Below, one piece after another: positions 1 to 58,510 of a stretch of 58,510 nt of DNA. Source of the stretch: Bdellovibrionota bacterium. Lineage in GTDB: Bacteria > Bdellovibrionota_C > UBA2361 > JBIIDM01. Position numbers and translations under genes: made by a program. Positions within the stretch are counted from its first letter, which is position 1; each line of letters opens with the position of its first letter. The stretch is taken from assembly GCA_044238365.1 (NCBI GenBank), contig JBIIDM010000003.1, positions 1 to 58,510 on the forward strand, in the 5' to 3' direction. The notes under the pieces are model-generated. The model ran no database searches, was not told where the DNA came from, and saw only the letters and a list, made by a program, of their open reading frames with translations.

Positions 1-255
1 CAAAACAATCACTTTCCTCGACCTTGAAAAAATCCCTGGCAGTTACAAATTGTTAGCTCGCTTTTGGGGCGCATTTATATTGGGGGTACCTGAGTAGTTA
101 CAAGAATTGAAACACTTGCTTCAATCCCCGCACGAAAGAATCTGAGCATTTTTCTCACAACCCTTGAACAGGTTGTTTTTTCTTCTGGTTCCTTCGAGAA
201 ACACACATTTTTAACTCCTGCATTTTCGAGCAGGGTGCGATTATCACCCGAGTAA

Positions 256-383
256 TATAGCCATCGTCAAAAATAATGCGGTTTTGAGTCGCATCTCGGC
301 GATGGCTATGTGTTTGTTTTGACTCGCCTCCGCGAGTCGTTATAGTAATCTTTAATACTTTATTATTTTTGAAGATTACTATA
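256..383 (-). mobile_element. MITE-like element, family C (copy C1, 128 bp, three internal hairpins)
   Basis: Reverse complement differs by about 1 nt from 22214-22341 and about 5 nt from 43196-43323. Ends are TATAG...CTATA with TA flanks. Internal stems: tatagtaatctt/aagattactata, gactcg/cgagtc, atagccatcg/cgatggctat. Confidence 0.8.
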
Positions 384-1907
384 AGCACAAACCTCGGTCT
401 TCTTGGCCAAGAGCCGAAAATTCCGATCAGCTTGCTTAAACAACCCACGCAACTTCCTACGGAAGGCCATGGCCTGCTGAGGTGTGCGCACAGAACGGCT
501 TCGCAAAACATTATTAGCTCGCACTGCTACTCTTCGAAGACTCTTTAACTGATTCTTCATCAAACGAACTGATGGCCTAAGTTCCTGGGTTTGACAGGAG
601 GCTGCAATCGCTTCCGAGCACTCCAGAGTTACCACCGGGTAAACGCTACTGGCGGTTAAGTATTTATTTAAACGGTTAAGTGCTGTGCGCTTTAGCTGCT
701 TACCCCACTGTAAACGCTCGTCTATTTTCTGCGTTTTTCGCGCACCCAGAGCACCTAAATTGTAGAGTTTCTCAGCTACTGCATAGGCCTGGAGTAGAGG
801 AGAGCTGTGGCTTATCTCTTGGCAACTTAGTGGATTGTAGTTTCCTACAACTAGGTCAAATGCCTTAAACTGCCCACTCACAAGCGAGAGGCTTTGGAAC
901 GGTTGACGCATCCCCGGTGCACTGATGGTGATGGTATAATCTGTATTTGCTCTGGCTTCCGTAAAGGAGAAGTTGCCATTACTATCGGTCAGCACAGCAC
1001 CGATTCCTTTGATTACAATGAGCACATTACCTAAGGGCTTGCCATTGGCGATTAGGATACCGGAAATGGTGGTTGAGGGGATTGTGGGTAGGGGAGTTGG
1101 TGTTAGCGTGGGCGCCAGGGGGGTATTGGTCGGAGTTGCGATCAATGTGATGGTAGAGGTTGCGGTTGGAGTTGGAGTGAGCGTCTCGGTTGGCGTATTG
1201 GTGGGTGTAAGCGTTGGTGTATTGGTTGGTGTGTGTGTCACGGTTGGGGTAAAAGTTGGTGTCGCGGTTATGCCTACACCTAAAAGTGACACACTCCTTC
1301 CGTCAACGGTCAGGACGCCACTTGCAGGAGTACCGTCTGTTGGTGAAAAGGAAACACCAACAGTGCAAGAGCCATTAGTTGGAACTGAGTTACACCCGGC
1401 TACTGCATCAAAGACGTCATTAGAAACCGACAAGTTAGGTTCAACTAGAGGTGAAGAACTATTATTCAGAACTTGAATGTTTTGTGTGCTTGAACTTCCT
1501 ATAACAACAAATCCAAAATCGAGGTTAAATAGGTTTAATGTTTCTTTGGCATTAAGGGATAGTATGATTGGGTCTGTTTTATACGGAGTAGTTCCATCTC
1601 CAACCTGGCTATACCCATTCCCCCCCCAAGCCCACAAAGTGTCATCACTCTTTATGCCAACTGTGTGAAATTCCCCAGCTCTTACCCTACTCCAATTTGT
1701 CGAACTTCCAATCTGCGTAGGGCTGGTTCTGTCGGTAGTAGTTCCATCTCCAAGCTGGCCAGATCCGTTATACCCCCAACCCCACAATGTGCCATCTTCA
1801 AGAATCTCAACCGTGTGATAGCCACCTGCTGCTGCCTTAGCCGGCACCGCATAAGCGTCTTTGGAAAACCCGATTACGGCAATGATGGTGCAAAGAAAAA
1901 CACACAA
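363..1907 (-). CDS. Secreted RCC1-repeat protein with Thr/Pro linker and CarboxypepD_reg-like domain
   Basis: Signal-like N-terminus (MCVFLCTIIAVIGFSKDAYA). RCC1-type repeats (GYHTV..WGWGYNGSGQLGDGTT; EFHTV..WAWGGNGYSQVGDGTT). TPTxT linker, then a beta-sandwich-like ISGILIANGKPLGNVLIVIKG..DSNGNFSF. The last 6 codons and the stop lie inside MITE C1. Confidence 0.75.
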   Translation of the reverse strand: MCVFLCTIIAVIGFSKDAYAVPAKAAAGGYHTVEILEDGTLWGWGYNGSGQLGDGTTTDRTSPTQIGSSTNWSRVRAGEFHTVGIKSDDTLWAWGGNGYSQVGDGTTPYKTDPIILSLNAKETLNLFNLDFGFVVIGSSSTQNIQVLNNSSSPLVEPNLSVSNDVFDAVAGCNSVPTNGSCTVGVSFSPTDGTPASGVLTVDGRSVSLLGVGITATPTFTPTVTHTPTNTPTLTPTNTPTETLTPTPTATSTITLIATPTNTPLAPTLTPTPLPTIPSTTISGILIANGKPLGNVLIVIKGIGAVLTDSNGNFSFTEARANTDYTITISAPGMRQPFQSLSLVSGQFKAFDLVVGNYNPLSCQEISHSSPLLQAYAVAEKLYNLGALGARKTQKIDERLQWGKQLKRTALNRLNKYLTASSVYPVVTLECSEAIAASCQTQELRPSVRLMKNQLKSLRRVAVRANNVLRSRSVRTPQQAMAFRRKLRGLFKQADRNFRLLAKKTEVCAYSNLQK

Positions 1908-2253
1908 CGAGGATACGTTTTTTTTGAAAAGACCATTCCTTTGATGACATTCGAAATCCTCACCCTGGCAGATTAAACCTTAGAATCCACATTGAGCGGG
2001 CATGGAAAGCTGTTTTAAATAATTGTCAACGCCGGGCAAAAAAGGTCGATTCTCGCCGACGAAGCCAGATGTCAATAGCCCGCCCAATAAATATTGAATT
2101 CCTAATCCCCCGCCAAGATCCCGCCTCCATTTTCTAAGATCTCGCAATTTTCGCGGGTCGAGCAAGCGTCAGAACGTGCCGAAGGAAAAGGAAAGAGTTT
2201 AGTGTCAACATCTACGACCAAGTGCTAAGTCGTCACAAGCCAGCAACTACTTG

Positions 2254-2574
2254 ATGATTATTGATAACACCCGAGAACCATTGCGACAAAAGTCATGTTT
2301 GGCGTGTTTCGGGTTATTCTACATTTGCCGTTTATGTGAGAGGGGGCAGCTGTACTGTAGTAGCCCATGTAGGGCAAAAGGAAGACAAGCGAGCAATCGT
2401 GCAAGTAACAAGAGGCATTCAGCAACCTTCAAGGGAAAACGTGCTTCAAGTAAACGACAGAACGAACTTCGCAAGCAACGAAGGAACAACCAGCATTGCA
2501 CGGTAAGCGGGCAAGATAAGGGCTCGAATGAAGGTTGCCGGTCAAAAATAGTAACGGATCATACTCTAAAATAA
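2254..2574 (+). CDS. Small basic Cys-rich (putative zinc-ribbon) protein, function unknown
   Basis: ORF with CLACF..CRLCERGQLYCSSPCR followed by a Lys/Arg-rich tail. ATG at 2254 (TTG at 2251). No family recognised. Lies next to an IS-like HTH fragment. Confidence 0.35.
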   Translation: MIIDNTREPLRQKSCLACFGLFYICRLCERGQLYCSSPCRAKGRQASNRASNKRHSATFKGKRASSKRQNELRKQRRNNQHCTVSGQDKGSNEGCRSKIVTDHTLK

Positions 2575-2703
2575 CTTAAGTTTTCCAAAGGTGTCAGCTA
2601 TAAGTCTTTTTCGCCAGAATAGGCATGCCAGGCAATTGTTCGCAGTTGCTTAAGATGCGGGTACCAAGGAAGGACTATAGAGGTAAATGAGAGGACATCA
2701 GGA

Positions 2704-2862
2704 AATGGCGATCAGCAAAAAAGAGGAGTTAGAGGTACTAACCCGCTATCACGTGGCAAAAGAATCAATAAACAAGATATCAAAGGAGTTGAATCGGTCG
2801 CGAAACGCCGTCAAGAGAATTATCTTAAAAGGAGCGGAACCAAGTGTTCCTCTCAGCGGGTG
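2704..2862 (+). pseudogene. Truncated transposase N-terminal HTH fragment (IS21 IstA-like)
   Basis: 52-codon ORF MAISKKEELEVLTRYHVAKESINKISKELNRSRNAVKRIILKGAEPSVPLSG, read manually because it is below the ORF-track cutoff. It resembles the HTH start of IS21-family IstA (..ISRNTVRKYL..). No catalytic domain follows. Confidence 0.35.
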
Positions 2863-2883
2863 ATTTTCTTTCAAAATTTTCTG

Positions 2884-3669
2884 TTATTGAAAAACTCTTT
2901 GCCTCATCTGAAATACGCTTTGATTTAGCAAAGGCAGTTTGCAGCCTGTTAAGAGGTACTCCTTCACGACGATGTCTGCTGGTACTATCTTCTCAAAAAC
3001 CGTTTCGCCAGCGTAATACTCCAGCATAGTGGTAACGTCAATATCTGTTCCCTCGTAAGAGCAATGATGCACTGAGGACAGTGCGGTATGTTCTGACTCT
3101 GTCGGCATCGGAAGAACTCCGGTAGCAAGGATCTGCGTGGGGACGGGGCGAGTGTGATGGACAAAGGCAGTGGGCCAGACTTCGTGGAGCGGTGCAAGGA
3201 CCCAAATTCGGTCAATCGCCCTGGGATGCGGGATCGTTAATTCCAAATTTTCGAATGGTTCGTTGTTATACACGATTATGTCAAGGTCAATTGGTCGTGG
3301 ACTCCATCGGGGTGCGTGTAAGTCTCGGCCCAAGAAAATTTCGATTTCCTTTAATATACTTAGAAGTTCATCAGGGTACAGGAAGGTTGAACCTGTCATC
3401 ATACAGTTAATGTATTCCGTTGGACGGAGATCCTTTGAACCCCAAGGGACACATGCTCGTGAGTGGTACCAACTTGACATCTTCGTGGGAACGCTCTTCG
3501 TAAATACCGTAGTAATGAGCTTTCTAATTGCGTATGAAAGGTTGGTGCTCCGAGGTTCTATGCTTGTTCCAAGGCCAATTGCAACAGTGGCGCATTTCTC
3601 AGCGATGTTGGTAGTTATGGAGGGCTGTGAGTGGCCACTTAATTGGTGAGTATTCTTTCTGAAGTTCAT
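2884..3669 (-). CDS. folK: 2-amino-4-hydroxy-6-hydroxymethyldihydropteridine pyrophosphokinase (HPPK) with atypical ~85-aa C-terminal extension
   Basis: HPPK signature RWSPRPIDLDIIVY...LTIPHPRAIDRIWVLAPLHEVWP. The start codon overlaps the folB stop (TAATG). 261 aa against a typical ~160 aa. Confidence 0.85.
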   Translation of the reverse strand: MNFRKNTHQLSGHSQPSITTNIAEKCATVAIGLGTSIEPRSTNLSYAIRKLITTVFTKSVPTKMSSWYHSRACVPWGSKDLRPTEYINCMMTGSTFLYPDELLSILKEIEIFLGRDLHAPRWSPRPIDLDIIVYNNEPFENLELTIPHPRAIDRIWVLAPLHEVWPTAFVHHTRPVPTQILATGVLPMPTESEHTALSSVHHCSYEGTDIDVTTMLEYYAGETVFEKIVPADIVVKEYLLTGCKLPLLNQSVFQMRQRVFQ

Positions 3670-4103
3670 TATGACCTGAACACTTTAGAAAAGAAGGCGC
3701 CATGAGCCATTTCAGGTAAAGGTAGCTTTACCTTATGGGTCAGCACGTGGCATTTTACTTTTCCCAATTGTTTGCTCCGTGCCTGTTCTAGCACGACTTC
3801 TCCAATTACTTGGGTGAGATGTTCGATCAGATGAAACTGACGCAGCCTGAGTTTTTCAACTAATATGTCACGGAGTGTATGATAACAGAATGTGCCTTCA
3901 ATATTGTCTGATTGGCACCCGGTGAGGCCCTCAAGAAATTCGATAGACATGGCAACATGGACAGGCTGGGGAAGCGAACGTTCGGTTTCAGGTACTCCCA
4001 GATGGGGATGAAGAATCAGTAATGGGATGGTAAGGGTAGGATGGTTGGAAGAAGCGCCATGCTGGAGAATATGATAGTGAAGATTCGTAGCATCTATTGT
4101 CAT
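3669..4103 (-). CDS. folB: Dihydroneopterin aldolase
   Basis: Pattern GVPETERSLPQPVHVAMSIEF...SDNIEGTFCYHTLRDILV..FHLIEHLTQVIGEVV matches the FolB fold family. Located between folE and folK. Confidence 0.7.
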   Translation of the reverse strand: MTIDATNLHYHILQHGASSNHPTLTIPLLILHPHLGVPETERSLPQPVHVAMSIEFLEGLTGCQSDNIEGTFCYHTLRDILVEKLRLRQFHLIEHLTQVIGEVVLEQARSKQLGKVKCHVLTHKVKLPLPEMAHGAFFSKVFRS

Positions 4104-4128
4104 ATCGAGTACGCTGATAATGAGTCGG

Positions 4129-4776
4129 TTATGCGTTTAACAAGAGGTCTCGCCATGCGCTTGAGTGCTGGAATGCCCCCCGCAGTGTGAGAGTAGTGGT
4201 GAAAGAGTTCTGTTGTTTAATTCCTCGGGTGCACATGCACAGGTGAGTTCCACGGAGAACAACACCAACATCGGGAGTATCGAGCCCCTCTTCAAGCGTA
4301 TCCCCGATTTGCTGTGTCAACCGTTCCTGCATCTGGAGGCGTCGCGAGAGGGCATCAACAACTCGCGGTATTTTGCTAAGCCCGACCACTCGTACATGTG
4401 GCACATAGGCCACGTGTGCCTCACCGTAGAAAGGCATCAAGTGGTGTTCGCACATGCTATGGAATGCGATTTTTGAAACAACTACTGGCTCCCGATATCC
4501 CTGGGTTTCCTCAAACGACTTGAGTAAGAAAGTTAGAGGATCGGAGGCATATCCGGAGAATAATTCCTGATAGGCGCGGACTACTCGTTTTGGCGTATCA
4601 ATTAGCCCAGGTCGTGACGGATCTTCGCCTACAAAGCGCAAAATAGTTTGCACGGCGTTCTGAGCATCTTCAACGCTGGGCTTCTGCGAACCATGGTCCC
4701 GAGTACGGGCCTCTTGGCTTCCTGTGCAGATTGAAATAGGCACTGTTGCTGAAATGGGCGCAGTTGTTGTTTTCAC
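4129..4776 (-). CDS. folE: GTP cyclohydrolase I
   Basis: Conserved SMCEHHLMPFYGEAHVAYVP..VVGLSKIPRVVDALSRRLQMQERLTQQI. Confidence 0.92.
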   Translation of the reverse strand: MKTTTAPISATVPISICTGSQEARTRDHGSQKPSVEDAQNAVQTILRFVGEDPSRPGLIDTPKRVVRAYQELFSGYASDPLTFLLKSFEETQGYREPVVVSKIAFHSMCEHHLMPFYGEAHVAYVPHVRVVGLSKIPRVVDALSRRLQMQERLTQQIGDTLEEGLDTPDVGVVLRGTHLCMCTRGIKQQNSFTTTLTLRGAFQHSSAWRDLLLNA

Positions 4777-4814
4777 CGAAAATCACCGTAAATGTTGAAC
4801 AGATAACATCTAAA

Positions 4815-4887
4815 AACCTGAGTTCGACGTAAGAACTGCGGTAAATGGTTCAGCCATTTGCCGCAGTTCTTACGTCGAACTCAGGTT
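4815..4887. mobile_element. Family A short foldback derivative (A1): 34-bp stem, 5-nt loop
   Basis: aacctgagttcgacgtaagaactgcggtaaatgg-ttcag-ccatttgccgcagttcttacgtcgaactcaggtt, with 1 mismatch in the stem. Both arms are of the 'right-end' type of family A. Confidence 0.85.
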
Positions 4888-4891
4888 GAAA

Positions 4892-5046
4892 ATATACCGG
4901 TTCCACTTAAAAGCAGTCAGAGACAATAAGGACCGGGCATTTTCTCGTCGGAGCAACGTCCTTGGGCGGCAGAAGCCCCACAAAACCAATACGGCTCACT
5001 CCAAGGATTCGAGCATTTAGACAAATTGAACTGGGATGGGTATACC
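4892..5046 (+). mobile_element. MITE-like element, family B (B1, ~155 bp)
   Basis: Ends atataccggttccacttaaaag ... ttgaactgggatgggtatacc are imperfect inverted repeats. Related copies at 32399-32538 (inverted) and 44421-44561. Confidence 0.6.
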
Positions 5047-5104
5047 AGATCCGTTTAGGACAATCCATGGTACCGACTGTTTAGAGTATTTTTCTATAGG
5101 CTCT

Positions 5105-5150
5105 TAGTTAACCTGCTGAAATTTTCAACAAAATTTCAGCAGGTTAACTA
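5105..5150. repeat. Perfect 21-bp-stem palindrome (4-nt loop)
   Basis: tagttaacctgctgaaatttt-caac-aaaatttcagcaggttaacta. No T-tract follows. Lies between B1 and A2. Confidence 0.8.
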
Positions 5151-5157
5151 CTTTCAT

Positions 5158-5334
5158 AACCTGAGTTCGACGTAAGAACAAAGGTAAATGGTTGAAATTG
5201 CCTTAGACACGAGGCGTGCAGTGATATAAAAGCGCAGGCTGAAGCTTGCTACGTCGAGCATTTTATATCATGAGCAACGAAGTGGATGAAGTAATTTCAG
5301 CCATTTACCGCAGTGCTTACGTCGAACTCAGGTT
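5158..5334 (+). mobile_element. Family A MITE, full copy A2 (177 bp)
   Basis: 22-bp TIRs aacctgagttcgacgtaagaac/gttcttacgtcgaactcaggtt with nested internal inverted repeats. Flanked by CAT/CAT. Confidence 0.9.
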
Positions 5335-5538
5335 CATAATCGGGGCATTAAGCTCGGGCGGCGTTTGTAACGACAAGAGTCAAAGGAGGCAAGCTCTTAA
5401 TTTTTTGTCAGATGACAATTTTTTAATTATTTCAGTCGCCAATTGTTCAGAGTTTTGGATTTAGGGTCGAACTCAATTTTGATGGGTTAGGGTACGTAGG
5501 TTGTTTGTGTATGGCGCGCGCGGAAAAAAGGTGGGGTG

Positions 5539-5775
5539 ATGGGTCAATTTGGTGAGCATAAAGCTGAGATTCTAGGAGTTCGTTTCGCAGAACAGGAACG
5601 GTCCAAGACTCTATCACAACGCGGAGCGAGTATGGTCGAATACGCGTTAATTGTAACGTGCATCGCCCTGCTTGCGATTCTTCCTTTAAGTCGATTGGGA
5701 GGAATCACAAGTCGCTCATTTAGGGACGTATCCATTAATTTGGCAATATTTGGAACGGGCGCAAACGGCCAGTAG
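5539..5775 (+). CDS. flp: Flp/Fap family type IVb pilin (prepilin)
   Basis: Flp motif ..RG/ASMVEYALIVTCIALLAI.. followed by a short hydrophobic segment. Size is typical. The leader is longer than usual, so the start (ATG 5539 or GTG 5536) is uncertain. Confidence 0.6.
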   Translation: MGQFGEHKAEILGVRFAEQERSKTLSQRGASMVEYALIVTCIALLAILPLSRLGGITSRSFRDVSINLAIFGTGANGQ

Positions 5776-5881
5776 TTAGCACTGGTTGCGTTCGGAAAAG
5801 CAGGGGCCCCCGAGTGTTCGAATCACCAGAACTCCCGTCGTGGCCGTTACATTTTTCAGATAGCTCGCAGGGCCAAGATAA

Positions 5882-8584
5882 TTAATTCACCCGAATAATT
5901 TCTATGGCCTGGCATATCGCATTTTTGCCTTTAAAGTTAATGTTCAGGACGCCGTCGGTAACGACCGTTGTCGGCGGTTTTACGCTCCAGTCGCCATACC
6001 AGCCGCGAAATGGCCATGTGCTCCCAAGGGAAGTCCAGGGGTCAAAGGCATTAATGCCAACGGTACCTTCCACCGTTACGCTAAAGCTTCGTTTGCCACC
6101 GACTTTGTAACCAAGTTCAGAGTACCACGCACCCACATTATATGTGCCGTTCGGTACCGGTATCGCGTAACCGAACGAATCTCCTTCTCTTTGAGTCTGA
6201 TACAAGGTGTCATCGGTTGTTCCGACCACAGGTTTTGAGTAAGTTCGGACTCTTGATGATCCTTTAATTAAATATGAAGCATTTTCACCTTGCCAGATAT
6301 TTTTCGACTTATCCACGTAATTCTCTCGCGCGCCGCACCGTAGTAGACGTCGAGTTTTGATCGGGGTTACGGTAGGTTCAATTGTTTGTGTGGCTGTTGG
6401 CGTAGGTGTGCGTGTAGGTGTGCGTGTAGGGGTGGCGGTAAAAGGAGGAGTAGTTGTAGCAGTCTTTGTAGGAGTAGCAGTTTTTGTAGGAGTATAGGTA
6501 GCCGTAAAGGTGTTCGAGGCGGCGGCCGTCGGCGTGTTGGTAGTTGTAGCTGTCGGGGTGTTCGTTCTGGTAGCTGTTGCAGTGTTTGACGAAGTAGTTG
6601 TTGGGGTATTTGTCGCGGTAGCTGTTAAAATAAAAGTGGGAGTAGCTGAGGAGGTACTTGTGGGAGTGTAGGTAGCCGTAAAGGTTTTGGACACGGTGGC
6701 TGTCGGCGTATTGGTAGTTGTAGTTGTTGCAGTGTTTGATGCAGTCGCTGAAGCCGTGGGGGTGGGGTTGGCTGTCGGAGGAGTTGAAGCGCATGCTGGA
6801 GTTGTTTTTGGTATACCTGAGCAGATACCAGGTTGGTCCATCTCCACTGACTGCAGTGCCTTTGTAACTTCAGCACAGTCAGTATCGGTTATTCCTTTAA
6901 GTCCTTGAGCAACCATGAGATTACAAGTCTCTGTGATGTGAGTATAGGCCAGGGGGAAATTTTCATCAAAAACAAAGAAGTCGTCCCAAGCCTTTAACAT
7001 AATCTGCATGGTTTTTTCTATGCCAATTCCATTTATACTGCAGCCGTTGAAGGCACCACCCTGAGACATCAGATAATTTGCTTTATTCATTACGCCCATT
7101 TTTTTGTACGAGTCCTCGGCGGCGTCGTTACATGGAAAGAGTGGGCTGTAATAACGGTCAGCTCCTGTGTTGTTTATAGTCGGATCCGCAAGAGAGCGTT
7201 TAGCACCAGTAGGGTACTCTTCGCCTTGGGCCCAATGTTCCTGGTCGGCGGTTGTTAGGTCGGCGTTATAGCTATACTCATAATAGACTGAGAGTAAATC
7301 AGAGAATGATTCATTGAGGGCTCTGGTTTCGGAGGTATTGTTATTATTGAATCCGATCTGTTGACCAGAGGCATTTCGGTTAGCCGCATAAGTTAAAAGA
7401 TGGCCCATTTCATGAGAGACGGTATCTCGGTTTGTGCTATTGTTACAAAAAGCCATGTCGGAACCTGCTGCTGCACCGTATGGGCATCTTCTACGAGTGA
7501 ATAGCACGATCTCGTTTGAGCCGTTGTCAGTATAGTAGGGTGTTGTGTCTTGAACGCGAGTAAATGCTCTATAACTGTCGAGATCTTCGCCGTTAGTCAC
7601 AATATAACCGCCGCCACCACTACCATTCATACCATTTCGATTGAAATTTGAACCGGCTAGGTTGTGTATCTCCTCGATGTATTGATATAGATTCTGCGTG
7701 TCGCGAGGGGATTCAGGGTGATAAGGATTGTCGCGTTGGTCGAGGGGATAGTTAAGATCGTCAGTTCCAAAGGTGTAGAATCCATCAATGGGAAGCCCGT
7801 ATCCTCGCAGGTCAACTCTATCATAGAAACAGTCCTGCGGACCTCGGTAGAGTCGTGCTCCACCCGCTGCCGCAAACTTCGAGAAAGAACAATCGTGAAT
7901 TATCTTTGTCGCTCCGAGCAGATCACTCACCATAAGTTCGATCTTTCCAGTATTTGCATTGACGTACAAGGTATATGAACCTTGCGCTGCCACAGTTGTC
8001 GCACTTACGACTTGCCACACCAGAGTAGTTTGAGTTATTCCAATATTTGTTATCGACGGCTCCACTATCATCAAAGTGACTCGAGGAAACGATCCGAAGA
8101 AGTTTCCGCCAGTTACTGTTGTTAAGTGATTTCGGGCTAGGGTGATTGCCTCTTCACGTGATAAATCTGGATTTGTGTTGATTGCGGTGTAGGGTGCTAT
8201 TTTCCCCGTAAGAAGAATTGGCGAATGATTCTTGTCGAAATGAACTGAGTATGTTGCACCTAAAACAATTACGCCATCACGAAGCTGTTGAAACTCAATC
8301 GCTGGTATTCCTGAGGAGGTTTTATTGATCGGAAGGGGAAGAAGTTCTTCTTGAATGTTGCGAAGATTCAAATCCTCTGAGTGATCCCGCAGAAATTTTT
8401 CCGCAAGAATAACTGGATCTTGGGATGTTGGCGGAGCAGGATCTGTAGAATCCCTGAGAGTCACTAGAAGGCCCTGAAAGTCACGAGTAATTTCGGTTTG
8501 GGCTTGGGTCGAAATTGAAACTCCAAGAACTAGGCAGATGGTAATAAAGATCGCGATGGTCGCGGGCGAGTAATAATGTCTCAT
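5882..8584 (-). CDS. Secreted M4 (thermolysin-like) zinc metalloprotease with Thr/Pro linker and C-terminal malectin-like carbohydrate-binding domain
   Basis: Signal peptide. Propeptide-like N-terminal region. HEXXH (VSHEMGHLL) plus downstream NESFSD Glu ligand. ~150-aa T/P/S/A linker. C-terminal [27 protein letters not shown]. Confidence 0.8.
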
Positions 8585-8998
8585 CTGTTTTCCAAGATAA
8601 CAAACTATAAGGTTTGGTTACGTCCCCCTGTGCAGGCTTTGAAGGGCATCCTCTTTTTAGGAGATAGTCAACGTAACAGAACTGGGACAAGTTAGAATCT
8701 AGAACGCAACTCGTCGCCCTATTAGATATACTACAATTTGTTTTATTTGTAGCATAAAGTGATTAGATTCTCACATAGTGATTTTCTTTTTTCCGATTTT
8801 GTTCCCGGTCGTAGGGTGGGCACCGTAGTCCCCCACATGGTTTTTAGGAATCACATTACCTACGAAACGACTAACAATAAAGGTATGGAGTCTCCAGGCT
8901 CTTGCAGAAAAAGAAGAGTTGCCGGCCTCCATGGTTCTAAAATACATGCAGTACGAGCTAACTTTTGAGCAGAAAAGCAGAGGTTTTTTTAAAGTAGG

Positions 8999-9364
8999 CT
9001 ACGCAGCGAGTAGTACATGGCGGAGCTTTTCCAGGGCCGCATACCCCAGCGAAGTTATAGACCAGACGGGAGAGGTTAGGTCGCCCTTGGGAACCGGGCT
9101 GACCATTTGTTGTCCTTCAAGGATATAGAGGTAACGCTGTACTTCTAGGATTTCTTTCAGGCCAATTCGCCTGGTGATTTCCTGAATATCCGTACCGGAA
9201 GGGGATTCAAATCTACCGACGACGTCGGTTGTTACTTGAGAAGCGAGCATTTCAAGTATCGCAATCTGTAATTTCGCTGCGTCGATCTGGGTGATAGGAT
9301 GTAATTGATCAAAGTTCACTGGCATGCTCCAAACGAAGTTTGTTTTATTATAGGTCGCGGACAA
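8999..9364 (-). CDS. Hypothetical protein (possible winged-helix-like)
   Basis: 121-codon ORF starting at TTG 9364, with an internal ATG at 9325. No motif recognised. Confidence 0.35.
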   Translation of the reverse strand: MSATYNKTNFVWSMPVNFDQLHPITQIDAAKLQIAILEMLASQVTTDVVGRFESPSGTDIQEITRRIGLKEILEVQRYLYILEGQQMVSPVPKGDLTSPVWSITSLGYAALEKLRHVLLAA

Positions 9365-10076
9365 GCTTAGTCAAACGCAGTATGAGAAATTAGGGCTGAA
9401 TATAGCTTTGATGTGCAGTGCCATCGTGATCCCAAGCGCCGGATTCGGAAGGGGCCAGGATCTTTAATAAAATTCAAGTTTCTGTAACCATTTTAGTATA
9501 TTAACTACTTGTGCCGCAGGTGGCGGTGAAATATTTGGTTTGTCAATGAGGGGTGGCGGAATCCAGGGGATATGCTTTCCTATGTTAGACACTCTAAAAT
9601 TAAAGGTTGGGGGGAGGCGGTCTTGTATTAATATCGAAGATGAGTTGTCAAAGTAGTTTGTCAGTGACCTTGATCCTGAGGTTTAACTGTCGTTATTCTC
9701 GCGACACCGTGCACTTGAGCACTACTCTCCTCCGCGTTTTTAGTGCCATCCAAAGGCTTTTATCCCGGGATCTGTATCTGTTTCGCCTTTTCGGTTACGC
9801 TGCACCCCGCAGCTTCGGGATTTAACCCGGATTATTGGCCTGTATCGAAACCATGAACCTGAGTTTGGCAGAAGAACTGAGATTGTGATTTTGGGACTTT
9901 CACGTGTTTTGACCGTAGGTCTGGCTGAGAATCTTGCTTTAGCGGGGCGGGGCAGCTCAGCTAAAAAGGAGGTATGTCTTCTGAATGATTGGGGCTTTCG
10001 GCTTGCAAGGCATATTCCCCTTTTCTAAGTGTCGTGCATTGTTGTGGTGGAACGGAGATTTGTCGAGGTGTTTAAT

Positions 10077-10252
10077 AACCTGAGTTCGATGTAAGAACAA
10101 AGGTAAATGGTTGAAATTGCTTTAGACACGAGGCATGAGTGATATAAAAGCGCAGGCTGAAGCTTGCTACGTCGAGCATTTTATATCATGAGCAACGAAG
10201 TGAATGAAGTAATTTCAACCATTTACCGCAGTTCTTACGTCGAACTCAGGTT
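10077..10252 (+). mobile_element. Family A MITE, full copy A3 (176 bp)
   Basis: About 7 differences from A2 by eye. Flanked by AAT/AAT. Ends 50 nt upstream of the opgG ATG. Confidence 0.9.
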
Positions 10253-10302
10253 AATAAGTGCAGGCGATTCGGTGAGGGGTGGTGTTTGTGAGCAGAGGGG
10301 CT

Positions 10303-11991
10303 ATGAGATATTTTCTGGCGGTTTGGATGTTGTTGGGTGGGTTAGGAGCCGTTTCCTGGATCTATGCACAGACTAATGGTGCACCCGGAAAGGAGGCACC
10401 TCAATTGAAAAAGGAAGCTAGGCCGATAATAAAATTGGTTCGTAATACCCCGGAGAGTGCTGAATTAGCAGTTACGAGCGAGGTCCCGACTCCTGTGGCC
10501 CCAACAGCTACTGTGATCCCGACTCCTACAGCGACCCCGATACCGTTCAGTTTCGATCAAGTTATTAACAAGGCACAGGCTCTATCAAAGCAACCGTTTG
10601 ATGATAGCGCTCAGAATGCTAATTCTGTTCTTGAGGGTTTGGAATACGATCAGTACCGAAAGATTCGTTTCAACCGTGCGGTTAATTTGCTTCCCGTTGA
10701 CGGCAATTTTCGAGTTGAAGTTCAGCCAACCGGATTTATTTTTAAGAAATATGTTCTGCTTCATATCCTAGAGGGTGATATTGAGCGACCCCTCGGGAAT
10801 ATAAGTTCATTGTTTGACTTTCACGAGCTTTCACCTGAGGTGGGGCAGGCGTTGCAGGTTTCAGGCTTTAAGGTGCTTTTTCCGCTTCATAATAATGGGC
10901 GCCGTGATGAGACTGTCGTGTTCCAGGGTGCGAGTTACTTTAGACCACTTGCAGCGGACCAGCAGTTTGGGGCCTCTGCCAGAGGTCTGGCCGTCGATAC
11001 GGCAAGTGCGAAGGGGGAAGAGTTTCCCTACTTTCGGGAGTTCTGGATAAGGACATCGGTTAAACGGCCAGAGCTTATCCGGGTGTTTGCTTTGATGGAT
11101 AGTCAAAGTCTAACGGGTGCCTACTCTTTTGTCGTGGCTCCCGGTAATAAGACGGTTATTGAAGTTGAGGCGCATCTTTTTCCTAGAGTCGGAATTGAAA
11201 AGGTGGGTATAGCGCCACTGACTAGTATGTTTGTCTTTGGTGAAACACCACATCCTCGCTTTAGTGACTATCGGAAAGAGGTTCACGACTCTGACGGATT
11301 GCTGATGTGGACTGGAAGTAATGAATGGCTCTGGCGGCCACTGCAGAACCCGTACCCTAACGGGGTACGGGTAACCCAGTACGTTGATCAGAATCCACAG
11401 GGGTTTGGTTTGATGCAGAGAGACGTTGACTACCAGGATTACCTGGACCTCGAAGCGAGATATGATCGCCGACCGTCTCTTTGGGTGTCTCCTAAGGGGC
11501 AGTGGGGGAAAGGTGCAGTCGAACTTGTTGAGATATCTACTGCCGAGGAGACAGTTGACAATGTAGTGGCCTATTGGGTCCCGCAGGCGAAATTGCCAGT
11601 CGGTAAGGCAACGGTAATAAACTACTCTGTCTCGGCTGTTGCGCGCAGCGAGCGACACCATCCCTTAGGCAAAGCAGTTCGGGTGAGAATCGGACATAAT
11701 CACGAGCCTGGGATGCCCTTAGACCGCCGTGGGGAGGACCGCATTTTTAGTGTAGATTTTACGGATGGCATTTTGGCCGAACTCAATGAGGATGAAGTAA
11801 CGGGTATCGTTGAGGCACGGAACGGGACCGTGAAGGACATTCGTGTTCAGAAGGACTGGGTTCTCGGTGGTATGCGTCTTTGGTTTCGTCTGACCCCCGG
11901 GGAAGGTGACACGGATATTCGAATGAGTCTCACTAAGGGACGGCAGCCCTTGACTGAGAATGTATTGTACCTCTTACTTAAAGAGGAATAG
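10303..11991 (+). CDS. opgG: Periplasmic glucan biosynthesis protein (MdoG/OpgG-OpgD family)
   Basis: ATG at 10303 after a GGGG-rich RBS. Signal peptide MRYFLAVWMLLGGLGAVSWIYAQ. MdoG-type core (..EEFPYFREFWI.., ..VDNVVAYWVP..). Immediately followed by opgH. Confidence 0.85.
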   Translation: MRYFLAVWMLLGGLGAVSWIYAQTNGAPGKEAPQLKKEARPIIKLVRNTPESAELAVTSEVPTPVAPTATVIPTPTATPIPFSFDQVINKAQALSKQPFDDSAQNANSVLEGLEYDQYRKIRFNRAVNLLPVDGNFRVEVQPTGFIFKKYVLLHILEGDIERPLGNISSLFDFHELSPEVGQALQVSGFKVLFPLHNNGRRDETVVFQGASYFRPLAADQQFGASARGLAVDTASAKGEEFPYFREFWIRTSVKRPELIRVFALMDSQSLTGAYSFVVAPGNKTVIEVEAHLFPRVGIEKVGIAPLTSMFVFGETPHPRFSDYRKEVHDSDGLLMWTGSNEWLWRPLQNPYPNGVRVTQYVDQNPQGFGLMQRDVDYQDYLDLEARYDRRPSLWVSPKGQWGKGAVELVEISTAEETVDNVVAYWVPQAKLPVGKATVINYSVSAVARSERHHPLGKAVRVRIGHNHEPGMPLDRRGEDRIFSVDFTDGILAELNEDEVTGIVEARNGTVKDIRVQKDWVLGGMRLWFRLTPGEGDTDIRMSLTKGRQPLTENVLYLLLKEE

Positions 11992-13743
11992 ATGAGAGCT
12001 AGTGGAAGTGTTTTAAGACGGTCAATTGTTATTGCTGGAGTGCTTGGGCCTTTGCTGTGGGTGGATCTAAAGTTGTATCAGGTTCTTTCCTCAGGGGGTG
12101 TAACATCGATAGATATCGTTGTCTTGGTGCTTTTCTCGCTTTGCATTATTCATTTGCTTTTTTCCTTTGTACTTGCGGTAGCGGGGTTTTTTCTCTGCTG
12201 TCTGCATCGGAATCCAGTTACCCTCGGGCTTGAGACATCCGATAAGACCGCAGCGGATCTTGAGTTTAGTCAAGTGAGGGTAGCGATTGCGGTCCCGGTT
12301 TATAAGGAAGAGCTAAGGTCGGTCCTTGAAAGGCTCGCTACGCTTTTTAAGGATCTGGAGTTCAGTAGGCTGCGCGAGCGGATTGATTACCATCTACTAA
12401 GTGATTCGCCCCAGGAATATGAGGAACTGGAAAGAGCTATCTGGCTCGAAGCTACTGAGCTTCTGGGTGCGCGGAATAATTTATTCTATCGGCGAAGAAA
12501 AAGTAATACGAAGAAGAAGTCGGGGAATATCCATGAATTTCTTGTTGATCATCATGCTTCCTACGCTTATTTCTGTGTGCTTGATGCGGATAGTACGCTG
12601 ACCGGCCAGGCCCTGATGAAGATGCTGCAGATTATTGATGGTGATGATACTATCGGGGCGGTTCAGACGGTTCCCTATAGTATTCGTGGTGAATCGTTGT
12701 TTGCGCGATTACTTGAATGGAATTCTCAAACTTACTCCAGACTATTTGGTTGTGGTTTCTCTTTCTGGCAGGGAGACCAGGCAAATTACTACGGCCACAA
12801 CGCCCTTATACGGACCGAGGCATTCTGGAACTTCTGCGATCTCCCCGAGATGCCGGGTAAGCCACCGTTCGGTGGAATGATAATGAGTCATGATTTCGTT
12901 GAGTCCGCTCTTCTGGTTAAGAAGGGGTATCGCGTTGTTATGCTTCCGTCTATAGAGGGATCGTACGAAGAGATTCCAAACTCCTTGGTTGATTTTCTTG
13001 TCCGCGACCGGCGCTGGATGCTAGGAAATCTCCAACATATCAAAGTTGCATATACTCTGTCCTTGTCATCGTTTTCGAGGTTTCAGTTAGTATACGGAGC
13101 CTATTGTTACCTGGCTTCGGTTCTGTGGTTTCTGTTTCTTTTAGCAGCGACGATCCAAAGTATTTTCTATCAAGAGACCCACGTCTACTTTTCGACGCCT
13201 CACCAGCTTTTCCCTGATTGGCCTGTGTCTCAGACTGTGGTAACGCTTGCGATATATCTTTTAACGTTGGGGCTCATTATTGTTCCCAAACTTTTGGGAT
13301 TAATTGAAAGGGCGATTAATAGAGGAAGCCGAATTTCGGCCGGAAGAGTAGGAGCTGCCGTTGTTAATTTCATTGTGGAATTTGTTTCGACTGCTCTTTT
13401 AGCACCTATAGTGATGATGTTTCATCTCCGTTTCCTGTGGGGATTTCTCCTCGGCCAGCAGGTTGCTTGGGATCCCCAGCAGCGCGGTCGGGCATCTAAG
13501 CCCTTGTCTTCCTATTTCGCTGATTATGGTTGGTTGACCTTCATAGGCTTTGTATGGTTTGGCGTAATTTTCTGGTCTGAAAGTCCACTTGTTTGGTGGA
13601 TTATCCCGGTTTTGGTACCGCTAATGTTGGCGCCAATATTGACCTGGATTATGGAAGGAAGTGCGGTATACAGGTTAGTGAGTAGGCTCGGGCTTTTTTA
13701 TGTGGCACAGGTACCCCGCGTGCATCTTGAATGGAAAAATTAG
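11992..13743 (+). CDS. opgH: Glucans biosynthesis glucosyltransferase H
   Basis: GT2 membrane protein with VLDADS and RDRRWMLGNLQH motifs, as in MdoH. ATG abuts the opgG stop (TAGATG). Confidence 0.88.
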   Translation: MRASGSVLRRSIVIAGVLGPLLWVDLKLYQVLSSGGVTSIDIVVLVLFSLCIIHLLFSFVLAVAGFFLCCLHRNPVTLGLETSDKTAADLEFSQVRVAIAVPVYKEELRSVLERLATLFKDLEFSRLRERIDYHLLSDSPQEYEELERAIWLEATELLGARNNLFYRRRKSNTKKKSGNIHEFLVDHHASYAYFCVLDADSTLTGQALMKMLQIIDGDDTIGAVQTVPYSIRGESLFARLLEWNSQTYSRLFGCGFSFWQGDQANYYGHNALIRTEAFWNFCDLPEMPGKPPFGGMIMSHDFVESALLVKKGYRVVMLPSIEGSYEEIPNSLVDFLVRDRRWMLGNLQHIKVAYTLSLSSFSRFQLVYGAYCYLASVLWFLFLLAATIQSIFYQETHVYFSTPHQLFPDWPVSQTVVTLAIYLLTLGLIIVPKLLGLIERAINRGSRISAGRVGAAVVNFIVEFVSTALLAPIVMMFHLRFLWGFLLGQQVAWDPQQRGRASKPLSSYFADYGWLTFIGFVWFGVIFWSESPLVWWIIPVLVPLMLAPILTWIMEGSAVYRLVSRLGLFYVAQVPRVHLEWKN

Positions 13744-13800
13744 CGGTCAATTTTTGTAAGTGTTCACTAGCCTGGCTAAAACAGTAGAAGTACTCGTTCA

Positions 13801-15012
13801 TCAGTTAATCTGGTTTAGAACAAAGGAAGCAAAATCCTGGTAAACCTTTTTTCGCTCGAAGAGATCTACCGCTATTTTTCGAGAGTTTGTTTTATAAAGG
13901 GATAGCAGATCTGATTCGTCGATCATCTTCGTTAGTATCGCATGGAGCTGCTCGGCATTTCCGGCCTGATAGTTCAAACCTATCGAGTGATTGTCGATAA
14001 AGGTGTCGAGCCCATCTGGAAGTGAGTTGGCTATTGCAAGTCCGGCACCTGCATATTCGCAGATTTTGTTGGTAAAGCTTTGAGGTGCGCCAGCAGCATA
14101 TCCATTTATCCCTATTGAGCTAGATTTTAGCCAGGCGACTACTTCAGTAAAAGGCAGGCGTCCAAAGAATATGGATGAGGGTAAGTGTAGTTCAGCTGCT
14201 AACGAGCGCGCTTTTTCTTCAAGTGGTCCAGAACCTAGAATCGCAATTTCTACTGATGGATGTGATTTTGCCAGCATACTAGCTGCTCGAACCATGGCTT
14301 CCACGTCATAGGTATGGCCAAGCGTTCCCGCAAAAACAACCCGGATCTTTTCGTCGTTGAATTTTGGTTCGACTGAGCTAAATATCTCCTCATCATAACC
14401 TAGATAGGCCACATGAGAGGGAATGCGAGGGTTCTGTCGGGTTCTCTTGGAAAGAGCCAGGTCCACGTATTGCGGCGATACGCCAGTTATTGCCGACGCC
14501 TCTCGATAGGCTCGTGCGCTCAATTTAAAGTAGGGAGACAAAAGAAGTGAGACTGGTCTATGTACCGATTTTGGGAACGGAAGTAAGAAAGCTTCTGGCC
14601 AGATATCCTGTACATCGATGATCACAGGAATCTTTCGTGGCTGAGCATAGCGAACCGCATTGGCAGCAGATTCAATTGGAGGTAGGCTTGCGAGGATTAC
14701 GTCTGGTTTAGGCGCCTTAAGGGCCTCCACATAGAATTCTCTACCATACTTATAACAGTTCCACAGTCGGTCAAACCCAATATTTCGCTTGTATGCAGGA
14801 ACGGGCAAGTACCGAATTTCTAGCCCCTCGACCGGATTCTGGATTGGCGCACGTTTTGATTTGCTTCCGTGATTGAAGGTGGAAGTCCACCAGACAACCC
14901 GGTGCCCACGGTTGATTAGTTCGCTAGCTAGGGTGCCGTACCGCGCGTTAGTTTCTTGTTCTCCCAGGATCTTGTCGTAAGGGTTAATAATCCAGGCAAT
15001 TTTTGATGGCAT
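13801..15012 (-). CDS. Glycosyltransferase family 4 (GT-B)
   Basis: 403 aa with GT4-like layout. C-terminal half has VVFAGTLG..., ..GSGPLEE.. and ICEYAGAGLAIA. Confidence 0.7.
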   Translation of the reverse strand: MPSKIAWIINPYDKILGEQETNARYGTLASELINRGHRVVWWTSTFNHGSKSKRAPIQNPVEGLEIRYLPVPAYKRNIGFDRLWNCYKYGREFYVEALKAPKPDVILASLPPIESAANAVRYAQPRKIPVIIDVQDIWPEAFLLPFPKSVHRPVSLLLSPYFKLSARAYREASAITGVSPQYVDLALSKRTRQNPRIPSHVAYLGYDEEIFSSVEPKFNDEKIRVVFAGTLGHTYDVEAMVRAASMLAKSHPSVEIAILGSGPLEEKARSLAAELHLPSSIFFGRLPFTEVVAWLKSSSIGINGYAAGAPQSFTNKICEYAGAGLAIANSLPDGLDTFIDNHSIGLNYQAGNAEQLHAILTKMIDESDLLSLYKTNSRKIAVDLFERKKVYQDFASFVLNQIN

Positions 15013-15147
15013 GGGGAGTTCCAGTTTAGAGGGTTTTGTTCCGGGGTACTATCCTTATTAAAGACAAAATGGTTCTGAGTCAACTAGTGAAGCGATCTAT
15101 CGAGTAGCTGAGTGATATCAACAGGATAATCATGCCTCTTGCGGCCC

Positions 15148-15987
15148 TTAGGAACTCACTGTCTTAACTCGTCTTGTTGCAAAAGATACATTGGACTGTC
15201 TTTTCAAATAAAAGGGATTAGATGTCTTTTCCAGCTCCTTAAAAACACCTTCAACATAAGTCGAGGCATCGGCTGCATCATCAATCCATTCATTAACCTT
15301 ATTGCCAGGAAATACTTTTTTAACTCCTGGCACGAGCCTCCACTGATGACCAACCTTGAGTTCGTCTTTGGAAGTTATTGTACTAGAAAAATAGACGTCC
15401 GCGTTGTACCCATAAATAATCGTTTTTGGTGTTATGTCAACTCCTTTTTGTGGGGAATTTTCATATACATTGGTAATACTGGCAAGTTTTGCTGCCGCCA
15501 GATATGGAACCATCAAGGGAGTAACAAGAGCACGCTGGTTTCCATGTGGATCATTCGCAAAGCCTTGTTCAGTGAGGAGCTTGTCAAGCTGGGGAAATTC
15601 CTTGCGAAGTTCCTGAACGCCCTTGTAGGAAATCTGAGAGTATCCCAATGTCGTATTTTTATCGGTCTTTCCTTCTTTAGCCAATTTGTCCTGTTTCTTG
15701 TCTTCATTATCGTAGTTTAAGATTTCAACTCTGATTACCGCCATTACATGGGGTGGAGTAATTCCATACTGCTTTAAGGCGGGAAACATGGAAATCGCCT
15801 GACTATATCGATTCTCATTGCCCAGAATCGTGTCTCTTATTTTGTTATCAATTTCCAGGTCACGTTTAATATGACTTTGAGATAAATATTCATTTCTTAG
15901 GTTCTGAGAAGAAGAAGGTACTGTTAGGTTCTGAGGATCACGTTGTTTGATGTCAGCGGTTGATGGCATACTAAGTAACGTTCCCAT
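15148..15987 (-). CDS. Hypothetical protein, no signal peptide, low G+C; weak lytic-transglycosylase-like segment
   Basis: 279-codon ORF. The antisense ORF 15139-15720 is Cys/Trp-rich junk. The segment VIRVEI...TTLGYSQISYKG is only faintly SLT-like. A spot GC count gave ~35%. Confidence 0.55.
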   Translation of the reverse strand: MGTLLSMPSTADIKQRDPQNLTVPSSSQNLRNEYLSQSHIKRDLEIDNKIRDTILGNENRYSQAISMFPALKQYGITPPHVMAVIRVEILNYDNEDKKQDKLAKEGKTDKNTTLGYSQISYKGVQELRKEFPQLDKLLTEQGFANDPHGNQRALVTPLMVPYLAAAKLASITNVYENSPQKGVDITPKTIIYGYNADVYFSSTITSKDELKVGHQWRLVPGVKKVFPGNKVNEWIDDAADASTYVEGVFKELEKTSNPFYLKRQSNVSFATRRVKTVSS

Positions 15988-16201
15988 GATACCTCTTCCA
16001 TAGTGGTTTTTGATATTTCTAACAAATCACTTAATCCGGGAGAATCAAAGTAAGAGCCGTTTTCTGTAGCTATTACAACATTCCAGGTAAGTATCTATCC
16101 ACCATTCAAATATGTTTGCTTCAGATAATGGCTGGGACTCGTTAATACCTCTATCCCGGTCTATTCAAGATCCAATGGCAAAGTCATTTAATCTCCCCTC
16201 T

Positions 16202-16328
16202 GTATACGTATCTGCTCATTAACCCGGGGCAAATCACTCACTTGAAATGGTAAAAGTACATAATTTCAAAATGTTGCGTATCGTGTATGTCTAATATGCC
16301 CCGGATTAATGAGCAGATACCTGTATAC
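16202..16328. mobile_element. MITE-like element, family F (single copy, 127 bp)
   Basis: ~31-bp imperfect TIRs: gtatac-gtatctgctcattaacccggggca ... tgccccggattaatgagcagatacctgtatac. Confidence 0.6.
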
Positions 16329-16417
16329 GACGTAACCACTTAATAGGACGCATAAATTCCTCTTAAATAGCCACCATATTGGTATTTCTCGGGCTTGGTG
16401 TTATGTCTGCGTTTAGC

Positions 16418-17281
16418 CTAGGTCAGTGCCGTAATGTACTTCCCAAGCTTTCCTGCTTCTGCCAAAGATTTCGCCAGCACAATTATTCCCAGCGCTTCCT
16501 CCCCTGGCCATTGCTGCCAATAATCAATTAAGCGTATCTTGGGCAGCGGTGAGCTCCAGACGTCCGTTTTCCAGGATGCCCACTCAGGGATTCCAGGTCT
16601 GGCTTGTATCAAGTGCTGACGATAACCAACGAGGGCCACCGGCAAGACGCTATGCATTAATCCGTAGCCCAGTATTTGGGAAAATGAGAGATGCGCTGAT
16701 TTATGCCACGGTGCGTCCACACGCCACATCTGGGACATTCCGGGTCCAAGGGATATGTATTGTTGAAAGAGCCCAAATATCTTGCGATCGTTGGTGTTCT
16801 CTGACGCCTTACTGCGGATTGCAGTTTGATTCGCTGTTAGTCTAACAGCCTGGGCAACCAGATTTGTCGCAATCTGTTCTTCACTGACGACTTCATCAAC
16901 TTTTGTCCAGGCAAAGTGGGATCTGTTCGTGCTGTCGTTAAGTTCAACGACGGTGTGAACTGCTACCTGAATTCGTTCTACGGCAAGGGCGACCTTTACG
17001 GATTGGGCGTCGGCGCTTTCGCCTAGTAGGTCGTCCCGAAGCACCACCACGCTTTTAGCGGTGGCAACCTCCGCATCTTTTAAGGAGGATGCTCGGGTTG
17101 GGTCTCCAGCAAGAACATAGACATTACGCACCTTGCCCACTTCCTTTACGGGTTGGTCAACGGCTTCACAGAGAACAAGGATGGGTCGGCTGGTGATTTT
17201 TCGGAGAGCATCCACCAGGTACTTTCCCCGCTCATTCCAACCGCAGATTATGGTATGTGATGAGAATACGTGTTTTGTCAT
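16418..17281 (-). CDS. Soluble RCK (TrkA-N-like, MthK-type) domain protein
   Basis: N-terminus SHTIICGWNERGKYLVDAL...YVLAGDPTRASSLKDAEVATAKSVVVL parallels the MthK RCK (HVVICGWSE...HGDPTR). No TM segment. Confidence 0.7.
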   Translation of the reverse strand: MTKHVFSSHTIICGWNERGKYLVDALRKITSRPILVLCEAVDQPVKEVGKVRNVYVLAGDPTRASSLKDAEVATAKSVVVLRDDLLGESADAQSVKVALAVERIQVAVHTVVELNDSTNRSHFAWTKVDEVVSEEQIATNLVAQAVRLTANQTAIRSKASENTNDRKIFGLFQQYISLGPGMSQMWRVDAPWHKSAHLSFSQILGYGLMHSVLPVALVGYRQHLIQARPGIPEWASWKTDVWSSPLPKIRLIDYWQQWPGEEALGIIVLAKSLAEAGKLGKYITALT

Positions 17282-17290
17282 ATTGAAAAA

Positions 17291-18412
17291 CTAAAAGTCA
17301 GATACCTGCGTAGCAGTAGCCAAAATAACGAGGGAATGGTCAGTAGCTAAGGTAACGTCTAAAAGACCACTAACCTCCGAGATAAGTTCAAGTGACCCAT
17401 GAAGCAGGAGGCCGATTACGATACCATTTCCATCATCGAAGATTGACGTAACCACGTTCTTTAACTGCATTCCTACGACTTTCATCTCACTTGCGAGAAC
17501 ATGATAAATTGATACGGAAGGATTTTCCGTAACGGTTTGAAGAGACAGTAAGTCCGAGATGAATGTGTAGGTTCCCGGAAATTCAGCGGTTCGTGCAAGC
17601 AGGTTTACTGAGTAGCTTGCAGGAGAGATTACCTCGTCGGCATAGGCGTTGCGAAAGTGTTCTTCGCTGTCGGCAGAGCAGCTTTCCACTATTGAAACAA
17701 CTTCAGGATGGATGTGTTCAATAGCGAGTAGCGATAGTAGCGACTTCCGATCAGCTTCTGCTGGCGAAAGTGTTCTATCCGGAAAAATTACAGCAATTCG
17801 CGCACCCCTTTTCCGTGACGTAGGCTGAAGGTCAGAGCGTCGCAGGATATCTGCGTCTGAAAACTTTCCTTTTAAATGATAAACAACATCGAAGATAGCT
17901 TCCGATCCCTTATCAATCGATTCATCCTCGCTGACTACTAGAAACTCCTGAGATCCAAGATTTCCATTTTTGAAGTCCTCGTTCAGCTCTCGCAGGAGCT
18001 CCCGACCTCGGTTGCTCCAACCAAAGATGATTACATGGTTATGAAAGACTGATCTTTGGCGCTTTTCCGTTATTACGTGTGAAGCAGAAAGTATGTGATT
18101 AAATGATGAATATACAAAAGCAGTAAGAATAGAAACAAATATAGCGCCGACCAACAGTATTACACTTGCAAGTGCCTTACCGGTGGCGGTTTTCGGTGGG
18201 TCCACATCAATCCCACTAAATACATATACTATGGACCGCCAGATTGAATTGTAGGCATCGTCATTCTCGATATTTTTAATAGCATATCCCGTTACCATTA
18301 CGAGAAGAACGAGCGCCAGAATGACGCTTAAAAGTGCATGGCGGCGAATCTTTAGTAATACGCCCCACTTAATCCGATCGAGGAACTTTATTACTTTTTT
18401 TCGCCAGGTCAT
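17291..18412 (-). CDS. MthK-like 2-TM ion channel with tethered RCK domain and non-canonical selectivity filter
   Basis: Two hydrophobic helices flank a pore-helix-like SIWRSIVYVFSGIDVDPP, where TVGYGD would be expected. Followed by NHVIIFGWSNRGRELL (RCK). Confidence 0.7.
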   Translation of the reverse strand: MTWRKKVIKFLDRIKWGVLLKIRRHALLSVILALVLLVMVTGYAIKNIENDDAYNSIWRSIVYVFSGIDVDPPKTATGKALASVILLVGAIFVSILTAFVYSSFNHILSASHVITEKRQRSVFHNHVIIFGWSNRGRELLRELNEDFKNGNLGSQEFLVVSEDESIDKGSEAIFDVVYHLKGKFSDADILRRSDLQPTSRKRGARIAVIFPDRTLSPAEADRKSLLSLLAIEHIHPEVVSIVESCSADSEEHFRNAYADEVISPASYSVNLLARTAEFPGTYTFISDLLSLQTVTENPSVSIYHVLASEMKVVGMQLKNVVTSIFDDGNGIVIGLLLHGSLELISEVSGLLDVTLATDHSLVILATATQVSDF

Positions 18413-19209
18413 TTTAATGACTCCGGTGAATAGATTAGTAGGCCATCGCGTTTGTTATATGACATCCACCACACCAAGTCGGGTGAGTTTAGTACGGTAT
18501 CCTTGTCTGGTGGATTTAGTGTCAGTTCACCGTTCTTTTCGTAACCGAGAAGGATTGCGCCGTTGTCGAATCCCAGAAGCGACAGCTCCCTGAATGTCTT
18601 ACCTGAAAGAGTCGGGGACAGAGTCGCCACATAGAGCTCATTTGTTACTTCGCTGAAGTCGAGCAAGTGGGCATATATGCGCGTTATCCCCTTATTTATG
18701 GCAGTTTGTGCCATAAGCTGCTCACAGACGGATTCTAATGAGACCACTTCAACGTCATCACCAATCATCTGACTCTTGATCGCTAAATTGATCACGTTTT
18801 CGTTTTCAGGACTTGTGATTTCAACACAGACCGGAAGGTCCGGGCGCAGGGTTAATGCTGCAAGCATCGAAAAAATTGCTCTGCCGTCGGCTTGGGCATT
18901 TTGCAGTGACGAACTCGGAATCAGGAGTGCTCGAGCCTTATGAAGGTCGGCCCGCCCTAAAACTTCAATTGAGTTTGGGTGTCCATGCAGGAAGTACACC
19001 TTCTCAAAATTCTCGCGCAGCGATAGTTTGTCAATAGACTCGTCGGTCACAATCAAGATGGGTCTAATGTCGTTTGAGCCCCGATGAACGTTGTCGCGCA
19101 GCTGGGTTATGATTCGAGTAACCCGCTCTGACCATCCTAAGATTACTATGTGATCGGAAAAACAACCGATCTGATATTCTTCGTTGAGCGGGGGAATCTT
19201 GCTTGTCAT
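18409..19209 (-). CDS. Soluble RCK (TrkA-N-like) domain protein
   Basis: DHIVILGWSERVTRIITQL..., then ..LHGHPNSIEVLGRADLHKARALLI. Its stop overlaps the channel start (ATGA at 18409-18412). Confidence 0.7.
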   Translation of the reverse strand: MTSKIPPLNEEYQIGCFSDHIVILGWSERVTRIITQLRDNVHRGSNDIRPILIVTDESIDKLSLRENFEKVYFLHGHPNSIEVLGRADLHKARALLIPSSSLQNAQADGRAIFSMLAALTLRPDLPVCVEITSPENENVINLAIKSQMIGDDVEVVSLESVCEQLMAQTAINKGITRIYAHLLDFSEVTNELYVATLSPTLSGKTFRELSLLGFDNGAILLGYEKNGELTLNPPDKDTVLNSPDLVWWMSYNKRDGLLIYSPESLK

Positions 19210-19221
19210 AGGATGGTCGTC

Positions 19222-20034
19222 TTAAAAGGGTATTGGTAAGTTTGTGGTTCTCCAGCCAAAGAAAAATAGCAGCTTCCACCGATTATAAGATGACTGGTTT
19301 ACAGGTGATTCGAAGGTTCCTACGTATGACCCTGCGGGGTTCTCAAGCATCAGTACTGATACTTTTGCTCTTCCAAACTGAGAATGTAATCCTAAGAGAG
19401 CGAGTTCAGGGGTATTCACCGTCCCGACATTCGGCATCGGTATCGGGATTGATGGAATACCAAAAGTGTATTGATTATCGTCAACTTCTGCATAATGTAG
19501 CGTTGGGTAGATATGGTAGCGAGCGGCTTTAGCCGAGGAAGCCAACACGTACCCTCTTTCAAGCATGTGTTTAAGCAAGGCGTTATGAGCATCGTCGGCG
19601 GCGACCGGTTTCCGGATGTCTTCCGTCGAGACGATCATGTTTATCCGGCTGGCGGCTGTAATAGAGAGAGGTTGAATATAAAACGAATTGCGGATAGCTG
19701 GCCTCGGACTGCCAATCGTGGAAGGCTTCAATGTTGGTTCGGGAATCTGGATGGAGCCGACGGCATCTCGAATTGCCTTTGATACGAGCGCCGCTTCTAC
19801 CGCGCTGTGCACTGTTGTTGTTGCGCGAGTGACTCCGCAGCCGGTCAGTGAACCTGTGGTGATAAAGATCAGTGTTGCTGTGATCGCGCAGATAAGAACA
19901 AGGTTCTGGCCTTTTGCAGGGAGCTCCTTTCTATACCCCGCGACCGAATAATCGCGCGACCGAAATGCATTCTTCTCGACGAATAATAGAATAGGAATAT
20001 AGAAGTGTGACTTACGTGATGATTCCGGCTGCAT
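19222..20034 (-). CDS. Putative lipoprotein / membrane-anchored protein
   Basis: Hydrophobic segment ending in lipobox-like SLTGC, about 65 aa from the annotated ATG. 12 nt upstream of the RCK gene. Start uncertain. Confidence 0.5.
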   Translation of the reverse strand: MQPESSRKSHFYIPILLFVEKNAFRSRDYSVAGYRKELPAKGQNLVLICAITATLIFITTGSLTGCGVTRATTTVHSAVEAALVSKAIRDAVGSIQIPEPTLKPSTIGSPRPAIRNSFYIQPLSITAASRINMIVSTEDIRKPVAADDAHNALLKHMLERGYVLASSAKAARYHIYPTLHYAEVDDNQYTFGIPSIPIPMPNVGTVNTPELALLGLHSQFGRAKVSVLMLENPAGSYVGTFESPVNQSSYNRWKLLFFFGWRTTNLPIPF

Positions 20035-20512
20035 GGTTTGGAGCTCTCTAAATTCCGGTGATGGTTTCTAACATCTTAAAAATGCTATGTTTTAATGGGA
20101 GTGTCAAGAGCGCTGTTACTTTCATTTAAAAAGTACTATAAGGACGCTCAAAAGCAAATAAAGGTTTCCAAATGGTTCTTATGACAGCTAAAAATCGATC
20201 AGTCTGTTAAAATTATAGTGGTGGTATAACAGAAGAGCGGTACATGGGTGTTATATACTTCTCGCGGTCAGGTTTTCGGTTTTTAAGCTCAGAGCCCCTT
20301 CGCCATCCATTCCAAAATGATTGTGTTATGGCGTCCCAGTTGAGTGCAGTCGCGGGTTTTAGGAAACCGAACACTTGACCGCAGTGGAGTATATGAGGTT
20401 GTTTCGCAGATATCTTGTAGACCTTATTATCTGTAATAGTGGCAAATTTTCCAGAAAGCAGAGTCTGGTGTGCAAGGTATACTTATTTCAATTGAATTAC
20501 TGATGATGTACT

Positions 20513-20959
20513 ATGAATAGTCTTTTTTCGAGAGCTGCTGGGCAATTAGGAGATTGCTATATGGATTCTATTGTCATAAGCACTACCGATTATGAGCAGC
20601 CGTACGATCATGTTCATCATTCTAATATTATCCGTTTATTGGAGGCGAGCCGAAATCGCTTTTTAGAAGATCATGGAGAGTCGTTCCAGAAGTGGTATGA
20701 TCTCGGGATTGCCATGGTAATTTCATCAATCTCAGTTCATTATCTGCGTGAAATTCGAGAAGGGAATTACCGAGTTCGAGTTGCGGTTACCAGATTTACC
20801 GATAGTGTGTGCGAGTTTGCGCAAGAGATAGTCAATTCAAAAAACAAGATTGCCGTTAGGGCCACTGTTGAGGTCGCCTTCATGTCACTCCAGCAGCGGA
20901 GGGGAGTCAAAAGCCCCGACGAACTACGGTCGGGTATTCCTGTTCAGGGGTCTTTTTAA
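20513..20959 (+). CDS. Hotdog-fold acyl-CoA thioesterase (4HBT/YbgC-like)
   Basis: ..STTDYEQPYDHVHHSNIIRLLEASRNRFLEDHG.. has typical 4HBT spacing. An alternative start is at MDSIV (~20561). Confidence 0.6.
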   Translation: MNSLFSRAAGQLGDCYMDSIVISTTDYEQPYDHVHHSNIIRLLEASRNRFLEDHGESFQKWYDLGIAMVISSISVHYLREIREGNYRVRVAVTRFTDSVCEFAQEIVNSKNKIAVRATVEVAFMSLQQRRGVKSPDELRSGIPVQGSF

Positions 20960-20972
20960 AAATCTGCTATAG

Positions 20973-21151
20973 AACCTGAGTTCGACGTAAGAACTGCGGT
21001 AAATGGTTGAAATTACTTCATCCACTTCGTTGCTCATGATATAAAATGCTCGACGTAGCAAGCTTCAGCGCCTGCGCTTTTATATCACTGCACGCCTCTT
21101 GTCTAAAGCAATTTCAACCATTTACCTTTGTTCTTACGTCGAACTCAGGTT
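20973..21151 (-). mobile_element. Family A MITE, full copy A4 (179 bp, inverted orientation)
   Basis: Same TIRs and interior as A2 in reverse. Flanks TAG/AAG (2 of 3). Sits between convergent genes and abuts a D-family half element. Confidence 0.9.
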
Positions 21152-21154
21152 AAG

Positions 21155-21223
21155 AATATTATTTTCGGCAAAATCTTCAGCACCTTAACCACTATGGTGG
21201 TGCGGGCTCGTGAATAATCCAGG
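21155..21223. mobile_element. Family D half element (D1, right ~70 bp)
   Basis: ..attttcggcaaaatcttcagcaccttaacc..ggtggtgcgggctcgtgaataatccagg matches the right half of D3. The left half is replaced by A4. Confidence 0.6.
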
Positions 21224-21230
21224 ATAGCGC

Positions 21231-21974
21231 CTACTTAACGTGGAATGACGTGCCGGGTGCGATTATCAAGGGATTGCAGTCGAGCGCTCTGCATTCTTCG
21301 CTAAACTGTTCAGGAGTGCCGGTGAGAAGTGGAAAGGTAGTATGGTGGATTGGAATATTCCATTTGGAACCAATCAATTTTGCGGCACAGGCGGCTTCTT
21401 TTGGTCCCATCGTAAATCGGTCACCACACGGGAGGAACGCATAATCTGGGGCATACGTTGTAGCAATCAGTGCCATATCGGAGAAAAGTGCGGTATCTCC
21501 GGCGTGGTAGAAGGAGCACCCAGGGGTTGAAATCACGACCCCACACGCTTCCCCTGCATATCGCGGTCCTTGTGCAGTATCAAATGAACTTGAATGGAGG
21601 GCGTGGGTAAGGGTGACTCTAAGTACAGGCTCGCTCTGATCGGTTGTGTTGATCGTAACCGTACCGCCCTTATTCATCGGGACAATTTTGTCCTCTGGGT
21701 ATCCTTCATTTTTGAGCAGCATCGCCAGTTCATAGGTGGCATACAAAGATGCACCGTACCGTTTCCCTAGTCTCACTGCGTCATCGGCATGGTCAGAATG
21801 TCCGTGAGTGAGAACGATAGTGTCGATTCGTTCAGGATTTTTGAGAGCATCCGGGCAGAGCGGATTTGTTTTAAGCCACGGGTCGATTGCCAGTAGATGA
21901 CTGACGCCTTCAAGGAATACAGCTGAGTGACCGGCGTAGGTGATGGAGTTGAAGTAGTGTGATACTGTGGTCAT
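21231..21974 (-). CDS. MBL-fold metal-dependent hydrolase (UPF0173-like)
   Basis: LTHGHSDHADD motif, later HAGDT; ~247 aa. Confidence 0.7.
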   Translation of the reverse strand: MTTVSHYFNSITYAGHSAVFLEGVSHLLAIDPWLKTNPLCPDALKNPERIDTIVLTHGHSDHADDAVRLGKRYGASLYATYELAMLLKNEGYPEDKIVPMNKGGTVTINTTDQSEPVLRVTLTHALHSSSFDTAQGPRYAGEACGVVISTPGCSFYHAGDTALFSDMALIATTYAPDYAFLPCGDRFTMGPKEAACAAKLIGSKWNIPIHHTTFPLLTGTPEQFSEECRALDCNPLIIAPGTSFHVK

Positions 21975-22110
21975 AATTGAATCAATAATAGGCTGTTGGA
22001 GGATAATTTATTTGAGCTGCTTCGAACAATTGTACAAGCAAATCAAATTAGATGCGGAGAGCAACGTTTAAAAATTTCTTAGAGGTTCACTGCTGTATTA
22101 TCTGTGGGAG

Positions 22111-22140
22111 TTATACCGGTTCCACTTCAAAAAGTCATAA
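22111..22140 (+). mobile_element. Family B terminal fragment (B2)
   Basis: ttataccggttccacttcaaaaagtcata matches the B1/B4 left ends. No matching right end was seen before C2. Confidence 0.45.
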
Positions 22141-22213
22141 TTAGTAATGCCAGAGCGTAGAGTAACTGCGGCGGAGAGTAGATATGCGCGCTGATCCAAC
22201 CGCAGGGCCTATT

Positions 22214-22341
22214 TATAGTAATCTTCAAAAATAATAAAGTATTAAAGATTACTATAACGACTCGCGGAGGCGAGTCAAAACAAACACATAGCCATCGCCG
22301 AGATGCGACTCAAAACCACATTATTTTTGACGATGGCTATA
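22214..22341 (+). mobile_element. Family C element (C2, 128 bp)
   Basis: See C1. Flanked by TA/TA. Confidence 0.8.
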
Positions 22342-22500
22342 ATAAGGTAACCTATCTCATGGAGATTCTGTTGTTGGCAAATCTCGGCTTCCAGAGTGCG
22401 GCAAAAATCCTATAAATAACTGCGTTATTTTAACTTTTTCGGCGACACGCTTGGAACCCGGTCTGGCTCACCATGGAAATCCCATAAATTATCCGACTTA

Positions 22501-23328
22501 TTACAAAGACTCAACGGGCAGTAGATATCCTCGCGATATGCCATCAGCACGAGTGGGGAGAGAAAACGACACTGTTTCGCCAAGAGTAATGTTACCGCAG
22601 CAGATCCCCGATACCACCCACGGGTATATTTCGTGTTCCTTCTTAAGGACTCTCTTGGAGAGTAGGTCTGGGGTCTCGTTTGCGTCTATTTTCATTGCGG
22701 CCTGAGCGATGATCGGGCCGGCGTCAACTTCAGGGATCACCAGATGGACCGAACAACCGTGTTGGGTTACGCCATGTGCTAAGGCGCGTTCATGGGTGTT
22801 TAGCCCGGGAAAAGCCGGTAATAACGAAGGGTGTATATTGATTATTTTGGGGAAGAGCTGCTCAGTAAAAGCAGGCGGAAGGACTTTCATGAAACCGGCC
22901 AGACACACCAGGGTTGGCTGTACTTCAAGAACGCGGTCAAGAAGGTGCGCAAAAAATCGATTTTTTGAGTTGAATGAGGATCGGTCGGGTAGAACGATAG
23001 TATCTATGCCGCGCTCCTGTGCCCATGCCAGACCTGCAGTCGATGGATTGTCGGAAATTACCCGAATAACTGAGTAATTTCCTGCTTGGCCAGTGATGCT
23101 TCTTTCGGTAGCTTCGCTGTGAGCATGTTCGACAAGGGCCATCATGTTGGATCCTCGACCTGAGATTAGGACGACAACAGGGGCAGGGGGTCGTTGTGTC
23201 CCCCCTCTGCCGCCATCATCCTCGCATGATTCAGCGCAAGCTGCACTGCCTGTTAATGTGCTCACGAATTGATCCTTTTTAAATGTCAATGATACTCTCC
23301 TGGTAACCTGAGTTCGACGTAAGAACAA
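22501..23328 (-). CDS. purN: Phosphoribosylglycinamide formyltransferase
   Basis: VVVLISGRGSNMMAL, FMKVLPP, INIHPSLLPAFPG and HLVIPEVDAGPII motifs. The ORF-track start (TTG 23328) lies inside MITE A5, so the true start is uncertain. Confidence 0.85.
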   Translation of the reverse strand: MFLRRTQVTRRVSLTFKKDQFVSTLTGSAACAESCEDDGGRGGTQRPPAPVVVLISGRGSNMMALVEHAHSEATERSITGQAGNYSVIRVISDNPSTAGLAWAQERGIDTIVLPDRSSFNSKNRFFAHLLDRVLEVQPTLVCLAGFMKVLPPAFTEQLFPKIINIHPSLLPAFPGLNTHERALAHGVTQHGCSVHLVIPEVDAGPIIAQAAMKIDANETPDLLSKRVLKKEHEIYPWVVSGICCGNITLGETVSFSLPTRADGISRGYLLPVESL

Positions 23329-23482
23329 AGGTAAATGGCTAAAATTGCTTTAGACACGAGGTGTGCAGTGATATAAAAGCGCAGGCTGACAGCTTGCTAC
23401 GTCGAGCATCTTATATCATGAGCAACGAAGTGGATGAAGTAATTTTAGCCATTTACCGCAGTTATTACGTCGAACTCAGGTT
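23305..23482 (+). mobile_element. Family A MITE, full copy A5 (178 bp)
   Basis: TIRs and interior as A2. Flanked by GGT/GGT. Overlaps the 5' end of the purN ORF by 24 nt. Confidence 0.9.
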
Positions 23483-23736
23483 GGTAATACACTTAGTACA
23501 TAGGTTTTTCAAGGTGGAGTTTTTTATGGAAATATAGTATGTCGGATACGTTCAGTTAAATTAGCTTATCTGGTCATACTATAGTTTCTTCTGCCTGATT
23601 TCTGGAAGCAAGTTTCAACACCAATCAAACTTATTCACGAGGTCGCGCAAAGATGGAGCATGTTGCCTGAATAATTTTGCCCACGTTTTTTAAGCATGCA
23701 CGCGCCGTCGGCGTTTGCCCGGGGTAGTTTGTTTTA

Positions 23737-24900
23737 ATGATTGTGGTATTGCTAGTGAATGTTTACTCGGGTATTGAAAGTCAAAAATGGCTGATAGTTG
23801 GTGGGGGACTTGCAGGATTTTTAGTAGCCCGTGAGGCGCTGAACTGCGGGGTTAAGGTGACCATCTGTGACCCTTTCCCGGGCCGCAATGCCCCGCCTGC
23901 TGGAGTTCTTCATCCGTATCCGGGACGACGATTCGTTCAGAGCATCTTCGAGGTTGAAGCCTTTGCTCAGGCGCAACGAGTTTATTCCGATTTGGCTCGG
24001 AATGAGTGTGTCAAGGTCAAGAGAAGTCTGCCTGTGGTAAGGCCGACTGAAGGTCAGGCGTCGAAGACCATACAGCACTCCGAAGACAAATTTGATAGAA
24101 AGTACCTAAATCAGACAGAAGTTGAGGGGCTTTGGCCGGAATTTAATGCGCCGCACGGAGCAATTACGTACAATTCGGGGATGGTGATAGATGTCGGGGC
24201 ATTAGTGAAAACGTTGGTGCTTCAAAGTGCAGGAGCGGGGGCTCAAATAATTCCCTTTTTGGCCGAATCCCTAGAGAAGCGTGGCAATGGCTGGTATGCC
24301 CACGGTGATTTTGGAGAAGTTGGTCCATTTAGTGCGGTAGTCTGCGCCGTCGGATCAGAACACAACTCGCTACTGAACTGTAAGGCAGCAAGCAGAAATT
24401 TTGGAAGTCTGGCACTTTACTCCGACGACGAGCTCGACGACGAATTTCAGGTAATAGTTAGTAGTCGTGGTCATTTTGCACCTCTTCCGGGCGGTGGCTA
24501 TGTTATAGGGTCCACGTATATTCATCTGGATGACGTGGGCGCTGTGCCGGTTTGGCGCGAGACTAGTGAGGCTGAGCACCTAGCCGGTATTAGGAACCGA
24601 CTTTTGAGATATCAGCACCTCGGCGAGGCGGGTATGCAGTTGTGGCATGGATCGAGGGCTACTGTGCCACAGGACAAGCAGCCGATTGTTGGCTTATTGA
24701 GCAGCAAGGCAGATGGTGGACTCTGGATGATCGGTGGTTTGGCGTCTAGAGGCCTGTTTTGGGCGCCATGGCTGGCGACGACTCTAGTAGGGGCGATGCT
24801 TGGTAAATCTGCGAAGTCGTTGCCCACGGTTTTTGCTCCGGAGCGGTTGAAGGGGTTTGACAGGGGAAGGTTTGAGGATCGGAGTGTGGTGTTGAGATAG
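23737..24900 (+). CDS. FAD-dependent oxidoreductase (DAO family)
   Basis: N-terminal dinucleotide fold WLIVGGGLAGFLVAREAL; 387 aa; DAO-like C-terminus (..GGLASRGLFWAP..). Confidence 0.65.
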   Translation: MIVVLLVNVYSGIESQKWLIVGGGLAGFLVAREALNCGVKVTICDPFPGRNAPPAGVLHPYPGRRFVQSIFEVEAFAQAQRVYSDLARNECVKVKRSLPVVRPTEGQASKTIQHSEDKFDRKYLNQTEVEGLWPEFNAPHGAITYNSGMVIDVGALVKTLVLQSAGAGAQIIPFLAESLEKRGNGWYAHGDFGEVGPFSAVVCAVGSEHNSLLNCKAASRNFGSLALYSDDELDDEFQVIVSSRGHFAPLPGGGYVIGSTYIHLDDVGAVPVWRETSEAEHLAGIRNRLLRYQHLGEAGMQLWHGSRATVPQDKQPIVGLLSSKADGGLWMIGGLASRGLFWAPWLATTLVGAMLGKSAKSLPTVFAPERLKGFDRGRFEDRSVVLR

Positions 24901-24954
24901 CTGTAAGGGTATTTTTTGGGCATGGTTAGGAACGTTAGGGAGCCGTTGTTGTCG

Positions 24955-26100
24955 TCAATTCGTGATCCCACCATGCCAAAGCTCAGCAAGAAACTGCTTT
25001 ACCGGGAAAACTTCAAACGTTCCATCTATCACTCTTCTCTCTTGGTCCAACGAAACAACTATATATCGATTAAAAATCCCTTCTTCTTTGAGGGCTTTTA
25101 GTCCTTTCAGAGTCCGTTCTGTGACTGAGGATGTAGACTTAATTTCGATAGCGACTTTGTTCCCTATTAAGAGATCTACTTCATATTGAGAGGTAGTGCG
25201 CCAATAGCTAAGCTTGTCCGCGAGCCGATAATACGACAAATATGCCCTGACCTCCGAGACGATCAAATGCTCTAGCGCACTTCCGAATGCTTCGCTCTTC
25301 TCAAGTATCGTGCCACGTTGGCCAAGTGTATTAGCGATGCCAATATCAAATAAGTAGTGCTTAGCACGGGTAATACCTTTACGTTTCTTACTTTTGGTGA
25401 ATCCTGGCAGCACAAAACCAATAAGTGTATCCTCAAGTATCTGAAAGTAGTTTTTGATTGTGGTCGTTGAAGCCTGGCAATCATTGGCAAATGATTCGTA
25501 GTTGATTTCGTGGCCGTTGCTAAGCCCTGCCATATCAAGAAATTCAGCAAAAGCATTGACATTTCTGGTTAATGCTTCAGCTTGAATTTCTTCTTTTAAG
25601 TATGTTCCAATGTAATTCTTCAACTCTTCTTCTGGATATTTACTTAGGACAACTTGGGGCAGAGTCCCGTAATTAAGTATTTTAAGAAGATCGTAATCAG
25701 GTATCTCTGCCGTAACCAGCGGAAATAGAGCGGCTGTCCAAGCTCGTCCAGCCAATAAATTTGCGCCTCCCCGTCTAAGCTTACGCGCACTACTTCCTGT
25801 TAACAAAAATCTTAAGCCTCGGTTCTCTATTAGTCTATGCACTTCATCAAGTAGTGTGGGAATTTTTTGAATCTCATCAATGACTATTATCTGATTAGTA
25901 TCGATACAGCGCTCGTCGATAATCTTAGGCCGAATTACTAATGATCGGTACACCTGAGCGTCCAAAAGGTCGTAAACGACCGCGCCCTGAAGCTGGTCTT
26001 TTATAAGACGGGATTTTCCTGTGCTTCTAGGTCCAAAGAGAAAAAAGGACTTTTTGTTTAATAAGTCAGGGAGGTTAAGGATTCTATTAAAATGGATCAT
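24955..26100 (-). CDS. AAA+ ATPase with C-terminal DUF4143 (PD-(D/E)xK-like) domain
   Basis: Walker A FLFGPRSTGKS and Walker B-like IIVIDEIQ. C-terminal YEVDLLIGNKVAIEIKS nuclease-like motif. Spot GC is clearly below that of the neighbours. Confidence 0.8.
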   Translation of the reverse strand: MIHFNRILNLPDLLNKKSFFLFGPRSTGKSRLIKDQLQGAVVYDLLDAQVYRSLVIRPKIIDERCIDTNQIIVIDEIQKIPTLLDEVHRLIENRGLRFLLTGSSARKLRRGGANLLAGRAWTAALFPLVTAEIPDYDLLKILNYGTLPQVVLSKYPEEELKNYIGTYLKEEIQAEALTRNVNAFAEFLDMAGLSNGHEINYESFANDCQASTTTIKNYFQILEDTLIGFVLPGFTKSKKRKGITRAKHYLFDIGIANTLGQRGTILEKSEAFGSALEHLIVSEVRAYLSYYRLADKLSYWRTTSQYEVDLLIGNKVAIEIKSTSSVTERTLKGLKALKEEGIFNRYIVVSLDQERRVIDGTFEVFPVKQFLAELWHGGITN

Positions 26101-26108
26101 GACTACGG

Positions 26109-26160
26109 AACATCACTTAATATGTTGATTTATATGATATTCAACATATTAAGTGATGTT
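26109..26160. promoter_or_regulatory. Perfect 20-bp inverted repeat (12-nt spacer) 9 nt upstream of the AAA+ gene start
   Basis: aacatcacttaatatgttga-tttatatgatat-tcaacatattaagtgatgtt. Candidate operator or 5' leader hairpin. Confidence 0.4.
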
Positions 26161-26341
26161 TGGTTTTTTGTACAAGGAGATTCTGTGGGTGGTGCTAAGG
26201 TATCAGAAATTACTATTGTAACTGAACTTTGTGATCCGCCGAATATTTAGAGTTGAATATGTAAAAAGTATAATAGCAAAAGAGTCTGCAATTGCCCAGA
26301 GGGAATAGGAGCACCCACTTACTGCAGTTCTGACGACGAGC

Positions 26342-26497
26342 TTAAGTCGAATAGGTTGTAGTTATTTCACTTCTGTCGCAGGAGTACACCGCCTGTTCAT
26401 CAGTGATTTCGTCGGGGATCGGCGCGAGGTTCGCCACGGCGTTGTTGACGTGAAAGTACTCGGCAAAACTACCGTCCTTAACATTCGCATCATCATT
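26342..26497 (-). pseudogene. Internal fragment of a Zn-dependent (MDR) alcohol dehydrogenase
   Basis: Manual translation: NDDANVKDGSFAEYFHVNNAVANLAPIPDEITDEQAVYSCDRSEITTTYST*. It matches the ADH segment DGG(F/Y)AEY..V....L..IPD.L..E.AA...CAG.TTY. It lacks both the catalytic N-terminus and the Rossmann fold. Confidence 0.5.
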
Positions 26498-29248
26498 TTA
26501 GACATGAGATATTCCTTTATTTCGGGTCACCACTCGATTGATCACCTTAACTAACTCCACCACGGCTACGGGCAGGAGCGAACAGCCTGTGATCACTACC
26601 CATTCCGAGCTCGTCGGTGGAACGGTGTGAAGGACCTTCTGCAAGAGCGGCATGTAGACCGCTGCTCCCTGAAGGCTCAGACAAATCGCCACCGCACCCC
26701 AGAGCCATACATTTGTGAACAGACGACTGGTGAACACTGACCTGCTTTGGGAACGTGCATCGAAGGCATGAAAGACCTGGGTCAGCGCCAGAGTCATGAA
26801 TGCCATCGTGGTCGTTCGGCGCAAGCCTTCTTCGGTCCCATGCCAATGCAATCCGATGCCGAAGGCAAGGAGAGTAACCACCGCAAGCAGTAACCCTTGC
26901 CAAGCGATCAGGCCGATAAAACTACGGGTTAGTAGAGGCTCCTGCGGATCGCGTGGCAAGCGCTTCATTACGTCGGGGCTGGAAGGCTCCAGCGCCAGGG
27001 CAAAGGCTGGGAAAATGTCAGTGATCAAGTTGAGCCATAAGATCTGTAGGGCTACAAGTGGCAGCGGCCAGCCGATCATGAGGGCAATGAACACGGTGAG
27101 AATTTCTGAAAAGTTGCAGGAGAGCAGATAATGAAGGAACCGGAGAATGTTCGAGTAGATAATCCGCCCCTGCTCGACGGCATCGACGATGCTGGCGAAG
27201 CTGTCATCGGTAATCACCATGCCGGCGTTTTCCTTGGCAACCTCGGTCCCCTTGATGCCCATGGCGATGCCGATGTCTGCCTTCTTCAACGCCGGAGCGT
27301 CGTTCACCCCGTCGCCCGTCATGGCGACGACGTGCCCCTGCTGCTGCAAGGCCTCGACGATTTGCAACTTGTGCTCGGGTGAAACGCGAGCAAAAATGGC
27401 CGCATCGGCGACCACCCGTTTCCAACCTTCTGCGTCCAGGCCAACCAGTTCGCGATCGTGGACAGTGCGTAGCAGTTTTCCCTGAGAATCGACATCGATG
27501 CCTAGTTGACGTGCGATCTCGGTGGCTGTAGGCTGCTGGTCGCCCGTGATTATTACGGTCCGAATTCCGGCCTCGCGGCAGGTTGCGATGGCCTCTTTGG
27601 CTTTGTCGCGAAGTGGGTCACTCATGCCAACCAAGCCCACGAAGATCAATGCTCTGGTTAAATCGGCTTCAGTGTAGCCATCCGGTAATTCCCGATAGGC
27701 CAGACCCAGAACACGTAGCGCCGCACCGGCCAACTCCTTGTTAGTCTCTTCCCAGCGACGGCGATCATTCGGCGTGAGTGTCGTTACTCCAATGGCGCAG
27801 ATTTGTGAGCTGCTAGCAGCGAGCAATGTTCCAGGCGAGCCCTTAAGAAACGCCAACACCTGGCCTTGCGGCGTGCGATGCACTGTGACCATACGCTTAC
27901 TAGCGCTATTGAACGGCACTTCGTTGATTCGCGGAAAGTCGGCAATAAAAACGGCGTGATTCATTCCTGCTTTTTCCGCCGCAACAATCAAAGCCGCCTC
28001 GGTTGGGTCGCCCAGCACGATCTCGTGGTCAGTACATTCTACTTTCGCATCGTTGCACAACATGCCGATTCGCAGGGCCAGCGCAAGGTGCTTGTCGGAT
28101 CGTGCTTCAACGAAGGTGTCGCCATCCTGGAAATGACCCACAGGCGTGTACCCCGCTCCGGTCACCCTGACGCGGCGATGGTCCAGTGCGTAAACGCAGA
28201 CCGTCATTTCGTTCTTCGTGAGCGTGCCCGTCTTATCGGTGCAAATGACAGTAACGGACCCGAGAGTCTCCACAGCGGGGAGACGGCGAACGAGTGCTCG
28301 CATCCGAGCCATACGTTGCATCCCAAGCGCAAGCGTCATAGTGGTAACTGCGGGCAGCCCCTCGGGAACTGCTGCAATCGCCAGGGAGAGGCCGATCTCC
28401 AGCATGTGCCAAAAGTCCGTGGCACCGCGAATCCAGCCAGCCAGGACGATCACCGCGCACAGGACCAACACTACCACGATGAGCAGACGACCGAGTCGGG
28501 CTAACTTTTTTTCCAATGGTGTGGCCTGAGTGATCGCATCGTCTATCAGGAGACCAATTTTGCCCACCTCCGATTGCACGCCGGTAGCAGTGACTACCAA
28601 CCGGCCGCGACCGGCCGTGATTGTCGTACCCAGGAAGGCCATATTGAGGCGGTCTCCAAGGGCCGCGTTCTCGTCTTGGAGTAGCTCGGAAGTCTTGGTC
28701 ACTGCGAGCGATTCACCCGTCAGTGCTGCCTCCTCAATTTGCAAACCAGCGCTCTCGATGATTCGGCCATCGACGGGCACTCGTGCCCCGGCGGCCAGGA
28801 ACACTAGATCGCCTGGAACCAAATCTTCCGCCGGAATCTCGCTCTCGGAGCTGTCGCGAACTACATGGGCGACTACCACCGACTGCTTTTGCAGAGCGGA
28901 CAACGCTTGTTCTGCTTTCCATTCGGTGAAAAATCCGATAGTAGCGTTAAGAACAATGACAACCAGGACTGCGAACCCCTCAATGTTTTCGCCCATGGCA
29001 AAAGCGATCGCCGTGGCCGCGACCAGCAAGGCCACGATCAGGCTGCGGAACTGGGCAAAGAGGATCGAGAACGCCGAGCGTTCTCGCGCTTGTGTCAACG
29101 TATTGGGGCCATACTGTGCGAGTCTCCGTGCCGCTTCGGTTTGAGTCAGACCGCGCTTTATATCTGTTCGTAGGCTGTCTTCGACCGCCTCGCACGAGAG
29201 CACGTGCCACGTTGGCTGGGCAACCGAATTAGTGGCTGTCATTGTCAC
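26498..29248 (-). CDS. Cation-transporting P-type ATPase (type II, Ca2+-ATPase-like)
   Basis: CTDKTGTLT phosphorylation site, PEGLPAV in TM4, TGDGVNDAPALKKADIG hinge; 916 aa. G+C about 63% in a spot count, far above the flanks. Confidence 0.92.
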   Translation of the reverse strand: MTMTATNSVAQPTWHVLSCEAVEDSLRTDIKRGLTQTEAARRLAQYGPNTLTQARERSAFSILFAQFRSLIVALLVAATAIAFAMGENIEGFAVLVVIVLNATIGFFTEWKAEQALSALQKQSVVVAHVVRDSSESEIPAEDLVPGDLVFLAAGARVPVDGRIIESAGLQIEEAALTGESLAVTKTSELLQDENAALGDRLNMAFLGTTITAGRGRLVVTATGVQSEVGKIGLLIDDAITQATPLEKKLARLGRLLIVVVLVLCAVIVLAGWIRGATDFWHMLEIGLSLAIAAVPEGLPAVTTMTLALGMQRMARMRALVRRLPAVETLGSVTVICTDKTGTLTKNEMTVCVYALDHRRVRVTGAGYTPVGHFQDGDTFVEARSDKHLALALRIGMLCNDAKVECTDHEIVLGDPTEAALIVAAEKAGMNHAVFIADFPRINEVPFNSASKRMVTVHRTPQGQVLAFLKGSPGTLLAASSSQICAIGVTTLTPNDRRRWEETNKELAGAALRVLGLAYRELPDGYTEADLTRALIFVGLVGMSDPLRDKAKEAIATCREAGIRTVIITGDQQPTATEIARQLGIDVDSQGKLLRTVHDRELVGLDAEGWKRVVADAAIFARVSPEHKLQIVEALQQQGHVVAMTGDGVNDAPALKKADIGIAMGIKGTEVAKENAGMVITDDSFASIVDAVEQGRIIYSNILRFLHYLLSCNFSEILTVFIALMIGWPLPLVALQILWLNLITDIFPAFALALEPSSPDVMKRLPRDPQEPLLTRSFIGLIAWQGLLLAVVTLLAFGIGLHWHGTEEGLRRTTTMAFMTLALTQVFHAFDARSQSRSVFTSRLFTNVWLWGAVAICLSLQGAAVYMPLLQKVLHTVPPTSSEWVVITGCSLLPVAVVELVKVINRVVTRNKGISHV

Positions 29249-30147
29249 TGTATTCGCGAGACCAAAACAGGGCAGTGAGATTTTTACACAATTTTTCTGC
29301 TTTTAGACCCTTATAAGAATGGCTGTGCATCGCGAAAAAAAATTCTGATTGTTTCAAATCCACCGAACTGATTGCATCGGATCGATCCCGTAGTGAAGGA
29401 ACTGTTTCAGGGTCATTGGAAAGAGTAATAGGTGTCGCCATTATATCTTTCGGAGCCTTCTTTAAGAAATGTACAAAGCGCTTTTTCAGCTATAGACTGT
29501 AAAGATTTCAAAGTATCGCTCTTAATCGGAGCAAGAGGAGACCTTTGCCCAGAGGGTTCCAGAAAACGATACATATCTATATAAGCAACGAAATAGACAA
29601 TCATTGAGAGCGCGCGTGCTAATGGTCCAATGATCGTCAACACTAACATGTATATTATCGTCTAGTAGATGTTTTACATGTAGCGGAATAGTAAGCTCAC
29701 TATTCTATAGTCGAGTATGACTTCGGTCATGCTAAAAAAACGGCGCCTCACCACGATATGTGAGTGAGTTACGGCTCTGGCAGATTGCCAAGTTGATGAA
29801 ATAGGTTTATTTTCTAGCCTTTTTTTATCTTAAATCCAAAATATTTTATCATAGCGAGTTTTGCATAGCTATTCATCCCTTACATCCGGAAAAAAGACTT
29901 TTTTCTCGATTATGAACAACCTGAGGAGCTCGTACTTCTGCCGTTTTCGCTGGGTAATGCCGGTGCTACAATTTTTCACGAACGAAAAAATCAGCCCATC
30001 CTTTGTTATAGGACGGGGCAGGGCTTATTTTAGCGTTGCACGAAGCCTGAGCGTGTTAGGCAAAAGGGGGGCATAACACAGGATACGCCGAATCGGTACC
30101 AACGGGATGTTATTGATTCCAAATTCCTTAAAGTGCGTTCCCCCGGT

Positions 30148-30177
30148 GCAGAAAACTACGTTTTCTGCTTGTTTTTA
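30148..30177 (+). terminator. Intrinsic-terminator-like hairpin inside the long deaD leader
   Basis: gcagaaaac-tac-gttttctgc followed by ttgttttta, 165 nt upstream of the deaD ATG. Confidence 0.4.
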
Positions 30178-30341
30178 CGTTGTTCTTATTTGTTTGCTAT
30201 AATTCCTGTTATTTTAATAGGTTATGACGTCTTTAGTCCTTATTTTTGTAACCTTTTTTGCTCGCTTACTTGCTTTAGCTCCCTGTTCTGATAGGCTCCA
30301 GTCGGAGCATTCCAACCATAATTAAACAGAGTAATATATAT

Positions 30342-32264
30342 ATGAGTATGAACGAGGGCGGTACGGCCCAAAGCATTGAGGCTGGCATTTCATTTGCCGA
30401 ACTGGGTCTAACTGCCTCTACAGTAGAACGTGTAGTGTCGGTGGGTTTTACCACCCCTACGCCGGTTCAGGCCAGAGTAATTCCGATCCTGTTAGATGGG
30501 CAAGATGTTCTGGCCCTTGCACAGACTGGTACAGGAAAAACGGCGGCTTTTGTTTTGCCGCTTTTGGAAAAGATTGATCGACTAGCGAAAGTCCCACAGC
30601 TGCTCGTACTTGCCCCGACTAGAGAGCTTGCTCAGCAGGTAGCTGCTGTGTTCGTACAGTTTGGAAAAGGTGTGCGTGTGTCGGCGGTATACGGCGGTCA
30701 GGGGATGCGCCAACAGCTCACAGATTTGGCCAAGGGCGTTCACGTAGTGGTTGGAACCCCAGGACGTGTCATGGATCACGTTCGGCGAGGTACTTTGAAG
30801 TTAGATAACATCGGGATGGTCGTGCTTGATGAGGCGGATGAGATGCTTAATATGGGTTTCTCTGAGGACATTGAGTGGATATTGGGCCATACCCCGGAGG
30901 AGAAGCTGGTTGCGTTGTTTTCTGCGACCATGCCGAATGCTATTCGCAAGATCGCACATAACTATCTCCGAAAACATGTCGAAGTAAAGATTGCTGCCAA
31001 GCAGTCTGATGTGCCGACGATAGATCAACGGTATTGGATTGCCACCGATATCAACCGCCTTGATGCAATTTCCAGAATTCTTGAGGTTGATGAGCCGCAG
31101 GCGGTCCTTATTTTTGTGCGTACCAAGAGTGCGACTATTGAAGTAGCCGATGCGCTTGCTGCAAGAGGGTTTAATGCCGCTGCTATTAATGGTGATCTGC
31201 CGCAGCAGGCTCGTGAAGCCCTAATATCCAAATTAAAGCGAGGTACATTGCAGGTGCTAGTGGCAACGGATGTTGCTGCGCGGGGGTTGGATGTTGATAG
31301 GATCGAATTGGTTGTCAATTACGAATTGCCAACCAATGCTGAAACGTATGTCCACAGAATTGGGCGAACTGGTCGTGCTGGTCGCAGTGGTAGGGCAATC
31401 CTATTCCTTTCTCCGAGAGAGCGACGGTTTCTTAAGAACATTCAGCAGCTTGGAAAAGGTGATGTTAAGGAACTAACATTGCCAACGAAAATTCAAGTTC
31501 AGGGTGCTCGGGTACGGAGATTTAAGAACGAGATTCAGTCGTTTCTGGCCGAGGGACGTCCGACTGAGGGCCTAGAGAAGATTATTGACGAGGTTGCAGT
31601 AGAGTGCGGCGTGACTGCTTCAACAGTTGCAGCGGCGCTTTGTGTTCGGGCGAAATTACTCCCTGCGTTCGAGACGAAAGAAGGCGGAAATAAGGAAGCG
31701 TTCGAAGGAGAGGAGAATTCTCGAAAATCCAAGAGGAGTCGTGACGGTGGCGATGTGGAACGTCCGGCGCGAGACTTCCAACGTGAGGGACGAAACAAGC
31801 GAGAGGGTTCGCGCGATGGCGGTAAGCGGGACTTTAAGAAAGATTTCGCGAGTGATTTTAAGAAAAAAGACTTTTCAAAAGAGAAGCGTAGCCGAACTAT
31901 CAGCGATTTCGAGTTCGCGCAGCCTCGGTCAGAGCGAATCAAGTCGCGAGATGAGGGTGGTGATTTTAGAAAACCGGCGAAACGTGAATTTGGTGTAGAG
32001 GGAACCACCGCATCTGATAGAGGTGAAAGGAAGCCTTACAAAGGAGCAGGGAAGACTTCAGGTAAGCCCCGTTATGATGATCGCAAAAGTAGTGACTCGG
32101 AAGGAGCCAGAAAGAAAAAGTCTTTTGACGAATTTCGGGGACCTGGAGGGAAGTTTTCTAAAGACTCAAAGGGCCCGCGAAAAGAGAGCGGCAGCGGTAA
32201 GGGCGGCGCGGCAGCCCGTGGAGCTCGCAGTGACAAGGTTGGGAGCGGATCGAAGAAGAAGTAA
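30342..32264 (+). CDS. deaD: DEAD-box ATP-dependent RNA helicase (DeaD/CsdA-like) with long basic C-terminal tail
   Basis: Q motif (TPTPVQ), AQTGTGKT, VLDEADEML, SAT, HRIGRTGRAG. ~200-aa Lys/Arg/Gly/Asp-rich tail. Confidence 0.9.
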   Translation: MSMNEGGTAQSIEAGISFAELGLTASTVERVVSVGFTTPTPVQARVIPILLDGQDVLALAQTGTGKTAAFVLPLLEKIDRLAKVPQLLVLAPTRELAQQVAAVFVQFGKGVRVSAVYGGQGMRQQLTDLAKGVHVVVGTPGRVMDHVRRGTLKLDNIGMVVLDEADEMLNMGFSEDIEWILGHTPEEKLVALFSATMPNAIRKIAHNYLRKHVEVKIAAKQSDVPTIDQRYWIATDINRLDAISRILEVDEPQAVLIFVRTKSATIEVADALAARGFNAAAINGDLPQQAREALISKLKRGTLQVLVATDVAARGLDVDRIELVVNYELPTNAETYVHRIGRTGRAGRSGRAILFLSPRERRFLKNIQQLGKGDVKELTLPTKIQVQGARVRRFKNEIQSFLAEGRPTEGLEKIIDEVAVECGVTASTVAAALCVRAKLLPAFETKEGGNKEAFEGEENSRKSKRSRDGGDVERPARDFQREGRNKREGSRDGGKRDFKKDFASDFKKKDFSKEKRSRTISDFEFAQPRSERIKSRDEGGDFRKPAKREFGVEGTTASDRGERKPYKGAGKTSGKPRYDDRKSSDSEGARKKKSFDEFRGPGGKFSKDSKGPRKESGSGKGGAAARGARSDKVGSGSKKK

Positions 32265-32303
32265 GGTATGCGCGCCACCCAGCCGTACTTGCTCACCGTC
32301 TAG

Positions 32304-32355
32304 CCCGGATTATTCACGAGCCCGCTCTGGAGGTGCATTTCGTGAATAATCCTGG
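32304..32355. mobile_element. Family D short hairpin derivative (D2, 52 bp)
   Basis: cccggattattcacgag...ttcgtgaataatcctgg. Flanks CTAG/TTAG. 40 nt downstream of the deaD stop, so it may act as a terminator. Confidence 0.7.
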
Positions 32356-32398
32356 TTAGTTATTCACAATAATAACCTTACAATACGTGTGTCGGGAT

Positions 32399-32538
32399 GG
32401 TATAACCATTCCAATTCAAAATGTCCGAAGACTCTATTTGCTGGAATGGCTATTTGCTTGTCCCTCCGGGTGCTTTGCTCTGCAAAGAATATACCGCTTC
32501 CTCGTTTCTTAGGACTTGTTGAAGTGGAATCGGTATAT
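32399..32538 (-). mobile_element. Family B element (B3, ~140 bp, inverted)
   Basis: ggtataaccattccaattcaaaatgtccgaagact ... gaagtggaatcggtatat. Matches the B4 ends in reverse. Confidence 0.6.
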
Positions 32539-32652
32539 TTATTTTTGAATTCAAGTCACTTTTGTTTCAATGCAGGGCGCGAATGTAGAGAGTTAAATAC
32601 GCTCTTAGGAAGGGAACACACGGAAACGATGGTGCGAGGCACGGCTGATTTC

Positions 32653-33507
32653 TCAAATTCCCGAATGGTATTGATCAACAAAGATGACCTGTTTTACGGC
32701 AAAATCACCTTTTGCTGAACGGGCAATTGTTGCTGCTGCTACGTCAGGGTCATGTTGAAAAATTACAACCCATGAGTTTTCTGCGGCTTTAGTGAGGAAA
32801 AGTTCTTTTTCCTTGAGTGTTGCCCGCGGGCACATGTCGTACCCCATAATATACGGGAGTGAGACGTGGTGAGAGGTCGGAATCAGGTCCGATGGAAAGG
32901 CGAAGGTTGTATCGCCTACTTTAAGGCTGATCCACATGAGTCCTTCCGTGTGGCCATTGACGACATGGCCGTTTGCAATACCTGCAATCGAAGATGTTTC
33001 GTCAACCAATAAATTTATTGAGGCGGATTGAAGGGGCGTAAGATAGGTGGATAGATAGCTCGCCCTTTCTCTTGGAGACGGGCTTAGTGCTTGTTCCCAA
33101 TTGGTTCGGTGGCAGTGATGTATGGCATTCGGAAAGCTCAAGATCACTTGGTCGGGACTCTGCTGAGACACAAGGCCACCAGCATGATCAAAATGAAAAT
33201 GGGTAATAATAACGTCAGTAACTCCGCTAATATCGGACGGATCAATAAAATGGCGAAAATCATAATATTGATAGTGCTTCGGTTCCCACATTCGGCCCAC
33301 GCCAGCATCAATAAGAATTTTCCGGTTCTCTCCTGTTAGTAGGAGGCAGCGGGTTACGAGTTTGATTCGATTGAAGTCATCTGGGAAGGTCAGCCGCGAC
33401 CATAAGGTTTTTGGAACAGCGCCAAACATCGCCCCTCCATCGAGAAGAAATGAATCAAATACTACTGTTTGTAATCGCAAATGGTCTCCTAAGTATATGT
33501 AGGGCAC
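32653..33507 (-). CDS. MBL-fold metallo-hydrolase
   Basis: IITHFHFDHAGG motif; 284 aa; GTG start. Confidence 0.7.
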   Translation of the reverse strand: MPYIYLGDHLRLQTVVFDSFLLDGGAMFGAVPKTLWSRLTFPDDFNRIKLVTRCLLLTGENRKILIDAGVGRMWEPKHYQYYDFRHFIDPSDISGVTDVIITHFHFDHAGGLVSQQSPDQVILSFPNAIHHCHRTNWEQALSPSPRERASYLSTYLTPLQSASINLLVDETSSIAGIANGHVVNGHTEGLMWISLKVGDTTFAFPSDLIPTSHHVSLPYIMGYDMCPRATLKEKELFLTKAAENSWVVIFQHDPDVAAATIARSAKGDFAVKQVIFVDQYHSGI

Positions 33508-33794
33508 AAATTTTTATTGTCGACGGTATTCCCCTACGAAAAACTCACGCATGTTTATAGAATATAGTTTTGTAGTGGTTACTGCGATGCGTTCAAAATC
33601 CTAGGATAGTGTAACAAAATGAAGCAGTAGCAACAAATGTATACCGTGGAGCTGGTATTAACTGAAGTACAGGAGTTATTTTACAAGGGAAATCAGCCGG
33701 TTATGGTGTGCTACGAGCTGGATAAAAACCGTGTTGTTCAACTCATGCGTTGTGTTATCCCTTTTATAACTCACGGTATAACTTATTAAATTTA

Positions 33795-33824
33795 TTGACA
33801 CCATTTGCATCACAAGTGTAAACT
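33795..33824 (+). promoter_or_regulatory. Candidate sigma70-type promoter for the leucine-catabolism cluster
   Basis: TTGACA (33795-33800), 18-nt spacer, TAAACT (33819-33824), ~155 nt upstream of the ivd ATG. Motif match only. Confidence 0.3.
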
Positions 33825-33980
33825 CCGCTCTGTCATTTTAGTGTCCGTTCTTGAATATTAGGAAGACACGGGGTCATGAAATTATCCACGCCAGTTTAAA
33901 ACTTCTAGAGACCAGTATTTTTGGAATGGGCCACTCGGGGCGGGTATGCTTTTCGTCAATCCTTCATTAGAGAATTCATT

Positions 33981-35135
33981 ATGTCAGTTTCATTTGAACT
34001 AAGTGATACTCATCAGATGCTTCGCGACTCAGTGCGAGCTTTTGCAGAGAAGGAGATCAGGCCGGTAGCGCGTGAACTTGATGAGAAGGAGCAGTTTTCA
34101 GTGGCTCTAACGGAAAAAATGGGTGAGCTGGGTCTTTTTGGCATCGTTATCCCCGAAGAGTACGGTGGGCAAGGCATGGACTACCTTGCTTATGCGATAG
34201 CCTGCGAGGAGCTTGCCCGGGTTGATAGTTCGCAGGCAGCTACCATTACAGCCCACAATTCGCTTGGTGTCGGGCCTCTGTATTACTTCGGTAACGAGGA
34301 GCAGCGTCGACAATATCTGCCACCGCTTTGTACGGGAAAGAAGGTTTGGGGTTTTGGTCTTACAGAACCTGGGGCCGGTTCGGATTCTCGTGGCAGTAAA
34401 ACCACAGCCGAGCTTCGGGGGGATAACTGGGTTATTAATGGGTCCAAGCAATGGATAACTAATGGCTCTTGTCCGCTAAATGCTGGAATTACCGTTCAGG
34501 CAGTGAGTGGACGCGCTGCTGATGGTGATCCCGAACTGAGCTGTTTTATTATTGACCGAGGAACCCCAGGATTTGAAGCACGAACGATGCACGGAAAATT
34601 GATGTGGCGGGCATCGGATACCTCAGAGTTGTTTTTTAATGAGTGCGCCATCCCCCCTGAGAATCTTTTGGGAGAGGTGGGTGCTGGTTCAAAGCAGATG
34701 CTTCAAACGCTTGACTCAGGAAAAATTGGTATAGCTGCCATGGGAGTAGGACTTGCCCAAGGAGCGTATGAGGCTGCTCTTAAGTATGCCCAGGAGCGAC
34801 GTCAGTTTGGTCGGTCACTTACTAAGTTTCAAGCTATTGCCTTCAAACTGGCAGACATGGCAACAAAGATAGAAGTAGCTCGTACGATGCTTTACAGACT
34901 GTGTTGGATGCGGGATACCGGTATGCGGGTTACCAAGGAGGCGGCGATGACCAAGCTGTTCTGTTCAGAAATAGCGCAGGAAGTGGCGAATGAAGCTGTC
35001 CAGATTCATGGTGGGTACGGTTTGATGAAAGAGTACGAGGTGGAGCGTTTCTATCGGGACCAGCGGCTTCTTCAAATTGGCGAGGGTACATCCGAGATTC
35101 AGCGGTTGATTATTTCTCGGCAGATCGGATGCTAA
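33981..35135 (+). CDS. ivd: Isovaleryl-CoA dehydrogenase (acyl-CoA dehydrogenase family)
   Basis: ACAD motifs (GLTEPGAGSD, ..QIHGGYG.., IGEGTSEIQRLIISRQI). Context with the MCCase genes. ATG at 33981 (MSVSFELSD) is preferred over the ORF-track start. Confidence 0.85.
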   Translation: MSVSFELSDTHQMLRDSVRAFAEKEIRPVARELDEKEQFSVALTEKMGELGLFGIVIPEEYGGQGMDYLAYAIACEELARVDSSQAATITAHNSLGVGPLYYFGNEEQRRQYLPPLCTGKKVWGFGLTEPGAGSDSRGSKTTAELRGDNWVINGSKQWITNGSCPLNAGITVQAVSGRAADGDPELSCFIIDRGTPGFEARTMHGKLMWRASDTSELFFNECAIPPENLLGEVGAGSKQMLQTLDSGKIGIAAMGVGLAQGAYEAALKYAQERRQFGRSLTKFQAIAFKLADMATKIEVARTMLYRLCWMRDTGMRVTKEAAMTKLFCSEIAQEVANEAVQIHGGYGLMKEYEVERFYRDQRLLQIGEGTSEIQRLIISRQIGC

Positions 35136-35234
35136 GAAGCTGTCCAGAAATAAACAGTGCACTTTCTTGCTCAGAACGTCAAAATTTAGGGTAAATCTGA
35201 GCGTTAAATGCACAGTTTATTTCTGGACAGCTCC
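35136..35234. mobile_element. MITE-like element, family E (E1, 99 bp hairpin)
   Basis: TIRs gaagctgtccagaaataaacagtgcac / atgcacagtttatttctggacagctcc. Flanked by TAA/TAA, and the left TAA is the ivd stop codon. Confidence 0.8.
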
Positions 35235-35273
35235 TAAATAGTACGAATACTCTTCACTCTGAATGCTTTTACT

Positions 35274-36911
35274 ATGAACACTATTCACTCTGAATTTGCT
35301 ACCAAGGATTCGCCTAAGCAACGTAGCTCCTCATTTGCTGACAATAAGGCATATAATGCCTCGTTGCTTGCCGATTTAAAGGAACGATTGGCAAAAGTAA
35401 AGGAGGGAGGTGGCGACGCTCAAGTTGCTCGTCACCGCAGTCGCGGAAAAATGTTGCCACGCGAGCGAATCGATCTTTTGCTTGATCAGGGAAGTCCCTT
35501 TTTGGAAGTTGCTCCGTTGGCAGCATGGGGAATGTACGAGGGGGGAAGCGTCCCCTCTGCGGGGATAGTTGCTGGAATTGGAAAGATACACAATCGAATC
35601 TGCATGATTATTTCCAATGATGCGACGGTTAAAGGAGGAACGTATTTTCCCCTTACCGTGAAGAAGCATCTTCGAGCGCAGGAGATCGCCCGAGTTAATG
35701 CGCTTCCGTGTATTTATCTCGTGGATTCGGGAGGGGCATTCTTGCCAATGCAGGATGAGGTTTTTCCCGACCGAGATCACTTTGGCCGGATATTTTATAA
35801 TCAGGCACAGATGTCAGCTGCCGGAATTCCGCAGATAGCTGTGGTTTTGGGCTCATGCACCGCCGGGGGTGCTTATGTGCCAGCAATGTCTGATGAAACG
35901 ATCATCGTAAAGGAGAACGGAACAATTTTTCTTGCGGGGCCGCCTCTGGTGAAGGCTGCTACGGGTGAAATAGTTTCTGATCAGGACTTAGGCGGTGCTG
36001 AAGTGCACACCGCAATATCAGGGGTTGCGGACCATTATGCAGGGGATGAGGACGAAGCATTGCATTTAACTCGTTCGATTGTTGAGAATCTTGGTTCAGC
36101 AGGGATTAAGGCCGGGAGTAGCGTACGGGAGAGTATTCCACCTTTGTATGATTCTGAGGATATAGCCGGGATTCTTCCTGCAGATACCACAAAGACACCC
36201 TTCGATGTTCGGGAGGTGATTGCACGAATTGTTGATGCGTCAGAATTTCATGAATTCAAGCGTAATTATGGAAAGACGTTGGTTTGCGGTTTCGCATATA
36301 TTCATGGTCAGTCAATCGGTATTGTAGCGAATAATGGTGTACTCTTTTCTGAGAGTGCTCTTAAGGGGGCGCACTTTATCCAGTTATGTGGACAACGTGG
36401 CATACCGTTGCTCTTTCTGCAGAACATTACCGGTTTTATGGTGGGGAGTAAGTACGAGTCAGAGGGGATAGCGAAGCATGGAGCAAAATTCGTTACCGCC
36501 GTATCAACCGTTAATGTGCCTAAGTTTACCGTGATTATTGGTGGCTCCTACGGTGCTGGCAATTACGGAATGTGTGGGCGTGCGTACGACCCTCGTTTTC
36601 TTTGGATGTGGCCAAATGCTCGAATTGCTGTAATGGGGGGGGAGCAGGCCGCAGGAGTATTGGTAACAGTGCAGCAGCAGGCTCGCGAGAAAGCTGGAAA
36701 GGAATCACTGACTGAAGAAGAGATTCTTAGCATAAAGTCGCCCATCTTAAGCCAGTTTCAGACACAGAGTGACCCGTACTATAGCTCTGCTCGATTGTGG
36801 GATGATGGAATTATTGAGCCAGCAGCGACTCGTGATGTTATCGGGTTGGCACTGGAGGTGTGTTATTCACCACATCGGGAGAGTTCCACCTACGGAATCT
36901 TCCGCATGTAG
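35274..36911 (+). CDS. mccB: Methylcrotonyl-CoA carboxylase, carboxyltransferase (beta) subunit
   Basis: 545 aa. Carboxyltransferase motifs (..[12 protein letters not shown].., ..[15 protein letters not shown].., ..[16 protein letters not shown]..). Confidence 0.88.
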
Positions 36912-36986
36912 GTAAGAGCCAGAGATTTTTCCAACGGCAGGCGGGGTTGCATAGTTATAAATGTAGTAATAGCAAAATTATTGATT

Positions 36987-37820
36987 ATGACATATACCTT
37001 TATTTCTGTAGATAGTGGCCTCGTAGAGGGGGAGACTCGGCCGGGCATTCAGATAATAACAATCAACAGGGCGGAAGTTCACAACGCATTTAATGATCAG
37101 TTAATCAGCGAGCTTCGAGATGTCGCTATGGCGCTCGCACGTGATCCAGGATTGCGAGTAGTCGTGCTAAGGGGAGCTGGGCGCTCATTTTCTGCTGGGG
37201 CTGATTTGCAGAGCATGAAGGAGGCAAAGTCCTTTAGTGTCGATGAAAATCGCCTTCAGGCAGAGGCACTTTCAGATATGTTCGAAGCATTGAACTCTTT
37301 GCCGTGTCCTTTAGTGGGTGTTGTGCAGGGAGCGGCGCTTGGTGGCGGAAGTGGCTTGGCGGCGGTATGTGATTTTGTGATTGCCGGCCCTCGCGCTCGA
37401 TTTGGTTTCTCTGAAGTTCGTCTTGGTATTGTTCCCGCTGTTATTTCCCCTTACGTCATCAGCAAGATTGGTGAGAGTGGGGCCCGGGCCTACTTTCTTA
37501 CAGGAAAGCAGTTTGACGGTGATGAGGCCCTACGTCTTGGCCTTGTTCATAGGGTGGTAAAGGACGAAGAAGGTCTTCCACTTGCGCTCAGTGAAGTTGT
37601 GGATGACATTCTTAGGTGCGGTCCATCGGCAAATGCGTTGGCAAAGCGTCTAATACGCAGAGTGGTAGCCTTTTCGGCCGAGGGCGGCCTAACAGATTCA
37701 TCGAAGGGGCTTCGGGAATATACCAGCCAGGTCATTGCAGAGGCTCGAGTGGCTGATGAGGGGCAGGAGGGCTTGATCGCGTTCTTAGAAAAACGGGATC
37801 CTCGTTGGGTAAGTGAATAG
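36987..37820 (+). CDS. Enoyl-CoA hydratase family (methylglutaconyl-CoA hydratase by context)
   Basis: Crotonase fold (..GAGRSFSAGADL.., ..GAALGGGSGLAAVCD..). Its stop abuts the next ATG. Confidence 0.8.
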   Translation: MTYTFISVDSGLVEGETRPGIQIITINRAEVHNAFNDQLISELRDVAMALARDPGLRVVVLRGAGRSFSAGADLQSMKEAKSFSVDENRLQAEALSDMFEALNSLPCPLVGVVQGAALGGGSGLAAVCDFVIAGPRARFGFSEVRLGIVPAVISPYVISKIGESGARAYFLTGKQFDGDEALRLGLVHRVVKDEEGLPLALSEVVDDILRCGPSANALAKRLIRRVVAFSAEGGLTDSSKGLREYTSQVIAEARVADEGQEGLIAFLEKRDPRWVSE

Positions 37821-39356
37821 ATGGAAAATAATCCGGTGCCAACTGAAATTCGTTCTATTCTGATTGCCAACCGTGGCGAGATAGCAGTTCGTGTTATTGC
37901 GACGTGCCGAAGTATGGGCATTCGGAGTGTCGCCATAGCGTCGCGGAGTGATGAGCGGAGCCCGCACGCTCTTAATGCAGATGCGCTGTTTGTACTAGGG
38001 GAGGGAACGCAGCTCTCCGAAACATATCTAAATCAGGATGCCATCATCGAGATCGCACATAAGGCCAAGGTGGATGCCATTCATCCGGGGTACGGTTTCC
38101 TATCTGAGAATCGGAAGTTTGCTGAGCGGGTGCGCGCGGAGGGTTTTATCTTTATTGGCCCACCACCCCAATGTATCGAATCGATGGGCGATAAAATCGG
38201 CGCCCGTCGTGCAGCGATCGCTGCGGGGGTTCCAATCGTTCCGGGATATGATAGTGACAACCAGGACAGTGAAGTTTTGAAGAAGGAAGCTGCGAGTATT
38301 GGCTATCCTGTGCTGATCAAGGCTTCAGCAGGTGGTGGTGGAAAGGGCATGCGTGTTGTCACTGAGCCGAAAGATTTTGACCAAGCGCTGGCCCAAGCTC
38401 GTGGAGAGGCTGAGAATGCTTTTGGTGATTCACGGGTCTTTCTGGAAAAGTACCTTAGGTACCCTCGTCATATTGAAGTGCAGGTCTTTAGCGACACACA
38501 CGGTAATCACCTTCATCTTTTTGAACGAGAGTGCTCAATACAAAGGCGCCACCAGAAGATAGTTGAGGAGACGCCATCGATGGCGCTTGATGATGAATCA
38601 CGAGCATGGGTTACTTCTCGTGCAGTCGCACTTGCTGCAGCGATCGGGTATGAGGGAGCTGGAACAATCGAATTTATCATGGATGCCGACCCTGAAAGTG
38701 GAAAGGGTGATCTATACTTCCTTGAAATGAATACTCGTTTGCAGGTTGAGCATCCTGTGACTGAGTGTGTGACGGGACTTGACCTTGTTCGCTTGCAGAT
38801 ACTGGTCGCGCAGGGCGAAGCCCTTCCGTTTACTCAGGAAGAGTTAAAGCAAAACGGCCATGCCATTGAGTGTCGGATTTACGCCGAGGATCCGCTCCGA
38901 GGTCACCTACCATCTACGGGAATATTGCAGGCTATCGGGGGCGTCCCAATGCGAAATGTTCGCCTCGATTGCGGCTTTAGTGATGGTCAGGAAGTAACGG
39001 CGCATTACGATCCAATGATAGCCAAACTGATTGTGTGGGGGCCAACACGGGATGAGGCCATTGAAACAATGCAGCGTGCTCTTCGCAGTTATACTTTTGC
39101 TGGCTTGAAATCCAATGTAAGGTATTTGGAGCGAATTTTGGCAGTAGATGCGTTTAGGAAAGGCAAGACCTTTACAAATTTTCTCGTCACGCATGAGGAT
39201 GACCTACGTATGCTGGAAACCAGTGACTATGATCGCGCTTTAGCGATGGGAGTGTATCTGCTTTGTTCGGGGAATCCGCAACGGTCTAGTAGTCCGGGCA
39301 AGGAGCCGATTACCGTGTGGAGAAATTCGTTGCTTAATGGTTTCAGGAGCGCCTAG
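37821..39356 (+). CDS. mccA: Methylcrotonyl-CoA carboxylase alpha, biotin-carboxylase portion (split gene)
   Basis: ATP-grasp BC motifs (ILIANRGEIAVRVI, GGGGKGMR, EMNTRLQVEHPVTE). Ends at 511 aa without a biotinyl domain. Confidence 0.88.
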   Translation: MENNPVPTEIRSILIANRGEIAVRVIATCRSMGIRSVAIASRSDERSPHALNADALFVLGEGTQLSETYLNQDAIIEIAHKAKVDAIHPGYGFLSENRKFAERVRAEGFIFIGPPPQCIESMGDKIGARRAAIAAGVPIVPGYDSDNQDSEVLKKEAASIGYPVLIKASAGGGGKGMRVVTEPKDFDQALAQARGEAENAFGDSRVFLEKYLRYPRHIEVQVFSDTHGNHLHLFERECSIQRRHQKIVEETPSMALDDESRAWVTSRAVALAAAIGYEGAGTIEFIMDADPESGKGDLYFLEMNTRLQVEHPVTECVTGLDLVRLQILVAQGEALPFTQEELKQNGHAIECRIYAEDPLRGHLPSTGILQAIGGVPMRNVRLDCGFSDGQEVTAHYDPMIAKLIVWGPTRDEAIETMQRALRSYTFAGLKSNVRYLERILAVDAFRKGKTFTNFLVTHEDDLRMLETSDYDRALAMGVYLLCSGNPQRSSSPGKEPITVWRNSLLNGFRSA

Positions 39357-39358
39357 AA

Positions 39359-39865
39359 ATGGAGAAGAAGTTTACCATAGACGGTGTCGAGCACGTTATT
39401 TCCAAGCTGTGTGTGGCTGGTGAAGAGGTTACTTTTGACTTTATAGGGACGTCATACCGTTTCAAACTCTTACAGAGCAGTAGTGGTGTTTCATGGGTTG
39501 TTCAGGATTGTAATACGCATGCCGTACACCGGGGTGCCATTGCTCCGGTACCCCAGAAACTGAGCACAGTAGTGATAAGTACTGACGGTACTGCGTGTGA
39601 GGTTGCACCGGTTGCGCGAAAGGGTGGCGGGCAAGAAGTGTCGGCTGTTACGGGAAGTAATCCAGTGGCGCCGCTGACAGGGGTAATTCGGGAGGTTTCG
39701 GTGGCGGTTGGTCAGGAGGTTACGGCAAACCAGACGGTGGCGACGATGGAGGCTATGAAGATGCAGTTGGCCATTGTGGCGCCTAAGGCAGGGACGGTGA
39801 GGGAGGTTTGTGTGGGTGTTGGGGATCAGGTGATGGAGGGACAGATTGTGGTGGTCGTTGGGTAA
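39359..39865 (+). CDS. Biotin carboxyl carrier (biotinyl/lipoyl) protein, separate C-terminal portion of MCCase alpha
   Basis: Biotinylation motif MEAMKM. AGGAG lies 9 nt upstream of the ATG. Reading frame differs from that of the upstream BC ORF. Confidence 0.8.
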   Translation: MEKKFTIDGVEHVISKLCVAGEEVTFDFIGTSYRFKLLQSSSGVSWVVQDCNTHAVHRGAIAPVPQKLSTVVISTDGTACEVAPVARKGGGQEVSAVTGSNPVAPLTGVIREVSVAVGQEVTANQTVATMEAMKMQLAIVAPKAGTVREVCVGVGDQVMEGQIVVVVG

Positions 39866-39941
39866 ATGGTAAGCAGAACGATAAGAAAGTTTGTTTATAT
39901 ACTTAATAATCTTAATAAGTAACGATTAGTTTCTGTGTAGC

Positions 39942-40304
39942 ATGGGTGATTATAAATTAGCGTATTCAACGGATCCAGAGCAGAATCGCCGTTGCTCAGT
40001 CTGTAAGGAGCTGGTGGCCAATTGTGCCTGTGCGCCTTGGTTCGGTATTCCATCCTTCGACTCATTAGCCCCGGTAATGCAGTTAGAGCGAAAGGGTCGC
40101 GGTGGTAAGTCTGTAACCGTTTTGCGAAAACTACCCCCGTCCAAAGAGCTTTTAGAATTGCTTACAGCCAAACTTAAAAAGAGGTGTGGTACCGGCGGTA
40201 CCTATAAGATCGTTGAGGGTGCTGGGCTGATTGAGATTCAGGGGGACAAACAAGACGAGCTTCGGAAGGCACTTCAAGCGGAGGGCATAGTGCTCAAGGG
40301 ATAA
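39942..40304 (+). CDS. yciH: SUI1/YciH family translation initiation factor-like protein
   Basis: ..RKGRGGKSVTVLRKL....LKKRCGTGGT......IEIQGD.. is typical of SUI1. Confidence 0.8.
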   Translation: MGDYKLAYSTDPEQNRRCSVCKELVANCACAPWFGIPSFDSLAPVMQLERKGRGGKSVTVLRKLPPSKELLELLTAKLKKRCGTGGTYKIVEGAGLIEIQGDKQDELRKALQAEGIVLKG

Positions 40305-40310
40305 TCCTAT

Positions 40311-40331
40311 TTCTTACGTCGAACTCAGGTT
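40311..40331. mobile_element. Solo family A terminal repeat (A6)
   Basis: ttcttacgtcgaactcaggtt, 6 nt after the yciH stop. Confidence 0.7.
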
Positions 40332-40393
40332 AAAAAGAGCAGTCATTCCAGATGAGTTACTTTCCGTGTTGCTTCAATCTGTCATTTAAACGA

Positions 40394-41440
40394 TTAGTCT
40401 TTCTTTTTTGACCGAAGCAGTCGCGGCAGATCCCTAATTAGTGCATTTACTCGGAGCCACTGTCCTTTTGGGAGCGGACCTTCCCCTACATAATCACCCT
40501 TCTGGGTGATATTCATTCGTACAAAACTCCCACCTCCAATTCGAACACCATCAGAAATGGAGAGGTGGTCGGAAATTTTTGTTGCTCCACCGAGTACGAC
40601 TTGATTTCCGATAGTGCAACTGCCAGCTATTCCGACTTGCCCGCACACTATGGTGTGAGATCCAATTTTGTTGTTGTGGCCAATCTGCACAAGGTTATCA
40701 ATTTTTGTGCCCTGGGCTACTTTTGTCGTGCCAAATGTCGCACGGTCGATGCACGTATTTGCACCGACATCCACTTGCGCCTCAAGAACAACTTTTCCTA
40801 TTTGCGGAATAGGAACGAGTCCTTTCTGTTGGTCCTGATAATAACCGAATCCGTCAGCACCAATAACTGCGCCACACTGGATAGTCACGTTGTCTCCTAT
40901 CTCGCAATCTTCTCTAACGATCGCGCTTGCATGAATTGTGCATTGTTTGCCAATCTTTGCTCCTTCATAGATAACAACGTGCGGCATGAGTATCGTTCCT
41001 TCCCCAATCTGCGCGTTTCTTCCGATAACACAAAAGGGCGCAACTGCGACGTTCTCTCCTACGTGCGCTGAAGGATCTATAACGGCTAGCGGGCTGATGT
41101 TAGCGGGAAGGGCGGGGGGTGAATATAGCTTTGGAATCAGCTTTATAATGCTTCGATAGGGGTCCTTTACCGCGATCAGCAGAGGGAAGGGTTGCTCCTC
41201 CAATAGGCTGATATCTGAGATAGTATCTCTTACCAGAAGCACAGAACAGCGTAACTCGGGAAGTAGGCTTGCTAGCCTTGACCCTGATGACTCGGATGAG
41301 AATGAAATAGTATCCGGGTAAGTTTCGTCAAAGGCCGAAATTCCTTTTATGATGTTTGGTCCCGTGGGATCAACCGGGCGATTAAGTACCGTGCCGTTGC
41401 AGTCTGTTATGATAGTGCTGATAGTAATGGTGGGAGTCAT
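40394..41440 (-). CDS. lpxD: UDP-3-O-acylglucosamine N-acyltransferase
   Basis: 348 aa with left-handed beta-helix hexapeptide repeats and an LpxD-type N-terminal domain. Confidence 0.85.
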   Translation of the reverse strand: MTPTITISTIITDCNGTVLNRPVDPTGPNIIKGISAFDETYPDTISFSSESSGSRLASLLPELRCSVLLVRDTISDISLLEEQPFPLLIAVKDPYRSIIKLIPKLYSPPALPANISPLAVIDPSAHVGENVAVAPFCVIGRNAQIGEGTILMPHVVIYEGAKIGKQCTIHASAIVREDCEIGDNVTIQCGAVIGADGFGYYQDQQKGLVPIPQIGKVVLEAQVDVGANTCIDRATFGTTKVAQGTKIDNLVQIGHNNKIGSHTIVCGQVGIAGSCTIGNQVVLGGATKISDHLSISDGVRIGGGSFVRMNITQKGDYVGEGPLPKGQWLRVNALIRDLPRLLRSKKKD

Positions 41441-41551
41441 AGGGGCGCGACCTGATTAGTTGCTAACTGCGGGTGTGGGGTGAGTCGCCCATGTTTTTTT
41501 GCGACACCGTGTAATCATCGATCGAGTCTCTGGAAATGTCTACATCAACAC

Positions 41552-41574
41552 CTGTTTTATTTCTGAACAGCTCC
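41552..41574. mobile_element. Solo family E terminal repeat (E3)
   Basis: ctgttttatttctgaacagctcc, directly abutting TTA (41575-41577), which is the TAA stop of the acyl-CoA dehydrogenase gene on the minus strand. Confidence 0.6.
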
Positions 41575-42708
41575 TTATCGCAGAATCTCTCGCGCGATCA
41601 CTAGCCGTTGTATTTGACTGGTCCCTTCATAAATCTGCATTAGTTTGGCATCACGCATAAACTTTTCAACCGGATAATCTTTGGTATAACCATTACCGCC
41701 AAGTATTTGAACGGCATCAGTGGTGACTTTCATTGCTGTATCGGCAGCAAATCGCTTGGCCATACTTGAATGAAGAGTCGCCTGTTCTTTTCTATCAAGC
41801 AGTGATGCTGAGTAAAGAGTGAGTAAACGGGAAGCTTCAATCTCTGTCGCCATGTCGGCAAGCATTGTCTGGATAGTTTGAAATGTAGCAATCTTTACGC
41901 CGAACTGTTCGCGTTCTTTGGCGTAGCCAAGCGCGTACCGGTACGCAGCCTGGGCGATACCCACGGCGATGCTTGCAGTCAGTGGCCGGGAGAGGTCGAG
42001 AGTTTCCATGGCTAGTTTGAAACCGGCTCCTTTTGGCGCTATGAGGTGAGACTTGGGAACACGCACCCCGTCAAAATTCAAGGGCACTGTGTTTGAACAG
42101 CGTTGTCCTAACTTGTTTTCATGTGCTCCACGGCTAAGACCGATGGCATTACCCGGAACGACCACGCAGCCGATACCTTTGTGCTTTAGATGTTTATCGA
42201 ATGTGCCAAAAACCGTGAATTGCGAAGCGTATCCACCGTTTGTGATCCACTGCTTGTTTCCGTTAATTATAATTGAGTCCCCATCATCGGCAAGGGTAGT
42301 GGAGATTCCCCCAGCATCCGAACCTGCACCAGGTTCTGAAAGGCAGAACGAAGCCAGGTCTCCTTGGGTGACCAAGTTTTTAATGAAATGTTCCTTCTGT
42401 TCCGGGCTTCCGGCAAGGTGGATTGGAAGCAAGGCAAGGTCATTAGCGACGAGCGAAGTTGCGATTCCGCCGCACCCCCCCGCCAACTCCTCCACGACGA
42501 TGCACGCGTCAAAAAGTGATAGTCCTGTTCCACCCAGTTCGGAATCTAACAGAAGATTGTTTAGACCCAAAACACCTGCTTCTTTAATCAGGTCTAGTGG
42601 AAAATCTCCACGTTCGTCGAGAGCCTGAGCGGTTGGAAAAATTCGGTCAGCGGCGAATCTCTGTGCAGTTAGCCGTAGAAAATTTTGCTCTTCGGTCAAG
42701 TTAAGCAT
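41575..42708 (-). CDS. Acyl-CoA dehydrogenase (short/branched-chain type)
   Basis: ACAD motifs ([13 protein letters not shown], ..QILGGNGY.., [17 protein letters not shown]). Confidence 0.85.
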
Positions 42709-42862
42709 TTGATTATATTTATAAACGTGTTGGTAACGGTCAACGGTCTGTGCTTATAGTATTTAGATGACCTTTTAGCCCCGCTGTCTAGGATTATTTT
42801 CAGCGGAACCCACAATAGACTCGATGTGAGGTTCATGCTGTGTTAGCCCGGACGCCCAATAA

Positions 42863-43164
42863 GGAGCTGTCCAGAAATAAACTGTGCATTTAACGCTCAG
42901 ATTTGCCCTAACCCGGATTATTCACGAGCCACACCACCTGAGCGGTTAATGTACTGAATCTTCCGGCGAAAATGAGATTTTCAGACTTTCATGTGTCTCG
43001 ACACTATGTCAGCCTGAAAATCTCATTTTCTCCAAAATATTTATCACCTTAACCGCTCAGGAGGCGCGTCTCGTGAATAATCCGGGCTAAATTTGAACGT
43101 TTTCAGCGAGAAAATGCGCAGGTATACTGGAGTATTCCGAGCATTTTCGAGTAAAGAACGTTCA
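42863..43164. mobile_element. Family E element (E2) interrupted by D3; right part divergent
   Basis: Left part ggagctgtccagaaataaactgtgcatttaacgctcagatttgcccTAA equals E1 (rc). The sequence resumes after D3 with ctaaatttgaacgtt.. . Left flank is TAA. Confidence 0.6.
42912..43086. mobile_element. Family D MITE, full copy D3 (175 bp)
   Basis: 17-bp TIRs cccggattattcacgag/ctcgtgaataatccggg with nested inverted repeats (cctgagcggttaa/ttaaccgctcagg; gaaaatgagattttcag/ctgaaaatctcattttc). Flanked by CTAA/CTAA. Confidence 0.85.
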
Positions 43165-43193
43165 AACCTGAGTTCTTACATCGAACTTAGGCT
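43165..43193. mobile_element. Collapsed family A remnant (A7)
   Basis: aacctgagttcttacatcgaacttaggct: the two A termini are fused with no interior. Confidence 0.55.
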
Positions 43194-43195
43194 GT

Positions 43196-43323
43196 TATAG
43201 TAATCTTCAAAAATAATAAAGTATTAAAGATTACTATAACGACTCGCGGAGTCGAGTTAAAACAAACACATAGCCATCGCCGAAATGCTACTCAAAACCG
43301 CATTATTTTTGACGATGGCTATA
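43196..43323 (+). mobile_element. Family C element (C3, 128 bp)
   Basis: See C1/C2. About 5 differences from C2. TA flanks. Confidence 0.8.
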
Positions 43324-43441
43324 AGGGAGTTGCAAGCTATTTGACATAAAAAAAGGGAGAGGGTTGACCCGATCGTAGTCCACACGATATCTCAATATTT
43401 CAATCCTCGGTCCGCGCGCTACCAACTAGCGTTCAACGTTC

Positions 43442-44374
43442 TTAACAATAGCCCTGTTCCTTCAATATCGTCTGAAGCGGCGCGACATCGTCTCGACTCG
43501 TAAGACCCCGAACGTGGCCATCTAGAGGCATATTCTTGACGACAATGCTTCTTTTAAGTAGGGAATCGATCCACAAAGGATGCGGAAGTTCGTCGGTTTC
43601 TTTATTCGTAGAGGGTGAGTTCCACCATGTCTGGTAGAATGATCGGGCGTCGTTGATTCCTTTACCGGTTAACATCCAGGTGGTCATGCTTACAGGAGTT
43701 TGTGGGTCGATGCGGGTTGTTCCTGATCCATCCTTCCCTGTTGCGACAAGGTCGTTCGCACCACGGTATTCAATGCCGTAGGTTTCTTCGATAGAGGTAA
43801 CGTCAAGCGTGTTCGGATCGAAGCGTACGATGCCACGATTATTCTTCGAACCAGGGATCATCGTATTACAGATTGGGAACGAAGCCATGATCTCAGTCGC
43901 CGGTGCCTCGAGAGCCAACTTCATAAGCTTTTGAAAGAGCTCCTGAGGATAAAGATCATCGGCATTAATTACCAAAAGACGATCCTCGTCCTTCATCCCA
44001 AGGCTTGATGCAGCCTGCAACATTGCATCAACGGTGCCGGTTGGTTTGGTCCGTCCTGTAGGAGTTGGCTGAAGTGCAAATTCTACTTTAACAGGAGAGG
44101 AGCTGAGTGCGGTTCTAAGAGGTTCAATCATCTCAGGTTTGGTAACGATTACCGCATTGGTAAACCCCTGCGCGAAGGCATTAGCCAAGTTAAAGTACGT
44201 GAGGATTTCGCCGTTTACCCCAATCGGAAATAGTTGTTTGGGAATTTCGCCACCGAAGCGGGTGCCACTTCCAGCTGCCAGTACGCATACATGATAACGC
44301 CGCTCACTGCTTTTAGAGTGAGATTGCGTGTTTCCTGTTAAGTAACCGGACGGAGAATCTGATGCGCTATTCAT
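43442..44374 (-). CDS. Sugar-phosphate nucleotidyltransferase-like protein (NTP_transferase fold)
   Basis: N-terminal VLAAGSGTRFGGEIPKQLFPI signature. The rest is not assignable to a specific sugar. Confidence 0.5.
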   Translation of the reverse strand: MNSASDSPSGYLTGNTQSHSKSSERRYHVCVLAAGSGTRFGGEIPKQLFPIGVNGEILTYFNLANAFAQGFTNAVIVTKPEMIEPLRTALSSSPVKVEFALQPTPTGRTKPTGTVDAMLQAASSLGMKDEDRLLVINADDLYPQELFQKLMKLALEAPATEIMASFPICNTMIPGSKNNRGIVRFDPNTLDVTSIEETYGIEYRGANDLVATGKDGSGTTRIDPQTPVSMTTWMLTGKGINDARSFYQTWWNSPSTNKETDELPHPLWIDSLLKRSIVVKNMPLDGHVRGLTSRDDVAPLQTILKEQGYC

Positions 44375-44420
44375 GTTTCCTTTGACTCCTTTAAGGGAAT
44401 ATTAATCAAGTGTTGATAAA

Positions 44421-44561
44421 ATATAGCGGTTTCACTTTAAAAAGTCATAGAAAATGCGGAACCGGTATATTCTTGACGGGGCAAAGTCCCTGCGAGGGAC
44501 AAACAAATACGCACTCCAGTACAATTAGTCTTCAGACATTTTGAATTGGAATGGGTATACC
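44421..44561 (+). mobile_element. Family B element (B4, ~141 bp)
   Basis: atatagcggtttcactttaaaaagtcata ... cattttgaattggaatgggtatacc. Its right end merges with the A-family terminal fragment A8. Confidence 0.6.
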
Positions 44562-44586
44562 TTTGTTCTTATCCGAAACTCAGGTT
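44558..44586. mobile_element. Family A terminal fragment (A8)
   Basis: tacctttgttcttatccgaaactcaggtt compared with the consensus tacctttgttcttacgtcgaactcaggtt. Confidence 0.55.
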
Positions 44587-44708
44587 CACAGAATAGCTAA
44601 TAACCCAGGCTAGATAAAACCATAACATTGATTTAATTATGGTGATGTGCTCTTATTTCAGGTGCACTGTCTTCTGCCCTTTGTATATCCTTGGGGTGCT
44701 TACTGGGC

Positions 44709-44857
44709 TACCTGAGGTCGACGTAAGACCCCTACGGATATTAGCTCGGTATTAAATGCTCGACGTAGCACGCTACGCTGAGCGCTTTCAGATCACTCTC
44801 GCTTGTATTTACAGTATTTTCAGCTACTTACCTTTGTTCTTACGTCGAACGCAGGTC
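44709..44857 (-). mobile_element. Family A MITE, divergent copy A9 (~149 bp)
   Basis: tacctgaggtcgacgtaagac ... tacctttgttcttacgtcgaacgcaggtc. The interior retains aaatgctcgacgtagca. Ends 13 nt before the ATG at 44871. Confidence 0.7.
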
Positions 44858-44870
44858 AACTGATTCATTC

Positions 44871-46118
44871 ATGAAACCACCTCTTTTAGAATTCGTTTTC
44901 GCGCTTTTTTTGGTCAGCGGACAGGTGAAGGCATTCCTCACTTATTTTAAGGTGCCGATGCCGCTGGACTTCACTCTACTGATGTCGTGCATACTTCTCG
45001 TGATATTTCTAGGCTCCGTTGTGTTGCAGGGGCCTAATCCCCGAATACGAAAGAGCCAGTTGAGATCTTGTATTCTTCTGGGGCTGCTTATTACCTGGAA
45101 TGCCTTCTCGCTGTTCTATACTATTTCGCCGGGGTATTCTTATGAGAAACTCACGCTGTTTGTTCTGATCGGGATCTGTTTCTCGCTGCCTATTGTGATT
45201 CGCGCCATCGATCCGATTATGGTGGTACGGTCTTATTGTCTCTTGGTATTTCCAATGGCACTGATCTTCTGCCATCAGATGTATACAAAATATCTAACCT
45301 CTTACGATGAAAAGTTTATGACGTTTCAGGCCAATTATCTGGCGCTGTCTGAACTTATGGGGTTTGGATTGGTCTGTGTCTTCGAGCGTTGGTGGATTCT
45401 GCCGAGGAAGGCCTGGCAAGTGCCATTTTTAATCGCGGGCTTATCAATCATGCTGCTATTAGGCGCCAGAGGTCCACTGTTGTTCGTGATGGCCTGTTTT
45501 GTGATCAGGGTTCTTAAGGAATTTGTTTCCGGGGGAATAAAAATTAAACCTAAGGCAATTTTTCAATCTGTTGCGCTCTTTTTTGTGAGCGGCCTTGTTT
45601 TGGTTGGCTTTTATTTTTCCAATCCTATGGCTGTAGAGCGACTTTTCGAAAGAACACTATCTCGTTTTAGTAGCATAGGGAGCGAATTTGGTCAGGAAGA
45701 ACGTGTAGGAACACAAACTATGACACGAGTTGATCTTATCGACCGGGCACTTGAGTATAGTTTTGAGTCGGTGACTTCAACGTTGTTTGGCCAAGGGATC
45801 GGAGGTTTTGGAATGCGCTATTTTGGTGAGGATAAGCGCGCCTATCCTCACAACATATTTCTAGAAGTGCTGGTAGAGACCGGAATAATAGGTGTCGCCT
45901 TCCTAGTCTGTTTTCTTGCTAGCGCGCTTATATCCCTTGATTTGAGATCCGCGATTTCGCCGCTGGCAGCTATCTATTGGTTGCTAAATTCTTTGAAATC
46001 GCACACTATCGTGGACTTAAAGGTATTATTTGCCGCGCTTGCGTTGGCCACTATTCCAGCGTTAATTCATGACTCAGTTAACCACATTGCTAATAAGCAC
46101 AAGTCAAGGCGGAAGTAG
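44871..46118 (+). CDS. O-antigen ligase/polymerase-like membrane protein (Wzy_C family)
   Basis: ~10 predicted TM helices, a LLLGARGPLLF-type loop motif and a large periplasmic loop. Confidence 0.6.
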   Translation: MKPPLLEFVFALFLVSGQVKAFLTYFKVPMPLDFTLLMSCILLVIFLGSVVLQGPNPRIRKSQLRSCILLGLLITWNAFSLFYTISPGYSYEKLTLFVLIGICFSLPIVIRAIDPIMVVRSYCLLVFPMALIFCHQMYTKYLTSYDEKFMTFQANYLALSELMGFGLVCVFERWWILPRKAWQVPFLIAGLSIMLLLGARGPLLFVMACFVIRVLKEFVSGGIKIKPKAIFQSVALFFVSGLVLVGFYFSNPMAVERLFERTLSRFSSIGSEFGQEERVGTQTMTRVDLIDRALEYSFESVTSTLFGQGIGGFGMRYFGEDKRAYPHNIFLEVLVETGIIGVAFLVCFLASALISLDLRSAISPLAAIYWLLNSLKSHTIVDLKVLFAALALATIPALIHDSVNHIANKHKSRRK

Positions 46119-47568
46119 CGCCACCGATAGTTCTGCAACGGTGGCTACGACAGGCCCCCTCTGTATTGATCTTGACGACTCACTTGCACGGAGCGATCTC
46201 CTGTTTGAGGCATTTGCGCATTCTTTGAGATATGAACCACGACTAGCTCTGGAATTCATTATTCGTTTAATCAGGGATGGTAAGGCTGCGGCGAAGACAT
46301 GGTTAGCTGAGCATGGCTCCTTCGAGGTGGCATTGGTCCCCTTGCATAATGAGGTCGTTGATTGGATCCGGGGCCAAGTTGATGAACACCAGCGAAGTGT
46401 CTATCTGGTAACTGCCAGCCCGCAAAGGTGGGCCAATCTGGTGGGCGCGCGCGTTGGGATGTTTAAGGAGTGTATAGGTTCGGATAAAGAACGGAATCTC
46501 AAAGGGGCACGTAAGGCGCAGTATCTGGTAGAGCGTTTTGGTAAGGGTGGTTTCGATTATCTGGGTGACAGTGAGGCCGATTTTGAGGTCTGGCGTCAGA
46601 GTGGAACGGCTCATATTGTAAGTAGTGATGAGTCTTTTATTCAACGGGTCAAAGAGATTGCACCGGTTGGAAGTATTATAAGTGGGCGAAAGCCCTACTC
46701 GCTTCGTCTCATTGCGAAGGCTCTGCGCATACATCAGTGGATCAAGAATATCCTTATATTTCTGCCCGTAATCGCGGCGCATATGATTGGAAATATCGGT
46801 GTATGGTGGTACGCCATCGTGGCCTTTCTGTCATTTAGTTGCGCCGCGTCAACCGTGTATCTGTTAAATGACCTTTGTGATCTTGAAAGCGACCGACAAC
46901 ATCGGACGAAGCATACCCGTCCATTGGCCTCGTGCGAACTACGAATTCAGGATGGTCTATTCTTGGCCCCTGCACTACTTGCTATTTCACTGCTTCTGGC
47001 ATTTTCTTTGTCGGGTTTATTTGTTCTCGTACTCGGTGCCTATCTGGTAATGACGACGCTTTATTCTTTCTGGTTAAAACGTCGGGCGATGGTCGACATA
47101 GTTGTCTTGTCGGGGCTCTACACGACCAGAATAATTGCGGGTGCCTCAGCGACAGCTATCCCCGTTTCGACCTGGCTCTTCAGTTTTTCGATGTTCTTCT
47201 TTTTCAGTCTAGCCTGTGCAAAACGATTTGGTGAACTGGTTTCCAAGGACGAAGCCGAAACACAGGTCCCAGGTCGAGGTTATTACTACGGAGATAGAGA
47301 GCTTATTGGTATCCTTGGCGTTTCATCAGCGGTTACTTCTGTTCTCGTACTTGCCCTCTATGTAACAGCTCAGGAAGTAGTTCGTTTGTATTCACACCCA
47401 CCTCTTTTGCTTTTGACCTGTCCGTTGGTCTTGTTGTGGATTAGTCGCATCTGGTTGACAGCGTTCCGTGATCAGCTGGACGACGATCCCATTGTACATG
47501 CGCTGCAGTATAAGGGCAGTTATATTATTGGTACAGTGTTTTTTATGATTTTGCTCGCCGCCAAGTAG
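46069..47568 (+). CDS. HAD-phosphatase-like / UbiA-family prenyltransferase fusion (decaprenyl-phosphate phosphoribosyltransferase-like)
   Basis: N-terminal HAD motif I (CIDLDDSL). C-terminal UbiA motif YLLNDLCDLESDRQH plus multiple TM helices. Overlaps the upstream gene by 50 nt, so the start is uncertain. Confidence 0.7.
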   Translation: MTQLTTLLISTSQGGSSATDSSATVATTGPLCIDLDDSLARSDLLFEAFAHSLRYEPRLALEFIIRLIRDGKAAAKTWLAEHGSFEVALVPLHNEVVDWIRGQVDEHQRSVYLVTASPQRWANLVGARVGMFKECIGSDKERNLKGARKAQYLVERFGKGGFDYLGDSEADFEVWRQSGTAHIVSSDESFIQRVKEIAPVGSIISGRKPYSLRLIAKALRIHQWIKNILIFLPVIAAHMIGNIGVWWYAIVAFLSFSCAASTVYLLNDLCDLESDRQHRTKHTRPLASCELRIQDGLFLAPALLAISLLLAFSLSGLFVLVLGAYLVMTTLYSFWLKRRAMVDIVVLSGLYTTRIIAGASATAIPVSTWLFSFSMFFFFSLACAKRFGELVSKDEAETQVPGRGYYYGDRELIGILGVSSAVTSVLVLALYVTAQEVVRLYSHPPLLLLTCPLVLLWISRIWLTAFRDQLDDDPIVHALQYKGSYIIGTVFFMILLAAK

Positions 47569-47591
47569 GCGGCGGTAAGGCTCGGTACTGG

Positions 47592-48482
47592 TCAATACTG
47601 GTAGAAACCCCGGCCAACTTTCTTGCCATACCACCCTGCTTCAACGTATTTAATGAGCAGCGGGCAGGGCCGATACTTGTCCTCTCCGAGTTCGTCGTGA
47701 AGAATTCTCAATATGGAGAGCAGCGTATCGAGGCCCACGAAATCAGCCAACTCAAGGGGCCCCATGGGGTGGTTTGTTCCAAGTTTCATTCCTAGGTCAA
47801 TATCCTCCTTGCGACAACCTTCTTGAAGTAGAAAGATCGCTTCATTCACCATCGGGCACAATATGCGGTTTATGATAAATCCAGGAAGATCAATACCGAT
47901 TATGGTAGTCTTTCCTAGCATTTCACACAGCGACTGAGCGGTTGAAAAAGTCTGATCGCTCGTTTGTAAGCCTCGAATGAGCTCCACTAGTTTCATCACC
48001 GGAACTGGATTCATAAAATGAATCCCGACCACATTTTCGGGCTTCCTAGTAGCAGCTGCAATTTTCGTAATAGAAATTGATGAAGTATTTGATGCAAGAA
48101 TAGTATGAGGTTGTGTAGCAGCATCAAGTTTTTGAAACAAGTCCCTTTTAATTTCAAAGTTCTCGATAATAGCCTCGACGATAAGATCGGAATTAGCTGC
48201 CTCTTCAAGGGATTTCGCAGTTGCGATGTTTTGTTTGGTAGTTTCCACCAACTCCGAGGTCATTTTTCCTTTGTCGAGGCCCGCACTCAAACGAGTATGA
48301 ATCCCCTCAAATCCCTTACTGAGGGCTGCCGGTGCACCGTCCCAAAGAAGCGTACGAAATCCGGCCATAGCACAAACTTGCGCAATTCCGGCTCCCATTT
48401 GCCCGGCGCCAATAACGGCGATAGATTTTATTAAAACGGGGGCGGTCGAAGGTGACGACGATGCTTTATCTGATGGTAACAT
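47592..48482 (-). CDS. hbd: 3-hydroxyacyl/3-hydroxybutyryl-CoA dehydrogenase
   Basis: IAVIGAGQMGAGIAQV Rossmann motif, ..SNTSSISIT.., and a C-terminal 3HCDH domain. Confidence 0.88.
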   Translation of the reverse strand: MLPSDKASSSPSTAPVLIKSIAVIGAGQMGAGIAQVCAMAGFRTLLWDGAPAALSKGFEGIHTRLSAGLDKGKMTSELVETTKQNIATAKSLEEAANSDLIVEAIIENFEIKRDLFQKLDAATQPHTILASNTSSISITKIAAATRKPENVVGIHFMNPVPVMKLVELIRGLQTSDQTFSTAQSLCEMLGKTTIIGIDLPGFIINRILCPMVNEAIFLLQEGCRKEDIDLGMKLGTNHPMGPLELADFVGLDTLLSILRILHDELGEDKYRPCPLLIKYVEAGWYGKKVGRGFYQY

Positions 48483-48600
48483 ACGTTGTTTTCAAATTTT
48501 GAAGTTTTGTAGTAGAGTCAGTGCTGCTGTTTCACAGTCGATTGAAAATATACCCGATCTGGCAATGAGAGTCACTGTATTCATTTTGTGTTCTGATTAT

Positions 48601-48690
48601 TTAGGCCTTACCAATTTTTTAGGCCTTGCCAATTTTTTAGGCCTTGCCAATTTTTTAGGCCTTGCCAATTTTTTAGGCCTTGCCAATGTT
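48601..48690. repeat. Tandem direct repeat, 18 bp x 5
   Basis: ttaggccttRccaatKtt repeated head-to-tail. Three internal copies are identical and the first and last each differ by 1 nt. Lies in the divergent hbd/E1 intergenic region. Confidence 0.9.
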
Positions 48691-48739
48691 AGGATAGTGC
48701 TCATTTTCAATCAACGCGTTCTATGATTTTATATTTTTA

Positions 48740-51028
48740 ATGAATTCAGAAATGCGAGCAAAAAAACCGAAGAAAAATACGGAAGGGGAGTCGGGAATGA
48801 ATCGCACAGCTCAGCTTCAGGTAGACGATGGTAGCGCCGTTCTCGGCGTCGGAAATCGGGAACAGGTGCTTGTTTCCGAGGGTAGGCAGCCGAGTAGTAA
48901 TAGCGTCACCCAGGTCAGTCCAATCATGTCAGCATCATCTAGTGTGGGCAGTGAGTGGGAAAAATTGTTATCCCCGCTTTCGTCAGATTTTCGAGTAAAT
49001 TCATTATATCCGAACCTATCCGCTGATGAAGTAACTCCTAAGGCGCTGTTATACGCTTACTTTGAGATTTATCGGGCGCGCTATCTTGATGAAAAATGTA
49101 TCATTCTTTACAAACAGAATAAGTGCTTCTTTCATGTAGGGTGTGCGGGGCATGAAGCTATCCAAGTAGCGGTCGGAAGAGTTTTTAAAGGAGGTCATGA
49201 TTGGTTCTATCCGTACTATCGCGACCTTGGCGTGATGACAGGTCTTGGAATGAGTAACCGCGATCTTTTGATGAATTTTATGAACAAGCCCGGAGATCCC
49301 AACTCGGGCGGGCGTCAAATGCCGATGCACTACAGTAGTCCAGAACTGCACATTGTAAGTCAGAGTTCGCCTACCGGCACACAATTTAACCAGGCTATCG
49401 GCACTGCCCTGGCGGCAAAGCTCCGTGGACTGGATCAGGTAGTGTATGTTTCTGCGGGTGAGGGCACCTGCGCTCAGGGTGACTTCCATGAGTCGCTGAA
49501 TTGGGCTGCCCGGGAAAAGCTTCCGGTCGTTTTTGTCATACAGAATAATAAATATGCTATCTCCGTTCCTGTGCACCAACAATTAGCGAATGATGGAATA
49601 GCGAAGCTGGCAGCCGGGTATAAGAATCTCCACCGGGTAGAATTCGACGGTGCTGATTTGCTTGCGTCATGGTCTACAGTCAAGGATGCTCATGAACGAG
49701 CGAGGCGCGGTGAGGGGCCCGCCCTGATTGAGGCACATGTGCCACGATTGCAAAGTCATTCCATCTCAGATAATCAACTGAAATACCGCAACGCCGAAGA
49801 GGTGGATGCGATTCAGAAGGAGTGCCCTGTTTTGCGTCTTGAGGTGTTCCTGGTAAGTCATTCCATAGCTACAGTTGCACAACTGGATGAGATTAAGGAG
49901 TGGATTCGCCAGGAGGTAAATCGCGAATCAACTGAGGTTGAGAAGCTAGCGGACGCAGATCCCTCAACGGTTGATCTGTTCGTATATCCGAACCCAACTC
50001 CGTGGGAGGGAATAATAGAAGTAGCACCAACTACTGGGGAGGAGGTGTATCTGGTTGATGCGATTAACCACACGTTGCACGAAGAAATGGCACGCGATCC
50101 TAATGTTTTGGTGTTTGGGCAGGATGTTGCCGATGGCAAGGGCGGAGTTTTTACTGTTACCAGCGGCTTGACCAATCGGTTTGGAACGCAGAGGTGTTTT
50201 AATTCGCAGTTAGCTGAAAGTTCGATAGTTGGCGCGGCTATAGGTCTAGCTTGTCACCGATTCCGCCCTGTTGCTGAGATCCAGTTTGGTGATTATGTTT
50301 GGACTGCGATGATGCAGATTCGAAATGAATTGGCGATGATGTATTATCGCTCAAATGGCTCGTGGCCTCTTCCGGTCGTGCTCCGTATTCCAATCGGGGG
50401 CTATATCCGTGGCGCTGCGTATCATTCACAAAACATTGAAGCTACCTTCTCTCATTTTCCTGGTTTGAATGTTGTAATGCCCTCCAATGCAACCGATGCT
50501 CGTGGCCTACTCAAGGCAGCTATCCGGGGACAGAATCCCGTACTTTTTTTGGAGCATAAAGGGCTGTACCGCCAACCCTACGCAAAGGGCATCGAGGGGG
50601 GTGAGAATGATCTCTGTCCAATCGGCAAGGCAAAAGTCGTCCGCGAGGGGACTGATCTCACTATTGTTTCCTGGGGGCTCGTGCTGCACAAGTGTGTTGC
50701 AGTTGCACGGCAGTTGGAGAAGGAAGGGATTCGTGCGGAAATAATTGATGTACGAAGTTTTGTCCCGCTCGACATGGATACTATTGCAGCAAGCATCGCC
50801 AAGACCAGCCGTGTTTTAATAGCACATGAAGACTCCTGTTTTATGGGATTCGGAGCCGAGATAGCTGCGACGATCGCCGACAGCTGTTTTACTCTTCTTG
50901 ATGCGCCCGTTAAGCGGGTGGGTATGAAGCATGTGGCACATGTGCCACATCCGCCAGGGCTAGAGGAGGCGGTGCTGCCTCATGAGCCGACGATTTTGGC
51001 GGCGTGTCGGGAGGTGTTGACGTTTTAG
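48740..51028 (+). CDS. Fused 2-oxoacid (branched-chain) dehydrogenase E1 alpha/beta component
   Basis: The E1-alpha TPP-binding part (..GEGTCAQGDFHESLNWA..) is followed by an E1-beta transketolase-like part (..FNSQLAESSIVGAAIG..). ~90-aa Ser-rich N-terminal extension. Confidence 0.8.
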   Translation: MNSEMRAKKPKKNTEGESGMNRTAQLQVDDGSAVLGVGNREQVLVSEGRQPSSNSVTQVSPIMSASSSVGSEWEKLLSPLSSDFRVNSLYPNLSADEVTPKALLYAYFEIYRARYLDEKCIILYKQNKCFFHVGCAGHEAIQVAVGRVFKGGHDWFYPYYRDLGVMTGLGMSNRDLLMNFMNKPGDPNSGGRQMPMHYSSPELHIVSQSSPTGTQFNQAIGTALAAKLRGLDQVVYVSAGEGTCAQGDFHESLNWAAREKLPVVFVIQNNKYAISVPVHQQLANDGIAKLAAGYKNLHRVEFDGADLLASWSTVKDAHERARRGEGPALIEAHVPRLQSHSISDNQLKYRNAEEVDAIQKECPVLRLEVFLVSHSIATVAQLDEIKEWIRQEVNRESTEVEKLADADPSTVDLFVYPNPTPWEGIIEVAPTTGEEVYLVDAINHTLHEEMARDPNVLVFGQDVADGKGGVFTVTSGLTNRFGTQRCFNSQLAESSIVGAAIGLACHRFRPVAEIQFGDYVWTAMMQIRNELAMMYYRSNGSWPLPVVLRIPIGGYIRGAAYHSQNIEATFSHFPGLNVVMPSNATDARGLLKAAIRGQNPVLFLEHKGLYRQPYAKGIEGGENDLCPIGKAKVVREGTDLTIVSWGLVLHKCVAVARQLEKEGIRAEIIDVRSFVPLDMDTIAASIAKTSRVLIAHEDSCFMGFGAEIAATIADSCFTLLDAPVKRVGMKHVAHVPHPPGLEEAVLPHEPTILAACREVLTF

Positions 51029-51201
51029 AGTTGTGGGGGGGCAGGTAACCCTGTTGTCGATCTGTTGTCAGATACAATCGTGCTAACTGGGAGGGAGGAG
51101 GCCGGGTATTGTTGAGCTTGAAGACGGCAGAGTGGTGTTGTTACGGTGGTTGCCCCTAGGTTGGAAAGATATTATCAAGTAAAGGTCACGAGGTTATAGT
51201 A

Positions 51202-51227
51202 GGGTCGGAAGCATTAATTTCCGACCC
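51202..51227. terminator. Hairpin between convergent genes (possible bidirectional terminator)
   Basis: gggtcggaa-gcattaat-ttccgaccc. No strong T-tract on either side. Confidence 0.35.
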
Positions 51228-51243
51228 AGATTATTGATCAATT

Positions 51244-52683
51244 TTAGGATATCATTCTTATATCTCCCGCGTTTGCTGTTTTTCGGGAATTCGAAATGCT
51301 AAATGAATTAAGGAGTTCTTCAAAGCTCGCTATCTCATTCTGAACGTCCTTAGCCCTATTAGCCCTTTCTCCGAGGCCGAATTCCACGTTACCCACCCCA
51401 TCCGTCAGTGGAATCAAGTAGCGCTTTTTATCATTATCCTCCGCTACCAGATAATCACCTTGGGCTAAAGTACTAATATCATCGGCAGCGCCGTACGATG
51501 GTGTATGATTGAACATTATTCCGGTGACCACCAGGTCATTCTGAGCACTTGAATGCTCATGAACTGCTATACCTGTTTTCCTCAGTTCTTTTATAAGCTT
51601 AACTTCAGCTTCAGGATTTTTACCATCGGGAAAACGTTCCTTTGCATAGTCTTCGAGCTCTGATGTACTCAAACACGCATATGCCTTTGTGGCATTTGCC
51701 GTTATTTTCACCTGATACTCTGCCTGCTGATCCTGAACAAACGTGACGCTAGAGTCTTTGAGCAGTTTTTGCAGCTCCTTATCTTTCTCTATAGGATCTT
51801 GAAGCCGCGTATCAATCGTATTAATGGCCTTATTGCGTTCTATCAAGCCGTGCAAGGCCTGAAAAGCTTTCTCGCGTTGAACATCTTCTTGCGATCTTGA
51901 ATCCCGTAGTTCCACTAGCGGCGTAGCCATCTCGCCCCTAAAGTTAGGAATTTTCGTAATACTATCGCCCATCATCGTGCCTTGTAAAGTCGTATACGGA
52001 GAACCGTACTCAGTAGGGGCACTATCGTTCTTAAACCTGTCAAAAAGAGCAACGCTCTCCTGTCGCAAGCCTTTATAGTTATTTTCTGCCGTATCGGCAT
52101 ACTCCTTTTGGGCAGTCGTAGAAATCTTATCTAAGCGCTCATGAATCTTATCATTAAAAGCCTTATCAGCTATAAATACTGTTCCCTTGTCATAGTAGGT
52201 GCCCCGCATTAACTCTTTGATCTGGGTATCAGTCCCCTTAAGCAATAACACTCCTACATCGATAGTGTTATATGTGTCATCGCTACCTACTATATCAGTG
52301 GTTTCCCATGTGCCGTCCTCAAGTTGTGTACGTTTCTCTCCCGCCGTAACCGCCTTTCGATCATAAATATACTGCCTTAGACTAGCCCATTTCGAGTTAG
52401 TTGGGTTGTCAATCTGCACCTTAAAATCTGATACATCAGCGCCCACAATATTGGCATTCCGCAGTTTGTCTATTACGAAAACTTTTTTCCTTATCAAATC
52501 GTTCTCATCAGTCTCTCTCGGAGAAAAGCTGCTCTCTTCAAGGGCGAGGGGAAGCGAGTAATTCATGTCGTCTTGGGAGAACTCTGTCTTGATATGCGGA
52601 TTGCCCACGGCTTCTTGCCAGTTGTCAGGTTCCTGTATATTCGAGTTATATGGTTCTGATAGATTATACGACAATGCTTCCAT
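51244..52683 (-). CDS. Hypothetical protein (479 aa from ATG 52683), no signal peptide or TM, acidic N-terminus
   Basis: Long clean ORF with no competing frames and no motif I can assign. The ORF-track start at 52695 is TTG. Confidence 0.6.
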   Translation of the reverse strand: MEALSYNLSEPYNSNIQEPDNWQEAVGNPHIKTEFSQDDMNYSLPLALEESSFSPRETDENDLIRKKVFVIDKLRNANIVGADVSDFKVQIDNPTNSKWASLRQYIYDRKAVTAGEKRTQLEDGTWETTDIVGSDDTYNTIDVGVLLLKGTDTQIKELMRGTYYDKGTVFIADKAFNDKIHERLDKISTTAQKEYADTAENNYKGLRQESVALFDRFKNDSAPTEYGSPYTTLQGTMMGDSITKIPNFRGEMATPLVELRDSRSQEDVQREKAFQALHGLIERNKAINTIDTRLQDPIEKDKELQKLLKDSSVTFVQDQQAEYQVKITANATKAYACLSTSELEDYAKERFPDGKNPEAEVKLIKELRKTGIAVHEHSSAQNDLVVTGIMFNHTPSYGAADDISTLAQGDYLVAEDNDKKRYLIPLTDGVGNVEFGLGERANRAKDVQNEIASFEELLNSFSISNSRKTANAGDIRMIS

Positions 52684-52986
52684 AATTATCACCAAATAAT
52701 CAGTAGGTTAATCAACAAACGTGTTCTTACGCCGGTGCTAGTTCGAGCAGGCGTATCATCTAAAAACGACAGTTGACACCGTCCTTCTAGACTCTTACTG
52801 AGTATGTTATGGGAATAAATTCAATGAGGATGCAAAAATTTCAATTTTTGGGTAAATCGACTATTCCTGATTCTTAACCAGGGGCATCCAGACCGCGATC
52901 TAGTCTTTAGAATCAACGGTTCGTTGGCCACTTTCGATCAGAGCTGGGCGGCAGATTTAAAGCGTAACGGCAGGGGTGCACCGGCC

Positions 52987-53586
52987 TTACGCCCTTTTCA
53001 ATAGCTCTCGCTTGAGCGTTCGTTGATACTCTTCCCAAATGTCCAGACTGGTAATTTCGGCAGTAAATGAATCTTCTTCAACCGCCAAAAACATTGTTGA
53101 GTTGTCGGTTATGGTAACGTTCCACCTTGTCCGCGTAGACTCGTGCCCACAGAGCCATTGAATGAGCTCCGGTTGAATAAAATAGAATTCTACGCCAGCA
53201 ACCCAATTTTCAGTCGCCCCGCGCATGTCGTGACAAAATTTATGCAGTTGTTGGTGCGTGTAAAAATAGACTGCGGTTTTCATATTCCGCGCAGATTTTC
53301 GGCTGTGACGGATGGCTCGTGCGTCGACGTTTCCGAGAAAGCCCCAAATTCCGTCTTCCCCCGAAGGGTACGTTCGCTTAAAGATCGGCAGCCGGTGGTC
53401 AGAAGCGTCGGGGAGTAGTTTCAGTTCCGGTACATACGAGTGGGCAAACGCAACATGACGCGCGAAAAAAAATTCGAGGTCCTCGTCAACATGGCGAGAG
53501 CATTTAGTCTTGACAGTTTCATAGACTCCTCTCTCCACGTTGCTGATTTCGATCACAAAGGTATAGAAGCCAGCGACGAAACTCAT
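52987..53586 (-). CDS. yaeQ: YaeQ family protein (PD-(D/E)xK-like fold)
   Basis: N-terminal FYTFVIEISNVERGVYE...SRHVDEDLEFFFARHVAFA parallels E. coli YaeQ (IYKATVNVADLDR...ARHPSET.ERMMLR). Size ~200 aa. ATG at 53586. Confidence 0.55.
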   Translation of the reverse strand: MSFVAGFYTFVIEISNVERGVYETVKTKCSRHVDEDLEFFFARHVAFAHSYVPELKLLPDASDHRLPIFKRTYPSGEDGIWGFLGNVDARAIRHSRKSARNMKTAVYFYTHQQLHKFCHDMRGATENWVAGVEFYFIQPELIQWLCGHESTRTRWNVTITDNSTMFLAVEEDSFTAEITSLDIWEEYQRTLKRELLKRA

Positions 53587-54148
53587 AGTAGACACATGTA
53601 TATTAAAGATATCTGGGTAGTCACCGAGTGAGGTTTAAAATAGCCAATGCCGATGCTAACGTACTTAATTAAAGTCCCCTTAGACAAGCTATTTTCGTTA
53701 AAAACTGCATAGTCAATGCTCGTAGTTGCGGGGGCAGACAGAAAAATCCTCTACTGTGCCGTATGGTACTGCGTTCCCCGAAAAAACCTTATATGCTATA
53801 AATTGAAATAAACATAGTCATTTAAAGGGTACGCCACCGTGCGCCGAAAGCATCTTTAAGTTTAGTGCAGATATGTCGTTTCAGAGTATATTTTTCAACT
53901 GCCTGCAAGTGCCGACTATATGTCCTGCTGTAGGCCTCACGTGGGCTTGGTCTCGCAAAAAACCTCTGGGAAGGGAAAAGACTCCTTATAAAAGAACGAC
54001 GTTGTATCTTTGATTTCAACGGGCTTAACTTAACTTAACGCAAATTACTATGCAACAAGAGCGCAATCACTTGGGAGATTCAACCCACACAGAATCATCA
54101 ATTTCCAGGGAACGCTGTTTATATCACGCTGCCTCGCGTTCCGATCGG

Positions 54149-55111
54149 ATGAATGGGCCCACACATTTGTCAGTTGTTATACCGTGTTACAATGAAGAGG
54201 CGGTGCTGCCTTTCTTGTTTGGGCGGATGCACGAGGTTCTGGGAGCGTTAAAGTGTCCCTATGAAGTTATACTTGTGGACGATGGGAGTCGGGATCGCAC
54301 ACGGGAGATATTACTTACGCAAAGTCAGCAGGACCCTCGCATTAGGGTGGTGGCGCTTTCGCGCAACTTCGGCCATCAGGGTGCTCTGACCGCCGGACTC
54401 GATTATGCCCGGGGAGAAGTAGTGCTCATTATGGATGCTGATTTGCAGGATCCCCCGGAGCTGCTTCCAAAAATGCTAGAGAAGTGGCGGGAGGGGTTTG
54501 ACGTGGTGTATGGCCAGAGAAGTGCCCGGATGGGGGAGTCGTGGTTTAAACGTTCGTGCGCGTTTCTCTTCTACCGGATATTTGAGCGCATTATCGGTAT
54601 AAAGGTTCCCCGGGATACAGGTGATTTTCGCCTTCTCGATCGGCGGGCGGCCAAGGGTCTTGCGGCGCTACGTGAGCCCCACCGCTTCGTGCGAGGGCTG
54701 GTGGCATGGGTCGGCTTTCGACAAACACCGGTCATGTACGAGCGGCCCAACCGGGAGCATGGCGAGACAAAGTATCCCTTCAAGAAGTCCCTATTTCTGG
54801 CAGTTGATGCCATTACGTCATTTTCCTACGCGCCGCTGCGGATGGCAACGTACCTCGGCGTGGCCATTTCTGGTTTTGCCTTTGTGTACATTGCAATTGT
54901 TCTTTTTCTGAAGATCCTAATCTGGTGGGGGCTGGAAATAGAAGAAACGCCTGGCTATACCTCGTTAATGGCGTGTGTTTTGTTGTTGGGAGGTGTTCAG
55001 CTGATCTTTCTGGGGCTGATCGGCGAGTATGTTGGCAGGATTTTCGAGCAGGGGCAGAATCGTCCTTTGTACCTTCTTGATGAAGTGACGCAACCACCGC
55101 CATTGGATTAG
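54149..55111 (+). CDS. GT2 polyprenyl-phosphate glycosyltransferase (ArnC/GtrB/DPM1-like)
   Basis: LSVVIPCYNEE, VLIMDADLQDPPE and two C-terminal TM helices. The ATG at 54149 is preferred, and the ORF is open from 54050. Confidence 0.8.
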   Translation: MNGPTHLSVVIPCYNEEAVLPFLFGRMHEVLGALKCPYEVILVDDGSRDRTREILLTQSQQDPRIRVVALSRNFGHQGALTAGLDYARGEVVLIMDADLQDPPELLPKMLEKWREGFDVVYGQRSARMGESWFKRSCAFLFYRIFERIIGIKVPRDTGDFRLLDRRAAKGLAALREPHRFVRGLVAWVGFRQTPVMYERPNREHGETKYPFKKSLFLAVDAITSFSYAPLRMATYLGVAISGFAFVYIAIVLFLKILIWWGLEIEETPGYTSLMACVLLLGGVQLIFLGLIGEYVGRIFEQGQNRPLYLLDEVTQPPPLD

Positions 55112-55274
55112 CGCGGATTATTCACGAGCCCGCACCACCAGAAGAGTGGCTAGGGCACCCTTTCGACAAAATCGTTGCCACATTGGTAAGTGGCAGCGTT
55201 AATTCCTCCCAAATGTTCCGCTTACCATGCGGTGCCCGAGTTTCTAAGTGCTCTGGTCTCGTGTTTAATGTGAT
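55112..55274. mobile_element. Family D element, degenerate copy D4
   Basis: Left TIR cgcggattattcacgagcccgcaccacc starts immediately after TTAG, whose TAG is the GT2 stop. The right TIR is only ~13/19 conserved (gtctcgtgtttaatgtgat). Confidence 0.45.
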
Positions 55275-55315
55275 TTCAGTTGCTTACCCTTGCTTTTACA
55301 AGAACTTTGGTTATG

Positions 55316-55492
55316 AACCTGAGTTCGACGTAAGAACTGCGGTAAATGGCTGAGATTACTTCATCCACTTCGTTGCGAATGATATAAAATGCTCGACGTA
55401 GCAAGCTGTCAGCCTGCGCTTTTATATCATTCGCGCCTTGTGTCTAAAGCAATTTCAACCATGTACCTTTGTTCTTACGTCGAACTCAGGTT
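55316..55492 (-). mobile_element. Family A MITE, full copy A10 (177 bp)
   Basis: TIRs and interior as A4. Flanked by ATG/ATG. Abuts a B-family end fragment. Confidence 0.9.
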
Positions 55493-55519
55493 ATGACTTT
55501 TTAGAACGGAGCGGGTATA
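55493..55519 (-). mobile_element. Family B terminal fragment (B5)
   Basis: atgactttttagaacggagcgggtata is the reverse complement of the tatacc..ttc..aaaaagtcat end of B2/B4. Confidence 0.45.
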
Positions 55520-55598
55520 GTCGGCAGGTTCGCCCAAGTTAGCTCTGACGAGCAATAACAGCGGTCTAAAATCGTTTATATTTTTCTAGGAATGTGTT

Positions 55599-56564
55599 TT
55601 GTCGAGTTTAAAAAAATACTTGAGACGTTACGGAGGATTCGTTGTAAGTGCAGTTTTTATCTATTACATTCTGTTTCACTCGGGTGTTTCATTCAGCGAT
55701 TTTAGGGAGAACATTCGACGCGTTGCTTTCAGTGATGTGTGTATATTAGCGTTTCTCTATCTTGTGCCTTACCCTATCAGAGCCTGGCGAGCCTGCATAT
55801 TATTGCCGCGTCTCAAATTTCCGATTTCACTCGGGGGCGTTTTCGTCGGTTATGCCGCAAATAACGTCTTACCCTTTCGGCTTGGCGAAGTGGTGCGTGC
55901 GCAGGTCGTCGGGAAATATACAGGGGAGAAGCGCAGTCTAGTTTTGTCGAGTGTCTTGATCGAACGTGTTTTTGATGGCTTTGCAATCGTGTTGCTTCTC
56001 TTTTTAGGGGCCCGCTCATTGGAATTGCCAGCATGGGCGGTCCAGGCCCGCATTTTTGGGATTGCACTCTTCTCATCGGCAATACTTGGTGTCTTTCTGT
56101 CAGGTTGGGTGGCACCATTACTTACCAGGATGATTCACATTTGCCTGCCCTGGCCACCGTTGCAAGATTTTGCTTTGGGAATTTTGGAGGGAATGAAGCT
56201 GGTAACTCGCGATTTAAAGTCGGGTGTAGCCATACTTGCACTTTCATTTGTAATTTGGGGTCTTGAAGGTGGTATGTATTGGTACGGCTTCCATGCGTTC
56301 AACATTGATGGGTCGTTGTATCAGGCACTCTTTGTATTAGGTATAGTAAACCTAGGTGTGCTTCTTCCCTCTTCTCCTGGATTTGTCGGTGTTTTTGAGG
56401 CATTTTGCGTAAAATCTCTTGCGGTTATTCATGTTGATACCGCCGTCGGCTTGGCATATGGGGTCGTTCTGCATCTATTGCAATATATACCAGTGACCAT
56501 AATTGGTTTTATTTATATTTACCGCTATGGCATTAAAGTGCGCCAGGTAGCTGAAACGGAGTAG
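55599..56564 (+). CDS. Flippase-like membrane protein (LPG_synthase_TM / UPF0104 family)
   Basis: 8 predicted TM helices, RAWRACILL and NNVLPFRLGEVVRA motifs. TTG start, therefore uncertain. Confidence 0.55.
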   Translation: MSSLKKYLRRYGGFVVSAVFIYYILFHSGVSFSDFRENIRRVAFSDVCILAFLYLVPYPIRAWRACILLPRLKFPISLGGVFVGYAANNVLPFRLGEVVRAQVVGKYTGEKRSLVLSSVLIERVFDGFAIVLLLFLGARSLELPAWAVQARIFGIALFSSAILGVFLSGWVAPLLTRMIHICLPWPPLQDFALGILEGMKLVTRDLKSGVAILALSFVIWGLEGGMYWYGFHAFNIDGSLYQALFVLGIVNLGVLLPSSPGFVGVFEAFCVKSLAVIHVDTAVGLAYGVVLHLLQYIPVTIIGFIYIYRYGIKVRQVAETE

Positions 56565-56574
56565 TGGAGAAGTA

Positions 56575-58215
56575 ATGATGGAAGTTGAAAAGAATCGAAT
56601 CTCCCTGGAGCGAGCCCGCAGACGTACATTTGCCATAATTAGCCACCCCGATGCCGGTAAGACAACGCTGACCGAAAAGCTGTTACTATATTCGGGAATG
56701 CTGCGAACAGCTGGAATGGTGCGAGGTCGGAAGGGCAGCCGAGCAGCCGCGTCGGACTGGATGGCTATGGAGCAGGAGCGTGGAATTTCGATTACTGCGT
56801 CTGCCATGCAGTTCCCCTATAAGGGAACGTTGGTCAACGTCCTTGACACTCCTGGTCACCAAGACTTCAGTGAAGATACGTATCGGACACTGACGGCTGC
56901 TGATAGCGTTATTATGGTTATCGATGCGGGAAAAGGCGTTGAGGAACAGACGCGTAAACTATTTAAAGTATGCCGCATGCGCGATATACCAATTTTAACA
57001 TTTGTTAATAAATTGGATCAGCCGGCCTTAGACAGGTTTAACCTCCTCGCGGAGCTGGAAGAGGTGCTTGGTATTAGTGCAGTAGCGTACAACTGGCCGA
57101 TTGGTCACGGTCGTGACTTTCAGGGCATTGTGACATTAAAGGGGCAAAGTGAATCTCAAGACGTGCATTTATTCCAGCGGGGTGGGCCCGGAGGTTCTGA
57201 GCGAATCGCCGCCGATGTGTTGCCTTTGGAAGCTGCAATTTCGTCGGGGCGGATACCGGCAGACCTTGTTCCGACCCTTCGAGATGAACTTGAATTAATT
57301 GAGGGAGCAGGCACCGATTTTGATCGAGCGTTGTACTTAAAGGGGCTTCAGACTCCGGTATTCTTTGGGTCGGCGTTGACTAACTTTGGCGTAGAAGTTT
57401 TATTTGATAACTTTGTGGAGTTGGCTCCCGCGCCTCATCCGTTTGAGGTCCTGGTTACCGATGACGCGCAAAAGCCGACAGGTGAACGCATTGTGGTAGA
57501 TCCCGATACAGTGCCTTTTTCAGGATTTGTATTTAAGATTCAGGCAAATATGAATCCAAAGCACCGTGATAGTATGGCCTTTATGCGCGTCTGCTCTGGT
57601 GCTTTTGAACGTGATATGCAGATCGTGCACCATGGATCTGGAAAAAAGGTTCGATTGTCTCGTTCATACGCTATGAAGGCGAATGAACGAGATACCATCG
57701 ATGATGCTTATCCGGGTGATATCATCGGGGTAATAAACCCAGGCGCATTCAAGATTGGCGATACCGTTTCAGCCACTGGAGAGCACTTCATCTTTCCACC
57801 AATGCCCCAGTTTCCACCAGAAGTAGTTGCTCGGATTCGTCCGAAAGATGTTCTAAAACTTAAGAGTTTTCATAAAGGAATCCAACAGTTGTGCAGTGAA
57901 GGGGCGGTGCAGTTCCTGCGTGCATACAAAGATCCCGAGGGTCCCCCTTATGTAGCGGCAGTAGGTCGGTTACAATTCGATGTGTTGCAGCATCGTCTGC
58001 TCAATGAATATAACGTAGAAACCGTATTAGATGTCCTCTCATATCGACTCAGCTTCTATCTGAAGGGTGATCCTGCTACTCTCCGGCTTTCGGGAGGCGC
58101 AACCCTTGCGCTTGATGTGGCCGATCGCGTGGTGCTGCTCTGTAGTAATGATTGGGAAGTTCGTTATTTAAGAGAACATAATCAGAAGCATGAGTTAATG
58201 GAGTTTCTGGGATAG
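56575..58215 (+). CDS. prfC: Peptide chain release factor 3
   Basis: RRTFAIISHPDAGKTTLTEKLLL, DTPGHQDF, NKLD; 546 aa; GGAGA RBS. Confidence 0.93.
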   Translation: MMEVEKNRISLERARRRTFAIISHPDAGKTTLTEKLLLYSGMLRTAGMVRGRKGSRAAASDWMAMEQERGISITASAMQFPYKGTLVNVLDTPGHQDFSEDTYRTLTAADSVIMVIDAGKGVEEQTRKLFKVCRMRDIPILTFVNKLDQPALDRFNLLAELEEVLGISAVAYNWPIGHGRDFQGIVTLKGQSESQDVHLFQRGGPGGSERIAADVLPLEAAISSGRIPADLVPTLRDELELIEGAGTDFDRALYLKGLQTPVFFGSALTNFGVEVLFDNFVELAPAPHPFEVLVTDDAQKPTGERIVVDPDTVPFSGFVFKIQANMNPKHRDSMAFMRVCSGAFERDMQIVHHGSGKKVRLSRSYAMKANERDTIDDAYPGDIIGVINPGAFKIGDTVSATGEHFIFPPMPQFPPEVVARIRPKDVLKLKSFHKGIQQLCSEGAVQFLRAYKDPEGPPYVAAVGRLQFDVLQHRLLNEYNVETVLDVLSYRLSFYLKGDPATLRLSGGATLALDVADRVVLLCSNDWEVRYLREHNQKHELMEFLG

Positions 58216-58255
58216 GGAGCTCCAGTTTTTGCCCGTTTAGACCTTGAACTGGTCG

Positions 58256-58510
58256 ATGGCGATATTTGCGCTTAATATTTGGTACCGGACTGTGGGTGAT
58301 GATAGAGACTACTATGGCGAGAAAGTAGTTGACCTTATGGATGGTCAGGCTGTTTTTCCCGGTCAACAGGATGGCGAACGTATTCTTTACGTAATCCGGG
58401 TTCATCCATTGCTACTTGTTTTCCGCCTCCTAAGGGGTGTTATTCTGTTCGCGCTTTTCTGCGCCGCCTGGTACCGAGGGGGGTCAGTTATCACAGCTGC
58501 AACACCGGGT
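58256..58510 (+). CDS. Partial CDS (5' part), membrane protein possibly of the bacterial PH (YdbT-like) type
   Basis: Open frame from ATG 58256 to the window end (MAIFALNIWYRTVGDDRDYYGEKVVDLMDGQAVFPGQQDGERILYVIRVHPLLLVFRLLRGVILFALF..). Absent from the ORF track because it has no stop. Confidence 0.35.
   Translation, partial: MAIFALNIWYRTVGDDRDYYGEKVVDLMDGQAVFPGQQDGERILYVIRVHPLLLVFRLLRGVILFALFCAAWYRGGSVITAATPG

Follow-up and report, generated by a model that had tools for sequence, protein, structure and literature searches.

Is the ~175-bp hairpin repeat that recurs in the 58,510-nt stretch of DNA analysed here (the window) a mobile element, or a regulatory site that the host conserves? The earlier note had favoured transposition, and target-site duplications, an insertion into another repeat, absences in relatives and a lack of covariation all bear that reading out. 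The repeats, referred to as family A, are genuine miniature transposable elements with IS982-type ends and represent an ordinary though abundant type of selfish DNA of an uncultured bacterium. An ordinary chromosomal region, the window contains folE, folB, a folK-like gene, mdoG/mdoH, genes for TrkA-domain proteins and a P-type ATPase, DeaD, yciH, lpxD, an E1 dehydrogenase gene and prfC, as well as a leucine-catabolism cluster encoding isovaleryl-CoA dehydrogenase and methylcrotonyl-CoA carboxylase subunits. Pfam analysis of 40 ORFs found no transposase, integrase, RAYT or cas genes in the window, tblastn likewise found no cognate transposase there, as had been claimed, and ARAGORN found no tRNA or tmRNA in the window.

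The 22-nt string AACCTGAGTTCGACGTAAGAAC had 16 matches in the window at up to three mismatches and none in 100 dinucleotide-preserving shuffles. This terminus delimits five full copies, a sixth that is old and diverged, a 73-bp derivative and a number of remnants (Table 1), and terminus matches and alignment placed all six of the previously proposed full copies at the same coordinates and in the same orientations. The copies are about 173-179 bp long and non-coding, with stops in all six frames of the consensus, and their terminal inverted repeats (TIRs) of 21-22 nt are perfect or have one mismatch in the five young copies. Pairwise identity among these five is 92-96%, and each is 94-98% identical to their own consensus. 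The mean column identity of the aligned window copies was 87%, and 92% once eight metagenome copies were added. A2 and A3 had been thought to differ at ~7 positions; the alignment gave 14 columns for this pair and 7 for A1 and A2. All 12 family A pieces in the window are intergenic, at a coding fraction of 0.79 by our gene list. A2 ends 26 bp before the first possible mdoG start codon (GTG at 10279), A3 separates a divergently oriented pair, a formyltransferase-domain gene and a DAO oxidoreductase gene, and A6, with internal deletions and its duplication gone, ends 14 bp upstream of a Wzy_C gene. In all, the 58.5 kb contain seven two-ended copies plus remnants.

Table 1. Family A copies, derivatives and remnants in the window, and intact insertion sequences (IS) with the same left end
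Feature	Location	Strand	Remarks
A1, full copy, 177 bp	5158-5334	+	98.3% identical to window consensus; single long hairpin; 5159-5333 when read with AC ends; TCATA on both flanks
A2, full copy, 176 bp	10077-10252	+	Duplication TAATA
A3, full copy, 178 bp	23305-23482	+	Duplication TGGTA
A4, full copy, 179 bp	20973-21151	-	Perfect termini at both ends; flanks TCTTA and TCTAT, no clean duplication
A5, full copy, 177 bp	55316-55492	-	Duplication TCATA (ATG/ATG on the + strand)
A6, old diverged copy, 149 bp	44709-44857	-	~63% identical to the others
Palindromic short derivative, 73 bp	4815-4887		Complete; two perfect 22-nt termini
Solo right end	40310-40331		Flank TAAAA
Mini derivative, 29 bp	43165-43193		First 11 nt of left terminus and last 18 nt of right terminus
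Degenerate solo end	44558-44586		TACCTTTGTTCTTATCCGAAACTCAGGTT
Degenerate solo left end	9856-9879		AACCTGAGTTTGGCAGAAGAAC, 4 mismatches; by inspection
Degenerate right-end remnant	26311-26348		..ACTTACTGCAGTTCTGACGACGAGCT..; by inspection
Possible further derivative (uncertain)	5107-5148		42-bp perfect palindrome GTTAACCTGCTGAAATTTT..AAAATTTCAGCAGGTTAAC; by inspection only
Intact IS, 1029 bp, Snuella sedimenti CAU 1569	L195 826-1854		Exact left-end 20-mer; duplication TTTTA
Intact IS, 1029 bp, Autumnicola edwardsiae	L206		Exact left-end 20-mer; duplication TAATA
Intact IS, 1029 bp, Aquimarina longa	L221		Exact left-end 20-mer; duplication TACGA

When the element was read as ACC...GGT, a perfect 5-bp TNNNA repeat flanked 11 of the 15 copies from the window and one metagenome. 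The duplications were TCATA (four copies), TAATA (two copies) and TGGTA, TTTTA, TATTA, TGTTA and TAAAA (one copy each). Permuting the right flanks among copies gave an expectation of 1.7 matches, and 0 of 100000 permutations reached 11, so the flank identity is not mere chance. The 3-bp flanks reported for the window copies (CAT/CAT, AAT/AAT, GGT/GGT and ATG/ATG, with a 2/3 match at A4) are present as stated, and the base outside each 3-bp repeat is fixed as T on the left and A on the right. The proposed structure of a 22-bp TIR with a 3-bp duplication is thus right, and it equally reads as a 21-bp TIR starting from AC with a 5-bp TNNNA duplication. The two readings refer to one and the same sequence and would both leave T-NNN-A as the empty site, and the flanks cannot separate them; the AC-ended reading is preferred here only because it follows the IS982 convention.

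The IS family to which these termini belong is IS982. A search for an IS with the same TIR found IS982-family elements with an identical left-end 20-mer: the terminus ACCTGAGTTCGACGTAAGAA is identical (20/20) to the left inverted repeat (IR) of intact 1029-bp elements that contain a single 301-aa transposase ORF (NF033520); the hosts of these elements are Snuella, Aquimarina, Autumnicola and other Bacteroidota. More intact 1029-bp copies with the exact 20-mer were found in Aquimarina and Arenibacter MAGs. There were no terminus matches at up to three mismatches in ~1.87 Mb of unrelated control loci, and a literature search for the terminus string returned unrelated primers only. The exact 22-mer is present in two Flavobacteriaceae MAGs (Maribacter and Algibacter), and on the Maribacter contig it lies directly upstream of a truncated ORF (MNSTNKITEIFCSIDDFC...), which tblastn against plasmids aligned with the N-termini of genes annotated as IS982-family transposase. 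The 53-aa N-terminal peptide, which is too short, had no match in NCBIfam. Its homologues led to ~1029-bp elements in L179, L180 and L182 with the left IR ACCTGAGTTCGACGTAAGAAA (20/21 against the MITE end) and the right IR ACCTGAGTTCGAC(C/G)TAAGGAT, and ORF2 of these elements scored 211-220 bits on NF033520, 'IS982 family transposase' (cutoff 130). In a large protein set, all homologues of the N-terminal peptide were ≤90 aa and their truncation points differed; a programmed two-ORF design of the parent-clade IS was therefore rejected, and the homologues are decayed copies with varied truncation points. Scanning a genome collection with ORF2 gave 80 loci, nearly all in Bacteroidota, and perfect 5-bp TNNNA repeats were found at fifteen IS copies of this set. 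Every carrier of the matching IS known so far is either a member of Bacteroidota or a MAG whose binning is doubtful.

According to PMC7335449, IS982-family elements are ~1 kb long, generate direct repeats of 2-10 bp and end in IRs of 11-32 bp with the conserved pattern AC(N)6T(N)5TT. The AC-read MITE end, ACCTGAGTTCGACGTA, fits this pattern at A1, C2, T9 and T15 and has A instead of T at position 16, which makes four of the five fixed positions, and the 5-bp (or 3-bp) duplication lies within the IS982 range, with the same TNNNA in the parent clade. Compared to Bacteroidota IS982 elements with this IR (e.g. L195), family A has the terminal 20-21 nt, the TNNNA target and the AC ends in common. 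It differs by its length of ~175 bp, by the lack of a transposase, by left-type IRs at both ends (GTAAGAA, not GTAAGGA) and by an unrelated interior, with a GC content of 43% versus 31% in the Flavobacteriaceae IS. The homology is confined to the terminal 21 nt, which argues for a MITE that took its termini only and against a simple internal deletion of an IS.

Several further features of this IS group were seen. A sister IS982 subgroup (L231, L233, L265 and L268; Bacteroidales/Marinilabiliales) has the ends ACGTGAGTTCGA and 7-bp TNNNNNA duplications, and an IS982 of Prevotella nigrescens has the related end ACCTGAACTCGGGATAAG; a simple script found no TIRs around Vibrio and Acinetobacter IS982 copies, so that the Prevotella copy alone was informative. 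Two related IS982 copies, 88% identical (L179 2268-2273 and L182 ~1495-1510), are broken near the same codon (SYNRFVELM), one by an in-frame TAA and the other by the loss of one T from a T-run, and intact relatives such as L195 read straight past this point. The shared break could be a coincidence or a fragile or slippery site. The exact 20-nt terminus also occurs on five predicted viral contigs from IMG/VR (L277, L278, L279, L280 and L281). Two of these contain a 163-bp two-ended element (L279 4223-4385 and L280 298-460) with a different interior and without TNNNA flanks.

IS982-derived MITEs have been described before, namely MITECca01 and MITECca02 of the Cardinium endosymbiont of Oedothorax gibbosus (PMC9769881). 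Like family A, they are short and non-autonomous, their IRs match an IS982-family IS (theirs is ISCca4), and they are abundant in a repeat-rich genome (PMC9769881). They differ from family A in sequence and parent IS, in their length of ~240 bp and in keeping a short stretch of IS sequence next to the termini; the parent IS is present intact in the same genome, whereas no parent of family A was seen in the surveyed DNA (PMC9769881 for the Cardinium elements). Family A is also unlike them in being a near-perfect palindrome and in having a different kind of host. Another counterpart is a 194-bp element of MITE size in the Algibacter MAG (L002 5868-6061), which has family A termini at both ends, shares 25/25 nt with the family A left end and is flanked by a 5-bp TGTCA duplication. 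Its AT-rich interior is unrelated to that of family A; it is a separate MITE from the same IS clade.

Evidence for mobility came from another repeat and from relatives of the host. In contig L086, a copy of a second hairpin repeat, family B, is interrupted by a family A copy (983-1155) that has TTTTA at either flank. When the family A copy and one TTTTA are removed, the remaining 221 bp align to the intact family B copy at 42901-43095 of the window, with no gap where the two parts meet, and fold as one hairpin; the paralogous empty site is restored exactly. Orthologous loci do not always carry the element either, since A5 is absent from the GT2-LPG synthase spacer of relatives with 80% (L186-188) and 75% (L189-190) DNA identity. 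These relatives keep the window gene order YaeQ, GT2, LPG synthase, prfC, and A5 is present in 99%-identical strains. In L186 and L187, an A-like solo end with the flank TACTA lies downstream of prfC, where the window is without one, and the presence and absence of family A is thus reciprocal with respect to the 80%-identical relative. Alignment of the orthologous spacers yielded no exact empty site for any window copy, because the GT2-LPG synthase spacers are too diverged, and exact-protein look-ups for contigs spanning A4 or A5 in other samples returned the same genome or repeat-broken contigs and no empty site.

Copies were also associated with local rearrangements. Two strain contigs with 99.1% identity to the window (L193 and L194) have 1198 bp of DNA unrelated to the window sequence between yciH and lpxD, including a 184-aa ORF with no Pfam match on record. 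Where L193 has positions 5094-6291, the window has 57 bp (40303-40359) that include the solo right end, which suggests that a deletion or a replacement may have occurred beside the family A copy. The solo end is thus polymorphic between nearly identical strains, a further sign of mobility. A4 adjoins half a family B copy (21161-21226), and from this and its mismatched flanks we infer a rearrangement after insertion. Two other candidates were discarded: an apparent insertion polymorphism between the metagenome contig L183 (from 6940 onward), which otherwise equals the window, and the window (58471-58510) was a chimera-like poly-C assembly artefact, and a kinship between the flanks of A2 and those of the 40310 solo end was rejected as the similarity does not extend.

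The shorter pieces form a series of derivatives. The unit at 4815-4887 had been listed as a solo end and is instead a complete derivative; both of its arms are of the right-arm type (..AACTGCGGTAAATGG), its flanks agree at 4/5 positions (TAAAA/TGAAA), and it has the appearance of a single end copied by fold-back. The other five claimed remnants are all recognisable. In the 29-bp form, the two termini are fused at their common AGTTC, and this form may have arisen by a slippage deletion. The arms of the palindrome at 5107-5148 consist of AACCTG joined to the family A internal sequence CTGAAATT, with no duplication visible.

The spacers of this chromosome hold other repeats as well. Family B is ~185 bp long with the termini TAGCCCGGATTATTCACGAG; besides the intact copy, whose repeat unit spans 42908-43090, there are partial copies at 21161-21226, 55110-55160 and 32322-32358, and others were found in L086 (866-1264), in the 80%-identical relative (L186 5240-5330) and on contigs of the metagenome Ga0169931. 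Family A copies often lie within or beside family B. A third repeat of ~140 bp occurs at 32392-32538 and 44439-44559 and in relatives (L189 3443-3581, L190 422-560 and L191 3637-3685), and in the 75%-identical relative it fills the GT2-LPG synthase spacer, which in the window is occupied by A5. The palindrome TTATAGTAATCTTCAAAAATAATAAAGTATTAAAGATTACTATAA opens a fourth repeat, 130 bp long, which is present at 22213-22342 and 43195-43324 (96% identical) and also at 339-384. The spacer 42709-43441 is a stack of family B, a small palindrome, the 29-bp family A remnant and the fourth repeat. Directly upstream of the E1 dehydrogenase gene (48740), 5-6 tandem copies of an 18-bp unit, ATTTTTTAGGCCTTGCCA, span 48596-48708. 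At 6484-6798, direct repeats of 141 nt with spacings of 24 and 126 nt lie within a 900-aa M4-peptidase/malectin ORF and probably represent a repeated protein module.

Further copies of family A were sought with a 30-mer that spans terminus and interior. This element-specific 30-mer had no match in the GTDB species genomes, and blastn of the element had none in the PLSDB plasmids. The 30-mer matched 13 contigs of one JGI metagenome, Ga0169931, which contain eight more full copies of 173 bp that form a sister subfamily, with a consensus 95.5% identical to that of the window. The Ga0169931 contigs and the window have repeats in common and no unique DNA. Several of them, and contigs of the window's organism in other samples, start or stop inside a copy, the usual sign of a high-copy repeat. 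Contigs identical to the window were found in JGI 3300042471 and 3300059473 and in SRR27422089, and the 99%-identical strains come from SRR33769837, SRR33769802 and ERZ19025681. Among the GTDB matches listed, the host RF3 had ≤57% identity (Nitrospira, FCPU426, Bdellovibrionales and Parachlamydiaceae); the nearest named proteins, at 62-63%, are from MAGs labelled Deltaproteobacteria and Oligoflexia, and the host MdoG is 48% identical to that of a Scalindua MAG. Judged by these proteins, the host appears to lie outside Bacteroidota, the home of the matching IS clade.

Taken together, the TIRs, the duplications, the many copies, the absence of coding capacity and the insertion evidence fit a MITE, and it is very probable that family A is one with IS982-type termini and the target TNNNA. 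An IS982-type DDE transposase, encoded by a full-length IS at another place in the genome or by a past visitor, would bind the two ~21-nt ends ACCTGAGTTCGACGTAAGAAC and insert the element in trans at T-NNN-A sites, with duplication of the target; the duplication would be 5 bp (TNNNA) counted from the AC end and 3 bp with the flanking A/T assigned to the terminus. The IS would contribute the termini only, and the interior is unrelated sequence in the form of a near-perfect palindrome. Since both ends are of the left-IR type, the palindrome probably originated by a fold-back (template-switch) duplication of one IS end and its adjoining DNA. Copies would survive only in spacers, where they would decay neutrally and erode by internal deletions to forms such as those of 73 and 29 bp.

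It is possible, though on balance doubtful, that this same IS982-type MITE is now a fossil, immobile because its autonomous partner was lost from the lineage, and that its relics merely decay and recombine. A tblastn search of the window and of ~60 kb from other contigs of the organism and its relatives detected no IS982-family transposase; this survey covers only ~2% of one genome. All copies differ from one another, and they lie 2-6% from the consensus, more than the 0.9% between strains that share A5. The many remnants and deletion derivatives would also be expected of a fossil, and the close Flavobacteriaceae relatives of the IS that were found via the N-terminal peptide are mostly truncated. 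Against this, several copies retain perfect termini and duplications, and there is one A-associated difference between 99%-identical strains, which could be a deletion and not a new insertion. A more elaborate scenario seems improbable to us: a recent jump across phyla of an IS982 lineage otherwise seen in marine Flavobacteriaceae and other Bacteroidota, or of a MITE derived from it, followed by amplification without a resident transposase to perhaps hundreds of copies, as extrapolated from the seven two-ended copies of the window (~120 per Mb). The small same-terminus elements on predicted viral contigs could have been vectors in this scenario, and the hairpin of a fold-back palindrome would have come to serve as a transcript-level signal at some loci.

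The hairpin itself raises the alternative that the repeats are structured elements which the host keeps for a function, such as hairpins that stabilise or terminate transcripts or protein-binding palindromes of the ERIC or Correia type. The claim of a single long hairpin formed by the entire unit held for A1 both as DNA (-48.4 kcal/mol, z -9.9) and as RNA (-92.9 kcal/mol, z -12.3), and the arms are complementary nearly up to the apex. Such a stable RNA hairpin, the strictly intergenic location of all 12 pieces and a 5-bp stem at the apex of every copy, with a T-rich tail behind it, would all suit a function; the stem and tail recur by homology. However, RNAalifold on 14 copies recovered the hairpin with an unfavourable covariation term (+2.47). 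Of 65 pairs, just one shows a compensatory change and the majority of substitutions disrupt pairing, which argues that the hairpin is not a conserved RNA; a search of the whole window at the Rfam gathering threshold gave no match, and a known structured RNA was rejected on these grounds. A scan for sigma-70-like promoters found none inside the family A copies, and terminator-like matches in the copy regions were no commoner than in shuffles. The copies are in both orientations relative to adjacent genes, they have target duplications, one lies inside another repeat, and they are absent at orthologous sites. We thus consider selection by the host highly unlikely. Effects of family A on neighbouring transcripts are possible, and nothing that was observed requires them. 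The apex (consensus ~88-103; e.g. 5244-5259) has TACGTCGA, the reverse complement of the terminus core TCGACGTA, and A6, for all its age, retains this stretch; the match may be coincidental or mark an internal binding site.

Correia elements of Neisseria and ERIC/IRU elements of Enterobacteriaceae are intergenic, 100-180 bp long, form long hairpins and can be co-transcribed. The proposed likeness of family A to them applies to this architecture and not to the sequence, as there is no sequence similarity and family A has an IS982-type parent and the TNNNA target. Correia elements have a TA duplication and a 26-bp TIR, and to our knowledge no parent IS has been identified for them and ERIC has no clear duplication. 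Assignment of family A as a Correia element (CREE) was rejected on account of the TNNNA duplications and the unrelated termini.

A MITE of another superfamily with 3-bp duplications, such as IS5 or PIF/Harbinger-like elements, would make the IS982 match a coincidence. The 3-bp reading of the duplication in the earlier note would suit this, and IS982 transposases are distantly related to IS5, with weak NF033580/NF033581 matches. IS5 and PIF/Harbinger-like elements have TNA/TWA targets, which the central triplets CAT, AAT, GGT, TTT, ATT, GTT and AAA do not fit, and the 20/20 terminus identity to several intact IS982 elements together with the shared TNNNA is far beyond chance, making this alternative most improbable. 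REP/BIME sequences are palindromes of 20-40 bp without duplications and often clustered with a RAYT gene; family A, with duplications, a unit of ~175 bp and no RAYT gene in the window, was rejected as one. Despite the abundance of intergenic palindromes, a palindrome spread by RAYT (IS200/IS605-like), an integron attC site or a CRISPR-like array can be dismissed as an explanation, since target duplications and 21-nt TIRs are present, the copies are single, dispersed and irregularly spaced among housekeeping genes and not cassettes, and there is no RAYT, integrase or cas gene in the window.

The assignment of family A to MITEs with IS982-type ends opens no new mechanism or long-standing question. 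It adds a clean IS982-derived MITE with a defined target, TNNNA, and for annotation it names a repeat family at which short-read assemblies of this organism break. The series of 177, 73 and 29 bp illustrates how palindromic MITEs erode. The termini belong to an IS clade seen in Bacteroidota, in a host that apparently lies elsewhere, and they point to an IS982-type transposase as the target to search for in a complete genome.

Follow-up and report, generated by a model that had tools for sequence, protein, structure and literature searches.

A 99-bp hairpin element on the stop codon of an acyl-CoA dehydrogenase gene is a probable ISAzo13-type MITE

A 99-bp hairpin element, hereafter E1, which sits on the TAA stop codon of an acyl-CoA dehydrogenase gene, is probably an ISAzo13-type MITE. 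We give a probability of about 75% to the explanation as a whole, namely that such a MITE, likely mobilised in trans, landed on the stop codon and left the encoded protein unchanged. The element was found in a 58,510-nt stretch of bacterial DNA (the window), together with further copies of the same family, which we call E. The features are listed in Table 1.

Table 1. Genes, E elements and flanking duplications in the window (TSD, target-site duplication).
Feature	Position	Strand	Basis or remark
Acyl-CoA dehydrogenase gene	33981..35135	+	384 aa from ATG 33981; Pfam N, M and C domains; TAA stop is the putative insertion target
Left TSD copy TAA, functional stop codon	35133..35135	+	Sequence, ORF end, homologue C-termini
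E1, non-coding MITE, 99 bp	35136..35234	.	Inverted repeats, hairpin, copy depth
E1 left terminal inverted repeat, GAAGCTGTCCAGAAATAAACAGTGCAC	35136..35162	+	24/26 identical to E2 terminus
E1 right terminal inverted repeat, read inward, GGAGCTGTCCAGAAATAAACTGTGCAT	35208..35234	-	26/26 identical to E2 terminus
Right TSD copy TAA	35235..35237	+	Sequence; other copies diverge after 35235 or 35237
Carboxyltransferase gene (MccB-like)	35274..36911	+	Pfam Carboxyl_trans, E-value 2e-153; gene call shared with metagenome contig L118
E3, solo E terminus remnant, GGAGCTGTTCAGAAATAAAACAGGTG	41549..41574	-	Adjoins TAA stop 41575-41577
Second acyl-CoA dehydrogenase gene	41575-42708	-	TAA stop 41575-41577; ends at family-typical position
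TAA (42860-42862) and E2 left part (terminus from 42863)	42860..42910	+	98% match to E1 right arm
Unrelated 177-bp MITE, terminus RCCCGGATTATTCACGAG, nested in E2	42911..43087	.	TA duplication 42909-42910 / 43088-43089
E2 interior, continued (...gcaggtatactggagtattccgagcattttcgagt... module)	43090..43158	+	Module seen as loose ends of other metagenome E copies

An earlier model-made note on this DNA (the sequence-only reading) had described a 99-bp hairpin between two TAA triplets, and its coordinates and sequence were as described. The junction reads ...gga tgc TAA, followed by GAAGCTGTCCAGAAATAAACAGTGCAC...GTGCACAGTTTATTTCTGGACAGCTCC and then by TAA atag. The termini of E1 are 27 nt long, with 24 of the outer 26 positions matching end to end, and E1 as a whole forms a single hairpin, in which a long arm of ~65 nt (right side) and a short arm of ~34 nt pair imperfectly over ~45 bp. 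The RNA minimum free energy of the E1 region was -51 kcal/mol, as compared with -22.1 +/- 3.4 kcal/mol for dinucleotide shuffles (z -8.6). Like a MITE, E1 is small and non-coding, with no ORF inside, and it has the terminal inverted repeats, the target-site duplication and the many copies in differing contexts that are expected of such an element. A weak outward promoter-like match was also seen at 35224..35251 (+), with TGGACA (-35) in the right terminal repeat and, 16 nt away, AATACT (-10) in the native flank. It agrees with the consensus at 9 of 12 positions, and we treat it only as a lead because such sites are no more numerous in this region than in shuffles.

The dehydrogenase gene, labelled ivd in the earlier reading, likely starts at ATG 33981, as judged from sequence records: the exact 384-aa protein was found on five metagenome contigs (from 5 assemblies) only with this start, and a 404-aa version from an upstream TTG was not on record among metagenome assemblies. 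When compared with solved structures, the protein was closest in sequence to short-chain/butyryl-CoA dehydrogenases (389 bits), and its score against the bacterial isovaleryl-CoA dehydrogenase was 284 bits. None of the NCBIfam equivalog cut-offs was reached, so that we keep ivd as a contextual label only. The genes that follow encode a carboxyltransferase, an enoyl-CoA hydratase, a biotin carboxylase and a separate biotin carrier protein, and by its gene content the set resembles a leucine-catabolism (liu-type) cluster. The carboxyltransferase gene begins 36 nt past the right TAA copy, and the spacer between it and the dehydrogenase gene is likewise 36 nt once E1 and one TAA copy are subtracted.

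The C-terminus of the dehydrogenase reads ...RLIISRQIGC*, and 22 of 29 homologues (62-71% identity) end at exactly that aligned residue, typically as ...IGC*. TAA was the stop codon in 18 homologues, given in one tally as 18 of the 29 compared and in another as 18 of the 22. Since the dehydrogenase ends where these 22 homologues end, the target of the insertion would have been the ancestral stop codon, and the matching C-termini indicate that the insertion neither shortened nor lengthened the protein. The nearest GTDB homologues are only ~70% identical and were used solely for this C-terminus comparison. So far as these available relatives allow, the dehydrogenase orthologues thus end at the same place as the gene that carries E1, and the earlier statement that the insertion keeps the ORF intact, with a strong stem-loop now separating two cluster genes, agrees with the sequence, the fold and the homologue C-termini.

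The size of the target duplication was read from the flanks of the family. All five E ends that were readable in the window and in a metagenomic locus (L102) have TAA or TTA next to GGAGC/GAAGC. Among metagenome sequences, the aligned pieces stop at 35235 (TTA flank) or at 35237 or later (TAA flank), and no piece of the class "TA plus non-A", which would stop at 35236, was found among the metagenome E ends. In metagenome X3, depth fell from 617 at 35232-35233 to 530 at 35234-35235 and to 258 at 35236-35237, indicating that T comes next at ~86% of canonical tips and that about half of these tips continue into TAA, which is the pattern expected for a T-W-A target read from either side. One both-ended copy, in metagenome X1, has TTA on its left, and a few metagenomic E ends possibly have TCA instead of TWA, as read from a low-agreement consensus. 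An empty site was not found, and no contig skipped E1 in eight metagenome runs. The duplication at E1 is accordingly deduced from one filled site and the family-wide flanks, with ggatgcTAAatagtacg as the predicted empty site. Taken by itself, E1 does not distinguish a TAA duplication from a TA duplication with an element-borne A, since the empty site would read alike under both; the choice between the two models is settled by the family flanks. A 4-bp duplication, CTAA, was also considered for E1. It was rejected because the corresponding bases are ATAA at E2 and E3 and because a 3-bp flank gives the best alignment of the terminal repeats. The claim that E1 lies on the TAA stop with a 3-bp TAA duplication was therefore upheld by the two triplets and by the family flanks, and the TAA or TNA flanks expected of other copies were seen as TAA or TTA in the window, in L102 and in the metagenomes.

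When up to 3 mismatches are allowed, the window contains four occurrences of the 18-nt terminus core, as against 0.02 expected. These occurrences are both E1 ends, the left end of E2 and a solo remnant, E3, which was absent from the earlier note. The TAA that the note had placed before the left end of E2 was read there. E2 is interrupted by an unrelated MITE, and its right terminus is missing. The family is modular: many copies share just the outer 35-60 nt and differ in the core, for which the ...gcaggtatactggagtattccgagcattttcgagt... module, also present in E2, is an example.

In lake metagenomes the terminus was far more abundant than its flanks. Word depths of the terminus core and the flank were 785 and 16-20 (X3), 640 and 16 (X4), 362 and 10 (X1), and 178 and 8.8 (X2). 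This ~20-48-fold excess amounts to some 20-48 termini per genome equivalent, an approximate figure given that word depth is a coarse measure to which other organisms might add. Metagenome assemblies break inside E1, and the loose ends of other copies diverge at the tip into unrelated sequence. On the other hand, the E1 locus itself is uniform: its sequence and junction are identical in four independent metagenome assemblies (L118-L121), and all five contigs with the exact dehydrogenase protein carry an identical E1. A divergent strain (X8) has a different left-side interior in E1 at the same insertion site.

The organism of the window occurs in lake and plankton metagenomes, at a depth of 9-20x in X1-X4, and LpxD and MdoG/MdoH-like genes were observed in it. 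Exact-pattern terminus scans of GTDB genomes gave 10 and 22 single hits, none of which was extended, familial or near a transposase, and the best GTDB identity of release factor RF3 was 57-58% (Nitrospira, FCPU426, Bdellovibrionales and Parachlamydiaceae MAGs). Given these chance hits and low protein identities, the organism or its close relatives are absent from the GTDB representative set. A plasmid collection gave no match at E1. The terminus scan of JGI metagenomes yielded three useful loci (L102, L094 and L095).

Two of these loci link E to the ISAzo13 family. The outer 20 nt of E, GGAGCTGTCCAGAAATAAAC, are identical at 20 of 20 positions to the ends of two elements, L094 and L095, that are flanked by T-N-A. 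In L094, TGA, GGAGCTGTCCAGAAATAAACTTTACA...GGACAAGTCC and TTA surround a remnant of PF07592 (E-value 3e-41), the Pfam domain of the ISAzo13 transposase. The element is 473 bp long with an inverted copy of the terminus at its other end, and the right terminus of E1 is 24/26 identical to its left end. Another element, in L232/L233, is 508 bp long and reads TTA, GGATCTGTCCAGAAATAA...GGACAGATCC, TTA, with a perfect duplication. These elements of 470-510 bp are internal-deletion derivatives, as they keep the IS leader, the first transposase codons and the C-terminal third. Furthermore, locus L234 has a near-complete, frameshifted ISAzo13 transposase gene that lies 55 nt after GGAGCTGTACCAAAATAACCTGTACA, which is identical to E at 21 of 26 positions. 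Full-length elements (L236-L241, encoding 396-399 aa) have related ends, GGAGTTGTAnCAAAATAAC.TTTACA, with the flanks TTA, TCA, TAA and TAT, mostly T-N-A, and the protein of one full-length element is named ISAzo13 family transposase by NCBI. Over these full-length elements, the E terminus is identical at 16-21 of 26 positions. The flank pairs are imperfect in two related elements, being TGA/TTA in L094 and TAA/ATA in L240. Both ISAzo13 elements and their eukaryotic relatives, Zator, are reported to make 3-bp duplications (PMC10045372), and duplications of this size were found at E1 (TAA/TAA) and at L232 (TTA/TTA). The terminus-matching ISAzo13 elements come from other metagenomes, mostly of termite gut. 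From these sequence comparisons we conclude that E is probably an ISAzo13-type MITE. In the DNA of the same organism that could be read, which is the window, no autonomous ISAzo13 element with this terminus was found.

From the 3-bp duplication, the sequence-only reading had suggested the IS1031 group of the IS5 family as the source of E, in which case an IS5-type DDE transposase would have made the T-N-A duplication. The 3-nt target that it gave for this group was correct, since the IS1031 group is described as recognising three nucleotides as its insertion site (PMC2516522), and the TAA or TTA flanks of E are compatible with it. However, the length of the duplication does not favour IS5 because ISAzo13 also makes 3-bp duplications, and it is the termini that discriminate. 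Every recovered coding element with an E-like terminus carries PF07592, and no IS5-type transposase was found beside an E-like (GGAGCTGTCCAGAAA) end in the scans of GTDB genomes and JGI metagenomes. The IS5/IS1031-like partner with E termini that had been anticipated was accordingly not recovered from either collection, and with the termini matching elements that carry ISAzo13 genes or remnants, the IS5/IS1031 parentage was set aside as improbable. Still harder to credit is a Stowaway-like MITE moved by an IS630-family transposase, in which the duplication would be TA and the extra A would belong to the element. The empty site of E1 reads alike under this model, and in L102 an IS630-family transposase gene (DDE_3) begins ~250 nt downstream of an E-like terminus. 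However, as judged from five to seven further, independent copies (L122-L128), the ends of this IS630 element are TA, TACTT...AGTA, TA, and the flanks of E are TAA or TTA, with the "TA plus non-A" class absent in metagenomes. The L102 IS630 element was itself rejected as a parent of E, as its own TACTT termini lie inside E-like sequence; its left end sits 165 nt within that sequence, indicating a separate insertion.

A different kind of explanation is that the E1 hairpin is primarily a host regulatory RNA, that is, a terminator, an attenuator or a REP-like stabiliser selected at this site, its repeat nature being secondary. The very stable stem, which lies within an operon and right behind a stop codon, the fixation of the insertion in all sampled populations, and the fact that comparable MITEs such as Correia and ERIC alter transcript processing (PMC10969869) are in line with this idea. 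However, no U-run follows the stem, which continues into TAAATAGTACGAATAC, no call was made at E1 in the terminator scan, and no Rfam family matched anywhere in the window. In addition, the transposon termini, the duplications and the dozens of copies in unrelated contexts sufficiently explain why the hairpin is there, and fixation in one species-level population is not by itself proof of selection. We thus consider selection as a regulatory RNA unlikely and return to the ISAzo13-type MITE. In a polycistronic mRNA, E1 would form an imperfect hairpin of ~45 bp straight after the stop codon, which should not act as an intrinsic terminator because it has no U-tract. By analogy with known elements, the most likely consequences would be none, RNase III-type processing, or stabilisation of the 3' end of the upstream cistron, and our working view is that E1 may be carried along without harm and would alter the relative stability of the two cistrons modestly at most. 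The sole metatranscriptome with the locus gave one 211-nt contig, which lies inside the carboxyltransferase gene, and a broader query brought up no RNA run.

As for how E1 came to its site, we propose that an ISAzo13-type DDE transposase would have moved it in trans by binding the 20-26-nt terminal repeats, and that a 3-nt staggered cut at T-W-A (TAA or TTA) would produce the 3-bp duplication. At E1 the target would be the TAA stop codon of the dehydrogenase gene, and the left duplicate would restore the stop, so that the protein would be unchanged and the insertion could be tolerated and fixed. Landing on a stop codon would thus combine a target preference with a selective filter, since stop codons are among the few gene-adjacent TAA sites where an insertion is harmless.

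Whether E elements are also systematically enriched on TAA stops, by targeting or by selective retention, with post-stop hairpins tuning the neighbouring cistrons, is a separate claim. With 20 TAA stops as against 577 non-coding TWA sites in the window, stops make up ~3.4% (20/597) of the tolerable TWA sites, a tally that rests on a rough gene set. Two of the three E ends in the window lie on a TAA stop (p about 0.003). When E1, which prompted the finding, is excluded, one of two remains (p about 0.07), and the evidence for enrichment is accordingly thin. The single additional metagenomic E flank that was readable is not a gene end. We therefore regard systematic enrichment as doubtful; target preference together with selection against disruptive insertions is sufficient to account for the stop association.

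E1 is a clean case of a TAA-targeting transposon entering an operon without harm, as the stop codon is rebuilt by the target-site duplication. A MITE family that had not been recognised before is assigned to the little-studied ISAzo13 family, the eukaryotic relatives of which are the Zator elements. In addition, short metagenomic "hypothetical proteins" with a PF07592 fragment are remnants in deletion derivatives of ISAzo13-type elements. When this MITE-rich, uncultured freshwater lineage is annotated, a transposon scar should be considered for a post-stop hairpin ahead of a terminator. Selection on insertion sites would become measurable if E elements prove to be associated with stop codons across the genome.

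When set beside known systems, E shares its termini and its 3-bp T-N-A flanks with ISAzo13-family elements and their deletion derivatives. E1 differs from them in size and content, being 99 bp long with no coding remnant and an interior unrelated to the IS, whereas full ISAzo13 elements are ~1.3 kb and the derivatives 470-510 bp. No description of ISAzo13-derived MITEs was found in the literature mentioning the family, of which our coverage was incomplete. Among eukaryotes, the Tourist/mPing MITEs of PIF/Harbinger elements make 3-bp TAA/TTA duplications, and PIF/Harbinger is related to IS5, not to ISAzo13. PIF/Harbinger and Zator thus share a 3-bp duplication with E but are eukaryotic and have unrelated termini. 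The Correia elements of Neisseria and the ERIC elements of enterobacteria are short palindromic MITEs that are co-transcribed with their neighbours, and they provide a model for the possible action of E1: RNase III cleaves the Correia hairpins, and mRNA decay is altered by ERIC elements at gene 3' ends (PMC10969869). Correia, however, duplicates TA and is tied to a different transposase lineage, whereas E1 duplicates TAA. Similar in its setting is Chunjie (2008, cited in PMC10969869), which, as far as the cited account describes it, is a hairpin MITE with terminal repeats and a duplication that lies between operon cistrons and leaves the ORFs intact, like E1. Its family, termini and size (178-235 bp) differ from those of E1, and E1 is placed exactly on a stop codon, which it regenerates. 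The behaviour of E1 is ordinary for a MITE derived from a DDE transposon.

The stop codon of the second acyl-CoA dehydrogenase gene adjoins E3, a solo terminus of the E family of hairpin MITEs, so that E3 is a second E-family insertion on a stop codon, 6.4 kb from the 99-bp hairpin E1. This gene lies between two E termini that face outward, with E3 at its 3' side and, at the other, the left end of the E2 copy, located 152 nt upstream of the gene start. The bracketing suggests either that E copies have rearranged with one another in the past or that the arrangement is coincidental.

Two further MITE families were observed in the window, as listed in the table below. The second family is abundant; its copies measure about 180 bp, bear termini AACCTGAGTTCGACGTAAGAAC and are flanked by 3-bp duplications of varying sequence (CAT, AAT, GGT, ATG), indicating that its target choice is unlike that of E. 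The third family, in which a TA duplication accompanies termini RCCCGGATTATTCACGAG, has one copy nested in E2. It was also found in metagenome contig L102, where an IS630-family element with ends TA|TACTT... has its insertion point 165 nt within an E-like element of a related metagenomic organism; this is a further case of mobile elements nested in each other.

Features of the window and of metagenome contigs, with coordinates
Feature	Location	Positions
E3 terminus with adjoining TAA stop	window	41549-41577
Second acyl-CoA dehydrogenase gene	window, minus strand	41575-42708
Segment bracketed by E termini	window	41549-42910
~180-bp MITE family, copies	window	5158-5334, 10077-10252, 20973-21151, 23305-23482, 55316-55492
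~180-bp MITE family, fragments	window	4817-4885, 40310-40329, 43172-43191, 44711-44855
Third MITE family, copy nested in E2	window	42911-43087
Third MITE family, other sites	window	32303-32356, 55111-55133, 21207-21222
Third MITE family	L102	about 1214-1230
IS630-family element	L102	1668-2984
130-bp repeat	window	253-384, 22213-22344, 43195-43324
18-bp tandem array	window	48596-48708
2-oxoacid dehydrogenase E1 gene	window	48740-51028
Nested direct repeats	window	6484-6798
Thermolysin-like peptidase gene	window, minus strand	5882-8584
MccA-like subunit, two ORFs	window	37821-39865
PF07592-fragment material	L094	529-1001
PF07592-fragment material	L232	1547-2054
PF07592-fragment material	proteins	P0121-P0240

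Another mobile or repeat family is the 130-bp repeat, whose three copies (one inverted) share 96-98% identity and contain an internal palindrome (GTTATAGTAATCTT...AAGATTACTATAA). Just upstream of the 2-oxoacid dehydrogenase E1 gene, the 18-bp unit ATTTTTTAGGCCTTGCCA occurs in about six tandem copies. Nested direct repeats with 24-nt and 126-nt spacing are located within the gene for a 900-aa thermolysin-like peptidase, and the corresponding part of the protein is probably repetitive.

The MccA-like subunit is divided over two ORFs with a gap of only 2 nt, one for biotin carboxylase (511 aa) and the other for the biotin carrier domain (168 aa). The same two-ORF gene calls were found in metagenome contig L118, indicating that the split is natural or stems from a nonsense mutation that has become fixed. 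The organism also encodes LpxD, MdoG/MdoH-like and RCC1-repeat proteins. It is present in many lake and plankton metagenomes, and no close relative was found among GTDB species representatives (best identity, 57-58% for RF3 and 70% for the dehydrogenase).

Although the 58.5-kb window holds at least four MITE families, no transposase gene was found in it. Among metagenomic proteins, a C-terminal fragment of PF07592, the transposase domain of ISAzo13-family insertion sequences, whose termini those of E resemble, is present in about 245 'hypothetical proteins' 93-183 aa in length. At the loci inspected, these proteins are located in 470-510-bp internal-deletion derivatives of ISAzo13-family elements, which are a halfway stage between IS and MITE.
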